The notes below the pieces were generated by a model that was not told the origin of the DNA, searched no databases, and saw nothing but the letters and a program-made list of their open reading frames with translations. Below are positions 1 to 64,000 of a stretch of DNA of 64,000 nucleotides, one piece after another. This DNA is from Methanobacteriota archaeon (GTDB taxonomy: Archaea; Thermoplasmatota; Poseidoniia; Poseidoniales; Poseidoniaceae). Numbering within the stretch: the stretch's first letter is position 1; every line of letters begins with the position of its first letter. The translations under genes and the position numbers were made by a program. The stretch lies in assembly GCA_004195515.1 (NCBI GenBank), contig PSPR01000001.1, forward strand, positions 14,480-78,479, read 5' to 3'.

Positions 1-540
1 ACCAACACCAGTATTTCCGGCAACCAAATCATCACCGTTTATCGATGTAAAAGAATCGATGATGACCTTGTTTGCATGAATGGTGAGATTTGCGGTCGCG
101 GTTATGCTCCCACAGGAGGTGATTCCGCATGACAATTGGAGTACGTTGTAAGAGTGGAAACCCTGAAGATTGGAATTATTGAATAGGTGGAGGCTGTTAT
201 TTCCAGCAGTAGATGGCCCTGTAGTCGATTGATTGAGCATCAATCCATTCGGTTGAATAGTCAGATTGCTAGAATTGCCGAACACCGAATGATAAGTGAC
301 CATGTCGGCAACAAAAGCCGAGGAATTAATCTCGGGATTCAGTTGCCAATCGAGACTAGCAGAGTCGACACGATACCCTGATAGATGGGGAATAGCGGTC
401 GATTCATTCAAGCCAGGCTTTAGTTCGACCGTCTGTTGGTACAGTTCGAATTCATCGCTAATTACTGGGTTTGAAGCGATGGTGGGAAGTAAAACAGAAA
501 GAAGAATCAGCATGGCGAGGCTGAGGGCACGTGGTTTCAT
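1..540 (-). CDS. secreted protein, N-terminal part (gene runs off the left edge)
   Basis: Reverse-strand reading from the ATG at 540-538 stays open to position 1. It gives MKPRALSLAMLILLSVLLPTIASNP..., with a signal-peptide-like hydrophobic core followed by N-x-S/T-rich sequence. It is absent from the ORF track because it is edge-truncated. Confidence 0.6.
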   Translation of the reverse strand, partial: MKPRALSLAMLILLSVLLPTIASNPVISDEFELYQQTVELKPGLNESTAIPHLSGYRVDSASLDWQLNPEINSSAFVADMVTYHSVFGNSSNLTIQPNGLMLNQSTTGPSTAGNNSLHLFNNSNLQGFHSYNVLQLSCGITSCGSITATANLTIHANKVIIDSFTSINGDDLVAGNTGVG

Positions 541-604
541 CAGATTAACACCAAATTAGGGGTTCTGTGGATGTGCCTTTAAACTATCTGCTCGATAATT
601 CAAT

Positions 605-637
605 CCCGAAATCTTCCGGTGCGCCCATAATCTAATT
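605..637. repeat. degenerate direct copy of the helicase 3' end (partner at 871-903)
   Basis: By hand alignment, 26 of 33 positions are identical in the same orientation at an offset of 266 bp. On the minus strand the copy would read ..LDYGRTGRFRD*, against the helicase C-terminus ..IDYARTRRFWG*, with the stop codon at the equivalent position. Confidence 0.5.
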
Positions 638-694
638 TTGGGTTGAAAATTATGCATTATTTGAAACCTGCACAATGCTTATCATTCAACACAG

Positions 695-853
695 ATGGAG
701 AGTAGCATGGTTGACCATCTAGTTGAAGCGGTGGGCGATGCCATCGATGAGATTGAAAAAAGCCTCAATAAGCGTTGGTGGTGGCGTATTCTTTGGCCGA
801 TTTTACTTTACGGTCCCTTCATCTTTATCGGTTTTTATCTGTTCAATATGTGA
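695..853 (+). CDS. small hypothetical membrane protein (52 aa)
   Basis: Hand-translated ORF MESSMVDHLVEAVGDAIDEIEKSLNKRWWWRILWPILLYGPFIFIGFYLFNM*, with one C-terminal TM-like segment. It is below the track length cutoff and I recognise no homologue. Confidence 0.3.
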   Translation: MESSMVDHLVEAVGDAIDEIEKSLNKRWWWRILWPILLYGPFIFIGFYLFNM

Positions 854-865
854 TCGAATTCTAGA

Positions 866-3800
866 TTATCCCCAGAATCTTCTAGTGCGCGCATAATCTA
901 TTTCTGCGATATGAATCGCTTCTAGCAAAGCATCTCTATTACCGCGTTGAACCTTCCGCATAATTCGTTGACAAGTCATCTCTCCAACCCCTCTGCCCAT
1001 CAGAGCAAGGATTGCTTCTATTCCCCGATTGGCGACGACTTGAGCATTTTTCATCATCCTTTCTTGATCTTTTTGATCATCGGATTCGACCCATTTAATC
1101 AATTGTTTTTCAAGCCCTTCCCTCGATACTGCAAGCATTTTCCCGCCGCATCTAATACAGGTTTTTGGATCGTCGATAACAGTATAACGAGCAACTCTAA
1201 ACCTTCTGGTAGTTTTGCATTTCAAACAGCATGTAACCGCTCTTTCATTCATTAAGCGCCCTTCTAATCTCGCTCTTACCTGCTTGTTATCCCAATTCGG
1301 CAAGAGTAGATCTTTTTCGGATTTGCTAGAGATTCCCAATGGTCCAGCCGCGGTTATTTCCAGTTCAATTAAGCCGCTTTGGATTGCTCTGAGTACATCT
1401 GTTGCGCCCTCTACATCCATTCTTTCATGGAATAATTTACCAAGAACTTCGGTCATGACTGGAGTGCTACGATATTTTTTGAGTAGAGCCTGGAGATTGA
1501 TTTTTCTCGGATCGACACCATGACGTAAAATTCCGAAAACTTTCGCAACTTGTGCAAATCTCCATCTAACCTCTCTAGAATTTGGTAAAGTAACACTCAA
1601 CACGCCTTCCAATGCATCCGGTGGGGTTTCTTTGAGCCATTCGATAAGGTCCTCGGGTGAAACCTCTGGGACTTGGAGTGACATTCGGCATGGTTCGGTT
1701 ATCAATCGACCCCATTTTCCAGATCTTGTACTAGCCATCGCCAATAGATAATGGCCGATCGCTTCGTTGATTTTTGAGCCATGGCACGAATTGATGACCA
1801 ATGCATCCTCTCGTCTTTCGATGGTCATGACCGCCTCGGTCGGCAAATTTCCGGTGCCTTCAATGTGGGAGCGCACCGCTTCTGCTAGCATACTGAACGC
1901 TTCACCGTTCAAAGGATAATCCTCAAGTTTTGAATTTCCTTTTAGTAACTCAGCAGGGTCGATAATATCTTTCTTTTCAGTTGTTTTCAAACCGATATCG
2001 TTGGCGATTAGACGCCTCAATCGACCTACTTCTCGGCTGATATCTGCGGGGGTCGGTGGTAATTCTCCGACCCATTGAGGGGCGTGGCCTTGGTCGGAAA
2101 CCGGTGCGACCAACAGCTCGTTGCGTTCGGGGTCAGCATCGATAACAATCCAGGTTCGTCCAGCGATAACAAATCTGCGTTGGCGGCCATCCTCTTCAGC
2201 TCCACCATCGTTAAGAGATAAAACGAAAGCCTCGTCAACATTGCCGAGAGTTGCTCTGGACACAGCATCTCTAACCCGGTAGGATTGTTTGTCTGGTATC
2301 ATCGATAAATGATGCATCACCCATTGTCTGGTTCTCCCACTCTTGCTAATCCAACCTTTGTCGAATGGTTTTGGAGGGTCGAATTTCATTCGAGATAATT
2401 CTAAAGGAGGTTCTTCTCCTCGTTCTAATTTTGGTTTTTCAGGAAGCGATTTTTTGGTGCTTGCAATCATTGCTTGCCAAACATCGTGCGGCCAGCGATA
2501 CCAGGGGACTTCGCTGGGATTTTCAACGCATTTTACCACCCAACCATCGGCTAATATTCGGGCAATTCCAAGCGTATCTTCATCGCTCCAACCCTCGTAT
2601 TGCCCGGTTTGCCCGATCACTTGAGTTATATCGGCTATTGGTAATGCGCCGTGACTGTGAACCATCATCACGATTTGATTCGCTACGACGCTTAGTGGTC
2701 GGTCTCGCCATTCTACCGGTTCGATTTCTCCTGCCATAGCTCGCCGGGCGATTACTGCAGCCTCTAGGAGATCATCTACCTCCCAACTCATTAGATGACC
2801 GACTCCAATTCCACCGATTCTATGGTCGGCTCTTCCGACTCGTTGAAGCATTCTATCGACCGATCGAGGTGAGCGTATTTGCACGATATGTTTGAGTGAA
2901 CCAACATCGATTCCCAATTCAAGACTGGATGTACAGACTAAGCCTTGGAGCTTTTTTTCTCGCAAGTCATCTTCCATTTTTGCTCTGGTTTCTGCGGCTA
3001 ATGACCCATGATGTACGCCGATTTTCAGTTCTGGAGCAATCGATTGGAGTCGTTGAGAAACCGTTTCAGCAGAGTTTCGTGAATTGACGAAAATCAAACA
3101 TGGATTCTTTTCTTTGACCACTTGAGCTAAACCGCGTAAGGTTGCGTGTGCTCGAGGTGAGATTGCAAGTTCACTCGAGCCGATTTCATCTTCGACCGTT
3201 GTTGAAATCGCATCAACTTTGAGTTCGGTATAACGCGGTGCTTTAGCTGAGATCGCCTGGGCTTTTGGTGAAAGCCAAGTTGCGACTTGGTCTGGATTAC
3301 CCACCGTAGCAGACAAGCCGATTTTTTGGACAGTTGAACCTTTGAATGCTTCCAATCTAGATAATCCGATTGCCAATTGCCAACCTCTTTCGCCATTTGC
3401 CATTTCGTGAATCTCATCGATAACAACCGCCTTAACATCTTTTAGTAATAGGCGTAATCGTGAGCCTGTAAACATTAATTGAAATGTCTCAGGGGTTGTA
3501 ATCATCACATTTGGCGGATTGCGAACCTGTTTGGTTCGTTCACTTTGGGTCGTATCACCATGACGCAAACCTAGTTTCAAACCTACAGCCTTGGTCAATT
3601 CATCCAATCTTCTGTCCACGTCTCGGTTGAGAGCGCGTAGTGGAGTAATGTAGAGAATTGACATTCCTTGCCAATCGTTTTTCAAACACCTGTCGAGCAA
3701 AGGAAGGATTGCTGACATTGTTTTACCAGAACCGGTTGGAGCGATGACCAAGCGGTCGTGACCGGCTGCGATATCGGCTTGAGTAACCTGTTGAACCGGG

Positions 3801-3874
3801 GTCGGAATCCATCCTCTTTTATCGAGAGCCTCTTGAAGGCTCTCGTGGAGGTTGGCGAACACACCCTCTGCCAT
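866..3874 (-). CDS. lhr: Lhr-type large SF2 ATP-dependent helicase
   Basis: 1002-aa ORF with helicase motifs APTGSGKT (Walker A), DEIH (motif II), SAT (motif III) and QRVGRADH (motif VI). A long C-terminal extension carries a CxxC...CxxC zinc ribbon (CLKCKT...CIRCGG). Confidence 0.85.
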   Translation of the reverse strand: MAEGVFANLHESLQEALDKRGWIPTPVQQVTQADIAAGHDRLVIAPTGSGKTMSAILPLLDRCLKNDWQGMSILYITPLRALNRDVDRRLDELTKAVGLKLGLRHGDTTQSERTKQVRNPPNVMITTPETFQLMFTGSRLRLLLKDVKAVVIDEIHEMANGERGWQLAIGLSRLEAFKGSTVQKIGLSATVGNPDQVATWLSPKAQAISAKAPRYTELKVDAISTTVEDEIGSSELAISPRAHATLRGLAQVVKEKNPCLIFVNSRNSAETVSQRLQSIAPELKIGVHHGSLAAETRAKMEDDLREKKLQGLVCTSSLELGIDVGSLKHIVQIRSPRSVDRMLQRVGRADHRIGGIGVGHLMSWEVDDLLEAAVIARRAMAGEIEPVEWRDRPLSVVANQIVMMVHSHGALPIADITQVIGQTGQYEGWSDEDTLGIARILADGWVVKCVENPSEVPWYRWPHDVWQAMIASTKKSLPEKPKLERGEEPPLELSRMKFDPPKPFDKGWISKSGRTRQWVMHHLSMIPDKQSYRVRDAVSRATLGNVDEAFVLSLNDGGAEEDGRQRRFVIAGRTWIVIDADPERNELLVAPVSDQGHAPQWVGELPPTPADISREVGRLRRLIANDIGLKTTEKKDIIDPAELLKGNSKLEDYPLNGEAFSMLAEAVRSHIEGTGNLPTEAVMTIERREDALVINSCHGSKINEAIGHYLLAMASTRSGKWGRLITEPCRMSLQVPEVSPEDLIEWLKETPPDALEGVLSVTLPNSREVRWRFAQVAKVFGILRHGVDPRKINLQALLKKYRSTPVMTEVLGKLFHERMDVEGATDVLRAIQSGLIELEITAAGPLGISSKSEKDLLLPNWDNKQVRARLEGRLMNERAVTCCLKCKTTRRFRVARYTVIDDPKTCIRCGGKMLAVSREGLEKQLIKWVESDDQKDQERMMKNAQVVANRGIEAILALMGRGVGEMTCQRIMRKVQRGNRDALLEAIHIAEIDYARTRRFWG

Positions 3875-3931
3875 ATTAGCACATGCAGCGTCACTAGTTC
3901 ATGAGGTCAACGATTGGGAACGCTGATGACG

Positions 3932-6900
3932 TCAATCGTCATCATCGTCGTAATCGTCATCATCTTCTTCCTCTTCTTCTTCGTCTTCCCATTCTTCATC
4001 ATCGTAAAACGAATCATCTTCATGGCTGATTGCTGTTCTTGATGAAATTGTTCCAATACCGATCAATACTATTAGCGATAATATCGAGAAAGCCCAGATG
4101 AGTGGGTTTTCACGAGGAGAATCAAACCATCCCATGTACGATATGTAAACGATCTCAACCTTGTGTTCAGCACTATTATCATCGTTATTGACCTCGATGA
4201 TTACATCATCTGGGTCGACTACGACCCTTATTCTATCGACGCCTTCTTCGGCTCTCCAAGTAATGCTTACAGGGATTGTTTCACCGGCTCCAATAGAATT
4301 CAAAGATGTTGAATCAAATGGGATGATGTCGTCGCCGGCATAAAATGCCACTTTGAACTGACTATTGGTTTGCCCACCGACGTTGGAAATATCAGCGGTG
4401 ATGGTGATGGTTTGGCCAGGAGCGACGTGGTCATCGGATAATTTGATCGACCCTATCTTCAATTGAGGCCCTTCTGCACCCAATCTAACCCATTGGCGTT
4501 CAAAGTCAGTATCTAGGCTAGCAATCTCTGGAATAGGGCTAGCTTCTGAGTTAGAAACCACTGGGAATTCATTTCCAGCTGAATCATATCCGGTTAGGTA
4601 GAATCCAATCCAATCACCCTCGCGTGGAGAAATGATTCCATCATCGGTTAAATCGATGGTTCCAGTCCAAATAATCGATTGACCATCTTGTTGCATACCT
4701 AAGCGGTTGCTGCCAGCGCCTAAGGTCAGGGTTCTACTCGCATCTCTCATAACCCAATGAACGAATTGTTCAGAGCCGGTCATGTCAGCATCTTCAGTGC
4801 CATGGAATTCAACTGGAATTTCGGTTAAGTCTGTCGATGAAGAAATATCGATGACATTGATTGGCTCAACTCTACTCACAACTCTAGGCGCAGTATCATC
4901 GACGATAACCCGTAGTGTTGTGGAAACGGTTTGCCCAGTCATATCTTCGCCTTCGCCAGGAATTCCACCGATTGAAATTAAACAGGTTCTGGTAGGGGAT
5001 GAGCGTAAGGATTGAGCGCTAGAAAGTGGGACTTCAACCGAATAGGAGCCGTCGGTGCCTAAACTGCCATCGGACCAAATACCCTCGCCATCGAATACCT
5101 CGACTACGATTGCAGCATCATTTGGAGCAGGCACATTTGACCCTTCGAACACCACTTTTCCGGTGAATGCTAATCTGTCGTCGTTCCTGACTCTGCTGCC
5201 ATCAGCGATCAAACCGGTTCTCGGTTCACTGATATCTTCAACTAGGAATGTAGATGCGTCTAAAACCAGGTCGTTTTCGACGAAGAATGTATGTTCAGCG
5301 ATGATATGGCGAGTTGGGAATTCAGAACCTCTCTCTTTGTATTCTAGTGCGAGGTCACTAATGTCTTCATCAGGCCAATTCCAGCCAATGGTGAAATCAT
5401 AATCGATCAATACCCATGGCATACCCGATCCGTTCGTAGTTTGAATCATTTCAGATGATTGGGCCAAAGAAATAAATTCAGAATTAGAAGCGAACAAATC
5501 GTTGGTTCCATAATATGAGATTCTTTGTTGGTCGACCTCTTGGTCAGGACCTTCAAAATCAAAGACCAAATCGATGTATTCGAAATCGATTGCGGTATTT
5601 GCATCAATTAAACCGATAGAAATTCTCTGCGGGGTGCCCGAATAAATAGCGGCACCATCAGAATGTCCTTCCCAAATTAATCCGGTAAAGATCGCACTCT
5701 CATCTTTGCGAGACCTGAATGTAGCATCGTCGTGGTCGAAACCAGGCCCCGATTCCCAAGTGAAAACCTCTTCATCGATCAATGTTGAGTGGTGGATAGG
5801 GTTACCAGCTTGGTCGCCTCCGTCCCAATAATAGGATACCCGACCCATATTTGGATTTCGAGAATGGTCGATAGAGGTAATGAACCACTTTTCGCCAGTT
5901 TGAGTTGAGTTTTCTACCACTTTGATTGCATATTCCGAAGGATCGGCTTCACCGTTACGATTCAAATCGTGATCGGCTTCAACCCAATAGAATAATGATA
6001 ATTCGGTGGGGTCACCAACAGCGTCTGCAACATGTATTTTTATCTCTTGAGTTGAAGTAGCGGCCTCATAAGCATCGTTGATAGGTGAAGTTGAAAGCGC
6101 TTCTGGAGCGGTTGCATCTACTCTAAACGATCTTCGCCAATCATCATTGGTTGGCAAAACCATGGTCGCATCTCTCTCGTTATAGGTTTGAAGTTCGTAG
6201 GTCAAGCCATCCACAATATTGATATTTGGCATATCGATCGAGATGAAGAATGATCCATTGGTATTGGATGTATCTCGCCAATCAGCATGAACAAAGCCGT
6301 TTTGTGCAACTCGAATATCGAAGGCACTATCTTTTGGTGCGTCTTCGCTATCAGCGAACCACATAGCACCTTGGAAGTGAATTGTTTCACCAGCAGCCAC
6401 CCAAGAGCCATCTGTTAAATCATCTGTAACCATCTCGCCATCATTATCTCGAATCTTCATCCAGCCGAGACCGAATGAGTTGTTTACCCTCAATCCGGTT
6501 TGACTGGATAATGCGGTTGGTTCGAAGCCATCAGGACCGGTATTATCAAGACAATTTGTTCGGAATCTTACATTTTCTTGGTCGGGGAAATTGGAGGTAA
6601 TATGGAATCGCCAGTGAATTTCCAAAATCCCATTATTATTTCGAGACCACGAACTAGCATCCATTTCTACCCAGTCATCAGGGTCATTTGGTGACGGGAA
6701 TATATCCCCATCGTTCCATTCTAGAGTCGGTGAACTCGAGGACGGATTAGCACTAAATGATAATGTAGCAGATTGAATGTAATTATTATCACCATCGCCT
6801 ACGATATGTCTGGTAACCACTTCGTAAGGTTCAGTTCTTTCGTGAAGAATCTCGCCATCAGGAATCGCGATATCAAGATTTACAGTATGGATTGTATAAG

Positions 6901-8926
6901 TCACACTAAATCGTTCTAGCACAACGATTCCAGAGGATTGAGAACTGACTCCAACCGGAATATCGATGCTGCCGGTGCCAGTATCGGGGATCAAGTCATT
7001 GAAGGCCTTGACAATGGCCGCTCCGCCTTGGGTGGTGAGGCCCAATAACACCCCTTGGCTGGTCCATTCGTTTGAACCATCATCTCCAATATCGAGGCCA
7101 ACTTGGTTTGGAGCATTAGAATGTAGGGCGACATTCATGTCTTCTAGGGTGGGAGTATCCGACCCGGTCGAAGAGAATCTAACATAGATGTAGATGTACC
7201 CACTAACCATTGTGATGGTTTTTGAATCTCCAGAATATGTGAATTGGCTAGTTGAACCAGATTGAATTTCAAAGACGATGTTTGTTCCAGCAGGCGTGGT
7301 TGCATTCCACCACATTTGAGCGGCGACAGGGGCTGAACCAGAATAATAATTTGAACGAATATAAAAATAGCCACTGGTAGAGAATGAAGTCGAATAGGTT
7401 AAGGTGACAAAGTCAAGGATTGGAGTTTCGCTAGATGTACCATTGAGATATGCTCTCCAACCGATTTGACTACCTGCGGTTGCAAATACCAGATTTTGAT
7501 CAAAGATTGCGGCTTTCCAAGTGACTCCGCCATCATTGGTTACTTCTAATTCAATCGTGGTATTTTCGGGAATCCAACCAACCAATGCCGTTACAGAGAT
7601 ATCGGTAATGCTCTTGGTGATTGTTTTTGTCGCACTGGTTACCATCGTTGAATTTGAACTTGGGGTGCGTAAGTCATAAGGCGCCCCGCTGCCATCAATA
7701 TTGATTTTATTACCTCGGCCACTACAATAAGAAGAAGAAGAATAATGGCAGGTATATCCAACGCTATTTCCGCCGAAACCATCTAACCCGTAATTACCTC
7801 CAGCCCCTAAAGACTCTTTAGCCATCCTTTCAATAAAGATTCCGTTCATGGTGAAATGATTACGGAATGAGCGAGAAGAATAATACTCGTTGGTCAAAAT
7901 TTTGGGCAGGTCGACAAATAACCCAGCAGCAGTAGTCGATGAATCGCCCATTTGTTCTCTAGTGCCCAAAACCCAAGTCCCGTTTATTTGACTTGGATTA
8001 CCGGGGTCCACCTCATAGAGGTAGCGATTATAATTAGGAAAACTAGATTCGAACATCAATACGAAAAGTCTTCCACTATCCTCATCGATGTCAACTCCGA
8101 CCGGATAATAGGTATTGGAATAGGTATAATGTTCTTGACAGGTCCAAGCTCCGCTCGAACTGACCGCCCATTTAACCAAGAGGCGATAGGAGTAAGAAGT
8201 GGTCCACACGGTTCCATTACCATCGCTTGTACCATCATAAGCAGAATATAGTGGATTCGAGTATGAGCATGATCCAGATGACATCGATGCCAAACCAATA
8301 TATGCGCCAGTACTTGCATTATATCTCTTGATTTGAGGTGTATTATACATCGATGAAGAAGTATAACTCATCACATGATATTCGCCATATTGTTCAACAA
8401 AGAACCCGGTATATGAGTTGCTAGAGCCGGTCAGAGATAACGCGGTCAATTCTTCAGAAGAACCGATAAAACCTTGATCGCCATTTGCAACAAATGCTCC
8501 TGAGGTATTATGGATGGCAGTAGTGCTTGAAACATCGCTACTTCGGGCTAATGAATTCATATCATCGGTAGGGTTTCCAGGTAGGCTAACCGAATTATCT
8601 TTCATTTCAATATTGTTTTTATAACCGTATGCGAAGCCTGGCGGGATGCCAGACCAAGAAGCAGCAGTACCGCCGAAATCCGAATCGTTGGTATAGTTGC
8701 CCCAACTGGTCGAAGATGGTTTGCCATTAATATCGAAAGATGCGGATTTCACCTCAGCACCGTACGGGAAGGTTAAGATGCCAGCCGTGCCGTTTCCGTT
8801 GCCTTGGAAAACCTGTTCATAAGTGGTTGAACCATCTTTGAATTGGGTCTCAGTCACATCACCGAGAGCCATTGGTGAAAATATTGAGAGCACGAAAATT
8901 GCCGTTAGAAATATTGAAGTTCGCAT
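3932..8926 (-). CDS. giant cell-surface protein (~1664 aa), C-terminally membrane-anchored with a poly-acidic cytoplasmic tail
   Basis: I chose the start at the internal ATG at 8926 (MRTSIFLTAIFVLSIFSPMALG, signal peptide) rather than the track start at 9097. The protein has very many N-x-S/T sequons and an Asp-box-like NDGGVTWK. A membrane-proximal CARDB-like module is present (APGQTITITADISNVGGQ...VVDPDDVIIEVNNDDNS). This is followed by a TM (LIWAFSILSLIVLIGIGTI) and the tail ...EEEEEEDDDDYDDDDD. Confidence 0.85.
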   Translation of the reverse strand: MRTSIFLTAIFVLSIFSPMALGDVTETQFKDGSTTYEQVFQGNGNGTAGILTFPYGAEVKSASFDINGKPSSTSWGNYTNDSDFGGTAASWSGIPPGFAYGYKNNIEMKDNSVSLPGNPTDDMNSLARSSDVSSTTAIHNTSGAFVANGDQGFIGSSEELTALSLTGSSNSYTGFFVEQYGEYHVMSYTSSSMYNTPQIKRYNASTGAYIGLASMSSGSCSYSNPLYSAYDGTSDGNGTVWTTSYSYRLLVKWAVSSSGAWTCQEHYTYSNTYYPVGVDIDEDSGRLFVLMFESSFPNYNRYLYEVDPGNPSQINGTWVLGTREQMGDSSTTAAGLFVDLPKILTNEYYSSRSFRNHFTMNGIFIERMAKESLGAGGNYGLDGFGGNSVGYTCHYSSSSYCSGRGNKINIDGSGAPYDLRTPSSNSTMVTSATKTITKSITDISVTALVGWIPENTTIELEVTNDGGVTWKAAIFDQNLVFATAGSQIGWRAYLNGTSSETPILDFVTLTYSTSFSTSGYFYIRSNYYSGSAPVAAQMWWNATTPAGTNIVFEIQSGSTSQFTYSGDSKTITMVSGYIYIYVRFSSTGSDTPTLEDMNVALHSNAPNQVGLDIGDDGSNEWTSQGVLLGLTTQGGAAIVKAFNDLIPDTGTGSIDIPVGVSSQSSGIVVLERFSVTYTIHTVNLDIAIPDGEILHERTEPYEVVTRHIVGDGDNNYIQSATLSFSANPSSSSPTLEWNDGDIFPSPNDPDDWVEMDASSWSRNNNGILEIHWRFHITSNFPDQENVRFRTNCLDNTGPDGFEPTALSSQTGLRVNNSFGLGWMKIRDNDGEMVTDDLTDGSWVAAGETIHFQGAMWFADSEDAPKDSAFDIRVAQNGFVHADWRDTSNTNGSFFISIDMPNINIVDGLTYELQTYNERDATMVLPTNDDWRRSFRVDATAPEALSTSPINDAYEAATSTQEIKIHVADAVGDPTELSLFYWVEADHDLNRNGEADPSEYAIKVVENSTQTGEKWFITSIDHSRNPNMGRVSYYWDGGDQAGNPIHHSTLIDEEVFTWESGPGFDHDDATFRSRKDESAIFTGLIWEGHSDGAAIYSGTPQRISIGLIDANTAIDFEYIDLVFDFEGPDQEVDQQRISYYGTNDLFASNSEFISLAQSSEMIQTTNGSGMPWVLIDYDFTIGWNWPDEDISDLALEYKERGSEFPTRHIIAEHTFFVENDLVLDASTFLVEDISEPRTGLIADGSRVRNDDRLAFTGKVVFEGSNVPAPNDAAIVVEVFDGEGIWSDGSLGTDGSYSVEVPLSSAQSLRSSPTRTCLISIGGIPGEGEDMTGQTVSTTLRVIVDDTAPRVVSRVEPINVIDISSSTDLTEIPVEFHGTEDADMTGSEQFVHWVMRDASRTLTLGAGSNRLGMQQDGQSIIWTGTIDLTDDGIISPREGDWIGFYLTGYDSAGNEFPVVSNSEASPIPEIASLDTDFERQWVRLGAEGPQLKIGSIKLSDDHVAPGQTITITADISNVGGQTNSQFKVAFYAGDDIIPFDSTSLNSIGAGETIPVSITWRAEEGVDRIRVVVDPDDVIIEVNNDDNSAEHKVEIVYISYMGWFDSPRENPLIWAFSILSLIVLIGIGTISSRTAISHEDDSFYDDEEWEDEEEEEEDDDDYDDDDD

Positions 8927-9055
8927 CGGTTCATCACCTTTCCCATCATTGGGCCTTTGGCCCACGCGGCTTTCTCCCATTTGAACCATGCCCAGTCGGG
9001 TCTGCAGACCTGCCGAGGGCAACGCTGGTATATGCGAGGGGCAATGCACCGTTAG

Positions 9056-9436
9056 GTGGAGCATATGGGCTGGTGGGCGAATCAACATGGAAAACAATTG
9101 AGAATTGCGGCAACAGTGACATTTGCTTCGATATTACTGACCAGTTTAAGTGGGCTACAATTAATGATTTTACAAGATATTTCTGGCTTTGAAGATTTCA
9201 CAAGCTTAGCGATAGTTGCTATCGTTATTGGAATAATTGGATTGTCTATTAGTGCACCTGCTTTTGCTAATCTAAAAGCAAGAGCAAATACCTTAGCTGA
9301 TATAATGAATATGTCCAGTTCATCGGAATTGGCAAAAAGTCGAGCCGATGGTGACGAATGTGCTAGGATTCTTGGTGGTGGCCATCAAGAGACTTGGAAC
9401 GAGTTCCTAACCGAGAAGGGATTGAAGAGGCGGTGA
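9056..9436 (+). CDS. small hypothetical membrane protein (2 predicted TM)
   Basis: 126-aa ORF with two hydrophobic stretches (AATVTFASILLTSLSGLQLMIL and LAIVAIVIGIIGLSISAPAF). It ends 15 nt before the signal peptidase gene on the same strand. The start is uncertain; an alternative ATG lies at 9164. Confidence 0.45.
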   Translation: MEHMGWWANQHGKQLRIAATVTFASILLTSLSGLQLMILQDISGFEDFTSLAIVAIVIGIIGLSISAPAFANLKARANTLADIMNMSSSSELAKSRADGDECARILGGGHQETWNEFLTEKGLKRR

Positions 9437-9451
9437 TGTCTCGGGCTGCTT

Positions 9452-10426
9452 ATGGCAGCCTCAAATCCGGTCGTTACTCTGGTACGAGAACTTATTCTCG
9501 CCGGTGGCATGATCGGTCTAATCGTATTGGCGATGTGGGCCCATACTGGTTCGATGCCACCTTTGGTCGTAGTAGAGTCGTCATCGATGGTTCACGATGC
9601 AAAAGGCGAGGTCGGATCGATCGATGCTGGAGATTTGGTATTAGTGCACGATCCTGAAGGGAAAAAAATCGTAACCTTTGCTGAAGCAACAGATCCAAAT
9701 CACGCCGATTTTGGTTATGAATCTCATGGCTTGGCAGGTGATGTCATCATCTACGAACGCAATGGTGAATCGGAGAGTACACCCATTATTCATCGAGCTA
9801 TTTTGAGGGTGAAAATCAACCGAACTATGGACGCTGACAATCTTGGTAATTGCGATGAAGGAACCTATGATTCCTTATCTAAGTTATGCATAATTTCATG
9901 GGATATTCCTGGTACTAAAGTTTTAGACCAAGAAAAAATTAACCTTAATTTTGATGGTGTAAATGCCTCTGGCAAATATGATTGCCAAATTGATTCTGCT
10001 GGCCATGGAGATGTTACTTTGAGGTTTTCTGACTGGCGACCACGCCATCCCGGGTTCATCACATTAGGCGATAATAACAAATGCTCGGATGACCAAGGTG
10101 CAGCTGTGACCTCATCGGGGATCCATTCCTCTTCATCTGGGTTGATAGGCCCGGTTAGGGCCGAATGGGTAATCGGTATTTCTGGTGCAGAAGTACCTTG
10201 GTTAGGAATTGTCAAATTGATTGTTAGCGGTGGTAATTCACCAGGGATTTCTCAAGTACCCGGTCCTTCCTTCATCTATTTGATAATTCTTGTCGGCTCG
10301 ATTTTGATCGCACCGATATTGATCGATCCAATCGCAAGAAAATTAATCCATTCATCACCAGAAGTAATCGAATCAGAGCGTGAGTCAGCCTTGGATTATG
10401 TGTTGAAATCGCCTGAGGAAGAATGA
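9452..10426 (+). CDS. signal peptidase I, archaeal/ER (Sec11) type
   Basis: N-terminal TM, then a Ser box VVVESSSMVH, GDLVLV, a His box IIHRAI and TLGDNN. A C-terminal TM is also present. The protein is longer than minimal family members because of an insert between the His box and GDNN. Confidence 0.8.
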   Translation: MAASNPVVTLVRELILAGGMIGLIVLAMWAHTGSMPPLVVVESSSMVHDAKGEVGSIDAGDLVLVHDPEGKKIVTFAEATDPNHADFGYESHGLAGDVIIYERNGESESTPIIHRAILRVKINRTMDADNLGNCDEGTYDSLSKLCIISWDIPGTKVLDQEKINLNFDGVNASGKYDCQIDSAGHGDVTLRFSDWRPRHPGFITLGDNNKCSDDQGAAVTSSGIHSSSSGLIGPVRAEWVIGISGAEVPWLGIVKLIVSGGNSPGISQVPGPSFIYLIILVGSILIAPILIDPIARKLIHSSPEVIESERESALDYVLKSPEEE

Positions 10427-10957
10427 CTATACCCTACGGCCAGAAAGTCGATCATCTGCGCTTTGCAAACGGATATTAGCGAGGTCTATTCCTTCTTGTA
10501 CCAAAGACAAATCTGCTTGCTCAAGCATTTTTTTGATTAAATCTCTGCTCCTATTTAGGTCTGATATACGTCGGTTTTTATCCTTGGGCTTTGCGATATC
10601 ACCCTGCATTGAGATCAACCATTGTTCGAGTAATGCACTTGCCCACTCAGGGGCTCGAACCCTTGCTGCGAGAAAAATTTCTTTGGAGCGATGTCGAAAT
10701 CTAACCATTCCGTCGGCCATCCTTCTGGTTTGAATTGAACCTGGTTGCCAAGACTCAAGATTTACTTCCAATTTTGAACCACACTCCAATCCCTCGCCAG
10801 AATCGATTAAATCAGCGATGACGACCATATTGGATAACTTCAATAAAACCTGAACGCAGTCACCTTCTTCGGTCCAAATAGAAGAATCGATTGGACCCTG
10901 TGAATAAACGGATTCTGTCCATTCATGAATCGCCCGAACGGTCTTGTCCATAGCCAA
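10427..10957 (-). CDS. hypothetical protein
   Basis: 176-aa ORF filling the gap between flanking genes. No motif recognised. Confidence 0.55.
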   Translation of the reverse strand: MAMDKTVRAIHEWTESVYSQGPIDSSIWTEEGDCVQVLLKLSNMVVIADLIDSGEGLECGSKLEVNLESWQPGSIQTRRMADGMVRFRHRSKEIFLAARVRAPEWASALLEQWLISMQGDIAKPKDKNRRISDLNRSRDLIKKMLEQADLSLVQEGIDLANIRLQSADDRLSGRRV

Positions 10958-11026
10958 GCCTAGAGGCGGTCTCTCAAGAACTCGTCGACATCGGGTTGAA
11001 GTGTAAACGCTGCTTGGTCGGGTTTG

Positions 11027-12433
11027 ATGGCAAGTGAATTATTGAGCGTCGAGGCGGATTGGAAATCCGTTTTATTGCTCATTATGATTTGGTATCTAAT
11101 CCTCAGGAGATGGGAGGCCAATGGCCAACTTGACAAATGGAATGCAACAAGGGTATTCGGTGCAATCTTGATGGTGCGAACCTCAAAAGGGAAAAAAACA
11201 CTCGAAATGATTTCAAAACCGAAAAAGTTTTGGCGAATCTATGGTGAAATTTCACTGTGGGTTTGTTGGATTGCGATGTTTTTGGTGGGCTTACTACTAA
11301 TCATAGCCTTGATCAGCGCAATTTTAATCGAATCGACCGCACCGCCACCATCAGCTTCAGAATTGGTAGCAATTCCAGGGCTGAACCCGATGATTCCACT
11401 TGGTTGGGGCGCTTTGGCATTCATTATTTGCTTGGTTATCCATGAATTTGGTCATGCGATTCAAGCTCGTGCTCATGGGATGAGGGTCAGGAATTTTGGC
11501 CTTTTGATGTTAGGCCCACTACCACTAGGCGCTTTTGCAGAACCAGAACATGAAGAAATCATTTCTTCACCTCGAAGAGAACGCCAAAGAATGTTCGCTG
11601 CTGGCCCAGCAACCAATATTTTTGCAGCGATTATATTGATGTTATTGATGGGCTCACTCGCAGGTCATTTCGGCACTACTCAGGAGGGGGTTCACTCGAG
11701 TGGAATCATCGTCGGCACTGGTGCAGAGCAAGCCGGTTTAGAGCCGTATGACATCATTTACGAAATCGATGGCAAACCGATTTCGGGTGTAGATGATTTT
11801 AGTGCAGCAATGGACGGATTCAAGGCCGGAGACATCGTTTTGATGGAAGTGTTAAGAGTCGATGGATCTAAAGATTTATTGGCGGTTAATATTACCGATA
11901 AAAGAGATTATTTTATTGATCAAGGGGTTGACGAAGAATTACTAGACGCATATGGTATCGAGCAAGGTGATGCGTTTTTAGGCATCGAAAGACCCTCTGA
12001 TTCGACTTCAGGAATCGATTCAATTTCAGGCATTGGAAACCCGTTGACAATTTTGATAACTCCATTTGAGCTTCAAGGAATTGCGATTCATCCTTCCGAA
12101 GAAGCGATGTTGACCGCAGGGGATAGTTGGTTTGCGCAAACGGTAGGTTTATCGGGATTATTATTCTTGGTCAACCTGATGTTTTGGCTGATTTGGGTCA
12201 ACATATTATTAGGCTTCACAAATTTGATACCAATGGTTCCATTCGACGGTGGCCATTTGTTCAGAGATATTGTTCATGGCACCATGAGCGGTTTGAGAAA
12301 GGTTGGCAAAAAAAGCGGACTTTGGCGAATTCACCCTTTGACAGTAGAACATTTTTCTAGAAAAGCAAGTTCATATTCATCGTTATTTTTATTGGTTACT
12401 TTGGTTTTTATCATGGTTGCACCATATCTGTGA
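11027..12433 (+). CDS. site-2 protease (M50 family) with PDZ domain
   Basis: HEFGHAIQA (HExxH) sits in a TM segment. There is a PDZ-like insert (GIIVGTGAEQAGLEPYDIIYEIDGKPI) and a distal NLIPMVPFDGGH motif. The ATG at 11027 lies one codon inside the track's TTG start. Confidence 0.85.
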   Translation: MASELLSVEADWKSVLLLIMIWYLILRRWEANGQLDKWNATRVFGAILMVRTSKGKKTLEMISKPKKFWRIYGEISLWVCWIAMFLVGLLLIIALISAILIESTAPPPSASELVAIPGLNPMIPLGWGALAFIICLVIHEFGHAIQARAHGMRVRNFGLLMLGPLPLGAFAEPEHEEIISSPRRERQRMFAAGPATNIFAAIILMLLMGSLAGHFGTTQEGVHSSGIIVGTGAEQAGLEPYDIIYEIDGKPISGVDDFSAAMDGFKAGDIVLMEVLRVDGSKDLLAVNITDKRDYFIDQGVDEELLDAYGIEQGDAFLGIERPSDSTSGIDSISGIGNPLTILITPFELQGIAIHPSEEAMLTAGDSWFAQTVGLSGLLFLVNLMFWLIWVNILLGFTNLIPMVPFDGGHLFRDIVHGTMSGLRKVGKKSGLWRIHPLTVEHFSRKASSYSSLFLLVTLVFIMVAPYL

Positions 12434-13034
12434 GCCTACTCTGAATTAGAGTTTCATCTCCATCATTGTGTTTATCCAATTGTGCAGCTCTTTGTTCAAG
12501 CGATTTTATCGAGTTAGAATCATTACTTCGGCAAACCAATGCAAGGAATTTATGCAAAGGCATGCCTTGGTCCCAATCAAGGAATGGTTTGCCGTTTCTG
12601 GTCAATGGTAAGGCTGGGATTCTCCTCCTCAACATTCCAAGTCTGCCAGATAATTTTCCAACATCTACTCTGAAGATTCTCCAAGAATCTCCCCTAACTC
12701 GTTTTAAACGGTAAGCGTATAATGGCATCAAACCGCAACGAACGCCTTCTTTCAACATCGCTTCGTATTGGGTTTTGGTCCTACCGGAAAGGTATAATTT
12801 GGAAACCTTACAGGATTTTACTTCGATCGGGAAACATAAATCACCGCGTAAAGCGAGCAAATCACCACTTCCTTCCATTCCAGAACCCGCAGCTCTAACC
12901 ACCAAAAAAGGCCGCTCGAGTACTTGCATTGCCCTAGCTTTTGCGATAGGATCACAAGATCTTGTAACCGCTTCTACCCCTTTTGGTATACCTGCTAAAA
13001 CGCAGCGCAATTCCCGTTCATATTGGCTTGACAC
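12411..13034 (-). CDS. hjc: Hjc-type Holliday junction resolvase family nuclease with extra insert and C-terminal extension
   Basis: YERELRCVL ... VVRAAGSGMEGSGDLLALRGDLCFPIEVKSCK matches the E..D..E-x-K archaeal resolvase core. GTG start. At 207 aa it is about 70-80 aa longer than canonical Hjc. Confidence 0.6.
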   Translation of the reverse strand: MSSQYERELRCVLAGIPKGVEAVTRSCDPIAKARAMQVLERPFLVVRAAGSGMEGSGDLLALRGDLCFPIEVKSCKVSKLYLSGRTKTQYEAMLKEGVRCGLMPLYAYRLKRVRGDSWRIFRVDVGKLSGRLGMLRRRIPALPLTRNGKPFLDWDQGMPLHKFLALVCRSNDSNSIKSLEQRAAQLDKHNDGDETLIQSRLTDMVQP

Positions 13035-13117
13035 ATTTAGGCTTATTTTGGCAAGAGTTATTGAAAACTCCGGTGATTACGCGTCAGGTTGAAGCGTGAT
13101 TAGGGCTAGGACCCTAT

Positions 13118-13840
13118 GTGCGCCGAGTAGCGGTCCGGACTGCGAATTTTCGTCTCAGTTTTCATCTGATGAGGGAATTGAAGCGACGTAATTGTCAATT
13201 TGTTATGCTTTCACCCGAAGATTCTTGGGACGGAATTTGGTTGGCAACCCCTGAAGAAACCGTTCAATCCAAGGGTGGAATTCCAGTTATTGAAGACACG
13301 GTAGAGGCTGCGGTCGAAAGGGCAATTCAATTATCGCGTGGATTTTCCAGCGCCAATCAATTGGTTTTTGGAATTGATCCAGGCCCTCGACCCGGATTAG
13401 CATGGTTAGCAGATGGTCAACTGGTTGGAACGGCACAATTGGAAAATGTTTCAGATGTTATTTCTCATATCAAAGGTTTATCTTCATCGATTCAACATAT
13501 CCATTTGGTTGTAAAAATAGGCGATGGAGCCCCATTGATTAGAGATCGATTGGTCAACGAATGCATCGAATCAAAACTTGAGGTATTGGTAGTAAGTGAG
13601 GCGAAAACGAGCAAGGGTTCGCGCAGCCAAGCCCATATTCATGCCGCCACAAGAATCGCGGTTCAAGGTGGAAAAAGAATTGCTTCGATGAGAGTGATTC
13701 AAGTGGGTGAAGGTGCTTTGAAGGAAATCAAGCGCCAATCAAGAATCCTCAGCGGTGGAAGGGTTACAATTTCTAGCGAATTAGCAATGAGTGTCGCTCT
13801 TGGAAATCTCGAATTAGCTCAGGCGCTTAAGAAAGCCTAA
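13118..13840 (+). CDS. hypothetical protein, possible RNase H-fold (GIDPG motif) nuclease
   Basis: 240-aa ORF with a GTG start. LVFGIDPGPRPGLAWLADG resembles the first strand and catalytic Asp of RuvC/YqgF-like RNase H-fold proteins. This is weak, motif-only evidence. Confidence 0.5.
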   Translation: MRRVAVRTANFRLSFHLMRELKRRNCQFVMLSPEDSWDGIWLATPEETVQSKGGIPVIEDTVEAAVERAIQLSRGFSSANQLVFGIDPGPRPGLAWLADGQLVGTAQLENVSDVISHIKGLSSSIQHIHLVVKIGDGAPLIRDRLVNECIESKLEVLVVSEAKTSKGSRSQAHIHAATRIAVQGGKRIASMRVIQVGEGALKEIKRQSRILSGGRVTISSELAMSVALGNLELAQALKKA

Positions 13841-14675
13841 CCTTATAGCGTTCTCTTCCATTGCTATACAGCGTGATAATACCCGAGGATGATACACAGA
13901 TTGCAATAGAATTTGCCAATTGACTAATCGAGCGCCCAGCCAAATGTCTACCACCCTCTCCAGGTTTGGCCACGATGCCCGAAGGAACCTGAATATAGCG
14001 TCCAGCATCGCTTGCGATGCCTTTCGAATTGAATAGAATTGCACCGTCCAACCAAGCGAATTCCGCTAATGTTTCGTGGTTATTCAAATTGAGAATACTT
14101 CGGCGCATCTCGGAATGACCTTTGAACGGATTCAATACCAAAGCGGTAGAATAACGTCGTAATTTTGGGACAGATCCAATCACAAATAGCGCCCCTACAG
14201 CATGACCTTCCCTTCCTCTTCCACCGATATGGCGAGCTAAATCCATCAATTTAGCAAGGACTTCAATGTCGATTTCATGTTCATTTGAAAGTGGACCCAA
14301 TCGGTTCGATGAGAGGTTATTCGCTTCGACAATTATCACTCCAGTCATCGGTTCAGCGAGGATTGCGAGAATCTTATCATTATTGCCAAATCGACCTTCG
14401 CCAAGCCCTTGTAAGATCATATCGTGTAATCTGTTCAGGACCGAAAGACCCTGAGCGGATAAGGGTTCGTCGAGAATTTTTACTTCAAAACCATCTCCTG
14501 ATAATGATTGGGCTACCTTTTGAGAACTGGTAAGTGTGACCATATTCAATCCTTTTGGCAATTCTTCGGCAATTTTTCTAACAGTTCTAGAATTATTGCT
14601 AAGTAATACACAAGCGGAAAATCCTTGTTTTTCGCTTTGAATCGAGGACCTGACCAAAGTGGCGAGGTCGACCAT
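13827..14675 (-). CDS. dacZ: diadenylate cyclase, archaeal DacZ type
   Basis: The C-terminal DAC domain shows GALFVIG, DGAILF, GGRHLAGRSIS and ICVSSSGIITLY. The N-terminal half resembles the regulatory domain of DacZ. I chose the ATG at 14675, which is preceded by AGGTGA; the track start is a GTG at 14684. Confidence 0.75.
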   Translation of the reverse strand: MVDLATLVRSSIQSEKQGFSACVLLSNNSRTVRKIAEELPKGLNMVTLTSSQKVAQSLSGDGFEVKILDEPLSAQGLSVLNRLHDMILQGLGEGRFGNNDKILAILAEPMTGVIIVEANNLSSNRLGPLSNEHEIDIEVLAKLMDLARHIGGRGREGHAVGALFVIGSVPKLRRYSTALVLNPFKGHSEMRRSILNLNNHETLAEFAWLDGAILFNSKGIASDAGRYIQVPSGIVAKPGEGGRHLAGRSISQLANSIAICVSSSGIITLYSNGRERYKVRLS

Positions 14676-14689
14676 AGAATTCACCTAGT

Positions 14690-15304
14690 TTACTCGCTGT
14701 CTGTAGTGTCGATTCCGGGGAGCTGGTCCTCGGATTCTCGATAAACGGTACGCATATTTTTTATGAAATTTCTTTCTTTTACGATTATGGTGTAATTCTT
14801 AATTTTGGGATCATCTTCACCGTCGAGAACCCCCAATATTGTTTCGAGGGTTAGTCTTGCACCTTCTCGATGAGGATAAGCAAAAATACCCATCGATAAA
14901 GGTGGGGCGATTACATCGTTAACGTCGCCCATATTTTTGAGGGTCTCAAATAGATTAGCATAGGTTTCAGGCAATAATGACCGCCGCAACTCGTCTTGAT
15001 TTGGACGGCGGCAATCTGGGCTCACAACATGAATGATATGCTTGAATCGCTCACTTAATCCAAATGGAACGGTGGTGACATTTGTCGTGACTGGGCAAGG
15101 TGGGAGATTAAATTGGCGCTGGTCAGCACTAATTTCACGGCAACGCAATCGTAGTTCTTCCCCGGCTGCTTTGTGAATCAATGCATCGATACCTTCTCGA
15201 CCTGAAAGGCGGTTATTGGCAGGGGTGATTACCGCATCAGCGTTTTGCAAGTGGAGGTCCCCTCCGATTACTCGGAGCACACCCCAACGACAAGTTCGCG
15301 CCAT
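14690..15304 (-). CDS. macro domain protein (ADP-ribose binding/hydrolase family)
   Basis: ADAVITPANNRLSGREGIDALIHKAAG ... PPLSMGIFAYP are macro-domain signatures. The start is uncertain, with ATGs at 15304, 15319 and 15376. Confidence 0.75.
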   Translation of the reverse strand: MARTCRWGVLRVIGGDLHLQNADAVITPANNRLSGREGIDALIHKAAGEELRLRCREISADQRQFNLPPCPVTTNVTTVPFGLSERFKHIIHVVSPDCRRPNQDELRRSLLPETYANLFETLKNMGDVNDVIAPPLSMGIFAYPHREGARLTLETILGVLDGEDDPKIKNYTIIVKERNFIKNMRTVYRESEDQLPGIDTTDSE

Positions 15305-15464
15305 ATACAACTCGACCATGTGCAGGCAGGGGGGCCTGACCTTCATATACACATTGACCGAACCATTACTTTTCATCTAATTTCCCATAAACGGCTATCC
15401 GAAGTTGATTTGAGTAAAGCACGCTCCCAAGTGTAACGTGGGTCCGGAGAGAAGAGCGATTTGC

Positions 15465-18400
15465 ATGGCTATTCTCTTCATGCTGGGGAGTATCAACATC
15501 CCTGTTTCCGATGAGGTAGAATTTCCGTTCGACTATGAAAAAATTGGCTTGAGTGGACAATTTGACATTTGGAATGAGACTCCGTTTATCGACATTGCCG
15601 TTCCAGATGGATTTGACATGGATAGCATTACCGATTATAGTGACGTAGGGGTATTGATCAATAATCAATCCGAAGCCAGCCGAACCATCGGATGGGCTTT
15701 CGTAAATGCAAGAAATATTTCTTCTGATAGAATTTTTATCTTCGATAACGAATCTACTCCTGTTTCTGAAACGATTAACCGCGCTCAATTCAATGCATCG
15801 TTTCGCCACCCTTTGGAGACGATGTTAGCCGAATATAATGGCAGTAACGACATCAATTATTTGGTTACGACAAAGGGCGTACCGCTCAGAGTTAGCGGTG
15901 GAAACGATAGAGCCTCCTTCGACCAAGAGATCTCTTTGGTAGGAGGAATTTATTCTGGAAGCATCGGCAATAATTATTGGGTAAATCACGGATATGGTCC
16001 ATTGGCTGGGAAAAAAATGGAAAGTTTTACCAGAGAAGAATATGGTTTTTTCTTGGTCACCCGTCTAACCGGTTATACTATCGATACCGCATTGGAGTTG
16101 ATCGAGCGAGCTAACAATTCCTTCGGAGCTCGAGGAACTCACGTTTTGGACCTCGCGACAAATAGAAATAATTCTGGATACAAATTTTGGAATGATAATC
16201 TCTATACCGCAAATACAACCTTGAATGGTACGCTTGGATTACCGGTGCTATTCGACGAAGAAACAGAATTTTTAACCAATATTTCGAATGTTATTACCTA
16301 TGCTTCTTGGGGTTCGAACGATGGTAATTGGAATCGTAACTTTCTAGCAAATGCAGGTTTTGATACAACTGATAGTTCATGGTCGAGTGGGTCCAAATAT
16401 TGGGATGCTTTCTCTCCAACGGTCTCTCCCGGTGATGAATTTAATTGGAGTTATCAAACCGGAATTAAGCAAGGAGGTAATGGGGCGATGGAGGCCCGAG
16501 TTTCATCTGAATGCAGCCAAGAATCTGCCGACATGTCACCGGGGATTTTTGCCGAGTTCTTCGATAATGAAGGAATCAGTTTCAATACTGCTAGTATGCC
16601 TGATTTAATTGATCGAATTCCCGATCACGTACGTATCGAGAGTGACCTGGCTTACTCTTCTTCAGGCAATCCCTACCCGGGATTAGATGATAGATTCAAG
16701 CATAATTGGGGTGCGCGCTTTAGCGGACTAATCGACGTACCAGAATCAGGGAACTGGACATTATACCTCAATTCGGATGATGGTTCAGAATTGTGGATTG
16801 ATGATGTTAGTGCGGTACAAAATTATGGTTCACACGGAATGACGGAGCATTCTACAACGCTCTCCTTAACCGCGGGATATCATGATTTCAGAATAGAATT
16901 TTTCCAAGGTGGAGGACCACATGGTTTACTCCTTTCATGGCAAGGACCGAATGTGACAAAGACCAATATCCCTGCATCGGCATTCGTTGTATCGGGAGAT
17001 TATATTCCTCAGCAAGATAGTTTGATTCACAATTGGGATTTCGAGGAGGGTGTTGGAAACCAATCGAATGACAGTATTACGAATGGCTCCAACTTTACAC
17101 TATACGGGATGGATTCAAGCAATTGGAGAAATTGCATTGATGGCAATTGCCTGTGGTATGATGGTGCCGATGATTACGCCAAAGTGAATGTTGATGACTG
17201 GTTAGGAAATTTCTCTGTTAGTCAATGGGTTTGGGCAAATATCACTAATCAGACAAATAATGCAGCCACATTTGCGATTGATGATAATGCAGGCTCTAAC
17301 TACTCATTCCAACATATGGTCGCCAATAGTAAATGGAATTTACATAATAATCAGTCAAAGGAATTTGGTGATGTTGAGCCACAACGATGGGTTCATTTAG
17401 TGACCGTTTTTGATAGTGGTAACACTAGGCAATATCTCGATGGAGTACTGGTAAATTCCAATACATATCCAAATGGTTCAATAAATAATTTTGATTTGTA
17501 CAAGTTGGGAGTCAACCGGGCTGGCACTTCATATTTCGAAGGAATGATCGACAATTTGATGATCTGGGATACCGCTTTGAGTAATGGTTCTATTACTACT
17601 CTTAGTCGAGACATCATCAACAATTGCTCTGCATATTCTGGTAATGGCCAAGGTGTAGCGTACTTGGAAACAACTTATGCTGTCCCGACAAATTTCACAA
17701 ATCACGCTTGGTTGATTTATGGCTATGGGGAAAGAACAGGCGATGTATATGGTGAATACAATATCGAAGTTGCTTCTCTAGATTCAAATGGAACTGTATT
17801 GTTCACAAATACATCATCAAGTCAGTCTTTCACAACAACATGGAATTCCCGAACATTGAGGTTTAGACCACACCCCGATTCGACTTCTCTAAGGATTAGG
17901 GTATCGCTTGACATAGTGCCAACTTCGACAGATGGTTCACTATTCATTGATTCCACTTCATTACGAATAATCAGACCTCATATGGGCTGGGTAGACGGCT
18001 CCATCGCCGAAACAGCAGTATCGACCGGAGGGCGTTCGTTCAATTGGGGAACCGGTTATGGTCAATCATTGGTAGCGGATATTTTAGAGGATGGTGCTAG
18101 TGGTGTCAAAGGATATGTGTACGAACCATATTTGTCTGCGGTCACCTATCCAAGCGTATTGCTAGGAGCTTATGCGAGCGGCTATAATATGGCTGAATCC
18201 TATTATGCTGGTAATCTGTTAACAGGCTGGATGGGGGTTGTGGTCGGTGATCCAAAGATGGCAGCTTTCGGCGATATCGTTCACGATGTGGAAATCATCG
18301 ATGCGAGATTGATTGGTAACGCATCTGTGGACCAAGATTTCATTATCGAAATTGCTCTACAGAATATTGCTCCGGGAGATGCTGAAGGTTGGTTGACTAT

Positions 18401-20438
18401 TCGTGATAAATTGGGTGGTAAAATTCTTGCAAATAAGAGTATAATTCTACCTTCAGGTGACCAAAGCGGCAGCAGAATCATCGTCGATTTAACCTTGAAT
18501 TCAACTCGGGCTGGCTGGAATAACCTAATCATTAAGTGGGATGCAAGTAATCTTACAAAGCCAGAACGAGTAACAAATAATAATAATTTTGAAATGATGG
18601 AATGGATAAATTCTCCGCCATTTATCAGTGATATTTCATGTGATTCAACCTATTATAGTCGCGGTGACAGATTCGTTTGCAATGTACAAGCAAGTGATGA
18701 TAGCGCCATCACATCACTCGATTTAGCTTGGAGAATAAGTGCAGGAAACATCAGTACTAACTGGACTTGGATAAATACCGGTAGCCAAAACGGAATAGAT
18801 TGGTGGACCACAATCGAATTACCATCCGATTCAATGCTTGGAAATTTAGATATCATGGCGGTAGCATATGATTATAGTAATTTGAGCAATCGATCCGAAA
18901 AATTAGCGATTGCCCTTGTAGCCGATGCACCGGCGATGTGGTTTGGTATCCACATTCAAGGAGTTGATAATCCCGGTTGGACCGGAGCGACCATATTAAC
19001 TTCAAATCCGGGTGGTGGGGTGAAACGAGGATATGTTACAACTCTCAAAGCCTGTGTTTTAGATATTGATTTTTCAAAATTTGAAGAGGCACCAATATTT
19101 ATCGCAAGTAGAGGTAATGTCGATGGCTTAACCTACAAACAAGGAACCGGACCTGGGCACCATTGCTTTATTGCCAGTTACACGATTCCAGTAAATACCT
19201 CTCTCGAGCGTTTTAGTTTGGAATTAAGGGATTCAAGTGGAACTTTCCTCACAAAGAGGACCATAGGAATCGCCGACGTATTGCCCGAAATAGCTCTAGC
19301 TTTAGTGGATGATGAAGCCGCTCAAATCCAGACCGTGAGCGGCGGTGGAAATGAAAACATTTTGATTTCGATCACCGATTCGGATGATACGGTCTCTTCG
19401 GTTCAAGGGGATATTTACCTTACTTGGCCGGGACAGCAAATAATTTCTATTCCTCTTGAATTTGAAAATGGTTTAACGACGGTGCCATTATTCACTTCTG
19501 AGCCTTTGGAATCGGGCGAATTAAAAATAGAGATAGAGATTATAGGCGCAAATGGCGCTCGTAATTCCACATTGTTGAATGTCTCATTAATTCTGACTCC
19601 ACCGAGTATTGGTCAAATCTTATTCTGCGATGAAAGTGGACCAATCGACCAATTAATGTTCGGTCAAAATGCAACCGCATCGATCATTTTAGATTCTATA
19701 AGGCCAATCGAATATATTTTCACAAATATAATTCAACAAGGTTGGAGTGTTTCAGCCCCAGAAACCACTACTTCCACTTGCTCACCAAGTAATGATTCCT
19801 TTGATTTCAGAATACAATTGGATTCATCTTTCATAGCGGGTAACGGCTCAATTAGTGTTAGAGTTGTAGATGTCGATGGATTATCGAATACCAAAAGTCT
19901 TGGATTCGAATTCCTCCATTCACCACCCGAGATCAATGTCACTATTCCGATTGAAATTACCGCCGGCGAAAACCTTGAAATCTTTGTTCAGATGTCCGAT
20001 GCGGACGGAATAGATGCTTCGTGTAATATGGCTGTGGTTTACCAAGGAGAAACTCTTACCATAAGATCGAGCCGTGTTACAGCATTCGGTAATGAAGGCA
20101 GATGGTCTTCCTCTTGGCTTTTAACAGATGATTTAGTCGAGAATATAACCATTGAAATTGGATGTACCGATATTAGTAATAATGTAGTATACTCTAATCA
20201 AACAGTTTCAATAATTCCGATTCCCGATTGTTTAGATTGTGAAAGTGAAGAACCTGTGCTCGAAGAATCGAATTCAATCGGCCAAGATGCAGCGATCGTG
20301 GCGGCATTGAGCCTACTCGGAATCATCGCAGTTACTGCCTTAATCGTCCGCGCACGCGTGCGTGCCCGCGAGGAGGATGAGCCTCAACCGGTTTGGATTC
20401 AACAAGAGGATGACCAACAGAGCCTTCATGACCTTTGA
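15465..20438 (+). CDS. giant cell-surface protein (~1657 aa) with PA14 and LamG-like domains, C-terminal TM anchor
   Basis: A PA14-like segment lies at ~16545-16955 (FAEFFDNEG...GNWTLYLNSDDGSELWIDD...GYHDFRIEFFQGGGPHGLLLSWQGP). A LamG/concanavalin-like segment lies at ~17020-17590 (WDFEEG...LWYDGADDYAKV...FEGMIDNLMIWDTALS). There is an internal CARDB-like module and many N-x-S/T sequons. The C-terminal TM is AAIVAALSLLGIIAVTALIV, followed by RARVRAREEDE. The ATG at 15465 lies inside the track's GTG start. Confidence 0.85.
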   Translation: MAILFMLGSINIPVSDEVEFPFDYEKIGLSGQFDIWNETPFIDIAVPDGFDMDSITDYSDVGVLINNQSEASRTIGWAFVNARNISSDRIFIFDNESTPVSETINRAQFNASFRHPLETMLAEYNGSNDINYLVTTKGVPLRVSGGNDRASFDQEISLVGGIYSGSIGNNYWVNHGYGPLAGKKMESFTREEYGFFLVTRLTGYTIDTALELIERANNSFGARGTHVLDLATNRNNSGYKFWNDNLYTANTTLNGTLGLPVLFDEETEFLTNISNVITYASWGSNDGNWNRNFLANAGFDTTDSSWSSGSKYWDAFSPTVSPGDEFNWSYQTGIKQGGNGAMEARVSSECSQESADMSPGIFAEFFDNEGISFNTASMPDLIDRIPDHVRIESDLAYSSSGNPYPGLDDRFKHNWGARFSGLIDVPESGNWTLYLNSDDGSELWIDDVSAVQNYGSHGMTEHSTTLSLTAGYHDFRIEFFQGGGPHGLLLSWQGPNVTKTNIPASAFVVSGDYIPQQDSLIHNWDFEEGVGNQSNDSITNGSNFTLYGMDSSNWRNCIDGNCLWYDGADDYAKVNVDDWLGNFSVSQWVWANITNQTNNAATFAIDDNAGSNYSFQHMVANSKWNLHNNQSKEFGDVEPQRWVHLVTVFDSGNTRQYLDGVLVNSNTYPNGSINNFDLYKLGVNRAGTSYFEGMIDNLMIWDTALSNGSITTLSRDIINNCSAYSGNGQGVAYLETTYAVPTNFTNHAWLIYGYGERTGDVYGEYNIEVASLDSNGTVLFTNTSSSQSFTTTWNSRTLRFRPHPDSTSLRIRVSLDIVPTSTDGSLFIDSTSLRIIRPHMGWVDGSIAETAVSTGGRSFNWGTGYGQSLVADILEDGASGVKGYVYEPYLSAVTYPSVLLGAYASGYNMAESYYAGNLLTGWMGVVVGDPKMAAFGDIVHDVEIIDARLIGNASVDQDFIIEIALQNIAPGDAEGWLTIRDKLGGKILANKSIILPSGDQSGSRIIVDLTLNSTRAGWNNLIIKWDASNLTKPERVTNNNNFEMMEWINSPPFISDISCDSTYYSRGDRFVCNVQASDDSAITSLDLAWRISAGNISTNWTWINTGSQNGIDWWTTIELPSDSMLGNLDIMAVAYDYSNLSNRSEKLAIALVADAPAMWFGIHIQGVDNPGWTGATILTSNPGGGVKRGYVTTLKACVLDIDFSKFEEAPIFIASRGNVDGLTYKQGTGPGHHCFIASYTIPVNTSLERFSLELRDSSGTFLTKRTIGIADVLPEIALALVDDEAAQIQTVSGGGNENILISITDSDDTVSSVQGDIYLTWPGQQIISIPLEFENGLTTVPLFTSEPLESGELKIEIEIIGANGARNSTLLNVSLILTPPSIGQILFCDESGPIDQLMFGQNATASIILDSIRPIEYIFTNIIQQGWSVSAPETTTSTCSPSNDSFDFRIQLDSSFIAGNGSISVRVVDVDGLSNTKSLGFEFLHSPPEINVTIPIEITAGENLEIFVQMSDADGIDASCNMAVVYQGETLTIRSSRVTAFGNEGRWSSSWLLTDDLVENITIEIGCTDISNNVVYSNQTVSIIPIPDCLDCESEEPVLEESNSIGQDAAIVAALSLLGIIAVTALIVRARVRAREEDEPQPVWIQQEDDQQSLHDL

Positions 20439-20454
20439 CGGATTGGCCAATTTC

Positions 20455-20688
20455 ATGGCAGTCGGATATGTATTGATCAACGTCACACCTGGGCAAGAGT
20501 ACCAAGCTTATCAGGAAATAAAAACCCTCCCGAATATTGTTGATACCACTCTATTGTTCGGTGATTACGATATCATTGTAAAATTAGAGGCGTCTAGTCT
20601 AGGAATCATTGCAAAAACCGTTGTTGAAACAATTCGTCAAGTAGAGGGTGTAACCGACACAAAAACTCTTGCTGGTGCGGAACTTTGA
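20455..20688 (+). CDS. stand-alone Lrp/AsnC ligand-binding (RAM) domain protein
   Basis: The 77-aa product MAVGYVLINVTPGQEYQAYQEIKTLPNIVDTTLLFGDYDIIVKLEA...VEGVTDTKTL shows the typical AsnC_trans_reg fold pattern without an HTH. Upstream of 20455 the track ORF overlaps the end of the giant gene. Confidence 0.7.
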   Translation: MAVGYVLINVTPGQEYQAYQEIKTLPNIVDTTLLFGDYDIIVKLEASSLGIIAKTVVETIRQVEGVTDTKTLAGAEL

Positions 20689-20701
20689 TTCTATTTCTAA
20701 A

Positions 20702-20767
20702 CGCTATACTGCTCAAAAGTAGTGCTCGAAACGATGTACTGCGGTCATTATTTGGCGCAGTATAGCG
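20702..20767. repeat. perfect 11-bp inverted repeat (CGCTATACTGC / GCAGTATAGCG) with a 44-nt spacer
   Basis: Read directly at 20702-20712 and 20757-20767. A third TACTGC half-site lies at ~20737-20742. The repeat sits between the RAM-domain gene and the MC1 gene. Confidence 0.6.
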
Positions 20768-20826
20768 GTTTGTAGGCGAAAACCTTATTACCTTTAGTTG
20801 GCCGTCAGCAGTTTGAGGTATAACCA

Positions 20827-21090
20827 ATGGGTGAAAAAAAGTACTTCGTCCTCATGGAGGGCGGTGATGATACCAGCCAGGTCTTTGCAAGTAGACAACC
20901 ACGCGGCGCAGCTCTGAAAGCTGCAACTCGCGGACACACGAACATCCGCCTACGTGAACGCGGAACTAAGCGCGTACACGTATTTAGCGGGTGGGTGGAC
21001 ACTGTCCCAAAACCAGCAAATGGCCCTGCATGGCTTCCTGATAAGATCAAGAAGGCTAATGTGAAGAAGGTCGGCATCGAGCATCTCTGA
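20827..21090 (+). CDS. archaeal chromosomal (chromatin) protein MC1
   Basis: RQPRGAALKAATRG..IRLRERGTKRVHVFSGW...PAWLPDKIKKANVKKVGIEHL closely parallels the Methanosarcina MC1 sequence as I recall it (KQPRQAALKAANRG..IRLRERGTKKVHVFKAW..PAWMPEKISKPFVKK). Confidence 0.9.
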   Translation: MGEKKYFVLMEGGDDTSQVFASRQPRGAALKAATRGHTNIRLRERGTKRVHVFSGWVDTVPKPANGPAWLPDKIKKANVKKVGIEHL

Positions 21091-21138
21091 AATAAGAAAC
21101 TCGACCGAATAGTCTTCTTACCCTACAACAGGGTCGCC

Positions 21139-21175
21139 GCCCCTTTTGACTCCTCGGAGTCAGGAGGGGCTTTTT
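21139..21175 (+). terminator. hairpin plus T5 tract downstream of the MC1 gene
   Basis: GCCCCTTTTGACTC(CTCG)GAGTCAGGAGGGGC forms a ~14-bp stem (two G-U pairs) and is followed immediately by TTTTT. It lies ~48 nt after the MC1 stop codon. Confidence 0.55.
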
Positions 21176-21309
21176 ACGTTCTTCAATCAATAACTTATTC
21201 ATCGTAATTAGCTATTGACATTATTAAAATCCAAAATCTCCCAATAGGGCATTAAAAATCGAAAGCAATGCTTGACATTAATGTTAGTGGTGTTCGAACC
21301 TATTTTGGC

Positions 21310-22045
21310 TCAGTATCTAACCTTGTCACCGGTCAACACTCTCCAAATTCTTTTGAGAGGATCATAATAACGGTCAACAACTCTTTCCTTTAGAGGAATG
21401 ATAGCATTGTCGGTAATGTTGATTCCCGCTGGACAAACATCAGTACAACATTTTGTAATGTTGCAATAAGCAATACCAAATTCGCCCTTGATTTCCGGAA
21501 CACGGTCTTCTTGGTCCATTGGGTGCATTTCAAAGTTTGCAAGGCGGACCATTGTTCTTGGTCCTCCATTCTCTAAGTACATGACATGTGTCTTGGCAGA
21601 TATAACATTCAATACAAGTTCTAAATTCTTGAGCACGCTTTGCTTCAAATTGACTGAATTCCCAATCAGGTTCATCCGGCCCCTTGATGGGTGAAACCGC
21701 TTTAGCCATTTCATAATTCCAAGAAACATCGGTGACAAGATCCCTAATGTGCGGGAAGGTTTTCAATGGCCGTACTGTAATGACTTCATTTTCTGGAGTT
21801 TCTTCAATGATGTCGCTCATTCTAGTCATGCACATCAAACTTGGTTTGCCATTGATTTCAGCACTACATGAACCACATTTACCGGCTTTACAATTCCAGC
21901 GGCATGAAAGGTCAGGCTCTTGCTCATGCTGAATACGGTGAATACAATCGAGAAGAACCATGCCTTCATCCAATTCAACATCATATTCTATTAGTTCACC
22001 CTCGCCTTCTTCCCCTCTGAAAACTTTCATCTTAATGTCAGTCAT
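21310..22045 (-). pseudogene. sdhB: succinate dehydrogenase/fumarate reductase iron-sulfur subunit, frame-disrupted
   Basis: The N-terminal fragment (21530..22045) carries the 2Fe-2S motif CRWNCKAGKCGSCSAEINGKPSLMC and CIECYICQDTCHVLRE. The C-terminal part is in another frame (21310..~21570): GGPRTMVRLANFEMHP...YCNITKCCTDVCPAGINITDNAIIPLKERV. The frames switch at ~21565-21572. Confidence 0.8.
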
Positions 22046-22047
22046 TT

Positions 22048-23827
<1,780 letters not shown>

Positions 23828-24682
23828 TCAAAGTCCCCCGAATAGTACGACATCTGTCCACCAACCTTCTGTGCAAGCATAGACATAGAAATCTGAGAAC
23901 ATCACCCAAAATAAGGAATAAATAGCCCACTTGTTATGGTTCTTGTTGAGTTTGGTACAACTCTTCCAACAAGCTTCAGCAACTCGACCGCCTCCATTGG
24001 CGAAACGGTTTCTAATTCCTCCGATTGCGTGCCGGAATGAATGGCAGCCAAGTGTATATCCACCAAGCAATATCACGTTTAGAAGGAGAACAAGAGTTCC
24101 TACAGAGACGCCGAATGAATCGACTCCTTTTGCACTAAATTGGGTTGCTAGCAATACGTCGTATGATAAAACGAAAAGATATGCTACTGCAAGATACATG
24201 AAATAACGATGAATATTCTGGAATAAAAATACTCTACTCTCTCCTTTATAATCGCCAAATGGTGTACTTACCGCACATGCTGCAGGGCTTGCCATAAATG
24301 AACGATAGTATGCCTTGCGGTAATAATAGCAAGTGCCACGGAAACCAGCTGGAATAATTAAAATGAACATTGCCGGACTCAACCACCAAAGGCTTTCAGG
24401 AACCCAAGATCCAAGGCCATCTTCACCAGGAATAATCAGTGGGGAAAACAATGGCGAAAGAACATGACTATCATTGGATTCAATAGCCATTGTTTGATTT
24501 CCAGCAGACCTTCCGAACTCTTCAAAAATCCAAAAGTCCGCCTCCATGAATCCGCGCCATGTAGCATATATCACAGCAATTCCGAGATAGACAGCCATTG
24601 CTAGTGGAGACCTCCACCAATTGTCAATACGATCTGTTTTTCCAAATCCTCTATCCATTTGCAGATGTCTTGACTCGACCAC
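23828..24682 (-). CDS. sdhC: succinate dehydrogenase membrane-anchor subunit (single polytopic protein)
   Basis: 284-aa multi-TM ORF whose stop codon abuts the sdhA ATG. His-containing motifs (GCHSFRH, HRYFMY) sit in TM segments. The assignment rests mainly on operon position. GTG start; an alternative ATG lies at 24658. Confidence 0.6.
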   Translation of the reverse strand: MVESRHLQMDRGFGKTDRIDNWWRSPLAMAVYLGIAVIYATWRGFMEADFWIFEEFGRSAGNQTMAIESNDSHVLSPLFSPLIIPGEDGLGSWVPESLWWLSPAMFILIIPAGFRGTCYYYRKAYYRSFMASPAACAVSTPFGDYKGESRVFLFQNIHRYFMYLAVAYLFVLSYDVLLATQFSAKGVDSFGVSVGTLVLLLNVILLGGYTLGCHSFRHAIGGIRNRFANGGGRVAEACWKSCTKLNKNHNKWAIYSLFWVMFSDFYVYACTEGWWTDVVLFGGL

Positions 24683-24884
24683 AACAATGCCCCTATATCG
24701 TGGGCTAGGGCCTTAGGCTTTTGATAATATGCTTCACTTTTTCACAACCGAAAGTGGGCAATTGAGGCCGGATTAGACTATTTGGGGAAATTCTAAGACC
24801 AAACCAAGGCCTTCAATACGAAAACGCTCCATAAAACCACAATACACAGCCCTGATAAAACGTAGACTCGACCTTGACCAACTC

Positions 24885-26513
24885 TTAAGCAAGGGTGGAA
24901 TAATCGACTTTAGCCTCGACCATTTCGATCTCTTCAACGTCCATCTGGGCCAATTGTAATTTGCCAGATAATTCGTCGTTTACCGCGTGCCAATATGAAT
25001 AGGATTCGATGACCCAAATTCCGGATTCTCTAGAACCGTTTCCACTACCCTTTACACCGCCGAACGGCAGGTGAGCCTCTGCTCCAGTAGTCGAGTTATT
25101 GATACCGGTCATCCCTGCTTTGATACCGGTCTTGAAGCGGTATGCTTCTAATCTGTCATTGGTGTAAATAGAACTAGAAAGCCCGTACGGTGAAGCGTTT
25201 GCAAGGTGAAGAGCATGCTTGAAATCCTTTGCTTTTACCACGGTGATCGCCGGTCCGAAAACCTCTTCGTGGAAGCAAGCCATATCCTCGGTAACGTCAG
25301 CGTAAACGTGAGGCCACATGAATACACCATCCTCTGGTGTTCCAATGAAATTATCCGGAGTATTTCCGGTTTCGATTCTTCCATTACCCCAAAGTTTGGT
25401 CGCACCTGAGCCCTCGACCATCTCGAGTGCTTGAAGAAAATCGTTTGCGTATTTTTCCGATAGCATCGGCCCGTAGAGAATATTATTGTTTCGAGAGGAA
25501 TCTCCAATGCGGGTATCCTTTACTTTTGCCATGAGTTTTTCCATGAATTCATCGTAAATGTCCTGGTGTAAAATGAGGTTTCCAAGGCTGGTACAGCGTT
25601 GTCCAGCAGTTCCGAAACCGCCCCAATAAGCGCCTTCGACCGCATTGTCGATATCGGCGCTATCCATAACTACCTGTGGGTTCTTTCCACCGAGTTCTAG
25701 ACTGCAAGATACCAAGTTTCGTCCACAGACTTCGCCGATCATTTTGCCGACTGCGGTGCTGCCGGTAAAGGAGATCTTGTCGATGAGACCTTCGTCGACT
25801 GCATCGACGATATATTGGCCAGCTCCGCTACCTTTACCATGAACCAAGTTGACCACTCCATCAGGAAGTCCAGCTTGGTGCATGATTCTGGCTAGAGCCA
25901 AAGATAGGAGAGGTGCGTCTTGTGGAGATTTCCACACACAAGTATTTCCACAGATAAGTGCAGGGATCATCTTCCAGAAAGGAACCGCAGCCGGGAAGTT
26001 GCAAGCATTGATGATTCCACAAACCCCTAAGGATCGGCGGTAAGTCATCAATTCCTTGTCCGCAAGTTCGGAGTGGACGGTTTGCCCGTAAAGGCGGCGG
26101 CCTTCGGATTGGAAGAATAAACAGGTATCGATCGCTTCTTGAACCGAGCCTCCAGATTCCTTGATTGTCTTGCCGATTTCCCGGGTTTCTAGGGCGACGA
26201 TCGCATCTTTGTGTTCCATTAATAGTCGGCCCATGTTGCCTATGATTTGACCTCTGGTCGGTGCAGGTGTAGCAGCCCAAGCAGGATGTGCTCTTCGAGC
26301 AGCTTCGATAGCCGCGTGAACGTCAGCGCGAGTAGAGAGTGGAAATTCTCCTAAGACATCGTTCAATAATGCTGGGTTTTGGCTGCTAAATGTAGCCCCG
26401 TCACTCGATAAAGTAAGTTGCCCATCGATAATATTGTAGCCTCGAACCTTTGGTAAATCGTCAGGATTGGTATTGTCCATGAACTCTAGGGCGGTCTCTA
26501 ATACATGTGCCAT
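24885..26513 (-). CDS. aldehyde dehydrogenase family protein
   Basis: Motifs FTGST, ELGGKNP and the catalytic Cys GQRCTS. I chose the start at the ATG at 26513 (MAHVLETALEF...) because the longer track ORF overlaps the divergent cdc48 gene. Confidence 0.85.
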   Translation of the reverse strand: MAHVLETALEFMDNTNPDDLPKVRGYNIIDGQLTLSSDGATFSSQNPALLNDVLGEFPLSTRADVHAAIEAARRAHPAWAATPAPTRGQIIGNMGRLLMEHKDAIVALETREIGKTIKESGGSVQEAIDTCLFFQSEGRRLYGQTVHSELADKELMTYRRSLGVCGIINACNFPAAVPFWKMIPALICGNTCVWKSPQDAPLLSLALARIMHQAGLPDGVVNLVHGKGSGAGQYIVDAVDEGLIDKISFTGSTAVGKMIGEVCGRNLVSCSLELGGKNPQVVMDSADIDNAVEGAYWGGFGTAGQRCTSLGNLILHQDIYDEFMEKLMAKVKDTRIGDSSRNNNILYGPMLSEKYANDFLQALEMVEGSGATKLWGNGRIETGNTPDNFIGTPEDGVFMWPHVYADVTEDMACFHEEVFGPAITVVKAKDFKHALHLANASPYGLSSSIYTNDRLEAYRFKTGIKAGMTGINNSTTGAEAHLPFGGVKGSGNGSRESGIWVIESYSYWHAVNDELSGKLQLAQMDVEEIEMVEAKVDYSTLA

Positions 26514-26616
26514 GGTTTGCCGGGATGCATTCCAAACATCAATGCATCGCTTGTGGCAGGATGCATTGACTTTTAGAGGGGGGGCGTAAAGGGAAGTTTG
26601 TTCCGAGGCTTGTTCT

Positions 26617-28848
26617 ATGTCCGATAATGATTCAGCAGCAACTTCTCTTAGGGTTGCTAAAGCTATTCCCAGCGATGTAGGGCACGGCCGTGCCCGAATT
26701 AGTGGTGAGAATGATCTCGACCTGAAGCCGGGTGATATCATCGAAATAAAAGGTGACAAAAAGACCACCGCTGCAATCTATTGGCGCAGTCGACCAGAAG
26801 ATACCAAGATGGATATAATCAGGGTTGATGGAATCATCAGAAAAAATGCCGGGGTTAGCCTTGGCGATCGAGTGACCGTTTCAAAAGTAGATGCGAAAAT
26901 ATGTACCAAATTGATTTTATCACCTGTGATGGCAAATAAGCAGAAAGTAAAATTCGGACCTGGGATCGAGGGATTTGCTCGGCGTGGCCTCAACAAGAGG
27001 CCGGTTGTAGCAGGCGATAGAATATTTATTCCCGGAATGACACTTTTCGCTGAAGCTCTGCCGTTTGCGGTTTTACAAACGACACCAAAAGGAATCGTTC
27101 AGGTAAATAGCGATACTGATATCGTCATCAAAGATGAAGCCATCGATGACGAGGATGTTGGCCAATCTCAAGGTATTACCTACGAAGATATCGGCGGTAT
27201 TGGAAGTCAGTTGCTCAAGGTTAGAGAAATGATTGAATTACCTCTTAAACATCCTGAATTATTCAGGCGTTTAGGAATAGATCCACCTAGAGGAGTTTTG
27301 CTTCACGGCCCACCAGGTACTGGAAAAACCATGATTGCAAAGGCGGTAGCAACCGAAACCAATGCCCATTTTACCTGTATTAATGGTCCGGAGGTAATTT
27401 CGAAATATTATGGTGAATCGGAAAAACAATTGCGTGAGATTTTCGATGAAGCAGCCAATAATGCACCGGCGATAATTTTCATCGATGAGATCGATTCTAT
27501 TTGTCCAAAACGTGAAGACGTCAGTGGCGAGGTCGAGCGAAGGGTCGTCGCCCAGATGCTCACCTTGATGGATGGAATGCAGGCTAGAGACAATGTTATC
27601 GTAATCGGTGCGACAAATCGTCGAGATGCAATAGATCCTGCTTTACGCCGGCCGGGGAGATTCGACCGAGAGATAGAAATCGGCGTGCCGGACCGAGAAG
27701 GCCGCAAAGAAATTCTAGATGTCCACACTAGGCAGATGCCGATCTCAGATGATTTTGATGTCGACTGGATCTTAGATAATTCCTATGGATTCGTCGGCGC
27801 AGACTTGGCCGCTTTGGTCAGGGAGAGCGCTATGAAAGCATTGAGGCGTTATCTGCCCGAAATCGACCTCGACGAAGATGTGATACCTCCGGAAGTTCTA
27901 GAAAAAATGGAAGTTACAATGGGTGATTTCAAACTTGCGATAAAAGAGATTGAGCCTAGTGCACTTCGAGAGATTTATGTTGAGATCCCAGATGTTTCTT
28001 GGGACGACGTCGGCGGTCTCACCGAAATCAAAGAACGGCTCAAAGAGAGTGTTGAATGGCCACTTACCAAGCCGGAATTATTCGAACACTTTGGAATTAA
28101 GCCGCCCCGAGGCATCGTTCTATTTGGCGCACCGGGTACTGGTAAAACCATGTTGGCGAAGGCGATTGCTCATGAAGCAAAAGCAAATTTCATTTCAATA
28201 AAGGGGCCGGAATTAATTTCTAAATGGGTCGGAGAATCCGAGAAAGCAATCCGTGAAATTTTCAAAAAAGCCAAACAAGCTAGCCCTTCGATAATATTCC
28301 TCGACGAATTCGAATCGATTGCAGGCATGCGCTCATCCGGCTCTTCCAATGGCGGTTCAGATGTTTCTAATCGAGTTGTCAACCAATTATTAGCAAGCAT
28401 GGATGGAGTTGAATCTCTTGATGGAGTGATAGTTGTTTCTGCAACCAATCGGCCGGAAATGATCGACCCTGCACTTTTGCGTAGCGGTAGATTTGAGCGA
28501 GTTCTACACGTGCCCCCACCAGACAAGGAAGCGAGGGATGCAATTCTAAAAATTCATACTGCGAACATGCCGCTGTCGAAATTTTCCCTCAAAGACATTT
28601 TAGGAAATATGGATGGCTTCACCGGTGCGGATATTGAAGCGGTTTGTCGAGAGGCAGCTTTAATCGCAATGCGTGCCAACAAAAAGAAGGTGAACAAAGG
28701 CCATTTCGAAGAAGGGATAGCTCGAGTTAGGCCAACGGTAACTCCTGAAATGCTCGAGTACTATTCTAAGATGGAAGAGAAATTAACCTCTGGTCTTTCT
28801 GGAATCAAGCGAAGCAAGGATTCTATATACGGTATGGAGTCGATGTGA
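26617..28848 (+). CDS. cdc48: CDC48/VAT-type AAA+ ATPase (two AAA domains)
   Basis: The N-domain ([18 protein letters not shown]...) is followed by D1 ([16 protein letters not shown]) and D2 ([16 protein letters not shown]). Confidence 0.92.
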
Positions 28849-28849
28849 G

Positions 28850-29089
28850 ATGGCAAGTTTCAGCGGTGAGTTTCTCAATATGCCCATCGTTGATTTGAAT
28901 GGAGACCTCCTTGGTCACCTCAAGGATATGGTTATAGATTCTAGATCTGGCCAGTTGGTTGAATTTTTGGTAAAAGTTTCTGCAGATTTGGATGCATCGA
29001 AATTACCTTGGCCTACAAACGATGGACTGTGCCATATCCCGGCCGAAGAAATTGGTAAAATTTCAGGTAGAATCCATCTTAAACGCTGA
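28850..29089 (+). CDS. PRC-barrel domain protein
   Basis: 79 aa. MPIVDLNGDLLGHLKDMVIDSRSGQLVEFLV is a typical PRC-barrel pattern. The ATG begins 1 nt after the cdc48 stop codon. Confidence 0.65.
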   Translation: MASFSGEFLNMPIVDLNGDLLGHLKDMVIDSRSGQLVEFLVKVSADLDASKLPWPTNDGLCHIPAEEIGKISGRIHLKR

Positions 29090-29134
29090 GCAGATTTTCA
29101 TCACCTACTCACAACCTTCTAAACCTAAGAGTTA

Positions 29135-30790
29135 GTGTCCCTGTCTGAAATTCGTACTAGGGTGGGTAATGTGAGACGGGGAATGCAACTCAATAAGAAG
29201 AGAATCGCTCTTCAAATTGCATTTTGGTCGGTATTATTGATTCTACTCTCAACCGTTGTTTCAAATGTAATCAATATCGGAGGCCAATATGGCCAATCCG
29301 CATATGGAACTGATTGGAACGACCTCTCAAAATTCAAGAAAGATGTTAATGACATGGGCATCGAAACCAAATCCTTGGTTTCCTCACCGTTATTATTAGC
29401 CGATATCGAAGATCCTGCAAATACGACCTTCATCATCGCAGGCGTGGAGAGGGATACCATCTCGATGCCTCAATTTTCGAGCGAAGGTTTCCTCACATTC
29501 GCTTCCGAAGATGGTTATACTCCTTCTGAGGTTCAAGCGATCAAAGAATTCGTTCAAGCTGGCGGCGATGTATTGGTATTGGATGATTTCGGTTATTCAT
29601 CTTCGATCGCCAAAGCCTTTGGCGTTGAGTTCAAAGGGGTTCAATTATTCGATGTCGTCTATGAACCCACATTGGATTATAATTACGTCTGGATGTGCGT
29701 TCAAGAATCACCTTGCGGAATGGACGGCGACGAAGTTGATCCAACTACATTGAATAATCACAGTCGTTGGAATAATTTCGATACTAGCGCTCATATCTGC
29801 AAGATGATGGATGGAAGAGAAGTATCGCAGAATAATGCTGGAGTTTGTGCTCAGCATTGGGAAAATGGAATGATTCAATACGATGCAAGTTATCAATTGC
29901 TTCTCAATAACATTACTGGGATAGATGTGATTCCAAAAGCAAAAACCGGCTTTGCGACCACAAATATTCTTGCGGTAACCTCTTCTGAAGCAACGATTGA
30001 CGTAAATGGAGATGGTGAAATTTGGGTCGGTTCCGAACAAAATTCTGAAACTCCTGATTTATGGGGCCAATTCAATCTCTCGATCGAGGTTTGTATGACT
30101 CAAGATTGTAATTTCGCCCAAGGCGGAAGGATTACGTTCATCGCCGATGGTTCAGCATTGATCAATGCACTATACGATTCAGAAGGCTATAATGCCGGTG
30201 ATTACGGAACCGCAAAGACACCTATTCCTGATAATGATAATCGTAAATGGGCTTTGGATTTCATCGCAGACTCCTTGGTCGACCCGGACCCTAATAGTGC
30301 AACACCAACTCAGGTGCCTGGAGTCTCTCCAAACGCATTGGTCATCTTTGATGAGAGTCGACACATTCAACCATCGGTTGCAAGTGAATCTTACAATAAT
30401 ATTTACTTCTTATTGGTTTACTTCACAGGTGAAGGCCTAGCGATGCTTTTGCTATTCCTAATCCTCTTCATCGTATTTGAGGCGGTTCTTCTCAAAAAGA
30501 AAGACCCAGAGCCTTGGCGCCACGTTTTCAGCATCATCTACTATGGATTTGGTGATGCTAATCGCTATACATATTATGCAAAATCGAATAAGATTAAACA
30601 GGTTTTCCTTTCAAAAGTTAGGAATCAGAACGGGCTGACTAGAGAAGAATTTGATGCATTGCCTGCCAGAGAATTACAAACGATGATCAGCGATCCTGTT
30701 TTAGTGAAATTCGTATTCGAAAACAAAAAGTATTCACTTGAACAAACCGTTGCGGTCGTTAAGAGGATCAAAGTGTGGGGACGAACCTGA
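29135..30790 (+). CDS. DUF4350-like membrane protein
   Basis: N-terminal TM, then an extracytoplasmic domain with TFIIAGVERD...EVQAIKEFVQAGGDVLVLDDFGYSSSIAKAFGV (DUF4350-like). A second TM and a ~95-aa cytoplasmic tail follow. The first codons are uncertain; the ATG at 29183 (MQLNKKRIAL...) is a safer start. Confidence 0.65.
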   Translation: MSLSEIRTRVGNVRRGMQLNKKRIALQIAFWSVLLILLSTVVSNVINIGGQYGQSAYGTDWNDLSKFKKDVNDMGIETKSLVSSPLLLADIEDPANTTFIIAGVERDTISMPQFSSEGFLTFASEDGYTPSEVQAIKEFVQAGGDVLVLDDFGYSSSIAKAFGVEFKGVQLFDVVYEPTLDYNYVWMCVQESPCGMDGDEVDPTTLNNHSRWNNFDTSAHICKMMDGREVSQNNAGVCAQHWENGMIQYDASYQLLLNNITGIDVIPKAKTGFATTNILAVTSSEATIDVNGDGEIWVGSEQNSETPDLWGQFNLSIEVCMTQDCNFAQGGRITFIADGSALINALYDSEGYNAGDYGTAKTPIPDNDNRKWALDFIADSLVDPDPNSATPTQVPGVSPNALVIFDESRHIQPSVASESYNNIYFLLVYFTGEGLAMLLLFLILFIVFEAVLLKKKDPEPWRHVFSIIYYGFGDANRYTYYAKSNKIKQVFLSKVRNQNGLTREEFDALPARELQTMISDPVLVKFVFENKKYSLEQTVAVVKRIKVWGRT

Positions 30791-30801
30791 GGTGATTATG
30801 A

Positions 30802-32055
30802 ATGTGGACACGTAAAGCATCTTTCACCTTCACCGGAGGAATCGCATTGATTCTGATCGGAATGATGATTTCGAATCATCAAATGATGATTCTAGGTTTG
30901 GCATTCATCGCATTCATCGTGGTCAACTCTTGGGTGAGTGGACACGGAGATGTCGAGGTTCAACGGACTTTATCGGCAGATAACCTGTATAAAGGCGATG
31001 ACCTCTATGTCGAATTATTGGTTACAAATCGTAGTCGAAGAAAAACTCAACAGCTTGAGGTTTACGATAACATTCCTCACGAGATGAAATTGCGAAGTGG
31101 TCTTAACCAAATGCATCTCAATCTCGGGCCTGGCGAAAGTGCGAGGATCCGCTATGTTTTGCGATGCCCACTTCGAGGTCATTATTCACTTGGGCCGGTA
31201 TCTCTGCGCTATAGGAATACATTCAATCTCTCGGTTGAAGAAATGTATGTCGACCACCATTCCGACATGATTATTTTCCCACAGATTAGAGATGTCGAAG
31301 AAGCATTCGTCCGAAGCCGCTCCGCAAAAATGTATACTGGTGCAACAACTCTTCGTACACCTGGCCCTGGAACAGAATTCTACAGTTTGCGAGAATATGT
31401 CCCCGGTGACCCGTTCAAGAATATCAATTGGAAAGCATATGCTCGTACCGGCGATTTGATGATCAATGAAAAATGTCGAGATGCGGTTACTGATTTGTAT
31501 ATTATTCTCGATAGTAGAGACATTACTAGAATCGGTACTGTTCTCAAAAATCCACTCGAGTTGGGAACTGTTGCAGCAGCTAGTCTCGCAAGTTTCTTCA
31601 TCAAACGCCGTGATTCGGTTTCCTTAACCATCTATGACGAGAAATTATCTTTCTTGCCACCTGATACCGGTGATAAACAATATTTCAAAATTCTAAGTTC
31701 ACTCGCAGGTGTTGCACCGCGTGGAACTATGCCTCTTCAAGCGGTAACAAATAGCCTATCCGCTCGTTTCAGTCGCGGTAGCCCAGTATTCATCATCACA
31801 TCTTGTGAGGGTGATGGAACTGTGCCATCGGCAGTTCGTGACCTAGTGGGAAGAGGTCACGATGTAACCGTTCTCTCTCCATCATCGATCGATTTCGAAC
31901 GCTTGGTTAGTCGTATTCCTAGAATGTCCTATGAGGTATTAAAACTCGAACGACAAAACAGACTTACATCCTTGGCTGGTTTCGGCGGCCAAGTCATTGA
32001 TTGGATGCCGGATATGGACCTCAGCCAAGCATTATTGCAGGTCAGAGGATTTTGA
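30802..32055 (+). CDS. DUF58 domain protein (vWA-like)
   Basis: Two N-terminal TMs and the hallmark REYVPGDPFKNINWKAYARTGDLMINE, followed by LYIILDS. Confidence 0.85.
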   Translation: MWTRKASFTFTGGIALILIGMMISNHQMMILGLAFIAFIVVNSWVSGHGDVEVQRTLSADNLYKGDDLYVELLVTNRSRRKTQQLEVYDNIPHEMKLRSGLNQMHLNLGPGESARIRYVLRCPLRGHYSLGPVSLRYRNTFNLSVEEMYVDHHSDMIIFPQIRDVEEAFVRSRSAKMYTGATTLRTPGPGTEFYSLREYVPGDPFKNINWKAYARTGDLMINEKCRDAVTDLYIILDSRDITRIGTVLKNPLELGTVAAASLASFFIKRRDSVSLTIYDEKLSFLPPDTGDKQYFKILSSLAGVAPRGTMPLQAVTNSLSARFSRGSPVFIITSCEGDGTVPSAVRDLVGRGHDVTVLSPSSIDFERLVSRIPRMSYEVLKLERQNRLTSLAGFGGQVIDWMPDMDLSQALLQVRGF

Positions 32056-32064
32056 GGTGAGAAC

Positions 32065-33222
32065 ATGGCAGGAGAGGTAGCACCACAAGCGGAAGGAGCC
32101 CGAACCCTTCATCTTCGATCATTGCGCAAGCAATGGCAAATAGTCACCCTTCAGGTTTTGGCGACCATCGCATTGGTTTGGATGTACCTGGAAGTTGTTT
32201 CCACCTATGTCGTAGGCAGTATCGACCATACTCAATTATTCGCAACTCTAGAAGCAGGTCTAGGATCTGATTTACCACTCGGCGATTGGTTAACAGGTTC
32301 AGATAATGAGGGACTCGCTCGGTTTTACGTACCAATTTTCCTTGGGATCTCTTTAGGAGGTTCGATGGCTTTACTCGCATTCCAAACGCCTCAATTCCAA
32401 CAAAAAGTCAAACTTGGATTTATTATTGGCATGATTCTACTGCTTGCGGGTAGATTCGTTATGAGTTATTTGTGGCAGCTGATGTCAGATGGTTGGAGCG
32501 TACCGGGAAACGATGTTTTGGCATTATTGGAAACACCATTATTGATGATGCTTTCATTCATTATTTTGGCCTTTTATCTCTTACCGATCATCACTGGCAT
32601 CAAAGGTATTTGGGGATTATCACGGCGAGGTGTGGCTTGGTCAATCGGTTTCACCTTGCTTTTCTTAGCGATTCACGCAATTTTGACCTTCCCATTGATC
32701 AGGACTCAATTGGGAACTTATGGCGACCAATTAGCGACGCTTGAAGTGATTGTTTCGGATCCAACAGTATTTGGTTTGGTTTCAGCCCAGCAATTTTCAC
32801 TCATCCTTATCGCTTGTTTGATGATGGCATTCCAAGAATCTGCATTCGGTGTAATTCGCCATATGGAATACGCTTACCGCTTACCAGAATCTTGTAAGAG
32901 GGACCCTGAATACGTTGCTCAAATGGATAATGTCCTCAATGGTCACCTTCGACATACCGCCGTTTTCCTAACGATGACGGTAGTTGCAACGACAATCGCG
33001 TTAGGTTTCCATTCGATTTTACTCGATTGGGTTTCTGGAATTACTGGCTCTCAATGGGCATCACAAGTCGGCGAGTCTATCGAGTTAACCTTGACTTATG
33101 GATTGGTCATCTCGGCGTTATTATTCCTGGGATTCACCGCACTTCTGCGATTCATTGTTCCCTGGCAAAGGGTTTGGGGATTGATTGAATCCTCATTGAT
33201 CAGTAATGACAATACCGATTGA
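32065..33222 (+). CDS. polytopic membrane protein, hypothetical
   Basis: 385-aa ORF with at least 8 hydrophobic segments. It starts 9 nt after the DUF58 gene on the same strand. Confidence 0.65.
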   Translation: MAGEVAPQAEGARTLHLRSLRKQWQIVTLQVLATIALVWMYLEVVSTYVVGSIDHTQLFATLEAGLGSDLPLGDWLTGSDNEGLARFYVPIFLGISLGGSMALLAFQTPQFQQKVKLGFIIGMILLLAGRFVMSYLWQLMSDGWSVPGNDVLALLETPLLMMLSFIILAFYLLPIITGIKGIWGLSRRGVAWSIGFTLLFLAIHAILTFPLIRTQLGTYGDQLATLEVIVSDPTVFGLVSAQQFSLILIACLMMAFQESAFGVIRHMEYAYRLPESCKRDPEYVAQMDNVLNGHLRHTAVFLTMTVVATTIALGFHSILLDWVSGITGSQWASQVGESIELTLTYGLVISALLFLGFTALLRFIVPWQRVWGLIESSLISNDNTD

Positions 33223-33415
33223 GGTAAACCTTTTGGATATTTCTTCCGAAGAGTTCTGTAATTACAAAAACCAATATTGGAAGCAAACAAATTCTTGCTA
33301 CCCATAGCAGACCACCATCAAGGTAATTCTGCAGGGTAATTCCAACCCAAATTGCAGCTCCAATCAATGAATAGAAAATTAATTTCTCAAGCCAAAGCGG
33401 GTAAACCTTGCCCAT
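33200..33415 (-). CDS. small two-TM membrane protein (71 aa)
   Basis: MGKVYPLWLEKLIFYSLIGAAIWVGITL...LLWVARICLLPILVFVITELF. The ATG at 33415 lies 13 nt downstream of the coiled-coil gene stop and is preceded by GAGGAGGG. The longer track ORF overlaps the upstream gene. Confidence 0.55.
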   Translation of the reverse strand: MGKVYPLWLEKLIFYSLIGAAIWVGITLQNYLDGGLLWVARICLLPILVFVITELFGRNIQKVYLNRYCHY

Positions 33416-33428
33416 CGTAAAACCCTCC

Positions 33429-36400
33429 TCAAAGATCGATGCCATCCAATGCATCTTCGAGTTCGTCCAAAGCACTTGAATCTTCAACACTCTCTAAGGT
33501 CGGTTCACTTCGGCGATCCCAACGTGCGTCCAATCTTGCCAATTCCTGTTCGAGTTCTGCTCTTTCATCCTCTGGAGAAAAGGATTTTTCTACATCTGTA
33601 GGACTCGATACAATCCCCTCATCGACAGGGGTAGTCATCTCTTGCCACTCTTCACCAACATCCGATTTTTCAACAACAACCGCGATCTCCTCATCGATTA
33701 ATTCTCCTTTGAGTTCTTCGATAATTACCTCTTCGACCGGTGGTCTCATCCCGCTGGGAATGCTCTCACGCTCATAGGGTAAAATTCCGTCACGCTTGAA
33801 ATCCCAAAGTGCGCCTTGAACCTCTCCGGCGACGAATCCACTAGCATCTAATTGGGTTAACAATTCATCCAATGCCATGGTGGTAGCCTCTAGTCTGACC
33901 GCAGAACCAGCATCTCTCATATCGGCTTCCAAGTGGATATCATCCAATGCTTGTTGAATTAATGCCCGGGTTTCTCGTGCGAGAACCGGCAATGATTCAG
34001 GTCTTCGTGTATTTGCGATCAAGGCCTTGATCTGTTCGGCTGGAGCTCCTAATTTCTCCAATTGTTCGAGCACATTTCTGATTCGCCTCAACATGGTGAT
34101 CGAGCGGTCATAATCCTCGAGTAAATTTTCAAGATCCAAAATTAGATTCGTCACGGTATCTCCTAATTGGTGTTCCAACCTTTGTTGAACCGACCAGCGG
34201 GTCAAACCTCTAACCGCTCCTGCGGTCGCTGGAACCTGCCTTTCTAACAATCCCATCACCTCATTTGAGAGGAGATTTCGAGGGGTTGATGCTACGTGGT
34301 CGACTGTGGATTGAATGACTTGTAGGGCTCTTTCTACCGCACGGTCGAGTAAGGAAACCGAGTAACCGAGCGTGCGTGCGTGCTCTAATCGTTCTAGAAT
34401 AGGGCCTAGGCCTTCGAATTGAGAACTATCCTCTAACAGGGCTTGAGCCAATGGTTCTTCGGAAAGTTTCGCTCGCAAAATCGTCGCTTCTTGGATGTCG
34501 CTCAGGGCTTCTTCATGGGCAATTGCCAATGCTTCTGCTTGAACCAATAGGTTCGATAATTCTGCTTCTGCTTGGCCACGGCGAGCACCGAGGTCGCCTA
34601 ATTCTTTGAGTGTTTGGCGGCGCTCGTCCATCAGCTCTTTCATTTCTGAATGAATCATTGCAGCTCGGTTTTCTTGAGTGGTCAGACGAGAGCGATCTTC
34701 GTGAGTTCGCTCGCGGCTGGCTTTTGCTTCGGCACCGATTTGCTTGAGACCCAATTGGGCATCATTGATTCTACTTTCGATATCAGCCAATTCTCCTTGA
34801 GCCCGACGGTGCCGGTCTCGAGTTGCCTCAACTTGTTCCTCGATCATGCGATGGCGACGTTGGTCATCATCAATTCTCGATCTAATACTCGCTAGAGTTT
34901 GAGAGTGGGAATCGATATCGCTCGAAAGTGCTGCTTCTTGACTTGCCATTTGAGAAATCTGCGCAGATAATTCTGCTCCAGCTTTAGAATCTCCAAGCGC
35001 TTTTGCTAATTCACTAGCCCTCGAAGATAATTGATGCTCCAATTCGTTGACACGTTTTGACAATCGATCCGCTCTGGCTTCAGCCGCTTCAGCAGAGGCC
35101 TGAGCAGCCGAAAGGTCGAGTTGCATTTGATCCAAATCGGAATTGGAAGATGCGATTCTCGCTTGAACATCAGCCGCTTGGCGATTCGCTTCGATCGCAT
35201 CGACCTTAGCCGCTTGTTGAGCGGTTTTTGCCGAATCGAGTGCTACGTTGGTTGAGACCAATTCATTCTTGACTTCTGCTAAGCTCGATTCTGCCTTTTC
35301 CAATTTTCGGCGTAGCCCGTCATCGATTGGAACTGCTGCTTTAGCGGCTTTTGGCAAACCTTTGGAAATAGTTGCTATCTGAATGGCAAACGAAACCTTC
35401 GCTCTATCAGATTTTAGTTGAGCTAGACCGACCTCGAATCCATAGAGGTCTTCCATCTCTTGAGAGATCAATGCTTGACGAGATTGTGAGCGAGTTCTGG
35501 TAGTTGATAATTCAGAGCTGAATCCGGCTAGGGTAAAATCCGAAACATTTCCGGACTCTGTTCCGATGATTGTACCAACAGGTAATCGGTGGAGGGCGAG
35601 GACCCGTTTTGCTTCGGTCAAATCGTTCATCGATTGGGCCAAATCATGACCTTTTGGTGCTTGAATCGCAACCGGAACACCTTTATTGAGTGCAACTCGA
35701 ATCGCTTTAGCTGATTTTCCAGCAGCTAGATGACCGGTCAACCCCTCTTCAAGAGCGGTTTTCAGCATTGACAGAACCGCATCGGTCCCTCCTCTGCCCT
35801 CACGTAAAATATGGCCATCAGACAATTTTTCTCCGCCTGCACCCATGGCGCCAACCTGGCCGTCCATCAGGGCTGAAATTTGATTTATCATCCGTCCGTG
35901 ATCTACGTCTGCTTCGGTCCAGACCGCTAAAGCGACATCTCCAGCTTCAGCCAATAATAGCGAGCCATCGCCGGTGTGTAAGGTCCAATGACCTGCACCC
36001 TCGAGTCCGAGGTCGCTTGCCATCGCCTTGCGCCCTGCTAAAGTCTGGCCGACTTGTGCGGCCAATTTATCGGATTTCGCAGGAAGGTCACCAGAGGAGT
36101 CGATCAACATCCCTTGGTCGACCGCAATTCCACCTCTAACCTCTGGTCTTTGGCTCAAATGGTCTAATACTGCCGACAAATCACGAGAAAGTAATCGCTC
36201 CAGAGATTCGCCAGACCCAAGTAAACCGCGCATATCAGCAGAATGCTCGAAGGCTTCAACGACCAATTCTGCCACTGCGCCTAATGCCTGTTGTGACCAT
36301 GAAACCGCTTTATGGCGATGTGAATCTTGTTCCAATTGTGCTAATCGCTGCTTTGCCTCTGCTCCGCACAATAATTCCTTGCCTTTTTCGGGCTCAGCCA

Positions 36401-36569
36401 ACCAACCGACAACTCGTCCGGCTCGAACGATTCGATGGCCACTTGCGGTGCTTCTTCGACCGAGGTAAGTAGAGATAGCTCCGTGTTCGAAAGGCAAAAT
36501 TGCCCCTTCGCTCAAGTCGAGTTCTTCATCGACTGGGTTTCCATATGGTAATTCAAACATTATATTCAT
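33429..36569 (-). CDS. 1046-aa Roadblock/LC7 + PATAN(DUF4388)-like + long coiled-coil protein
   Basis: Residues ~128-236 (LSAVLDHLSQRPEVRGGIAVDQGMLIDSSGDL...GDGSLLLAEAGDVALAVWTEADVDHG) are Roadblock-like. Residues ~250-335 (GTDAVLSMLKTALEEGLTGHLAAGKSAKAIRVALNKGVPVAI) are DUF4388-like. Residues ~417-705 are an uninterrupted A/E/Q/R/L-rich heptad-like helix. The C-terminal tail is acidic. Confidence 0.75.
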   Translation of the reverse strand: MNIMFELPYGNPVDEELDLSEGAILPFEHGAISTYLGRRSTASGHRIVRAGRVVGWLAEPEKGKELLCGAEAKQRLAQLEQDSHRHKAVSWSQQALGAVAELVVEAFEHSADMRGLLGSGESLERLLSRDLSAVLDHLSQRPEVRGGIAVDQGMLIDSSGDLPAKSDKLAAQVGQTLAGRKAMASDLGLEGAGHWTLHTGDGSLLLAEAGDVALAVWTEADVDHGRMINQISALMDGQVGAMGAGGEKLSDGHILREGRGGTDAVLSMLKTALEEGLTGHLAAGKSAKAIRVALNKGVPVAIQAPKGHDLAQSMNDLTEAKRVLALHRLPVGTIIGTESGNVSDFTLAGFSSELSTTRTRSQSRQALISQEMEDLYGFEVGLAQLKSDRAKVSFAIQIATISKGLPKAAKAAVPIDDGLRRKLEKAESSLAEVKNELVSTNVALDSAKTAQQAAKVDAIEANRQAADVQARIASSNSDLDQMQLDLSAAQASAEAAEARADRLSKRVNELEHQLSSRASELAKALGDSKAGAELSAQISQMASQEAALSSDIDSHSQTLASIRSRIDDDQRRHRMIEEQVEATRDRHRRAQGELADIESRINDAQLGLKQIGAEAKASRERTHEDRSRLTTQENRAAMIHSEMKELMDERRQTLKELGDLGARRGQAEAELSNLLVQAEALAIAHEEALSDIQEATILRAKLSEEPLAQALLEDSSQFEGLGPILERLEHARTLGYSVSLLDRAVERALQVIQSTVDHVASTPRNLLSNEVMGLLERQVPATAGAVRGLTRWSVQQRLEHQLGDTVTNLILDLENLLEDYDRSITMLRRIRNVLEQLEKLGAPAEQIKALIANTRRPESLPVLARETRALIQQALDDIHLEADMRDAGSAVRLEATTMALDELLTQLDASGFVAGEVQGALWDFKRDGILPYERESIPSGMRPPVEEVIIEELKGELIDEEIAVVVEKSDVGEEWQEMTTPVDEGIVSSPTDVEKSFSPEDERAELEQELARLDARWDRRSEPTLESVEDSSALDELEDALDGIDL

Positions 36570-36907
36570 CTCATCAAAGCACAGATCATGTCGGCATCAC
36601 GGTCGATGGCATGGCGCCATCGAGCGATTCTTCCACCCTTTTTTCCGGATAAAACCAGAAAAGAATCGATGTTCAATCGTGATAACATCAATTTTTCTCC
36701 ACCTTCACACCACATCTCAAGACCTTGGCCAATACCGGTGGATTGCTCCATGTCGATCAAGGTCTTGAGCAACTGGGTAGCATGTTCGACTTCAGGTACT
36801 CGATTCCTCTTTCCAACAGCTGAAACCAGGCCATCTCTTGTCGAAATGATGTATGCTTGGTCAACCCCTGTCAAAGCGGTAAATCGGGCCAGAATGCGTT
36901 GCAACAT
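36566..36907 (-). CDS. Roadblock/LC7 (MglB-like) domain protein
   Basis: 113 aa. LTGVDQAYIISTRDGLVSAVG...EMWCEGGEKLMLSRLNIDSFLVLSGKKGG fits the Roadblock alpha-beta-alpha pattern. Its stop codon overlaps the start of the downstream gene (ATGA at 36566-36569). Confidence 0.65.
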   Translation of the reverse strand: MLQRILARFTALTGVDQAYIISTRDGLVSAVGKRNRVPEVEHATQLLKTLIDMEQSTGIGQGLEMWCEGGEKLMLSRLNIDSFLVLSGKKGGRIARWRHAIDRDADMICALMR

Positions 36908-37040
36908 GCGCGCTCAGAGGGGCTCAGGTCGAATAAGGCTTCAAGAAGTTTGGGTTTAGCCAACGCCCGTAGGGCGATTTGAGCAGTAGATTCAATTCGC
37001 CAACTGAAAATGATAAAACCGGGGGAATTCATTCTTCAAC

Positions 37041-37072
37041 TCCAATTGAAAATTTAATTTTCCAATTGAAAA
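37041..37072. repeat. two exact copies of TCCAATTGAAAA spaced 20 bp apart in a divergent promoter region
   Basis: Read directly at 37041-37052 and 37061-37072, separated by TTTAATTT. Each copy contains the palindrome CAATTG. Confidence 0.6.
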
Positions 37073-37114
37073 AATCAACCAATCACATCAAGCCAAGAAC
37101 CTGCACGAAGTGCC

Positions 37115-38086
37115 ATGACCAGTCCTTTTGATGTCCCGAGTTGCGATAAATGTCGCAAACCGGCAATTCATCATCAAGTCTACAGTGGTCGGATGATGTG
37201 TGGAGTCCATTTGACCGATAGTGTTCGCAAGAAAGTTTCCAAGGCGATTCGCAAACAATTAGTGATTCCATACGGTGGTTCGATAACTATTCTTGTCGCG
37301 ATAAGCGGTGGCAAAGATTCTGCGGTTTTACTCGATAGAATTGTCGATGCTTTGGGGAAAAATAGCCGGGTTACAATCGTTGGTGGTTGTGTTGACGAGG
37401 GAATAGAGGGTTATCGAAAACCATCTCTGGAATGCGCTCGTCAATTATGCGCAGATCTCGGAGTAAGATTTGAGACGGTTTCCTATCCAGAATTGGGATT
37501 CATCGAGATGGATGAAGCGGTCAAACGTATCGAATTAACAAATGACAAAAAAACACCTTGTTCGTATTGTGGGGTTTTCCGGCGTCAAGGGGTGAATCAC
37601 CTGGCCAAGAGAGTCGGAGCTGATGTGATCGCCTTCGGTCATAACTTGGACGATATGGCTCAGACGGTTTTAATGAATTTACAAAATGGTGATGTCGATC
37701 GCACTTTGCGATTAGCCCCTCATACCGAAAATTTGATCGAAGGGATGATCCCAAGAATTGTACCATTGAGGTGGGTGCCAGAACAAGAGGTCCATCTCTT
37801 CGCATTGGAGCGCGGATTACCAATCCATCACGATGAATGTCCTCATGGTGAAGGTGCATTGAGATTTAGGCATCGAGAAATGGTCGCATTGATGGAATCC
37901 GATACTCCAGGAAGTCGCCATGGAATGTTAAGATTTGCAGATGAGATCAAATCGATTCATCAGAAATTAGACCAAAAAAGGATGGCGCCGCCCGAAGCTT
38001 GTCCGGTTTGTGGGGAGTTGTGCAGTGGTACAATTTGTAAGGCCTGCGAAATGAAGGAAAGCCTCGGCTCAAACCCTTCTTCGTAA
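37115..38086 (+). CDS. tRNA 2-thiolation PP-loop ATPase (Ncs6/Ctu1/TtuA family)
   Basis: N-terminal zinc finger CDKC...CGVH, PP-loop SGGKDS, Fe-S cysteines CSYCGVFRR and a C-terminal CPVCG...CKAC. Confidence 0.85.
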   Translation: MTSPFDVPSCDKCRKPAIHHQVYSGRMMCGVHLTDSVRKKVSKAIRKQLVIPYGGSITILVAISGGKDSAVLLDRIVDALGKNSRVTIVGGCVDEGIEGYRKPSLECARQLCADLGVRFETVSYPELGFIEMDEAVKRIELTNDKKTPCSYCGVFRRQGVNHLAKRVGADVIAFGHNLDDMAQTVLMNLQNGDVDRTLRLAPHTENLIEGMIPRIVPLRWVPEQEVHLFALERGLPIHHDECPHGEGALRFRHREMVALMESDTPGSRHGMLRFADEIKSIHQKLDQKRMAPPEACPVCGELCSGTICKACEMKESLGSNPSS

Positions 38087-39799
38087 TCTTTCCATGAACC
38101 CATCGGCCAGACCTAGCGCCTCTAGGGCTTCATCAGCCCTACCGGCCTTATGAGCCTCAATTGCTAAGCCAATGGATTCCTCAGTCGACCGTCTTTCTTC
38201 ATCGGTTGGTTTTATCGAGGCAGTATCACATTGATTTCGTAATGAATTCCATTCGGTTTTAATGAAATCTAATAATTCTGATACCTCATCACTAGCTTTC
38301 CCTTCCGAATCCAAATCTCTTGTCATTCGGTCCAACAAGGTTGCAGCATGAGTCCATTGCTTTTGGTCGGCTTGTTCCTCAATTTCGACTAGGCGAGTAT
38401 CCCAATCACTCGCATCATCTCTTCCTGACCATTGGGTGATCAGGTGGACTTTTTGCCTCAATGCTCTTCGAACATCTTCCATCGCTTCGCGTTCGGCCAC
38501 TATCTCTCTACTCACGCCTTCTGCCAATCCTTTGGCTTGAGCGTGGTCACCAGAATCTAGGGCTTTTTGAGCCCGGTCGAGCCGCTCTTGAAGTGATGAT
38601 TTTACAATTCCATCAGCGGATTTCAATTGTCTATTCGCTTCTTTGAGCGATGCTTCTGCGATTTCACTCGCTTCGCCAGATGCGCTGATTTGATCAGGAA
38701 TTACCTTTGCATATTCGAATGCTTTTTTGGGTTGTTCAGCATTGAGTTTCTTCTTCGATTCGGTGAGCAATTCGCTCAGATTATTTTGGGCATGAGGGGA
38801 TTTTGCTATCAGTGCAGCACCTTCTCGAATAGCATCTTCGGCTTTTTGCCACCATTCAACAACTTCAGTTGCACGTTTTTTGGCTTGGCGGTACAATGAT
38901 TCACCCTCGCGTAAACTGCCTAACTCAACCTCGCGCTCAGCCATTTCGAAGGCCTTTCTCGGTCGCTTGATAATCGGTGCGATCTCTTCGGCCGTCTCAA
39001 TCGTTGCCAATGTATCTGCTCGAATCGCTTCGACATCGCCTGCTAATGATAGTGAACGTTCGATGTCCTCTTCAGCATCATCGAGTAACCTCATACCCCA
39101 TTCAGGGTCTCGGTGGCCTTCTTCTCTTGCAGTCACGACCAAACTTCCGGCTTGGTCGACCGCTGCTCCTATTGATTTGAGTTCCAACATTCGTTGTTCG
39201 ATTTGGTTTAATCGAGTGTCGAATTTTTTGCGGTTTTCTCTTTGTTCATCGTGGCCAAACCAATCTTTAGATGTTAAGTATAGACCAATAATGATGAAAA
39301 TGCTTTGGAAATACATTGTTTCAGACTTGACCAATGAACTCGCTAAAACCAATCCCAAGAACCCCATCACCGCTCTAAAACGCATGACGTCCATGTCGCC
39401 TCGAAGGATATTTCTGCTGGTTTTGAAAAGATAATATGAGACGATAACCAATAGACCTGCGCCTATTTGGTGACTTATATTTTCATTCAATGTTGAACCG
39501 GCTAAAACCAGAATTGGCAAGTATGCAATAGTTGATGCCGCGCCGATTTTCGATCTCGATTTTTCATCCATTACCGCTAGGTCCTGGACCAATACTCCCC
39601 ATGCTAATAGGATAATCGAATAGCCAATGCCGCTTAATAATGAGCCGCCGTTCATCGCTGCAGTCAATGCTGGCCAAGCCAACCAAGTTGCTGCTGAGAG
39701 GATGATTAATGCACTAGCGCTAGAGAGGTTCTCTATGTGCTTCAGCCTGAGGTTTGCCTCGGCTTCGACCGCCTTATCAAAGTCGATGAACCCGTCCAT
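38069..39799 (-). CDS. membrane protein with ~5-6 N-terminal TM segments and a long alpha-helical/coiled-coil cytoplasmic domain
   Basis: 576-aa ORF. Residues ~25-175 are hydrophobic; the rest is charged helical repeat-like sequence (E/A/K/R-rich). It starts 26 nt after the upstream surface-protein gene. Confidence 0.7.
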   Translation of the reverse strand: MDGFIDFDKAVEAEANLRLKHIENLSSASALIILSAATWLAWPALTAAMNGGSLLSGIGYSIILLAWGVLVQDLAVMDEKSRSKIGAASTIAYLPILVLAGSTLNENISHQIGAGLLVIVSYYLFKTSRNILRGDMDVMRFRAVMGFLGLVLASSLVKSETMYFQSIFIIIGLYLTSKDWFGHDEQRENRKKFDTRLNQIEQRMLELKSIGAAVDQAGSLVVTAREEGHRDPEWGMRLLDDAEEDIERSLSLAGDVEAIRADTLATIETAEEIAPIIKRPRKAFEMAEREVELGSLREGESLYRQAKKRATEVVEWWQKAEDAIREGAALIAKSPHAQNNLSELLTESKKKLNAEQPKKAFEYAKVIPDQISASGEASEIAEASLKEANRQLKSADGIVKSSLQERLDRAQKALDSGDHAQAKGLAEGVSREIVAEREAMEDVRRALRQKVHLITQWSGRDDASDWDTRLVEIEEQADQKQWTHAATLLDRMTRDLDSEGKASDEVSELLDFIKTEWNSLRNQCDTASIKPTDEERRSTEESIGLAIEAHKAGRADEALEALGLADGFMERLRRRV

Positions 39800-39825
39800 A
39801 TCTTAGCCACCTTCGCCTATGGTTA

Positions 39826-42321
39826 TCAGAACCGCGGCTGTTTGCGTTGAATCAACCAATTGATTACGAATGCTGAAATCACCGCGAGGAACATTAATTC
39901 GAGCCCGCCGATTCCAGCGCCTGAACTATATTTTGATACATGTTCGACCGTTACGGTCTCATTATTGTCATCAGGATAAGTCAATTCGATGGTGAATGTT
40001 TCAAACCAACCCAATTCAACATTGAGCGGGATGTCGGTCATCCCGGTTTGGGAGAATGAACTACCAGCTACAGAAGAATCGGTACACACGTCGATAAAAC
40101 ATATTGTGAAAGGAGTCGATGTCGCACCATTATTTTTGATTGTCACCCAGAACTGATTCTTGCCAGGACCCAAATTATCTCCCGAATATACCACCTTTGA
40201 AATTTCTAGATCTCTAGTTGTTAATGGGTTGACTCCGATGCCGACCAGAGCGCCAGCTCGGTTGCCTTCGGTATCGATTCCAACCACATTGAATAGATGA
40301 TAGCCGATATCTAAGGACGGAACTTGCCATAATTGAGCCTGTTGCCATGAGATGCCACTCGCGATAATTTCTTCTTCGAGCGAAACTTCGAATTTCACAT
40401 CTTCAATCGCATTATGATCATCGAAACTCTTCGTTAGGTTTAGCCTAAGCGAGTCACCAACCCGAATGGTGTTTACCGGCTGCCAGGTGCCGTTTACATC
40501 GGTTTCCAAACTGTGAATGATCACCGGGCCTGCCGCATCGGTTAATCGGATCGTCCAATTTCCTAATACGAAATGTCCAACGTCATCGCTAACATTTGCA
40601 GCCAACCAATATTCGACCAGCCCTCTTTCTTTATGGCGTTCACTGATATTGTCATTGATGGTATTTACACTTGAATCAACATTGAAAGAAGTTTGTAAAT
40701 AATCACCGGTATACCACCAATCTAGACTTTTATTGCTGGTCCAAAATACCCTGAGGTTTTCATCAATATCGTCGCCGACAATCAAATCCCAGTTAAATTG
40801 CCCTGGCGGGATTTCTTGAATTTCATCGCTTGCGTTTATCCATGGAGTTCCTTGGTCGAGGATATATGTGCCATTCCACCAGCCATATGCTCCGCCTTCG
40901 TCCCAACAACTCAGGTTGACACTCAGATTAGACCCTGCATCGAAGGAGGAAAGGTTGACACTTGAGTTATCGTTGAGATCACCGATATTCCAATCACAAT
41001 CATGGGTCGATAATGAGGCATCGGAAATAATTGGAATGAATTCGAAATCTTGGTCGAGCCAATCTAGAGAATAGCCAGATGGACCACTGACTACCGGTGC
41101 TTGGTTTGCAGCGATTGTAATAGTATACATCCCACTGATGGATGCTTGGTTTCTGCTCAGGTTGAAGTCCGAAGGAATACCGGAGATCCATTCGTCCAAT
41201 GGCGAAGACAAGAATTGCCAATTTCCATTGGTCTTGAAATTGAGGGTTGTCATTTGTCGAATGTCGTTATTGAATGGCACTTCGATCCTCATCAATTCTA
41301 GGTGCGAGCGGTTGAAACCGATGTTAGCGGATTCGGCCCAGCCCCATTCACCGGTTGAAAAATCGATATTAGCAGAAATTTCAACTTGGGAAAAATCAAC
41401 CTCTTTGTGATCTATCTCACAGCAGAGAGCCTCCATGCCATCCGAATAAGACATCGATTCTAGAAGTGCTTCCAATCGACTTACATCGCCCGATAAAAAT
41501 CGATCGGTTTGGCTTTCGATTCCGGCTTCAACCCCTGGGATAAATGGTAAACCTAGGCCGGTGTTGAATTTGTGCTCAACATCCCATGATGCATTCATCC
41601 TTTGGTTTGGAACCAAATCTTCCAGAAATTCAATGGTCGCGACCCCGGTGGTTTGAGTTGAGTTTATTTGTTGCCAAATCCATTCGACAGTTGGTGGCCA
41701 AATCGCTTGGCCTCGTACCAATCCATCGACAAATAGTCTTGCCGACCAACCGGCGCCATATTCGCCGACCGTAAGGTTGCCATCGGCCCATTCAACGATT
41801 TGTCCCGAACCGGTGTGGATTGCTTTTACCGTTACATTCGAGCCATTAAATTCACTCAAATTATAGGTATTGGTAGAAGTAGGAATAGAGATGATTGGTT
41901 GCGAGTTTCTCACTTCACTGCCACCATCTCCAATTACGATTACCGGGATTGAGGGTGCATCGACCGAGCCATTTTCAACTTGAATTAGCCAATCGCTACC
42001 GATCGCTTGAATCGTATGTGCACCTTCGACCGTGAACAAATCCTCAATTATCGGGTGGGCGGTCATCACCACTAGGCCTTGACTCGAGTTTACCGGTTCG
42101 TGCCACATCAACACATAGCCATCACAACTTGCATGCGGTTGGTACATCCCAGAAATAGGTGAATTCGAAACCACTCCGCTCCAAGGTTCACTAAACCAAG
42201 TTTGGCAATTTGAGATTGGATTTCCGAGGGAATCTTCAACTTCAATTGTCCAAGAATTCGCTGAATCTGCTGAAAATGACGGCACCAAAATCAGAATTGC
42301 CAGCACTATCGCCTTGCGCAT
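39826..42321 (-). CDS. cell-surface protein (~831 aa) with C-terminal TM anchor
   Basis: Signal peptide MRKAIVLAILILVPSFSADS (ATG at 42321), many N-x-S/T sequons and a CARDB-like module (QFWVTIKNNGATSTPF...). The C-terminal TM is LELMFLAVISAFVINWLI, followed by QRKQPRF. Confidence 0.8.
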   Translation of the reverse strand: MRKAIVLAILILVPSFSADSANSWTIEVEDSLGNPISNCQTWFSEPWSGVVSNSPISGMYQPHASCDGYVLMWHEPVNSSQGLVVMTAHPIIEDLFTVEGAHTIQAIGSDWLIQVENGSVDAPSIPVIVIGDGGSEVRNSQPIISIPTSTNTYNLSEFNGSNVTVKAIHTGSGQIVEWADGNLTVGEYGAGWSARLFVDGLVRGQAIWPPTVEWIWQQINSTQTTGVATIEFLEDLVPNQRMNASWDVEHKFNTGLGLPFIPGVEAGIESQTDRFLSGDVSRLEALLESMSYSDGMEALCCEIDHKEVDFSQVEISANIDFSTGEWGWAESANIGFNRSHLELMRIEVPFNNDIRQMTTLNFKTNGNWQFLSSPLDEWISGIPSDFNLSRNQASISGMYTITIAANQAPVVSGPSGYSLDWLDQDFEFIPIISDASLSTHDCDWNIGDLNDNSSVNLSSFDAGSNLSVNLSCWDEGGAYGWWNGTYILDQGTPWINASDEIQEIPPGQFNWDLIVGDDIDENLRVFWTSNKSLDWWYTGDYLQTSFNVDSSVNTINDNISERHKERGLVEYWLAANVSDDVGHFVLGNWTIRLTDAAGPVIIHSLETDVNGTWQPVNTIRVGDSLRLNLTKSFDDHNAIEDVKFEVSLEEEIIASGISWQQAQLWQVPSLDIGYHLFNVVGIDTEGNRAGALVGIGVNPLTTRDLEISKVVYSGDNLGPGKNQFWVTIKNNGATSTPFTICFIDVCTDSSVAGSSFSQTGMTDIPLNVELGWFETFTIELTYPDDNNETVTVEHVSKYSSGAGIGGLELMFLAVISAFVINWLIQRKQPRF

Positions 42322-42420
42322 ATCCCCTGAGGGTACATTCATCCCTCATCAATAAAGCGGGTTGTCGCGCCCTAATGTTCAAGTCCGTCCTTATCTCAAG
42401 CCAGTGGGAAGGGGAGCATT

Positions 42421-43371
42421 ATGCCGGGACTAATCACCATGGACGACCTAACTAACGAGGAGATTATCTCCTTGCTCGACAACGCAGAAAAGCTGCTTCC
42501 AGTAGCGCGTGGAGAATTGTATTTACCACTGCTGAAAGGAAGGATTTTGGGCAATTTATTTTTTGAGCCATCGACCCGAACTAGAATGTCTTTTGAAACC
42601 GCAATGAAGCGTTTAGGCGGCGATGTAGTCAACCTCGGAGATGTAAAAACCTCCTCGGTCGTCAAGGGTGAAACCCTTTTTGATACCATCCAAATGGTCG
42701 ACGGTTATACCGACATTATTGCGATGAGACACCCCCGCCAAGGCGCGGCTCAATACGCCTGTGATAGCGCAAAAGTGCCGATTATGAACGGCGGCGACGG
42801 CGCCGGCCACCATCCCACCCAGACAATGCTCGATCTTTTCACCATCCGCCAGGCCCATGGGACTCTTGAAGGGTTGAATGTAGTATTGGCAGGAGATTTA
42901 CGATTTGGTCGAACCGTGCACTCATTATCTCATGCGTTAACCCGGTTTGGATGTAATGTCACCTTCGCTTCTCCAGAGAGTTTGAGGATGCCCGAAGAAA
43001 TCATTGCAGATCTGCGAGCAGCAGGGGCTGAGGTCAATGAAACTACAGATTTGATCGGACAAATCTCAGAGGCTGACGTGATTTACATGACTCGAATTCA
43101 GAAAGAACGCTTCCCTGATGAAGACGAATACACCAAGGTAGCAGACTCTTACAAATTACATGCTAGAGATCTCGATGATGCCAAAGCCGAGATGATAATC
43201 ATGCATCCTCTTCCTCGGGTTGAGGAGATACATCCTTCGGTCGATTCGACTCGACACGCAAGGTATTTCGAGCAAGCCTTCAACGGAGTCGTTGCGAGAA
43301 TGTCCTTGATGTGCTGGCTGTTAGGAGTTAATGTTCCAGCCGATGTAATGTCTGAAGGAGAGGTGATTTGA
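42421..43371 (+). CDS. pyrB: aspartate carbamoyltransferase catalytic subunit
   Basis: FFEPSTRTRMSFETA, HPTQ and HPLPRV motifs; 316 aa. Confidence 0.95.
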   Translation: MPGLITMDDLTNEEIISLLDNAEKLLPVARGELYLPLLKGRILGNLFFEPSTRTRMSFETAMKRLGGDVVNLGDVKTSSVVKGETLFDTIQMVDGYTDIIAMRHPRQGAAQYACDSAKVPIMNGGDGAGHHPTQTMLDLFTIRQAHGTLEGLNVVLAGDLRFGRTVHSLSHALTRFGCNVTFASPESLRMPEEIIADLRAAGAEVNETTDLIGQISEADVIYMTRIQKERFPDEDEYTKVADSYKLHARDLDDAKAEMIIMHPLPRVEEIHPSVDSTRHARYFEQAFNGVVARMSLMCWLLGVNVPADVMSEGEVI

Positions 43372-43850
43372 TGTCAGGTCAAGAAGCTAGTATGCGTCGC
43401 GTGACCGCGATTCGGAATGGAACTGTAATCGATCATGTTCCGGCAGGAAAGGCGCTTTCAGTATTGAAAATGCTTGGGATTGATGGCGGGATGAGCAATC
43501 CGGTTTCCTTGGTAATGAATGTACCGAGCAAAAAAATGGGTGGAAAGGATATCATCAAAGTTGAGGATAGAGAATTGACCCAAACCGAGCTCGACCGACT
43601 CGCTTTGGTTGCTCCAGATGCCTCGGTTGCCATCATTCGAGCCTATTCGGTAGCCGAAAAAATGGAAATCAATCTAACCGATGAGGTTGTGAATGTTGCA
43701 CGATGTACCTTTTCAAATTGTATTACGACCAATATGATGGAACCGCTCCCTCATCGTTTGGCTGTAGTACAGAGGGATCCGCTCGAATTAAGATGCCGAT
43801 ATTGTGGTAAAACTCAAAATCTAGAAGATCTAATAGATAATATCTTTTGA
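43371..43850 (+). CDS. pyrI: aspartate carbamoyltransferase regulatory subunit
   Basis: IRNGTVIDHVPAG plus a C-terminal zinc domain (CTFSNC...CRYCG). The ATG overlaps the pyrB stop codon (TGATG). Confidence 0.9.
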   Translation: MSGQEASMRRVTAIRNGTVIDHVPAGKALSVLKMLGIDGGMSNPVSLVMNVPSKKMGGKDIIKVEDRELTQTELDRLALVAPDASVAIIRAYSVAEKMEINLTDEVVNVARCTFSNCITTNMMEPLPHRLAVVQRDPLELRCRYCGKTQNLEDLIDNIF

Positions 43851-43861
43851 TCGGTTAATTT

Positions 43862-46390
43862 TTAGATTAAATTTGCTTTTTCACAGGCTTTGATATCGAT
43901 CCAACCAGGGAACCCAAGATCGATCGGCATGCCCCCGGCTGTAATGATTAATCCAGTTGTAATCAACTGATTCAACAACGGCGGATTAACCCAATCTAAC
44001 TTTTTCCAGGCCCTTTTACCAGAAACCAATTTATCCATTCGACCTCGAACGACCCACGAATTAGCATTCCATGCGTGCTGCTTCATCAGAGCGGTTTCTA
44101 TTTGCGGAGGTGGAACCACGTTATGCGATTCCACCCAATTGTGTTCCCATTCACCTATCATGGTATCAGCCCAGATCAAGCCGGTATTCTCAACAGCCGG
44201 CATAGATATTTCTTTCTTTTCCGCCAATTGGATTGCCAATCTTCTCAAATGCGGGTGACGCGGATATTTATCCATCGTTTTCTTGACGATTTCGACTGCT
44301 TCAGCCATCTTTTTAGAATCGAGATATAGGATTGCCCTCGCGGTTTGTCCATGCGGCCAGGTTTCGATATCAACATCGTTTTTAATGATCCATTGCTCGA
44401 ATTTCTCGAGTGCTAACTGCCCTTTTCCAGCAGATCTCATCCGGGCCAAATCACCCAAAACCAACAATCTTCCAGTCGAATCATCGAGCCATTTGATCTT
44501 CGGCTCCGATTCATTATCCCTGTATCTTTTAATCAAGTCAATATTTCTCCGTGTAACCGGGTCGACTAAAAGAATCGCTTCAAATTGCGGCGGTAATTTT
44601 TTCGAAGGATCAAAAATGCTCGCCGCCCAACAAAGTCTTGCCGCTTCAAGGTCTTCGGTTGCTAATAGTTTGAGCCGGGGCATCGCTTCAGGAATATCTC
44701 TTTGAGCTAAAGACGCGGCTGCCAGTAATAAACGTGCAATTTCGGCTTTGCGACCCGCTCGCAATGCTAGGAAGGAAAGTGCGACCTGTTCGGCTTGATC
44801 CCAGCGTCCCAAGCCGGAAAGGAGTTCCATACTGGCTTCGGTTCGTTTGACCAAAGACAATCCTTCAATGCTCTCTTCTCCGTGGTCCTCGTAGAGTTTT
44901 TCCATTCTCTGCAATGCTTTAGACCATTGGTCATTGGCAACCATCGTGGTAAAATTTCGCCTTTGGCGGTAAATCAAATTCTCGATGCCTTCGAGTTTAA
45001 TCCGGTTTTCATTTGCGGTTGCATCAAATTGAATATCCGACAATTTTTGCCCGGTTCTTCTCGACATTACCCAAATAACCAAAAATACAATCTGGCCACC
45101 TGATGCTAACATCCATGTCATCTCTTCGAGTGCGTCCTTTCGAACAAATCCGCAAACCGTATTTTGCCAAGTTCCACATTGTTCTGGCTTTGGCAAAAAT
45201 TGGCTATCCCAGAATGTCATCATCGCAAGGGCGAGCAAGAGCATCGATTGTCCGGCAAATCCGGTAAAACAAAAATTCAAAACTTTGGCTTGCTGGCTTT
45301 TTTCTGATCTGAGAAGTCTTGAGTCTGCGATGTGAATTCCGCCCATGCCAGAGATATCTGCAATATCTAGGAATAGAATTCTTGCAACCTCATAGACGAA
45401 TAGAAAACCTACCAGTGCGATGTTGAGCAAGAGGAATAGCAGTAACATCGAGACCAATGGAACCCTTATTCCGGCCTCTCCAATATATGAAAACAATTCG
45501 ATAATGTAGAAGCCGAGGACCCCTCCTTCCTCCATTATGGTGGTTTGAACTGTGTATTCGGGGAGATTGAGAACTTGTTGCGAATGTTGGAACATATCTG
45601 GATTTATCAATAATAGAATCAAAGATATGACCGTATTTAGAGCGATAAATGGCATAATTACGGCATTGAAATAAACCAAATTGGATACGAATTGTTTGCG
45701 TGCTCTTGGTTTGAAAGGATAAAACGCCGAAGGCTCGCCTTTGGAAAGAGCATGAGAACTTTCTTTGAGGGCAGTCCAAGATGAACCCAATATTCTGCCA
45801 TAAGCAATGAAGCTTGGAGCGAATGCCATCGTGCCGATAATTGCAATTCTTCGGTCCCAAGATGTGCCTGCGAAAGAGAGGATGAACCAGGTGATACCTA
45901 CAGCACTAAACCAAAGAATAGTGACAACAATGCTTGTTCCCAATCTGAATGAGGAACTGCTTTGGAGCGAGGTTCTACTCGAAGCTGTCGGTTGCATTAT
46001 CTGAACAGAAAGGCTCACTCCAGCAGAGATTAACGCAGGGAATACGATGAATATCAATGCTACTCCGAGTGATATTTTGTGGTAACCTTCCGAAATCCCA
46101 AATTCGATGAACATCCATTCGATTCCAAGTAAAATAGCACCGATGAATGCCATCATGTAAATGATGATTCCATCTCTCATCCCTCTTGTTTTCAACAATT
46201 GGCTCGCTTCGGTTTTATTTGCGGTTACAGTATGAACCTCGTATCGTTTTGGCCCGGTTGGAAACGCCACTTGTAAACCAGATAGAGACCGAGGAATGAA
46301 AACATGATAGAATAAATAAGCGGTAAATGCAGATAGAGCCATCGCCAATATTGCGATAAATCCAAATTCATCAATTATCGAAAATTCCAT
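43862..46390 (-). CDS. large polytopic membrane protein with C-terminal helical-repeat (TPR-like) domain, hypothetical
   Basis: 842-aa ORF. Residues ~1-470 contain at least 10 hydrophobic segments. The C-terminal ~370 aa are soluble and helix-rich. It starts 13 nt after the thrS stop codon. Confidence 0.7.
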   Translation of the reverse strand: MEFSIIDEFGFIAILAMALSAFTAYLFYHVFIPRSLSGLQVAFPTGPKRYEVHTVTANKTEASQLLKTRGMRDGIIIYMMAFIGAILLGIEWMFIEFGISEGYHKISLGVALIFIVFPALISAGVSLSVQIMQPTASSRTSLQSSSSFRLGTSIVVTILWFSAVGITWFILSFAGTSWDRRIAIIGTMAFAPSFIAYGRILGSSWTALKESSHALSKGEPSAFYPFKPRARKQFVSNLVYFNAVIMPFIALNTVISLILLLINPDMFQHSQQVLNLPEYTVQTTIMEEGGVLGFYIIELFSYIGEAGIRVPLVSMLLLFLLLNIALVGFLFVYEVARILFLDIADISGMGGIHIADSRLLRSEKSQQAKVLNFCFTGFAGQSMLLLALAMMTFWDSQFLPKPEQCGTWQNTVCGFVRKDALEEMTWMLASGGQIVFLVIWVMSRRTGQKLSDIQFDATANENRIKLEGIENLIYRQRRNFTTMVANDQWSKALQRMEKLYEDHGEESIEGLSLVKRTEASMELLSGLGRWDQAEQVALSFLALRAGRKAEIARLLLAAASLAQRDIPEAMPRLKLLATEDLEAARLCWAASIFDPSKKLPPQFEAILLVDPVTRRNIDLIKRYRDNESEPKIKWLDDSTGRLLVLGDLARMRSAGKGQLALEKFEQWIIKNDVDIETWPHGQTARAILYLDSKKMAEAVEIVKKTMDKYPRHPHLRRLAIQLAEKKEISMPAVENTGLIWADTMIGEWEHNWVESHNVVPPPQIETALMKQHAWNANSWVVRGRMDKLVSGKRAWKKLDWVNPPLLNQLITTGLIITAGGMPIDLGFPGWIDIKACEKANLI

Positions 46391-46403
46391 CGGTTATTAT
46401 CTC

Positions 46404-48428
46404 CTATTCAGTTGGTTGAACCAATGATGGAAGCGCACACTTCTCATCGATTTCCCTAAGCAATTCGCTGATGAATTTTTCGAGAGAAACACCTGCGCTT
46501 TGGTCGCCGTTTCTAGCCCTGATCGATACGGTTTCACTTTCGACTTCATCGTCACCAATTATCAACATATATGCGGGTTGGAATTTACGATGCGTTCTAA
46601 TTTTCTTGCCAATTGTATCGTCGCCATCATCGATTTCGGCTCTGATTCCAACGGATTTGAGCCTTGAGTATACCTTGTTACCATAATCGACTTGCTTTTC
46701 CGAAATCGTGAGAATATGGACTTGGGTTGGTGCGAGCCATGTGGGGAATTTCCCAGCAAAGTGTTCGATCAAAACTCCACAAAATCTCTCCATAGACCCG
46801 AAAGGTGCACGGTGAATCATTACTGGCCGATGCATTTCTCCATCGTTGCCTTTGTATTGTAAATCAAACCTTTCCGGCAAATTATAATCGACTTGAACGG
46901 TGCCTAATTGCCATTCTCTTCCAATTACATCTTTGACGATAAAGTCGATTTTTGGACCATAAAATGCTGCTTCACCAGCTTCTTCGCTCCAGTTGATACC
47001 GAGGCTATCAGCCGCTTTTCTACAAGCTTCTTCGGCCAAATCCCATTTTGCACTCTCGCCCACATATTTGCTTGAATCCGGGTCTCTCAACCCGACTCTA
47101 ACCCTGAAGTCAGACATTCCAAGGGCTTTAAAAATCACCTCGACCAATTCGATACAACCGAGTACTTCGTCAGCGATTTGGTCTTCGGTCACGAATAGAT
47201 GTGCATCGTCTTGAGTAAATCCACGAACTCTGGTCAGTCCAGAAATTTCTCCGGATTGTTCCCAACGATATACGGTACCAAACTCGGCTAATCGTAATGG
47301 GAGATCTCGGTAGGATCTGGCTTGACTTGAATAAATCTTGATGTGATGTGGGCAATTCATGGGTTTGAGCATATAGCCCTCGATATCTCCTGCTTCCATC
47401 AAATTCGCGAGCTCTCCACAGGTGCAGCCTTCATCCGCTAATTTGATCATCATGTCTTTTTCGACCAATGGCGGATATTGTGAATCTTGATAATACGGGA
47501 AATGACCACTTTTTCGGTAAAGGTCCAATTTCCCAATATGCGGGGTGAAGACTTGGTGGTATCCCTGACGGGTAAGGTGCTCGGAAATGAAATTCTGTAA
47601 ACAAGTTCGAATTACTGCGCCTCGAGGAGTCCACAGAATCAAACCGGGACCAACATCTTCGTCGACGTGGAAAAGTTGTAGGTCTTTCCCAAGTTTTCGG
47701 TGGTCTCTTTTCTTTGCTTCTTCGATAGCAGCCATAGTCTCCTTTAATGCGTGCTTCGATGGCTCGACCAATCCATAAATTCGAGTTAATTGTTCGTTGG
47801 ATTGGTCGCCTCGCCAAAATGCCGAAGAGACCGAAGTCAATCTTACATGCATCAATTTTGCAGTAGTTGGTACGTGAGGGCCGAGGCATAGGTCGAAGAA
47901 TTCGCCTTGGCGATAGATGGTCGACCCAGCGCCATCTTCCAATTTGTCATTGATGATTTCCATCTTATACGGATTGGAAGCAAACATTTGAGATAATTCG
48001 TCCTCAGTACATTCAACCCGTTCGACTTGGTGATTTTTTCGGGCGATTTCGTGCATTTTTTTCTGGACTGGCTTTAGATCGGATTCGCTAAAACCATCGA
48101 GGTTTGCAAAATCATAGTAAAACCCTCTATCGACCGCAGGACCGATGGTCGGTTTGGCATCGGGGTACAATTCTACCACGGCTTGAGCCAAAAGGTGAGC
48201 CGCTGAGTGGCGCAAGATGTGTATGCCTTCATCGGTGAAGGCGGAAATGGGGATTAAAGTGCAATCGGATGTCAAGATTGTTGAAAAATCAACCTCTATT
48301 CCATCAACATCAGCAGCGACGCAGTCATGCTTTCTCCCCTCAATATCGATTGTGATTTCACCAGCGGTTACCCCCCTGGCATATTCTTCGATAGAACCGT
48401 CGGGCAGGGTGATAGATATCATCGACAT
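46404..48428 (-). CDS. thrS: threonine--tRNA ligase
   Basis: TGS-like N-terminus (ISITLPDGSIEEY), HSAAHLLAQAV, class-II core RVRGFTQDDAHLF and HRAPFGSMERF. I chose the start at the ATG at 48428; the track start at 48470 adds 14 unlikely residues. Confidence 0.92.
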   Translation of the reverse strand: MSMISITLPDGSIEEYARGVTAGEITIDIEGRKHDCVAADVDGIEVDFSTILTSDCTLIPISAFTDEGIHILRHSAAHLLAQAVVELYPDAKPTIGPAVDRGFYYDFANLDGFSESDLKPVQKKMHEIARKNHQVERVECTEDELSQMFASNPYKMEIINDKLEDGAGSTIYRQGEFFDLCLGPHVPTTAKLMHVRLTSVSSAFWRGDQSNEQLTRIYGLVEPSKHALKETMAAIEEAKKRDHRKLGKDLQLFHVDEDVGPGLILWTPRGAVIRTCLQNFISEHLTRQGYHQVFTPHIGKLDLYRKSGHFPYYQDSQYPPLVEKDMMIKLADEGCTCGELANLMEAGDIEGYMLKPMNCPHHIKIYSSQARSYRDLPLRLAEFGTVYRWEQSGEISGLTRVRGFTQDDAHLFVTEDQIADEVLGCIELVEVIFKALGMSDFRVRVGLRDPDSSKYVGESAKWDLAEEACRKAADSLGINWSEEAGEAAFYGPKIDFIVKDVIGREWQLGTVQVDYNLPERFDLQYKGNDGEMHRPVMIHRAPFGSMERFCGVLIEHFAGKFPTWLAPTQVHILTISEKQVDYGNKVYSRLKSVGIRAEIDDGDDTIGKKIRTHRKFQPAYMLIIGDDEVESETVSIRARNGDQSAGVSLEKFISELLREIDEKCALPSLVQPTE

Positions 48429-48473
48429 CAAACTCTCTCCGACCCCTACGGGGGCGCTTCTCCATTTCAATGC

Positions 48474-48734
48474 TCACCATTGAACATCGAAATCATCGCC
48501 TTCTTTGGACGAAGGTTTGTCGACGACCTCGACTTCTTTTTTCTCGGCAGTTTCGGTCTTTTTTGAGGGCAAAACAATCGATTTTCGATTTTCGACAATG
48601 TTGCGCTGTCCTCGAAAAGCCGGTTTATCATGGACTTTCACTTCTTTCTTAGGTTCAGCCTTTGCAACTTCTTCTTTTTCCACGCTTTTTTCCCATGCTC
48701 CCTCAAAACTCAGGTCGTCGGCTTTGCGCTTCAT
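48474..48734 (-). CDS. small lysine/glutamate-rich protein ending in ..GDDFDVQW, hypothetical
   Basis: 86-aa low-complexity charged ORF immediately upstream of thrS on the same strand. Without it the region would be an unusually long gap for this compact locus. Confidence 0.45.
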   Translation of the reverse strand: MKRKADDLSFEGAWEKSVEKEEVAKAEPKKEVKVHDKPAFRGQRNIVENRKSIVLPSKKTETAEKKEVEVVDKPSSKEGDDFDVQW

Positions 48735-48799
48735 AAAAAATCCACAATATATCTCCTACTTAGACGGTTTGATGTATAACAATCACTACCATCGCCCTG

Positions 48800-49903
48800 A
48801 TGCGCATTGCAGTCGTGGTCAATCCTGATGCTGGCTTAGGTGGTAAACTAGGCTTCAAAGGAAGTGATGGCAGGGCGGAAGAGGCTCGGGCTGCAGGTGC
48901 TGAAGACCGAGCAGGGCCTCGAATGGAACAATGCTTGAACCATTTGGACCAACTCGCACATCAGCCGATTGAATTATTGGCATGGGATGGAAGAATGGGA
49001 GGGGACTGGATTAACACAGAGTATACCTCTACTGGCACATCTCCTCAAATCACCAGTGCAATTTCAACAAAAGAATTCATCGAAACCCATCGGCCTGATC
49101 TTTTTCTCTATGCTGGCGGTGACGGCACAACCCGCGATATTGTCGAGGCTTTAGACGGTCGAGAAATTCCAATAGTCGGGGTGCCCGGTGGTGTTAAAAT
49201 GCATAGCGGCAGCTTTGCAACCACGCCAAAAGCCGCAGCCGAAGTCGTATGGGCTTTCGTTGTAGGAGACTTGATGGTGGCCAGAACCGAGGTTATGGAC
49301 CTCGATGAGGAAGCCTATCTCAAAGGCGAGTGGAAAGTTCGGATGTACGGCGAGGTATTCACCCCGGCCAGCCCGCGTTGGATGCAAGGAGCAAAGGAGC
49401 AGATTCAGCGTGAATCCGAAACTGAAACCCTCGAAGCCATGGCTGCCCATATCGGTTCATTGATCGAAGATGACTCGGATTTGATGGTGGTTTGGGGCAG
49501 CGGGGGAACCTTGAGTCAAATGTGCAAATTTTTGGGTTTTGAATCTACGCTGCTCGGTATTGATATTCTACATAATGGTGAGATGAGTATGGACCTCAAC
49601 GAGCAGGGTTTACTTGAAAAAATCAATTCTCATCGAGGAAAAATCCTCCTTTTACTATCGCCAATGGGTGGTCAAGGTTTCCTAATCGGAAGAGGGAATC
49701 TACAGTTATCGCCCGCGGTTTTACGAGCGATTGGAATCGATAATATCCTAGGTATTGCAACGCCAGCAAAATTACTTGGCTTAAATGAAATAAGAATAGA
49801 TAGCGGTGATGAAGCCTTAGACGAGGAGATCAAAGCCAAAAAATACCTTAAATTACTCCAAGGATATCGAACGACCCGAGTGATTAGAGTCTGCTCAGAT
49901 TGA
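48800..49903 (+). CDS. ATP-NAD kinase family protein (COG3199-like)
   Basis: [12 protein letters not shown]..., AGGDGTTRD (the diacylglycerol/NAD kinase GGDGT motif) and [10 protein letters not shown]. Confidence 0.7.
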
Positions 49904-51511
49904 GCCGCCGGTCGCGGCTTTGAGTAGACCTAAGAATGGTGGGCTCGGCCTTTCAGGCCGGCTTTTGAATTCTGGATGATATTGAACTCCAACATAGTAA
50001 GGGTGACCATCCAATTCGAAAATTTCACATCTCAAACCAGTTTCATCTTTGCCAACAAATACCAATCCAGCCGCCTCGATTTTTTGAATTAGGTCTGGAT
50101 TGACTTCGTAGCGGTGTCGATGGCGCTCATCGACTTGAGGACCACCGCCATATAGCCGCCGAGTCTTACAATCATCGACTTGGAAAATCGTCGGGCGACT
50201 CCCTAAGCGCATGGTTCCACCGAGGTGGGTTTTGGAAATTTCAGGCATGAATATAACCGCTGGATTAGCGGTATTTTGATCGAATTCGGTTGAATTCGCT
50301 CCTTCTAGTCCGAGAACATTCCGGCAAAATTCAATTGTTGCAATCTGTAAACCCAAACAAATGCCAAGATATGGCACTGAGTTAACTCGAGCATAATTAG
50401 CCGCTAGAATCTTGCCCTCGATCCCTCTATCTCCAAAACCGCCAGGGACCAAAATCCCATCAGCCGCTTTGAGAACTGCCCAATCCGAATGCGAATTATT
50501 TTCGAGATTGCTAGCTTCGATCCAATCGATTACCAAAGTTCGATTTACTGCGAAAGAAGCATGTTGCAAACTCTTGATCACCGAAAGATAAGAGTCGGTC
50601 AATCCAGTATATTTTCCAACCATTGCGATATGAACTTCTTGGCCCAAATTGTCAACTCGGTCAGCCATGGCTTCCCAGCGTTCCATCAAATCGGTCTTGG
50701 TACAATCGATTCCTAATGCTTCACACATGCCTTGAGCCTGCAAAAGAAGTGGCACTCGATAAATGTTTGAAACATCGTGAGCACTCATTACCGCTCGGGG
50801 GGAAACATGGCAAAACGCTGCGAGTTTTTCTCTGGTCTCATCGCTTAATGGTGCTTCAGCTCTACAAACTAAAACGTCGGGGGTAATGCCAAGACCTCGT
50901 AATTCCTTAACGGTATGTTGAGTTGGTTTGGTTTTTTGTTCTCCGACAGGGCCCATCACCGGCACCAATGATACGTGAACGAAGATAATATTTTCTCGAC
51001 CGACCCTAAATTGAAATTGTCTTAATGCCTCGATGAATGGTGCACTCTCGATATCACCGACCGTCCCACCCAACTCGATTACACAAGCATCGGGGCTGCC
51101 TTCGATTCCATCGGCTGGAACGACTGCAATATCTTCGATCCAATTTTGAACCGCATCGGTAATATGAGGGATTACTTGGACGGTTTTGCCCAAATAATCA
51201 CCGCGCCGTTCAGCCTCGATAACCTTGGAATAGATTTTTCCGGTTGTAATATTATTATCTCGGTACAGATTCAAATCACAGAATCTCTCATAGTTGCCAA
51301 GGTCTAAATCCGCTTCGCCGCCGTCGTCGAGAACGAAAACTTCGCCGTGTTCAAACGGTGACATCGTTCCCGCATCGCTGTTCAGATAAGGGTCGATTTT
51401 GACTGCGGTGACTCGCAGTCCAGCGCTTTTTAACAATACGCCGATGCTTGAAGCCGTAACTCCCTTTCCCAATCCACTGAGAACACCTCCGGAGACTACG
51501 ACGTACTTCAT
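49895..51511 (-). CDS. pyrG: CTP synthase
   Basis: [18 protein letters not shown] at the chosen start, GATase Cys LGICLGLQ, and HRHRYEVN. Confidence 0.95.
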
Positions 51512-51587
51512 GTCATCAACGGGCTTTGAGGCCGTCGCGCCTCCCATTTCAACATTGGGTTGCGCCAATAATTTCAAAAAAACCTAA

Positions 51588-52619
51588 TTAGAAGTCCAAA
51601 ACGACCTTTCCGCAGTCGCCAGACCGAGCCAAATCCATGCCTTGTTGGAATTGTTCAATCGGTAAACGGTGAGTGATAATTCTCTCGATATCAATCGCAC
51701 CCGCTTCGAGTAATTCGTGCATCAAATCCCAAGTCGACCACATCTTTCGGCCGTTGATTCCTTTGAGGTGAAGATAACGGAAAACAATTTCATTCATCGG
51801 CACCGGTGGGGTTGGATTTGCATAAACACTCAATATATTGAGGAATCCGCCCATTCTTGTACTTTTGATAGCATTGGAAAGTGCGGAAGGAGAACCAGAA
51901 AACTCACAGGTATTATCGGCGCCACGGCCATCGGTGATCTCAAGAATTCTTGCGACGACATCGTCGTCTTTTCCCAGAACAAGATCCGCACCCAATTCTC
52001 TTGCCATTTCCATTCGGTAACGATTATCCCAATCGATCGCAATTACCATTGATGCTCCCATCGCTTTGGCAGCATTTACTGCAAATAATCCGATAGGGCC
52101 AAGGCCATGAATTGCTACGGTTGCCCCATTTACAGGTCCTCCGGTCAAGGTGTGAATCGCATTCCCAAGCGGGTCCTGAATCGAGGCGTGTCCGGGGTCT
52201 AAACCGGTCGGTATTTGGCGTGCATTTTGTGCTGGAATTGTAAAATATGGTCCAAATGCCCCATCGATATTCAATCCAAAGATGGTGCCATTTTCACAAA
52301 TATGGGCATTGCCTTCAAGACATCTTGGACAGGTCCAATCTGCAAGATGACATTCGATTGCGACCATCTCACCAATTTTATGGCTGGTTACACCTTCACC
52401 TAAACCAACGATTTCCCCACATGTTTCATGGCCAGTAATCGTTCCCAAAGGAACCTCATTCTCCGACCATTCGTCCCATTTCCAAATATGAATATCGGTA
52501 CCGCAGATGCTGGTTGAAGATGTTTTTACCAAAACTTCTCCAGACTTACATTTTGGAATTGGATGGTCGATATATTCGAAACCATTCTGTTCAGCGCGGA
52601 CCTTTGTCCACGCTTTCAT
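51588..52619 (-). CDS. tdh: L-threonine 3-dehydrogenase (zinc-dependent alcohol dehydrogenase family)
   Basis: MKAWTKV...ICGTDIHIWKWDEWS, GHETCGE and IHGLGPIGL align with the Tdh N-terminus as I recall it. Upstream in-frame ATGs at 52640 and 52655 are possible alternative starts. Confidence 0.85.
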   Translation of the reverse strand: MKAWTKVRAEQNGFEYIDHPIPKCKSGEVLVKTSSTSICGTDIHIWKWDEWSENEVPLGTITGHETCGEIVGLGEGVTSHKIGEMVAIECHLADWTCPRCLEGNAHICENGTIFGLNIDGAFGPYFTIPAQNARQIPTGLDPGHASIQDPLGNAIHTLTGGPVNGATVAIHGLGPIGLFAVNAAKAMGASMVIAIDWDNRYRMEMARELGADLVLGKDDDVVARILEITDGRGADNTCEFSGSPSALSNAIKSTRMGGFLNILSVYANPTPPVPMNEIVFRYLHLKGINGRKMWSTWDLMHELLEAGAIDIERIITHRLPIEQFQQGMDLARSGDCGKVVLDF

Positions 52620-52690
52620 CGTCGCAGGTTCCTCTGACATCAATCGGTCCAGCACCTAACTCGTTCTTGAGCATTGGCCAACCAAGATTA

Positions 52691-54274
52691 TCAATTTCCT
52701 TGAGCCAATTGTTGTTGAATTTCGTCCGGTATATGTGCTTCGACCTGAGCCCAAAGCACATCATCGATTCTCAAGATAGAAACCGCTGCTTCAGTAGCAC
52801 CGGTCAACGCTTGACGAGTAATATTGAATGGTTCTAAGATTCCCCTTTCAATAACATCGCTCACGCCGCCAGATTCGAGGTCAAGCCCAATATTGGGGCC
52901 ATCTTGGGCTTGAGCTGCAGTCAACTTCAACAACATGTTAATTCCATCGAGACCAGCATTTCGAGCCAAGGCTCGTGGAATCGATTCCAATGCATCAGCC
53001 CATGCTTCAATCGCCATTTGTTCCCTGCTCGAAATCGATTCAGCATGGCGCCTCAATCTGCGTGCCAACGCTACTTGAGTCGCTCCGGCGCCGGGCAATA
53101 ACCAAGGCTGTTCAACCAATTGGCAAGCAACGCCTAGTGCATCGGCAAAACATCTCTCGACCTCACCCAATACCTCTTTCGTACTCGCTCGAGCAATGAG
53201 GGTCGCCCCGCCATCTTCGGCGTCTAAAATCCAATGATTTACCCCGCCTCTGAGCTCTTCTCGGGTTTGAATAAATACTCCCAAATCCGCCTTTGATGCC
53301 CGGGTCGCATCGTGAACAGTAGTTGCGCCACAAGAATTTGCTAAAAGATCCAAATCTTTGGATTCAACCCGGCGGTATGCCAATATTCCAGCGTTAGCCA
53401 ATGCTTGTTTCGCTTCGTCGTCAACGCCTTCTCGGCAGACCACAAGGTCGCAACCGATCGAGATTAAATTGTCTATTTGTTTGGCTAATGCTTTGGATTC
53501 TGCAGCTCTAAAAGCATCTAACATTCCAACCGATTCAACCGAAATTTTTGTTTCGGCTAGTGGTTTTCGTCTCTCGATGCCACCATCGATCAATAAAATA
53601 GTTCCAGGACCACCATTCTCGTGCATCTCCGGATGAATTTTTGTTTTTGCAATCGCTAAACCAGAGGTCAGTTCGGTATTGCCAATCTTACTTCCTCCTT
53701 GTTGAATCACTTTGACTCTGGTAGGATCGGCACGGCCATCCTTGAGGATATTATTCGCTGCCTCTAGGGCCAGACCAGATAGATGAATTTGAGATGCTTG
53801 GTCCATTTTTCCGGCCAATGATGTTTCGACAGCAGATTTTATCTGGTCCAAATCCGCTTCGATTTTCAATTCGCTCAGTGCCGAAAGTGCAAATTCTTCA
53901 GCTTGAGAAAAACCTCTGGCAATCGTTGCGGGGTGCACCCCTTGGCGCACCAATTGCCAAGCATTTCTCAGCATTTCCGCACAAATTACCACAGTTGAGG
54001 TAGTGCCATCACGGGCAACCCGATCCTGAGTGGAAGATGCGCTGATTATCATGCGAGCCACCGGGTGTTCGACCCGTGCGTTTTCGAGAACTGTAACTCC
54101 ATCGTTGGTGACCAAGGTTCTACCTTCATCATCGATCAACAATTTATCAAGTCCCATTGGACCCAATGTTGAGCGCACCGCTCCGGCCAGTGCGATGGCG
54201 GCTTGGACATTTTTTCGGAGAGCCTCACGACCGCTGGTCCGCTCGGTAGATTCGAGTATTGTCTCCTCGGCCAT
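52691..54274 (-). CDS. ths: thermosome subunit (group II chaperonin)
   Basis: LGPMGLDKLL, TNDGVTVL, ARDGTTSTVV and LLPGAGATQVAL motifs. The ATG at 54274 lies inside the track's GTG start. Confidence 0.9.
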   Translation of the reverse strand: MAEETILESTERTSGREALRKNVQAAIALAGAVRSTLGPMGLDKLLIDDEGRTLVTNDGVTVLENARVEHPVARMIISASSTQDRVARDGTTSTVVICAEMLRNAWQLVRQGVHPATIARGFSQAEEFALSALSELKIEADLDQIKSAVETSLAGKMDQASQIHLSGLALEAANNILKDGRADPTRVKVIQQGGSKIGNTELTSGLAIAKTKIHPEMHENGGPGTILLIDGGIERRKPLAETKISVESVGMLDAFRAAESKALAKQIDNLISIGCDLVVCREGVDDEAKQALANAGILAYRRVESKDLDLLANSCGATTVHDATRASKADLGVFIQTREELRGGVNHWILDAEDGGATLIARASTKEVLGEVERCFADALGVACQLVEQPWLLPGAGATQVALARRLRRHAESISSREQMAIEAWADALESIPRALARNAGLDGINMLLKLTAAQAQDGPNIGLDLESGGVSDVIERGILEPFNITRQALTGATEAAVSILRIDDVLWAQVEAHIPDEIQQQLAQGN

Positions 54275-54414
54275 AGTTCGTCGACCCACAGGTTCAATTT
54301 CAAACCGCCTATTGCATTCTTTGCTAGAATCGATCAGAATATGGTATCGTTTGGTTCATATATGGGGGGCTGCTCGGACTATACAACCGATGGTTAACTA
54401 GTGGTGTAATTTCG

Positions 54415-55119
54415 ATGGCAGAAGACTGGGAAGAAAAGATGTTAGAGCAGATGGCTGAGATGTTCAAATCCATGGGGATGAATATCGATATCGAGCAACT
54501 GCGCGGCTTAATGGACCAGTTCCGAGGCCAATTCGATGCTTTGGGCATCGATGCAGAACGTCTTGCAAAAGGAGATGTCAACTTTAATCTCGACATGTCT
54601 AATTTGATGAAATTATTCCAATCTGGTAAATCTATTGATGAACTCCTTTCCAATTTGGGCGTTGATGTCAAGGTCGACGCTGCTCCGGTCATCGTCGATG
54701 TCGAAGATGACCTGCCCACCAATGATATTCTCAGTTTACCTGCCGATGATATTTATCTATCGGGCTGGAATATGTCGATCACCGTCGATTTCTCGACTCG
54801 TCCAGAGATCGAAGAGATCGAAATAGCTCTTTCGAGTGGCGGGGAAGAAATTCATGTTCTTTCGGACCCTACAGAGCCTCCGCTCGCACAGATTGCATTA
54901 CCTCACCAATGCGAGGATGTTGTCGATTGGTCGTTGAATAACGGCATCTTAGACATCACTCTCAAATTGACCCCCCAAGGTTCGGCGCTGCCAGAGCCTA
55001 GCAAAACACTCGACGAGGATGTCGAGGACGATTACACTCCAGCCGCCGACGACGTCAGCATCGATCTAGCAGATGATGATGACGATGACGAGGATGATGG
55101 AGGAATCCCAATCTTTTGA
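54415..55119 (+). CDS. divergent small heat-shock (alpha-crystallin/Hsp20-like) protein with Met-rich N-terminus and acidic IPIF tail
   Basis: Residues ~110-186 (DIYLSGWNMSITVDFS...IEIALSSGGEEIHVL...ALPHQCEDVVDWSLNNGILDITLKL) resemble an ACD beta-sandwich that ends in the NG(V/I)L-x-I-x-L-K signature. The N-terminus is Met-rich. The C-terminus is DDDDDEDDGGIPIF, which contains an I-x-I motif. Confidence 0.5.
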   Translation: MAEDWEEKMLEQMAEMFKSMGMNIDIEQLRGLMDQFRGQFDALGIDAERLAKGDVNFNLDMSNLMKLFQSGKSIDELLSNLGVDVKVDAAPVIVDVEDDLPTNDILSLPADDIYLSGWNMSITVDFSTRPEIEEIEIALSSGGEEIHVLSDPTEPPLAQIALPHQCEDVVDWSLNNGILDITLKLTPQGSALPEPSKTLDEDVEDDYTPAADDVSIDLADDDDDDEDDGGIPIF

Positions 55120-55150
55120 TTGGAAAAATTAAAAAACGGAAGTGAAAATT

Positions 55151-57037
55151 ATGACAAAAAACCACGTAATTGGAATTGATTTAGGAACTACAAATTCTTG
55201 TGTTGCAACTATTGAAAACGGCGAAGCAGTCGTTATTGCAAACGCTGAAGGTGCTCGAACTACCCCCTCGGTCGTCGCATTCGCAAAGGATGGCGGCGAA
55301 CGTATGGTCGGCGTGACTGCAAAACGCCAAGCGGTAACCAACCACGAGCGCACAATCATGAGTGTGAAGCGTCAAATGGGGACAGATTGGAGTAAAAAGA
55401 TAGATGATAACGAGTACACTCCACAAGAGGTATCCGCTTTTATCTTGCAAAAACTCAAAGCGGATGCGGAAGCATACTTGGGTACAACCGTAACACAAGC
55501 GGTTATCACTTGCCCGGCTTACTTCAGCGATGCTCAAAGAAAAGCAACAAAAGACGCAGGACGAATCGCAGGTTTGGATGTTCTTAGAATTATCAACGAA
55601 CCAACTTCTGCTGCACTAGCTTACGGTGTCGACAAAGAAGATGATCAAACCATTTTGGTTTATGATCTCGGTGGCGGAACATTCGACGTATCGGTTCTGG
55701 AAATCTACGATGTAGATGGGCAACCTCAAATTGAAGTAAAAGCAACCGCTGGAAATAATAAACTCGGTGGCGATGATTTCGATGATGTCCTAATCGACCA
55801 TCTGGTAACCGAATTCAAAAAGTCGACCGGAATTGACCTTTCAAAGGATTTGCAGGCTATGAGCCGTCTCAAAGAAGGCGCAGAAAAAGCAAAGATCGAA
55901 TTGTCTGGAACCGGACAATCCCAAGTAAACCTCCCCTTCATCACAATGGTTGATGGAGCACCAGAACACCTTGATATTATGGTTACAAAAGCCAAATTTG
56001 AGGAATTGATCGCACCATTGGTCGAGAGAACGATGAAGCCTACCCGTCAAGCGATGAAGGATGCAGGCGTGACCAAAGGTTCGGTCGATAAGGTACTACT
56101 CGTCGGTGGTTCAACCAGAGTCCCAGCGGTTCAAGCAGCGATCGAAAAGGAAACCGGAAAATCCCCATTCAAAGGGATCAACCCCGATGAAGCTGTTGCG
56201 GTCGGTGCTGCACTTCAAGCAGGAATCATCGCAGGCGACGAAGGTGTTTCTGACATCCTTCTTCTCGACGTTACCCCTCTCACCCTAGGAATCGAAACCC
56301 TCGGTGGAGTTATGACCAAGATGATCGAGCGAAATACCACCATCCCAACCCGTCGTAGTGAAACCTATTCCACCGCGTCAGATAACCAACCAGCGGTTGA
56401 AATTCACGTTCTTCAAGGAGAGCGCGAATTCGCAAAGGACAATACAACCCTCGGCCAATTCCATTTGGTTGGACTTCCACCGGCTCCACGTGGCGTACCT
56501 CAAATCGAGGTAACTTTCGACATTGATGCAAACGGAATCGTATCGGTTAGTGCAAAGGACCTGGCTACCGGAAAAGAACAATCGGTAAAGATTGAATCTA
56601 CGACTTCTCTTAGCGAAGACGAAATCCAAACCAAGATTGCTGAGGCAGAGGAATTCGCTGAATCTGACAAGCGCAAGAAAGATCAGGTCGAAATGAGAAA
56701 TATGGCTGACCAAATCGTCTACCAGACCCGTCGCACCGTCGAAGAGGCTGGAGAAAAATTGTCCGATGAAGATAAAGAACCAGTTCTTGGCTTTGTTGAT
56801 GAACTCGAGGCTCTGCTTCAAAATGAAGAAGGGGAAGCCAAAGAACTTGACGAAATCGATGAGGCTGCTGTCCAAGCAAAGGTCAAGGAAGTCGAAGAGG
56901 GCATGCACGCTATCTCGGCAAAACTCTACGAAGCAGCAGCTGCCGAAATGGCTGCTCAAGAAGAGGCTGGCGAAGATGAACCATCTGATGATGATGGTGT
57001 AGTCGATGCTGACTTCGAAGTTGTCGATGAAGAGTGA
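55151..57037 (+). CDS. dnaK: molecular chaperone DnaK (Hsp70)
   Basis: [20 protein letters not shown] and VGGSTRVP motifs with an acidic C-terminus. The ATG at 55151 lies inside the track's GTG start at 55142. Confidence 0.95.
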
Positions 57038-57038
57038 A

Positions 57039-58739
57039 TCACCACAAGAACGGAATCGCACTAAAGGTCAACATGACCAATGGAACGATTACCGCTTCTG
57101 TAGTAGATCTCAGTTTTGCTAAGAGTGTTAACTCGGTACCGCGATGAAGATGAACCTGCATCCCGATGTCCTTGTTTCCCCTTACAATCAGATGAGAATT
57201 AGGTATCGATCCATCGAGTCCTTCCTCTTTTTCATCCTCGGTTCTGGTCTCGACTCTGCCGAGGCAATAGATCGGGTCACCTACACCGAGTACCCAAGTG
57301 GTCCAACGCCATTTTCCGCCACCCCATGATTTCAATTCAGAACCATGCTCGATTTTTTTCCAACTGGATGGTTCGATGAGAATTCCACCGGTTCCATCGT
57401 GAAGAATGAAAGGAATATTACCCTCGTCAGATGACCTCAAGCGCCAAGAACAACTGCGGTTTTTCCCAGATCCTGTACAAACATGCTCCTCTTCTTTCCA
57501 ATGGTATGCAACCGCACCCTCGACTCTACGTTGAGGGTCACCTGCTACCTCGAACCCAAGAGTGCCTTCGGGGCCAGGTCGGATTTGGCCGACCAATTCA
57601 GCCGAGCCAACCGCAACGCTTCGAACTTTGCTGGTCGGAGTGTCGATGACATTGTGGAGAAGTTTCCATTCTTTAAAAGAAAAATAAATCCAAGTCAGAT
57701 TGATACCGACGATTATAAATCGTAATCCTGAGCCTAATAAAGCGGAAAAATAGGAATTATGACGAGCGAGTAAATCGCTCGCTAACCAAATTGAGGAGGT
57801 GATAAAAATCATCCCATTAATGCTGTAAAGAGTGAAGGTAGCCGGGGTCGGAGTGCCGATATTAATTGGGTGTTCAGGAATCAGTTCCTGTCCTTCATCA
57901 GCAGCATACGGATTAGCCGGCCAAGATTCATGAGAGGGTGGTGGTAATACCCAGTCTAATTTATCGGCTTGTCTGGTAGGACCGTTTGCGATTGCCAATT
58001 CGCCCGGTTTTCCGTGAAGATAAGGCCGGTTTTCCCATTTCCCTCTCAACCGTCTTATGTCGACTGCCAAAGAGGTTGGAGTGGCGAACATCAACATCAA
58101 GGACGAAAAAATAATGATTGCTAAAGAAACTCTCTGCATATCTTCTCGTCCGGTTTTTTCTGCTGGCTCGTTCGCACCTTCACCGACCGATAAAATCCAA
58201 AGCTCATCTCCTTGCTTCAAGATGAATAATTGAATCATAGAACCTTCGGACACCTCCCAATTGTCTCTGGGGCAATATCTCGAGGCCGAATTTATTTCAG
58301 GATCTAATGTTTGAATCCAATTTGCTTCAAAGGTATGTCCGCCTGAACTTGGATTAATCCGAACTGCGCCCTCGTCTTCTGCATTGGTATTATCATGCCA
58401 ATTACCATCATCATCTTGAGAACAATGACCTCTGGCCACAACACCTCGTTCGATAACCCCTGCAACGATGATATATGAGCCGGTTTCACCTTCTTCAAAA
58501 CCATCCCCTAATGGTTTTTCATCCTCAGGGCCGACCTGGTCAGGATGGCCGACCCAAGTTGCTTCTGAGAGCGGTACGATATCTGGAACCCCTAAACTAA
58601 GCAGGTAAATCAAAAGGGACCCACCAAGGAGAATAATGCCGATTACCCATACGGTTATCGCCTTCCATCCGTGTGGAAAAGTAAATTGAAAAACCCCGTG
58701 CTCGAGAGAACTTGCATCGATTGCACTCTCATCGGCCAT
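57039..58739 (-). CDS. GIDE-domain membrane protein
   Basis: NVIDTPTSKVRSVAVGSAELVGQI...AVAYHWKEEEH...IPFILHDGTGGILIEPSS matches the prokaryotic GIDE (MUL1-like) domain pattern as I recall it. Several TMs and a C-terminal TM are present. I chose the start at 58739 (MADESAID...) to avoid overlapping the divergent gene. Confidence 0.6.
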   Translation of the reverse strand: MADESAIDASSLEHGVFQFTFPHGWKAITVWVIGIILLGGSLLIYLLSLGVPDIVPLSEATWVGHPDQVGPEDEKPLGDGFEEGETGSYIIVAGVIERGVVARGHCSQDDDGNWHDNTNAEDEGAVRINPSSGGHTFEANWIQTLDPEINSASRYCPRDNWEVSEGSMIQLFILKQGDELWILSVGEGANEPAEKTGREDMQRVSLAIIIFSSLMLMFATPTSLAVDIRRLRGKWENRPYLHGKPGELAIANGPTRQADKLDWVLPPPSHESWPANPYAADEGQELIPEHPINIGTPTPATFTLYSINGMIFITSSIWLASDLLARHNSYFSALLGSGLRFIIVGINLTWIYFSFKEWKLLHNVIDTPTSKVRSVAVGSAELVGQIRPGPEGTLGFEVAGDPQRRVEGAVAYHWKEEEHVCTGSGKNRSCSWRLRSSDEGNIPFILHDGTGGILIEPSSWKKIEHGSELKSWGGGKWRWTTWVLGVGDPIYCLGRVETRTEDEKEEGLDGSIPNSHLIVRGNKDIGMQVHLHRGTELTLLAKLRSTTEAVIVPLVMLTFSAIPFLW

Positions 58740-58820
58740 TGATGAACTCAGGGAGTTCAAGTTAATCGTATCATCGCCTTTTGAGGAAAGTTGAAGACAC
58801 GCCTTCACCGGCACCTTGTC

Positions 58821-60296
58821 ATGACCGATGTACTTTCGATGCTCAATTCGATGAGGGAAGCCTCTGGCAAACAGGAAACCATAGGCCTGAGCGATGATAT
58901 AATCGCTAAATTTGCTAATTTGGATGATACTCTGGTTAGAGCGGTACAAGAAGCCCAATACAAATTTTCAGAATTCCCAAAAGAAGATTTGGAAAAAGAT
59001 GAAACTCAACTCGTCAAAGATATACAAAGCGATTTTATTAATTTTTATGCTCCAGCAACCGTCAACCCATATGTTGCTCTTGCAGCCCGTGGCCCTTGGA
59101 TAGTCACCACCCATGGTGCGGTTCTTCACGATAATGGCGGTTACGGTATGTTAGGTGGTGGCCATGGCCCTAACACTATCATCTCGGCGATGAGCCAAAA
59201 TCATGTTATGGCTAATGTCATGACCGCTTCATTCTCTCAAACTCGCTTCGCTGCAGCCCTCAAGCGTGAACTCGGCCATACCCGTGGCTACTGCCCATTC
59301 TCCAAATTTATCTGTATGAACTCGGGTTCAGAATCGGTTACGGTCGCACTGAGAATATCGGATGTCAACTCAAAATTGATGACCGGTCCAGGCGGTCGCC
59401 ACGAAGGTAAACCTGTAAAATTATTAGCGATTGAAAAAGCATTCCATGGCCGAACCGACCGGCCAGCTCAAATCTCTCATTCCTGCATTGGCAGTTATGA
59501 TAAAAACCTCAAGACCTTTTCTGAGCGAGATAATTTATTATTGGTACCAAGCAACGATATCGAAGCATTGCAATTCGCCTTCGCAGATGCTGATGAGAAC
59601 GGATATTTCATAGAAGTAATGGCGATTGAACCTGTTCAAGGAGAAGGCAATCCAGGCCAATGTATCGAACGAAAATTCTATGATGAGGCTCGACGATTGA
59701 CAAAAGAACACGGTTCTATGCTACTCATCGATTCGATTCAAGCCGGAATCAGAGGACAAGGCACGTTGTCCATCGTCGATTACGAAGGGTTCCAGAGCTC
59801 AGAAGCACCAGATCTTGAAACCTGGTCCAAGGCTTTGAACGCAGGTCAATATCCTCTCTCGGTCTTGGGATTGAACGAGCGTGCAGCGAAGCTATACGTG
59901 GTTGGAATCTATGGGAATACCATGACCACCAACCCACGCGCTTTGGAAACAGCGGTTGCGGTTCTCGATAGCATCACCCCTGAATTAAGGCAGAATATTC
60001 GCGATCGAGGGGTGGAATTTGTCGATAAATTGAATGCACTCTCAGAGGAGCTACCCGGCTGTATTACCAAAGTTCAAGGGACCGGATTATTGGTAAGTGC
60101 TGAATTGGATCCTTCTCGCTTCCAAGTTGTTGGATTCGATCAGGTTGAAGTCTGGTGCCGAAGAAATGGCCTAGGAGTTATTCACGGTGGTCAAAATGCG
60201 CTTCGATATACGCCGCATTTCAATATCACTAGCGAAGAAATCGATCTAATTATCGATATTACTCGCCAAGCAATTCTGGCTTTCAAAGACCAGTAA
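58821..60296 (+). CDS. class-III PLP-dependent aminotransferase
   Basis: SGSESV, FHGRTDRP, LLIDSIQAG and SKAL (PLP lysine) motifs. The specific substrate is not assignable by eye. Confidence 0.8.
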   Translation: MTDVLSMLNSMREASGKQETIGLSDDIIAKFANLDDTLVRAVQEAQYKFSEFPKEDLEKDETQLVKDIQSDFINFYAPATVNPYVALAARGPWIVTTHGAVLHDNGGYGMLGGGHGPNTIISAMSQNHVMANVMTASFSQTRFAAALKRELGHTRGYCPFSKFICMNSGSESVTVALRISDVNSKLMTGPGGRHEGKPVKLLAIEKAFHGRTDRPAQISHSCIGSYDKNLKTFSERDNLLLVPSNDIEALQFAFADADENGYFIEVMAIEPVQGEGNPGQCIERKFYDEARRLTKEHGSMLLIDSIQAGIRGQGTLSIVDYEGFQSSEAPDLETWSKALNAGQYPLSVLGLNERAAKLYVVGIYGNTMTTNPRALETAVAVLDSITPELRQNIRDRGVEFVDKLNALSEELPGCITKVQGTGLLVSAELDPSRFQVVGFDQVEVWCRRNGLGVIHGGQNALRYTPHFNITSEEIDLIIDITRQAILAFKDQ

Positions 60297-61770
60297 TCAA
60301 GTGATGCAAAGTCCTTACATGGATCCCGGTTGCACCTGTCTTGACCAATTTGTTGGTCTTCGCTCCCCATGCGGTTCCAGCGATATCCATGTGTGCCCAT
60401 GGAATTTGTTGACCATCCACTTCAGGGACGAATTGCTTTAGGAAAGCAGCTGCGGTATTTGAGCCACCCCAGCGACCAGCTCCTAAGTTGCGTACATCGG
60501 CAATCTTGGAATCTTTGACCTCTTTTTCAAATGCTTTGAATAATGGCATTGGCCAAGCGATTTCTCCACAGTATTCGCCAGCAGCCTTGATATTTTCCAG
60601 CAATTCATCATCGTTGGACCAAAGTCCGGTCGCTTCGTGACCTAATGCGACCACTACTGCACCGGTTAAGGTTGCAAGGTCGATGATATAAGATGGATTT
60701 AGGTGGGTTCCAGCGTACCAAAGCCCATCGGCTAGGACCAGTCGACCTTCTGCATCTGTGTTCAGGACCTCGACGGTTTTTCCGGAGTAAGTCTTGATTA
60801 CATCTCCAGGGCGTTGAGCATTCGATGAAGGCATATTTTCAGCCATGCAAGTAACTGCTACTACCTTTTCTTTATGGCCGGAAGCAACCAATGCTTGCAT
60901 CAAACCGAAAGTGGTCGCAGATCCATGCATATCGTACTTCATCTCGTCCATACTCGGTGAAGGCTTGATCGAAATACCGCCGGTGTCAAAGGTAATTCCT
61001 TTTCCAACGATACAAGGTGCAGGCCCTTGTTTATCACCATTTATTTCAAAAATTACCATACATGGTTTGCGGTAAGACCCCATTCCGACTCCAACCAGTC
61101 CACCCATGCCTAATGTCCGGGCTTCATCATAATTGATGACTTTTACATAGACATTGGAATGGTCCTCTCCGAATTCCATCGCTTGGCGAGCGAATTCCAT
61201 CGGGTACAAATCGTTTGGAGGGGCATTTCCTAAGTCTCGGGCGAGATGAACGCCGGTTGTAATTGCTTGAGATAGAGTTGTTGCGTTTCGAAGAGCCTCG
61301 ACACCCTTTTCTTCACAAGTTACTCTTACTTCGAGCACCTTATCAGAATCATCTTCATCGTCCTTCGATTTGTATTGGTCATAAGCATAATCTCGTAATA
61401 GCATACCTTCGACAAATGCAGCCATATGTGCATCATCAATATCATGGAATCTGACCGATAGATTATGTCCATGGATTTTGCCTCTGGCTGAAACTACTTT
61501 TGCACCACATTCTCGCATAGATTGGGAATCGGCATCTTCGACTTTCCCTAGTCCAATAAGGAGTGCTTTTCCACCTTCGGTACCTGCTAAAGTCATAGTA
61601 GTGCCGACTTTGGCTTTGAAATCTCCAGCTTGGAGAATATTTTCGATTTGATGTTTTAATTCGCGATGCATTCCGCCTTCGCTTCCTTCTGCTACCGCTT
61701 CACTTCCTTCCCATAATGGAAGAACAAGAGTTCCTAAGATGTTCTCATTTGCTTCAACGCTGACCTTCAT
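60283..61770 (-). CDS. pepA: leucyl aminopeptidase (M17)
   Basis: VGKGITFDTGGISIKP and NTDAEGRLVLAD. I chose the start at the ATG at 61770 so that it does not overlap the upstream carboxypeptidase gene. Confidence 0.9.
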   Translation of the reverse strand: MKVSVEANENILGTLVLPLWEGSEAVAEGSEGGMHRELKHQIENILQAGDFKAKVGTTMTLAGTEGGKALLIGLGKVEDADSQSMRECGAKVVSARGKIHGHNLSVRFHDIDDAHMAAFVEGMLLRDYAYDQYKSKDDEDDSDKVLEVRVTCEEKGVEALRNATTLSQAITTGVHLARDLGNAPPNDLYPMEFARQAMEFGEDHSNVYVKVINYDEARTLGMGGLVGVGMGSYRKPCMVIFEINGDKQGPAPCIVGKGITFDTGGISIKPSPSMDEMKYDMHGSATTFGLMQALVASGHKEKVVAVTCMAENMPSSNAQRPGDVIKTYSGKTVEVLNTDAEGRLVLADGLWYAGTHLNPSYIIDLATLTGAVVVALGHEATGLWSNDDELLENIKAAGEYCGEIAWPMPLFKAFEKEVKDSKIADVRNLGAGRWGGSNTAAAFLKQFVPEVDGQQIPWAHMDIAGTAWGAKTNKLVKTGATGIHVRTLHHLITGL

Positions 61771-61814
61771 AGTCTCACCTATAACGGGCTGAATGCCGTC
61801 GGTCTTCAACCTGT

Positions 61815-63125
61815 CTAAGGCTTTCTCAGGTATGCGGCTGCCAATAACACAAGAATTAACGAGGATATATCGAAGGTACCCAACCAAGTTTCGTCCTCGG
61901 CCTGAGTGGTCTTAACCACGATTGAATCGACAGGTTCACTAACAAATAATGAGGCGTCAATCACTCTTTTTTGGTAAACCAATTGCCAAGTCCCCTCTTG
62001 TTTTGGATTGAATCCATCGGTTGTTATCGTAGTTGAATTTGTTGCATTTACTGTGAAGTTATCACTTTGCCACAGAGTTTCATTTTCGGAATTGATGAAA
62101 TTGAGAGTTGCATTTCTGGTTGTTGCTCGACCGAGGTTATCGACGCTAAAGGTGACTTCTTGATCGTTTATCTCAATAGAATTCACTACTAATCTTGCCC
62201 TCCAATACCACACATCATCGATGAGATAACGCATGACTTCAAGCTCTTCACCCAAACGGTCGGATAGAGATTGAGTTGTGCCCAATAAAAATTGTTCATC
62301 ATCGGTTTCAAATGTAAATGTAGGGAAGCCCATTATCCCATAACCATAGTCTCGACTAGTTCCGCTATTGGGGTATAATCCTTGATTGGCATTACGAATC
62401 GGGATATCGGAAATATTTGCATGAACATCATCACGAATGAAATGGAATAATTCCCAATCGATCGGTTGGTCAGGAATATAACCCCACGGATGCAGCATTA
62501 TCCAAACACCGGTATGCATTGTAACATAGAGATCTGCTCGGCTAACCACCTCATTCATGTATTTGGCATTGTTGAAGGTCTCGGACTCACTAAAAGGTCC
62601 ACCTCGGCCAGATTGTGTCTCTTCTTCCGACCAGTGGTGGTCGTAATTTCGGTTTAGGTCGATTTGATTGACATTCCACCGAGTATCGAAATCATTGCCG
62701 TCGGCATTGAGCAGAATTAGAATGTGAAGTTCGGTATTTTGCAAAACCCGAATCGCTTCTTCATTACCCGAATCCCAGTTTTCAATATACCACTCGGCGG
62801 TCAAAAATGCCAATTCTGTGCCAAGATGTTCGTTGCCATGGTGGCCACCGTCGATGTAGACAATGTCTTTTTCAGTTCCATCGGCCTTGGTCTCATTTGA
62901 CCAATCAGAAATTCGAACCACCCACAATTGCTTACCCAATTCTGTAGTTCCGGCGCTGGTAAGGTCAACGATCTCCGGGTAGTCATCGGCCCAGGCATTT
63001 ACGTCGACGGTCAAGGTCGGATAGGTGTGGTACCAATGTTCTTGGACGATGTCGGGTTGTTGTGCTTGAGCGATCGGAATCGTCGCCAGCATCATTACTG
63101 CTAGCATCAACAAGGCCTTGCGCAT
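61815..63125 (-). CDS. M14 zinc carboxypeptidase, secreted and C-terminally membrane-anchored
   Basis: Signal peptide MRKALLMLAVMMLATIPIAQA, zinc motif GGHHGNEH, and a C-terminal TM SSLILVLLAAAYL followed by RKP. Confidence 0.85.
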   Translation of the reverse strand: MRKALLMLAVMMLATIPIAQAQQPDIVQEHWYHTYPTLTVDVNAWADDYPEIVDLTSAGTTELGKQLWVVRISDWSNETKADGTEKDIVYIDGGHHGNEHLGTELAFLTAEWYIENWDSGNEEAIRVLQNTELHILILLNADGNDFDTRWNVNQIDLNRNYDHHWSEEETQSGRGGPFSESETFNNAKYMNEVVSRADLYVTMHTGVWIMLHPWGYIPDQPIDWELFHFIRDDVHANISDIPIRNANQGLYPNSGTSRDYGYGIMGFPTFTFETDDEQFLLGTTQSLSDRLGEELEVMRYLIDDVWYWRARLVVNSIEINDQEVTFSVDNLGRATTRNATLNFINSENETLWQSDNFTVNATNSTTITTDGFNPKQEGTWQLVYQKRVIDASLFVSEPVDSIVVKTTQAEDETWLGTFDISSLILVLLAAAYLRKP

Positions 63126-63166
63126 ATTTGGCCCAAATCGGCTTAAGCCATCAACCTGACTATATT

Positions 63167-64000
63167 TCAACAATCGGTTATGTAAGAGAAAAGGATTGGA
63201 GCGACGATTGTTGCATCCGATTCAATGATGTGCATCGGGGTGTCGATGGCGAGCTTTCCCCAGGTGATTTTTTCGCTTGGCGGCGCTCCCGAATAACCGC
63301 CATAAGACGTACTAGATTCAGAAACTTGGGCAAACCAACCCCACAATGGAACATCGAGATTCATGTCTTGTCTCAACATTGGCACTACGCAAATCGGGAA
63401 ATCACCAGCGATTCCACCACCTAATTGTAAGAATCCAATCGGGTGTTCGGCATTGGTATACCAATCAGCCAAATGCATCATGTAATCGATACCGGACTTG
63501 ACTGAATTTTTATCGACCATCCCCGAAATACAATGTGAGGCGAAGATATTGCCAAGGGTCGAATCTTCCCAACCTGGGACGTAAATTGGGATATTCATTT
63601 CTTTGGCTGCGAGCAACCAAGAATTTTCACTTGGAATCGCGTGTTCGAGATCATCGAGGATAGCCATCAAGTGCTCATGAGGAAATGCGATATTATTTTT
63701 CCATTGGTCGAGAATTTTTCCTTCGATATGGCGGATGGCTTCACCCTCTGGAATACAAGTATCTGTGACTCTATTGAATCCGTCCTTGTGCAATTTCTCT
63801 TCGTCTTGTTTGGACAGATTCCTCCAATCGGGAATCCGGTGATAATGTGGTTGAGCGACCAAATTGAAGATATCTTCCTCAAGGTTCGCTCCGGTACAAG
63901 TTATGGCATGAACCTTGCCAGATCTAATCATTGGTGCCAAGGACTTTCCGATCTCAGCAGTGCTCAAAGCACCGGCTAATGTAACCATCAATCGGCCACC
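63167..64000 (-). CDS. dys: deoxyhypusine synthase (N-terminus beyond the right edge)
   Basis: TLAGALSTAEIGKSLAPMIRSGKVHAITCTGANLEEDIF ... LQLGGGIAGDF are DHS-like. The reading frame is still open at 64000. Confidence 0.85.
   Translation of the reverse strand, partial: GGRLMVTLAGALSTAEIGKSLAPMIRSGKVHAITCTGANLEEDIFNLVAQPHYHRIPDWRNLSKQDEEKLHKDGFNRVTDTCIPEGEAIRHIEGKILDQWKNNIAFPHEHLMAILDDLEHAIPSENSWLLAAKEMNIPIYVPGWEDSTLGNIFASHCISGMVDKNSVKSGIDYMMHLADWYTNAEHPIGFLQLGGGIAGDFPICVVPMLRQDMNLDVPLWGWFAQVSESSTSYGGYSGAPPSEKITWGKLAIDTPMHIIESDATIVAPILFSYITDC

Follow-up and report, generated by a model that had tools for sequence, protein, structure and literature searches.

A compact three-gene operon with close gene spacing, found in Poseidoniales (Marine Group II) and not outside this order, encodes a stand-alone Roadblock-fold protein, a large protein in which a second Roadblock domain precedes a long coiled coil, and a membrane mini-protein. 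No account of the three-gene system or of its protein family was found in the literature, and it appears to be undescribed, as an earlier sequence-only reading of the same DNA had suggested. From the domain architecture we infer, at what we judge to be an even chance, that the three products form a cytoplasmic scaffold, non-enzymatic and anchored at the membrane. No conserved enzyme or NTPase motif was detected in the operon proteins by Pfam, in the alignment of relatives or in a scan for G1-G3-G4 motifs.

Organization of the operon

The window, that is the whole 64-kb stretch of DNA that was analysed, carries three open reading frames on the minus strand where the sequence-only reading had placed them, comprising gene 1 (36566..36907, 113 aa, a stand-alone Roadblock/LC7/MglB-fold protein), gene 2 (33429..36569, 1046 aa, a multidomain protein) and gene 3 (33200..33415, 71 aa, a membrane mini-protein with two hydrophobic segments). 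Gene 1 stops and the gene 2 ORF starts in a shared ATGA at 36569-36566, which makes the gap −4 nt. This overlap exists in the sequence as had been read, although the start used may instead be the ATG at 36560, 6 nt past the gene 1 stop and giving a 1043-aa product, because the relatives of the gene 2 product and most tblastn matches begin at query residue 4 (MFELP); some clades match from residue 1. Gene 3 follows gene 2 after 13 nt, behind the expected Shine-Dalgarno-like motif GAGGAGGG (33423..33430, minus strand), which overlaps the gene 2 stop codon (33431-33429) at 33430-33423 and lies 7 nt before the gene 3 ATG at 33415. This ATG itself sits inside a 96-aa ORF with a GTG start. Upstream of gene 1, the intergenic region 36908..37114, read on the minus strand as the presumed promoter region of the operon, is common to the operon and a divergent TtuA-like gene and contains TTTTCAATTGGA twice, in copies 20 nt apart.

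Direct Pfam and PDB searches with the proteins of the window returned nothing significant, and family profiles and structure prediction were therefore needed to assign domains.

Two Roadblock modules

The 113-aa protein has 56 homologues, the named ones all from Poseidoniaceae, and no transmembrane segment by hydropathy. Its AlphaFold2 model (pLDDT 87.4) shows the element order a-b-b-a-b-b-b-a, and the best Foldseek match is MglB (6izw_C, E 2.8e-7, TMq 0.84), followed by Asgard Roadblocks, MglC and LAMTOR. On the basis of this model, a Roadblock/MglB fold is predicted with confidence, in agreement with the earlier assignment of the product to the Roadblock/LC7 fold. The window protein itself has no match to Pfam Robl_LC7 (PF03259), and the family profile finds the Thorarchaeota Roadblock 7f8m in the PDB weakly, at E 0.31. 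The top PDB match of this profile, to the designed WD40-like proteins Ika4/Ika8 (E 1e-7), was rejected as an artefact because it sums up numerous repeats, each below threshold, of the string 'SG..G.I..W'. For L003, the relative at the greatest distance, an upstream ORF of 100 aa is only marginally similar to the 113-aa protein (hhalign E 0.022, probability 2%).

The 1046-aa protein has 451 homologues at E ≤ 0.001, the best 120 of which are full length and 73–91% identical, and no transmembrane segment by hydropathy. Its N-terminal 420 residues found matches in only 62 clusters when 1.84 billion representatives were searched. Thirteen aligned full-length relatives are co-linear with the query, down to 25% identity. 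The protein opens with a beta-rich domain (aa ~4-105, 36255..36560, minus strand) modelled at pLDDT ~90 with the order b-b-b-(b)-a-b-a, for which neither the PDB nor Pfam holds a match.

Behind it lies the second Roadblock module of which the sequence-only reading had spoken, here placed at aa ~119-236 (35862..36215, minus strand). The modelled order of elements, a-b-b-a-b-b-b-a, is that of the Roadblock fold, and the top 50 Foldseek matches are all Roadblock proteins (E 2e-7 to 4e-5), including 9jue, 7yh1, MglB 6hjm and LAMTOR. At the level of sequence, the family profile matches CvnB5 (3leq) in the PDB at E 3.9e-5 and Rv3364c at E 0.11, and six of the thirteen family members match Pfam Robl_LC7, with a best E of 2e-4. 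The protein from the window scores 11–14 bits against the same model (E 0.06–0.3), where the cut-off is 23.

A PATAN-like module

The third module of the large protein (aa ~253-328, 35586..35813, minus strand) is modelled at pLDDT ~88-94 with the order b-a-b-b-b-a-b. No DUF4388 (PF14332) match was obtained for any of the thirteen family members, even at E ≤ 10, while positive controls from Deinococcus gobiensis scored 40–50 bits. A PATAN profile was also compared directly. A PATAN consensus used to seed a plasmid search found nothing at E ≤ 1e-3 and, at E ≤ 10, led to a Deinococcus protein verified as DUF4388 by Pfam. A third homologue search, seeded with these PATAN proteins, returned one protein only, and a metagenome scan gave 80 loci; the final profile of 80 sequences combined 77 distinct sequences from these loci with three Pfam-supported seeds. 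The core compared consists of helix 1, 'tG.L.v', 'G.iv.A' and the 'GE.A' helix 2.

Alignment of module 3 to this profile by hhalign was weak (score 21.4, P 0.0035, probability 9%) and covered 53 columns in the expected register, with a score that none of 150 column shuffles reached (mean 11.4, sd 2.3). Of the earlier proposal of a DUF4388/PATAN-like module, the order of elements and a weak, non-random profile similarity thus stood and the match to the DUF4388 model did not, and aa ~253-328 may be described as a weakly supported PATAN-like module. The N-terminal beta-rich domain was also considered as a PATAN domain and rejected, its hhalign similarity being not significant with 18 of 150 shuffles reaching the score; nor was its similarity to module 3 significant in hhalign. 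Two further candidates were set aside. The Walker-A-like string GHLAAGKS in module 3 is unconserved in relatives and was rejected as a motif, and the C-terminus of a 537-aa Deinococcus PATAN protein, Roadblock-like by eye, is supported by no tool.

The membrane mini-protein and conservation of the operon

Hydropathy shows two hydrophobic segments in each of four mini-protein orthologues examined, as had been proposed for the 71-aa product. Its ends are conserved, with YPLW(L/I)E(K/R) at the N-terminus and ITExxGRxIQ at the C-terminus. With two membrane segments, both ends would face the same side of the membrane, and the charge distribution suggests that this side is the cytoplasm.

The large protein family occurs in 250 species-level genomes. 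All named homologues are from Poseidoniales, if two records that are evidently mis-binned are set aside. Conservation of the neighbourhood was followed in 91 loci, made up of the best 80 species-level loci (L011-L090), all 80 of which are from Poseidoniales, ten others (L001-L010) and the window itself. Immediately upstream of the large gene, the small Roadblock gene is found in 79 of the 80 species-level loci, and also in L001 and the window. Downstream, the mini-protein HMM matches (E 1e-16 to 1e-33) immediately behind the large gene in 76 of 91 loci and also in L002-L004, where an inserted gene separates the two and the match lies ~1.3 kb away. In all, the mini-protein gene is present downstream in 84 of 91, even past an inserted FG-GAP gene. 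Among four distant lineages that were sampled, two have no adjacent small Roadblock gene, and one of these also lacks an adjacent mini-protein gene. The arrangement is conserved in Poseidoniales, and the sequence-only reading, which a lack of conservation in related genomes would have refuted, passes this check. Given that a neighbourhood of ~40 kb is syntenic throughout the order, part of the adjacency reflects general collinearity.

Absence of an adjacent GTPase

None of the 37 larger ORFs of the window (~0.9-62 kb) belongs to a GTPase Pfam family, no ORF in the window carries G1-G3-G4 motifs, and neither a GTPase family nor such motifs were found within ±6-10 kb of the large gene in the other 90 loci. 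The claim that the operon has no partner GTPase thus holds for the window and for these flanks, as a statement about the neighbourhood and not the genome. An MglA-family GTPase within four genes, by which MglB is classed as 'coupled' (PMC4316618), was seen neither in the window nor in the 90 loci. Because 328 of 749 MglB-family proteins (~44%) are 'orphans' in this sense (PMC4316618), the missing neighbour is less unusual than had been implied. MglB lacks any catalytic residue that could be sought in its sequence (PMC4316618).

The operon might still encode a GTPase-regulatory platform, in which an MglB-like pair of Roadblocks serves as putative GAP or GEF for a small GTPase (MglA-, Arf- or Rag-like) encoded elsewhere, with the rod and anchor placing this activity in the cell. 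The best structural matches, MglB complexed with MglA and the Asgard and Ragulator Roadblocks, point this way, as do the label 'predicted regulator of Ras-like GTPase activity' that IMG gives to some homologues and the PATAN proteins often encoded near MglB homologues (PMC4316618). We nevertheless consider it unlikely. No GTPase was found in the 64-kb window or in the flanks of the 90 other loci, and MglC, Rv3364c and LAMTOR are examples of Roadblock proteins whose work is not known to involve catalysis of GTP hydrolysis. Uncoupled MglB-family proteins are numerous, and the Group 4 MglA of archaea is nearly confined to methanogens (PMC4316618).

A coiled-coil rod of fixed length

The longest proline-free stretch of the large protein, aa 415-705 (34455..35327, minus strand), is heptad-periodic, with a heptad score of 0.59 against 0.36±0.03 in shuffles and reached by none of 200, which bears out the uninterrupted coiled coil of ~290 residues that had been read from the sequence. 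Across the thirteen relatives (25–91% identity), aa 420-705 comprise exactly 286 residues without proline or indel, and the anchor-to-anchor spacing around the rod is 346–350 residues in 75 loci. The heptads form two long runs, 419-514 and 531-684, on either side of a conserved ELAKALGDS break.

A heptad rod whose length and break are conserved, standing between a head and a tail, is the layout of an intermediate-filament-like, coiled-coil-rich cytoskeletal protein, and the composition of the rod resembles that of SMC and other long coiled coils. As such a protein, the gene 2 product would be predicted to form filaments under the membrane, with the segmented rod driving polymerisation and the head and tail regulating assembly. 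This appears improbable, as conservation is highest in the globular C-terminal domain and not in the rod, and searches brought up no homology with crescentin or with other coiled-coil-rich families.

The C-terminal domain and acidic tail

The helical C-terminal domain (aa ~706-945, 33735..34454, minus strand) has a mean column identity of 69%, compared with 48–51% in the N-terminal modules, and the spacings within it do not vary across 75 loci. The only PDB match of this domain, FliS at E 0.03, was distrusted, as it involves one Aquifex protein and a helical, compositionally biased sequence. The domain is followed by the acidic tail (aa 946-1046, 33432..33734, minus strand), whose presence, like that of the helical domain, had been anticipated. 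These last 101 residues contain 35 D/E and 8 K/R. The tail varies in length, the distance from a conserved WDF motif to the C-terminus, which takes in the tail, being 101–169 residues across loci, and ends in a motif, LExxLxxΦ[D/E]Φ, that is kept in 79 loci.

This amphipathic peptide behind an acidic linker, which may loosely resemble the MIT-interacting LxxRLxxL peptides, makes the protein a candidate adaptor that hands clients to an AAA+ machine such as Cdc48, whose gene lies 5 kb away and is syntenic in all loci inspected. The Cdc48 gene is, however, on the opposite strand in a separate gene block, synteny is order-wide and no MIT-domain protein was identified, which leaves such a role very improbable. 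An SMC/Rad50 or S-layer-associated identity, which the sequence-only reading had named as a refuting case, was rejected on the evidence of sequence as extremely improbable: the NCBIfam SMC/Rad50 models and the PADLOC JetC model, likewise rejected, match aa ~419-721, thus the coiled-coil arms only, the SMC/Rad50 models at no more than 41.6 bits against cut-offs of at least 567; no ABC ATPase head family flanks the rod in Pfam and the sole Walker-A-like string is the unconserved GHLAAGKS; the N-terminus is a Roadblock head, and hydropathy detected no transmembrane segment.

A proposed membrane-attached scaffold

A membrane-tethered scaffold, polarity or cytoskeletal module had also been suggested by the sequence-only reading. 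For the scaffold proposed at the outset, the two Roadblock modules would pair into the usual dimer platform, in the manner of MglB with MglC and of LAMTOR pairs. This pairing rests on analogy, since no sequence similarity between the two modules was detected. The rod would dimerise into a spacer of set length, ~40 nm when extended or about half of this if folded back at the conserved Gly break, and the mini-protein would keep the complex on the membrane. Another machine could then be positioned or recruited by this assembly, and a GTPase partner, if there is one, would have its gene elsewhere in the genome. The leading candidate for this machine is the archaellum or adhesion-pilus apparatus, because PATAN domains bind the motors of bacterial type IV pili. 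PATAN is an output domain that binds PilB and PilC (bioRxiv 10.1101/2021.06.11.447907) and is often encoded near MglA/MglB homologues (bioRxiv 10.1101/2021.06.11.447907; PMC4316618), and the archaellum operon is present in all Poseidoniaceae genera, which have no chemotaxis genes (PMC6461757). The link to the archaellum is drawn purely by analogy, and the large protein also occurs in divergent lineages. We tentatively put forward, as possible rather than probable, that a GTPase-independent, membrane-tethered rod of fixed length, peculiar to these most abundant of planktonic archaea, sets the position or spacing of a surface machine such as the archaellum or adhesion pili in cells devoid of chemotaxis genes, as an archaeal counterpart of the bacterial MglB/PATAN polarity modules or of the eukaryotic Ragulator platform.

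Comparison with known systems

In the polarity module of Myxococcus xanthus and Thermus thermophilus, MglB and MglC have the fold of both Roadblock modules of the operon, and the small protein matches it at TM 0.8-0.84. As in the operon, two paralogous Roadblock genes stand together in that system, and the literature ties their products to PATAN proteins and type IV pilus polarity. In contrast, sequence identity is only 13–21%, an MglA-type GTPase is lacking within four genes or ±6-10 kb, one Roadblock of the operon is fused to ~900 residues of rod, C-terminal domain and tail, and the hosts are archaea with an archaellum and without identifiable chemotaxis genes (PMC6461757). The best sequence-level match of the Roadblock domain in the large protein is to the actinobacterial conservon proteins CvnB/MfpX (CvnB5, 3leq). 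A conservon has four genes, among whose products are a histidine kinase, a DUF742 protein and a GTPase (PMC4316618), none of which the operon contains.

According to PMC5696360, Ragulator is a platform formed by a membrane-anchored small protein and paired Roadblock modules. The operon likewise combines a small membrane protein with Roadblock modules, and Ragulator (LAMTOR1-5) and Asgard proteins are among its top structural matches. No homology beyond the Roadblock fold was seen, however; the anchor of the operon is a two-segment integral membrane protein whereas that of Ragulator is a lipidated wrap-around peptide, and the operon has a long coiled coil and no Rag-type GTPases. With PatA, PixE and PixG (PATAN/DUF4388), module 3 has its weak profile similarity in the expected register, but it fails the DUF4388 model and lacks the alpha-clip insertion and a receiver domain.

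FrzS and AglZ of Myxococcus, in which a small signalling-type N-terminal domain precedes a long coiled coil, are polar scaffolds in a Roadblock/GTPase circuit. The large protein follows the same architectural logic without known homology. Its head is Roadblock/PATAN-like where theirs are receiver domains, and FrzS and AglZ are not known to have a conserved helical C-terminal domain or a membrane mini-protein partner.

Among the archaea of the surface ocean Poseidoniales are dominant, and their cell biology is almost unknown because the order remains uncultured. The operon, a core one for the order with its presence in 250 species-level genomes, points to a dedicated device for spatial organization that unites a PATAN-like module and two Roadblock modules with a ruler-like coiled coil and a membrane anchor. 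Such a device would extend the Roadblock proteins, which range from bacterial MglB and the Asgard Roadblocks to eukaryotic Ragulator and dynein LC7, beyond their usual pairing with an adjacent GTPase gene. The operon is for now a lead, one that structural studies and heterologous expression can take as a concrete target.

Roadblock folds in the small and large proteins

Three minus-strand open reading frames (ORFs) were called where a sequence-only reading had placed them: a small gene encoding 113 aa (36566..36907), a large gene encoding 1046 aa (33429..36569) and a gene for a 71-aa mini-protein (33200..33415), the ATG of which is internal to a longer GTG ORF. Direct Pfam and PDB searches returned no match for the small protein, and the sole sequence-level hint, from its profile against PDB, was a weak match to the Thorarchaeota Roadblock 7f8m (E 0.31). 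Designed WD40-like proteins, the top PDB match of this profile, were discarded as a repeat artefact. An AlphaFold2 model built from an alignment of 24 homologues (pLDDT 87.4, pTM 0.82) displayed the order α-β-β-α-β-β-β-α. Its best Foldseek match in PDB was Myxococcus MglB bound to MglA (6izw_C; E 2.8e-7, TM 0.84), followed by Asgard Roadblock proteins, Thermus MglB, MglC, a Streptomyces Roadblock and LAMTOR subunits. The model and these matches confirm, at the level of predicted structure, the Roadblock/LC7 fold proposed for the small protein.

An exhaustive HMMER search of 1.84 billion representatives with residues 1–420 of the large protein matched only 62 clusters, approximately 13 of which are full length (1020–1089 aa), all co-linear with the large protein at identities down to 25%. 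AlphaFold2 modelling of residues 4–420 with 13 aligned relatives (pLDDT 79.5) resolved four parts, numbered here as in the model (ORF numbering minus 3): a β-rich N-domain (~26–100), an α-β-β-α-β-β-β-α domain (116–233), a β-α-β-β-β-α-β module (250–325) and a long helix (359–386). Every one of the top 50 Foldseek matches of this head model was a Roadblock protein. The family profile retrieved the solved Roadblock CvnB5 (E 3.9e-5) and, more weakly, Rv3364c, Asgard Roadblocks and LAMTOR4, and Pfam Robl_LC7 was matched by six of 13 family members. Together these results confirm that the second Roadblock module, suspected from the sequence, is real.

A DUF4388/PATAN-like module had also been claimed. 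The Pfam DUF4388 model matched none of the 13 family members, even at E ≤ 10, but a weak similarity in the expected register was detected by profile comparison. Two Deinococcus gobiensis plasmid proteins with Pfam-verified DUF4388 and a third, DUF4388-annotated protein were used as seeds to gather 80 metagenome PATAN loci, and the resulting profile was compared with the β-α-β-β-β-α-β module by hhalign. The alignment scored 21.4 (P 0.0035), with a low probability of 9%, over 53 columns in the order expected of PATAN (helix 1, 'tG.L.v', 'G.iv.A', 'GE.A' helix). None of 150 column shuffles reached this score (mean 11.4, sd 2.3), and the N-domain and Roadblock domain of the large protein scored like their own shuffles. 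On this basis we tentatively describe the module as PATAN-like, a weakly supported assignment. A Walker-A-like GHLAAGKS within the module (35745–35768, aa 268–275) is not conserved in relatives and was dismissed as a chance match. Separately, D. gobiensis plasmid P1 (NC_017805.1, 2305–3918) was observed to encode a 537-aa ORF missing from the PLSDB gene table, in which a Pfam-verified DUF4388/PATAN domain precedes a Pro-rich linker and a C-terminal 113 aa. The latter resembles a Roadblock by eye, an assignment rejected for want of Pfam, PDB or hhalign support.

Rod, C-domain and membrane mini-protein

The long coiled coil attributed to the large protein was borne out. Residues 415–705 form its longest Pro-free stretch, with a heptad score of 0.59 against 0.36 ± 0.03 for shuffles, and the rod is exactly 286 residues, without Pro, in 13/13 relatives. 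The anchor-to-anchor spacing around it is 346–350 residues (75 loci), and the family-averaged heptad register is continuous over 419–514 and 531–684, shifting at a conserved ELAKALGDS. The helical C-domain (706–945) is the most conserved region, with 69% mean column identity against 48–51% for the head modules, and its internal spacing is invariant across the loci compared. The tail is acidic, as proposed (35 D/E versus 8 K/R); the distance from a conserved WDF motif to the C-terminus, tail included, varies from 101 to 169 residues, and LExxLxxΦ[D/E]Φ closes the tail in every case. One rival reading takes the large protein to be an intermediate-filament-like polymer. A routine SMC/Rad50-type identity fails, as NCBIfam SMC/Rad50 and PADLOC JetC matches fall far under cut-off and are limited to the coiled-coil arms, and the lone Walker-A-like string is unconserved; an S-layer identity finds no support, given that hydropathy showed no transmembrane (TM) segment in the large protein. 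The mini-protein possesses the two hydrophobic segments expected of it in 4/4 orthologues examined, and has a conserved N-terminal YPLW(L/I)E(K/R) and C-terminal ITExxGRxIQ.

Gene arrangement and its conservation

The stop of the small gene was thought to overlap the start of the large gene. An ATGA is indeed present at 36569–36566, its TGA sharing bases with an ATG of the large gene, but the start in use is probably a non-overlapping ATG at 36560, 6 nt past the small gene's stop. This start is preferred because residue 4 (MFELP) is where relatives of the large protein begin, as do most matches in a scan of one genome per GTDB species; some clades match from residue 1. The stop of the large gene falls within GAGGAGGG (33430–33423), and the mini-protein ATG follows 13 nt after the end of the large gene, so both the gap and the motif are as first described. 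The last 23 nt of the mini-protein gene (33200–33222) are shared with the 3' end of a convergent gene for a 385-aa multi-TM protein (32065..33222, plus strand), the last of a same-strand block of Cdc48, DUF4350, DUF58 and TM protein. In the intergenic space that separates the operon from a divergent TtuA-like gene upstream, TTTTCAATTGGA occurs twice (37041–37072), 20 nt apart and each time holding the palindrome CAATTG; the pair may bind a regulator or act as a promoter element.

By the names of its homologues, the window belongs to Candidatus Poseidoniaceae (Marine Group IIa). The species scan identified a relative of the large protein in 250 genomes, and the best 80 are all Poseidoniales except for one evidently mis-binned record. 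At 79 of these 80 loci an ORF matching the small-Roadblock HMM has its end no more than a few nt from the large gene's start, the lone exception being a truncated contig. Over 91 loci (the 80, ten fetched earlier and the window), the mini-protein HMM matched downstream of the large gene in 84, 76 of them within ~40 nt. The three-gene arrangement is thus conserved in relatives.

Four more distant lineages that were sampled show variations. The lineage of P0190, a distant relative of the large protein, keeps both neighbours. In the most distant lineage (P0200, 25% identity; loci L002–L004) a short ORF is kept upstream, only marginally similar to the small Roadblock protein, and a gene for an FG-GAP membrane protein is inserted between the large and mini-protein genes, which hints at a link of the operon with a surface protein. 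At this site (13182/13221–14567 and 14578–14859) the inserted gene overlaps the large gene's 3' end; its FG-GAP-repeat product, ~450 aa long, starts with a hydrophobic segment and has a TM segment at the C-terminus. In the other two, P0184 and P0188 (loci L008/L009 and L010; 33–34% identity), no small Roadblock ORF lies upstream of the large gene, and P0188 (L010) also has no adjacent mini-protein gene; the missing partners in these loci may be encoded elsewhere or lost.

The wider neighbourhood is syntenic throughout (ThrRS, PyrBI and TtuA-like on one side; DUF58, DUF4350 and Cdc48 on the other), so that general collinearity accounts for part of the adjacency. An operon is nevertheless favoured by the near-zero spacing and by an arrangement that has outlasted local insertions. 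On the same strand, beyond the TtuA-like gene, lies a 576-aa protein (38069–39799) with N-terminal TM segments, a long helical charged region and no family match, syntenic in relatives as a 581-aa gene (L001 and L002). The window also encodes several very large proteins at 3932–9097 (minus), 15438–20438 (plus), 39826–42342 (minus) and 43862–46390 (minus). Two have domains typical of proteins that are secreted or surface-exposed (CARDB in the 1721-aa protein, PA14 and Laminin_G_3 in the 1666-aa one), and those of 838 and 842 aa have no family match; these observations agree with earlier proposals that Marine Group II leads an adhesion-rich life.

Roadblock modules without an adjacent GTPase

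The absence of a GTPase gene from the window held: no small-GTPase family in Pfam was matched by any of 37 larger ORFs (~0.9–62 kb of the 64-kb window), and no ORF with ordered G1-G3-G4 motifs was present in the window or the other 90 loci (with ±6–10 kb flanks for the large-protein loci). By this search neither Roadblock module classes as a 'coupled MglB'. An uncoupled Roadblock protein is not exceptional by itself, since Wuichet and Søgaard-Andersen's criteria class 328 of 749 proteins of the MglB family as 'orphans' (PMC4316618), and archaeal Group 4 MglA is nearly limited to methanogens (PMC4316618). A second rival reading has the operon product regulating a distant GTPase.

Discussion

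Among known systems, the nearest counterparts are MglB/MglC, conservon CvnB proteins, Asgard Roadblocks together with Ragulator, and the PATAN regulators. By fold the small protein and the module of the large protein are both members of the Roadblock family; in the neighbourhoods searched they are not coupled, as MglB proper is, to an MglA-family GTPase. Literature searches found no description of the family or its architecture, in keeping with the view that this is not a described archaeal system; the only prior recognition is an automatic IMG label, 'Roadblock/LC7/MglB family', on some homologues.

No catalytic signature marks the anatomy. One Roadblock module is free; the other shares a chain with a PATAN-like module, a ruler-like rod, a C-domain that is strongly conserved and an acidic tail bearing a terminal peptide. 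The remaining part is a membrane mini-protein. From this anatomy we give even odds to a membrane-tethered scaffold. In such a scaffold the Roadblock modules would pair, as do MglB with MglC and those of Ragulator, the rod would dimerise into a fixed-length spacer, the mini-protein would anchor the complex in the membrane, and the C-domain and tail peptide would recruit a partner. An adaptor for an AAA+ machine is a further rival. For the scaffold, the leading specific guess, by analogy, is that it positions the archaellum or adhesion pili. [quoted passage not shown] The archaellum operon (FlaHIJ) is missing from half of the genera in Thalassarchaeaceae. Known here from sequence and predicted structure, the operon described here offers a solid lead: it is conserved widely in a group of archaea that is ecologically dominant and uncultured.
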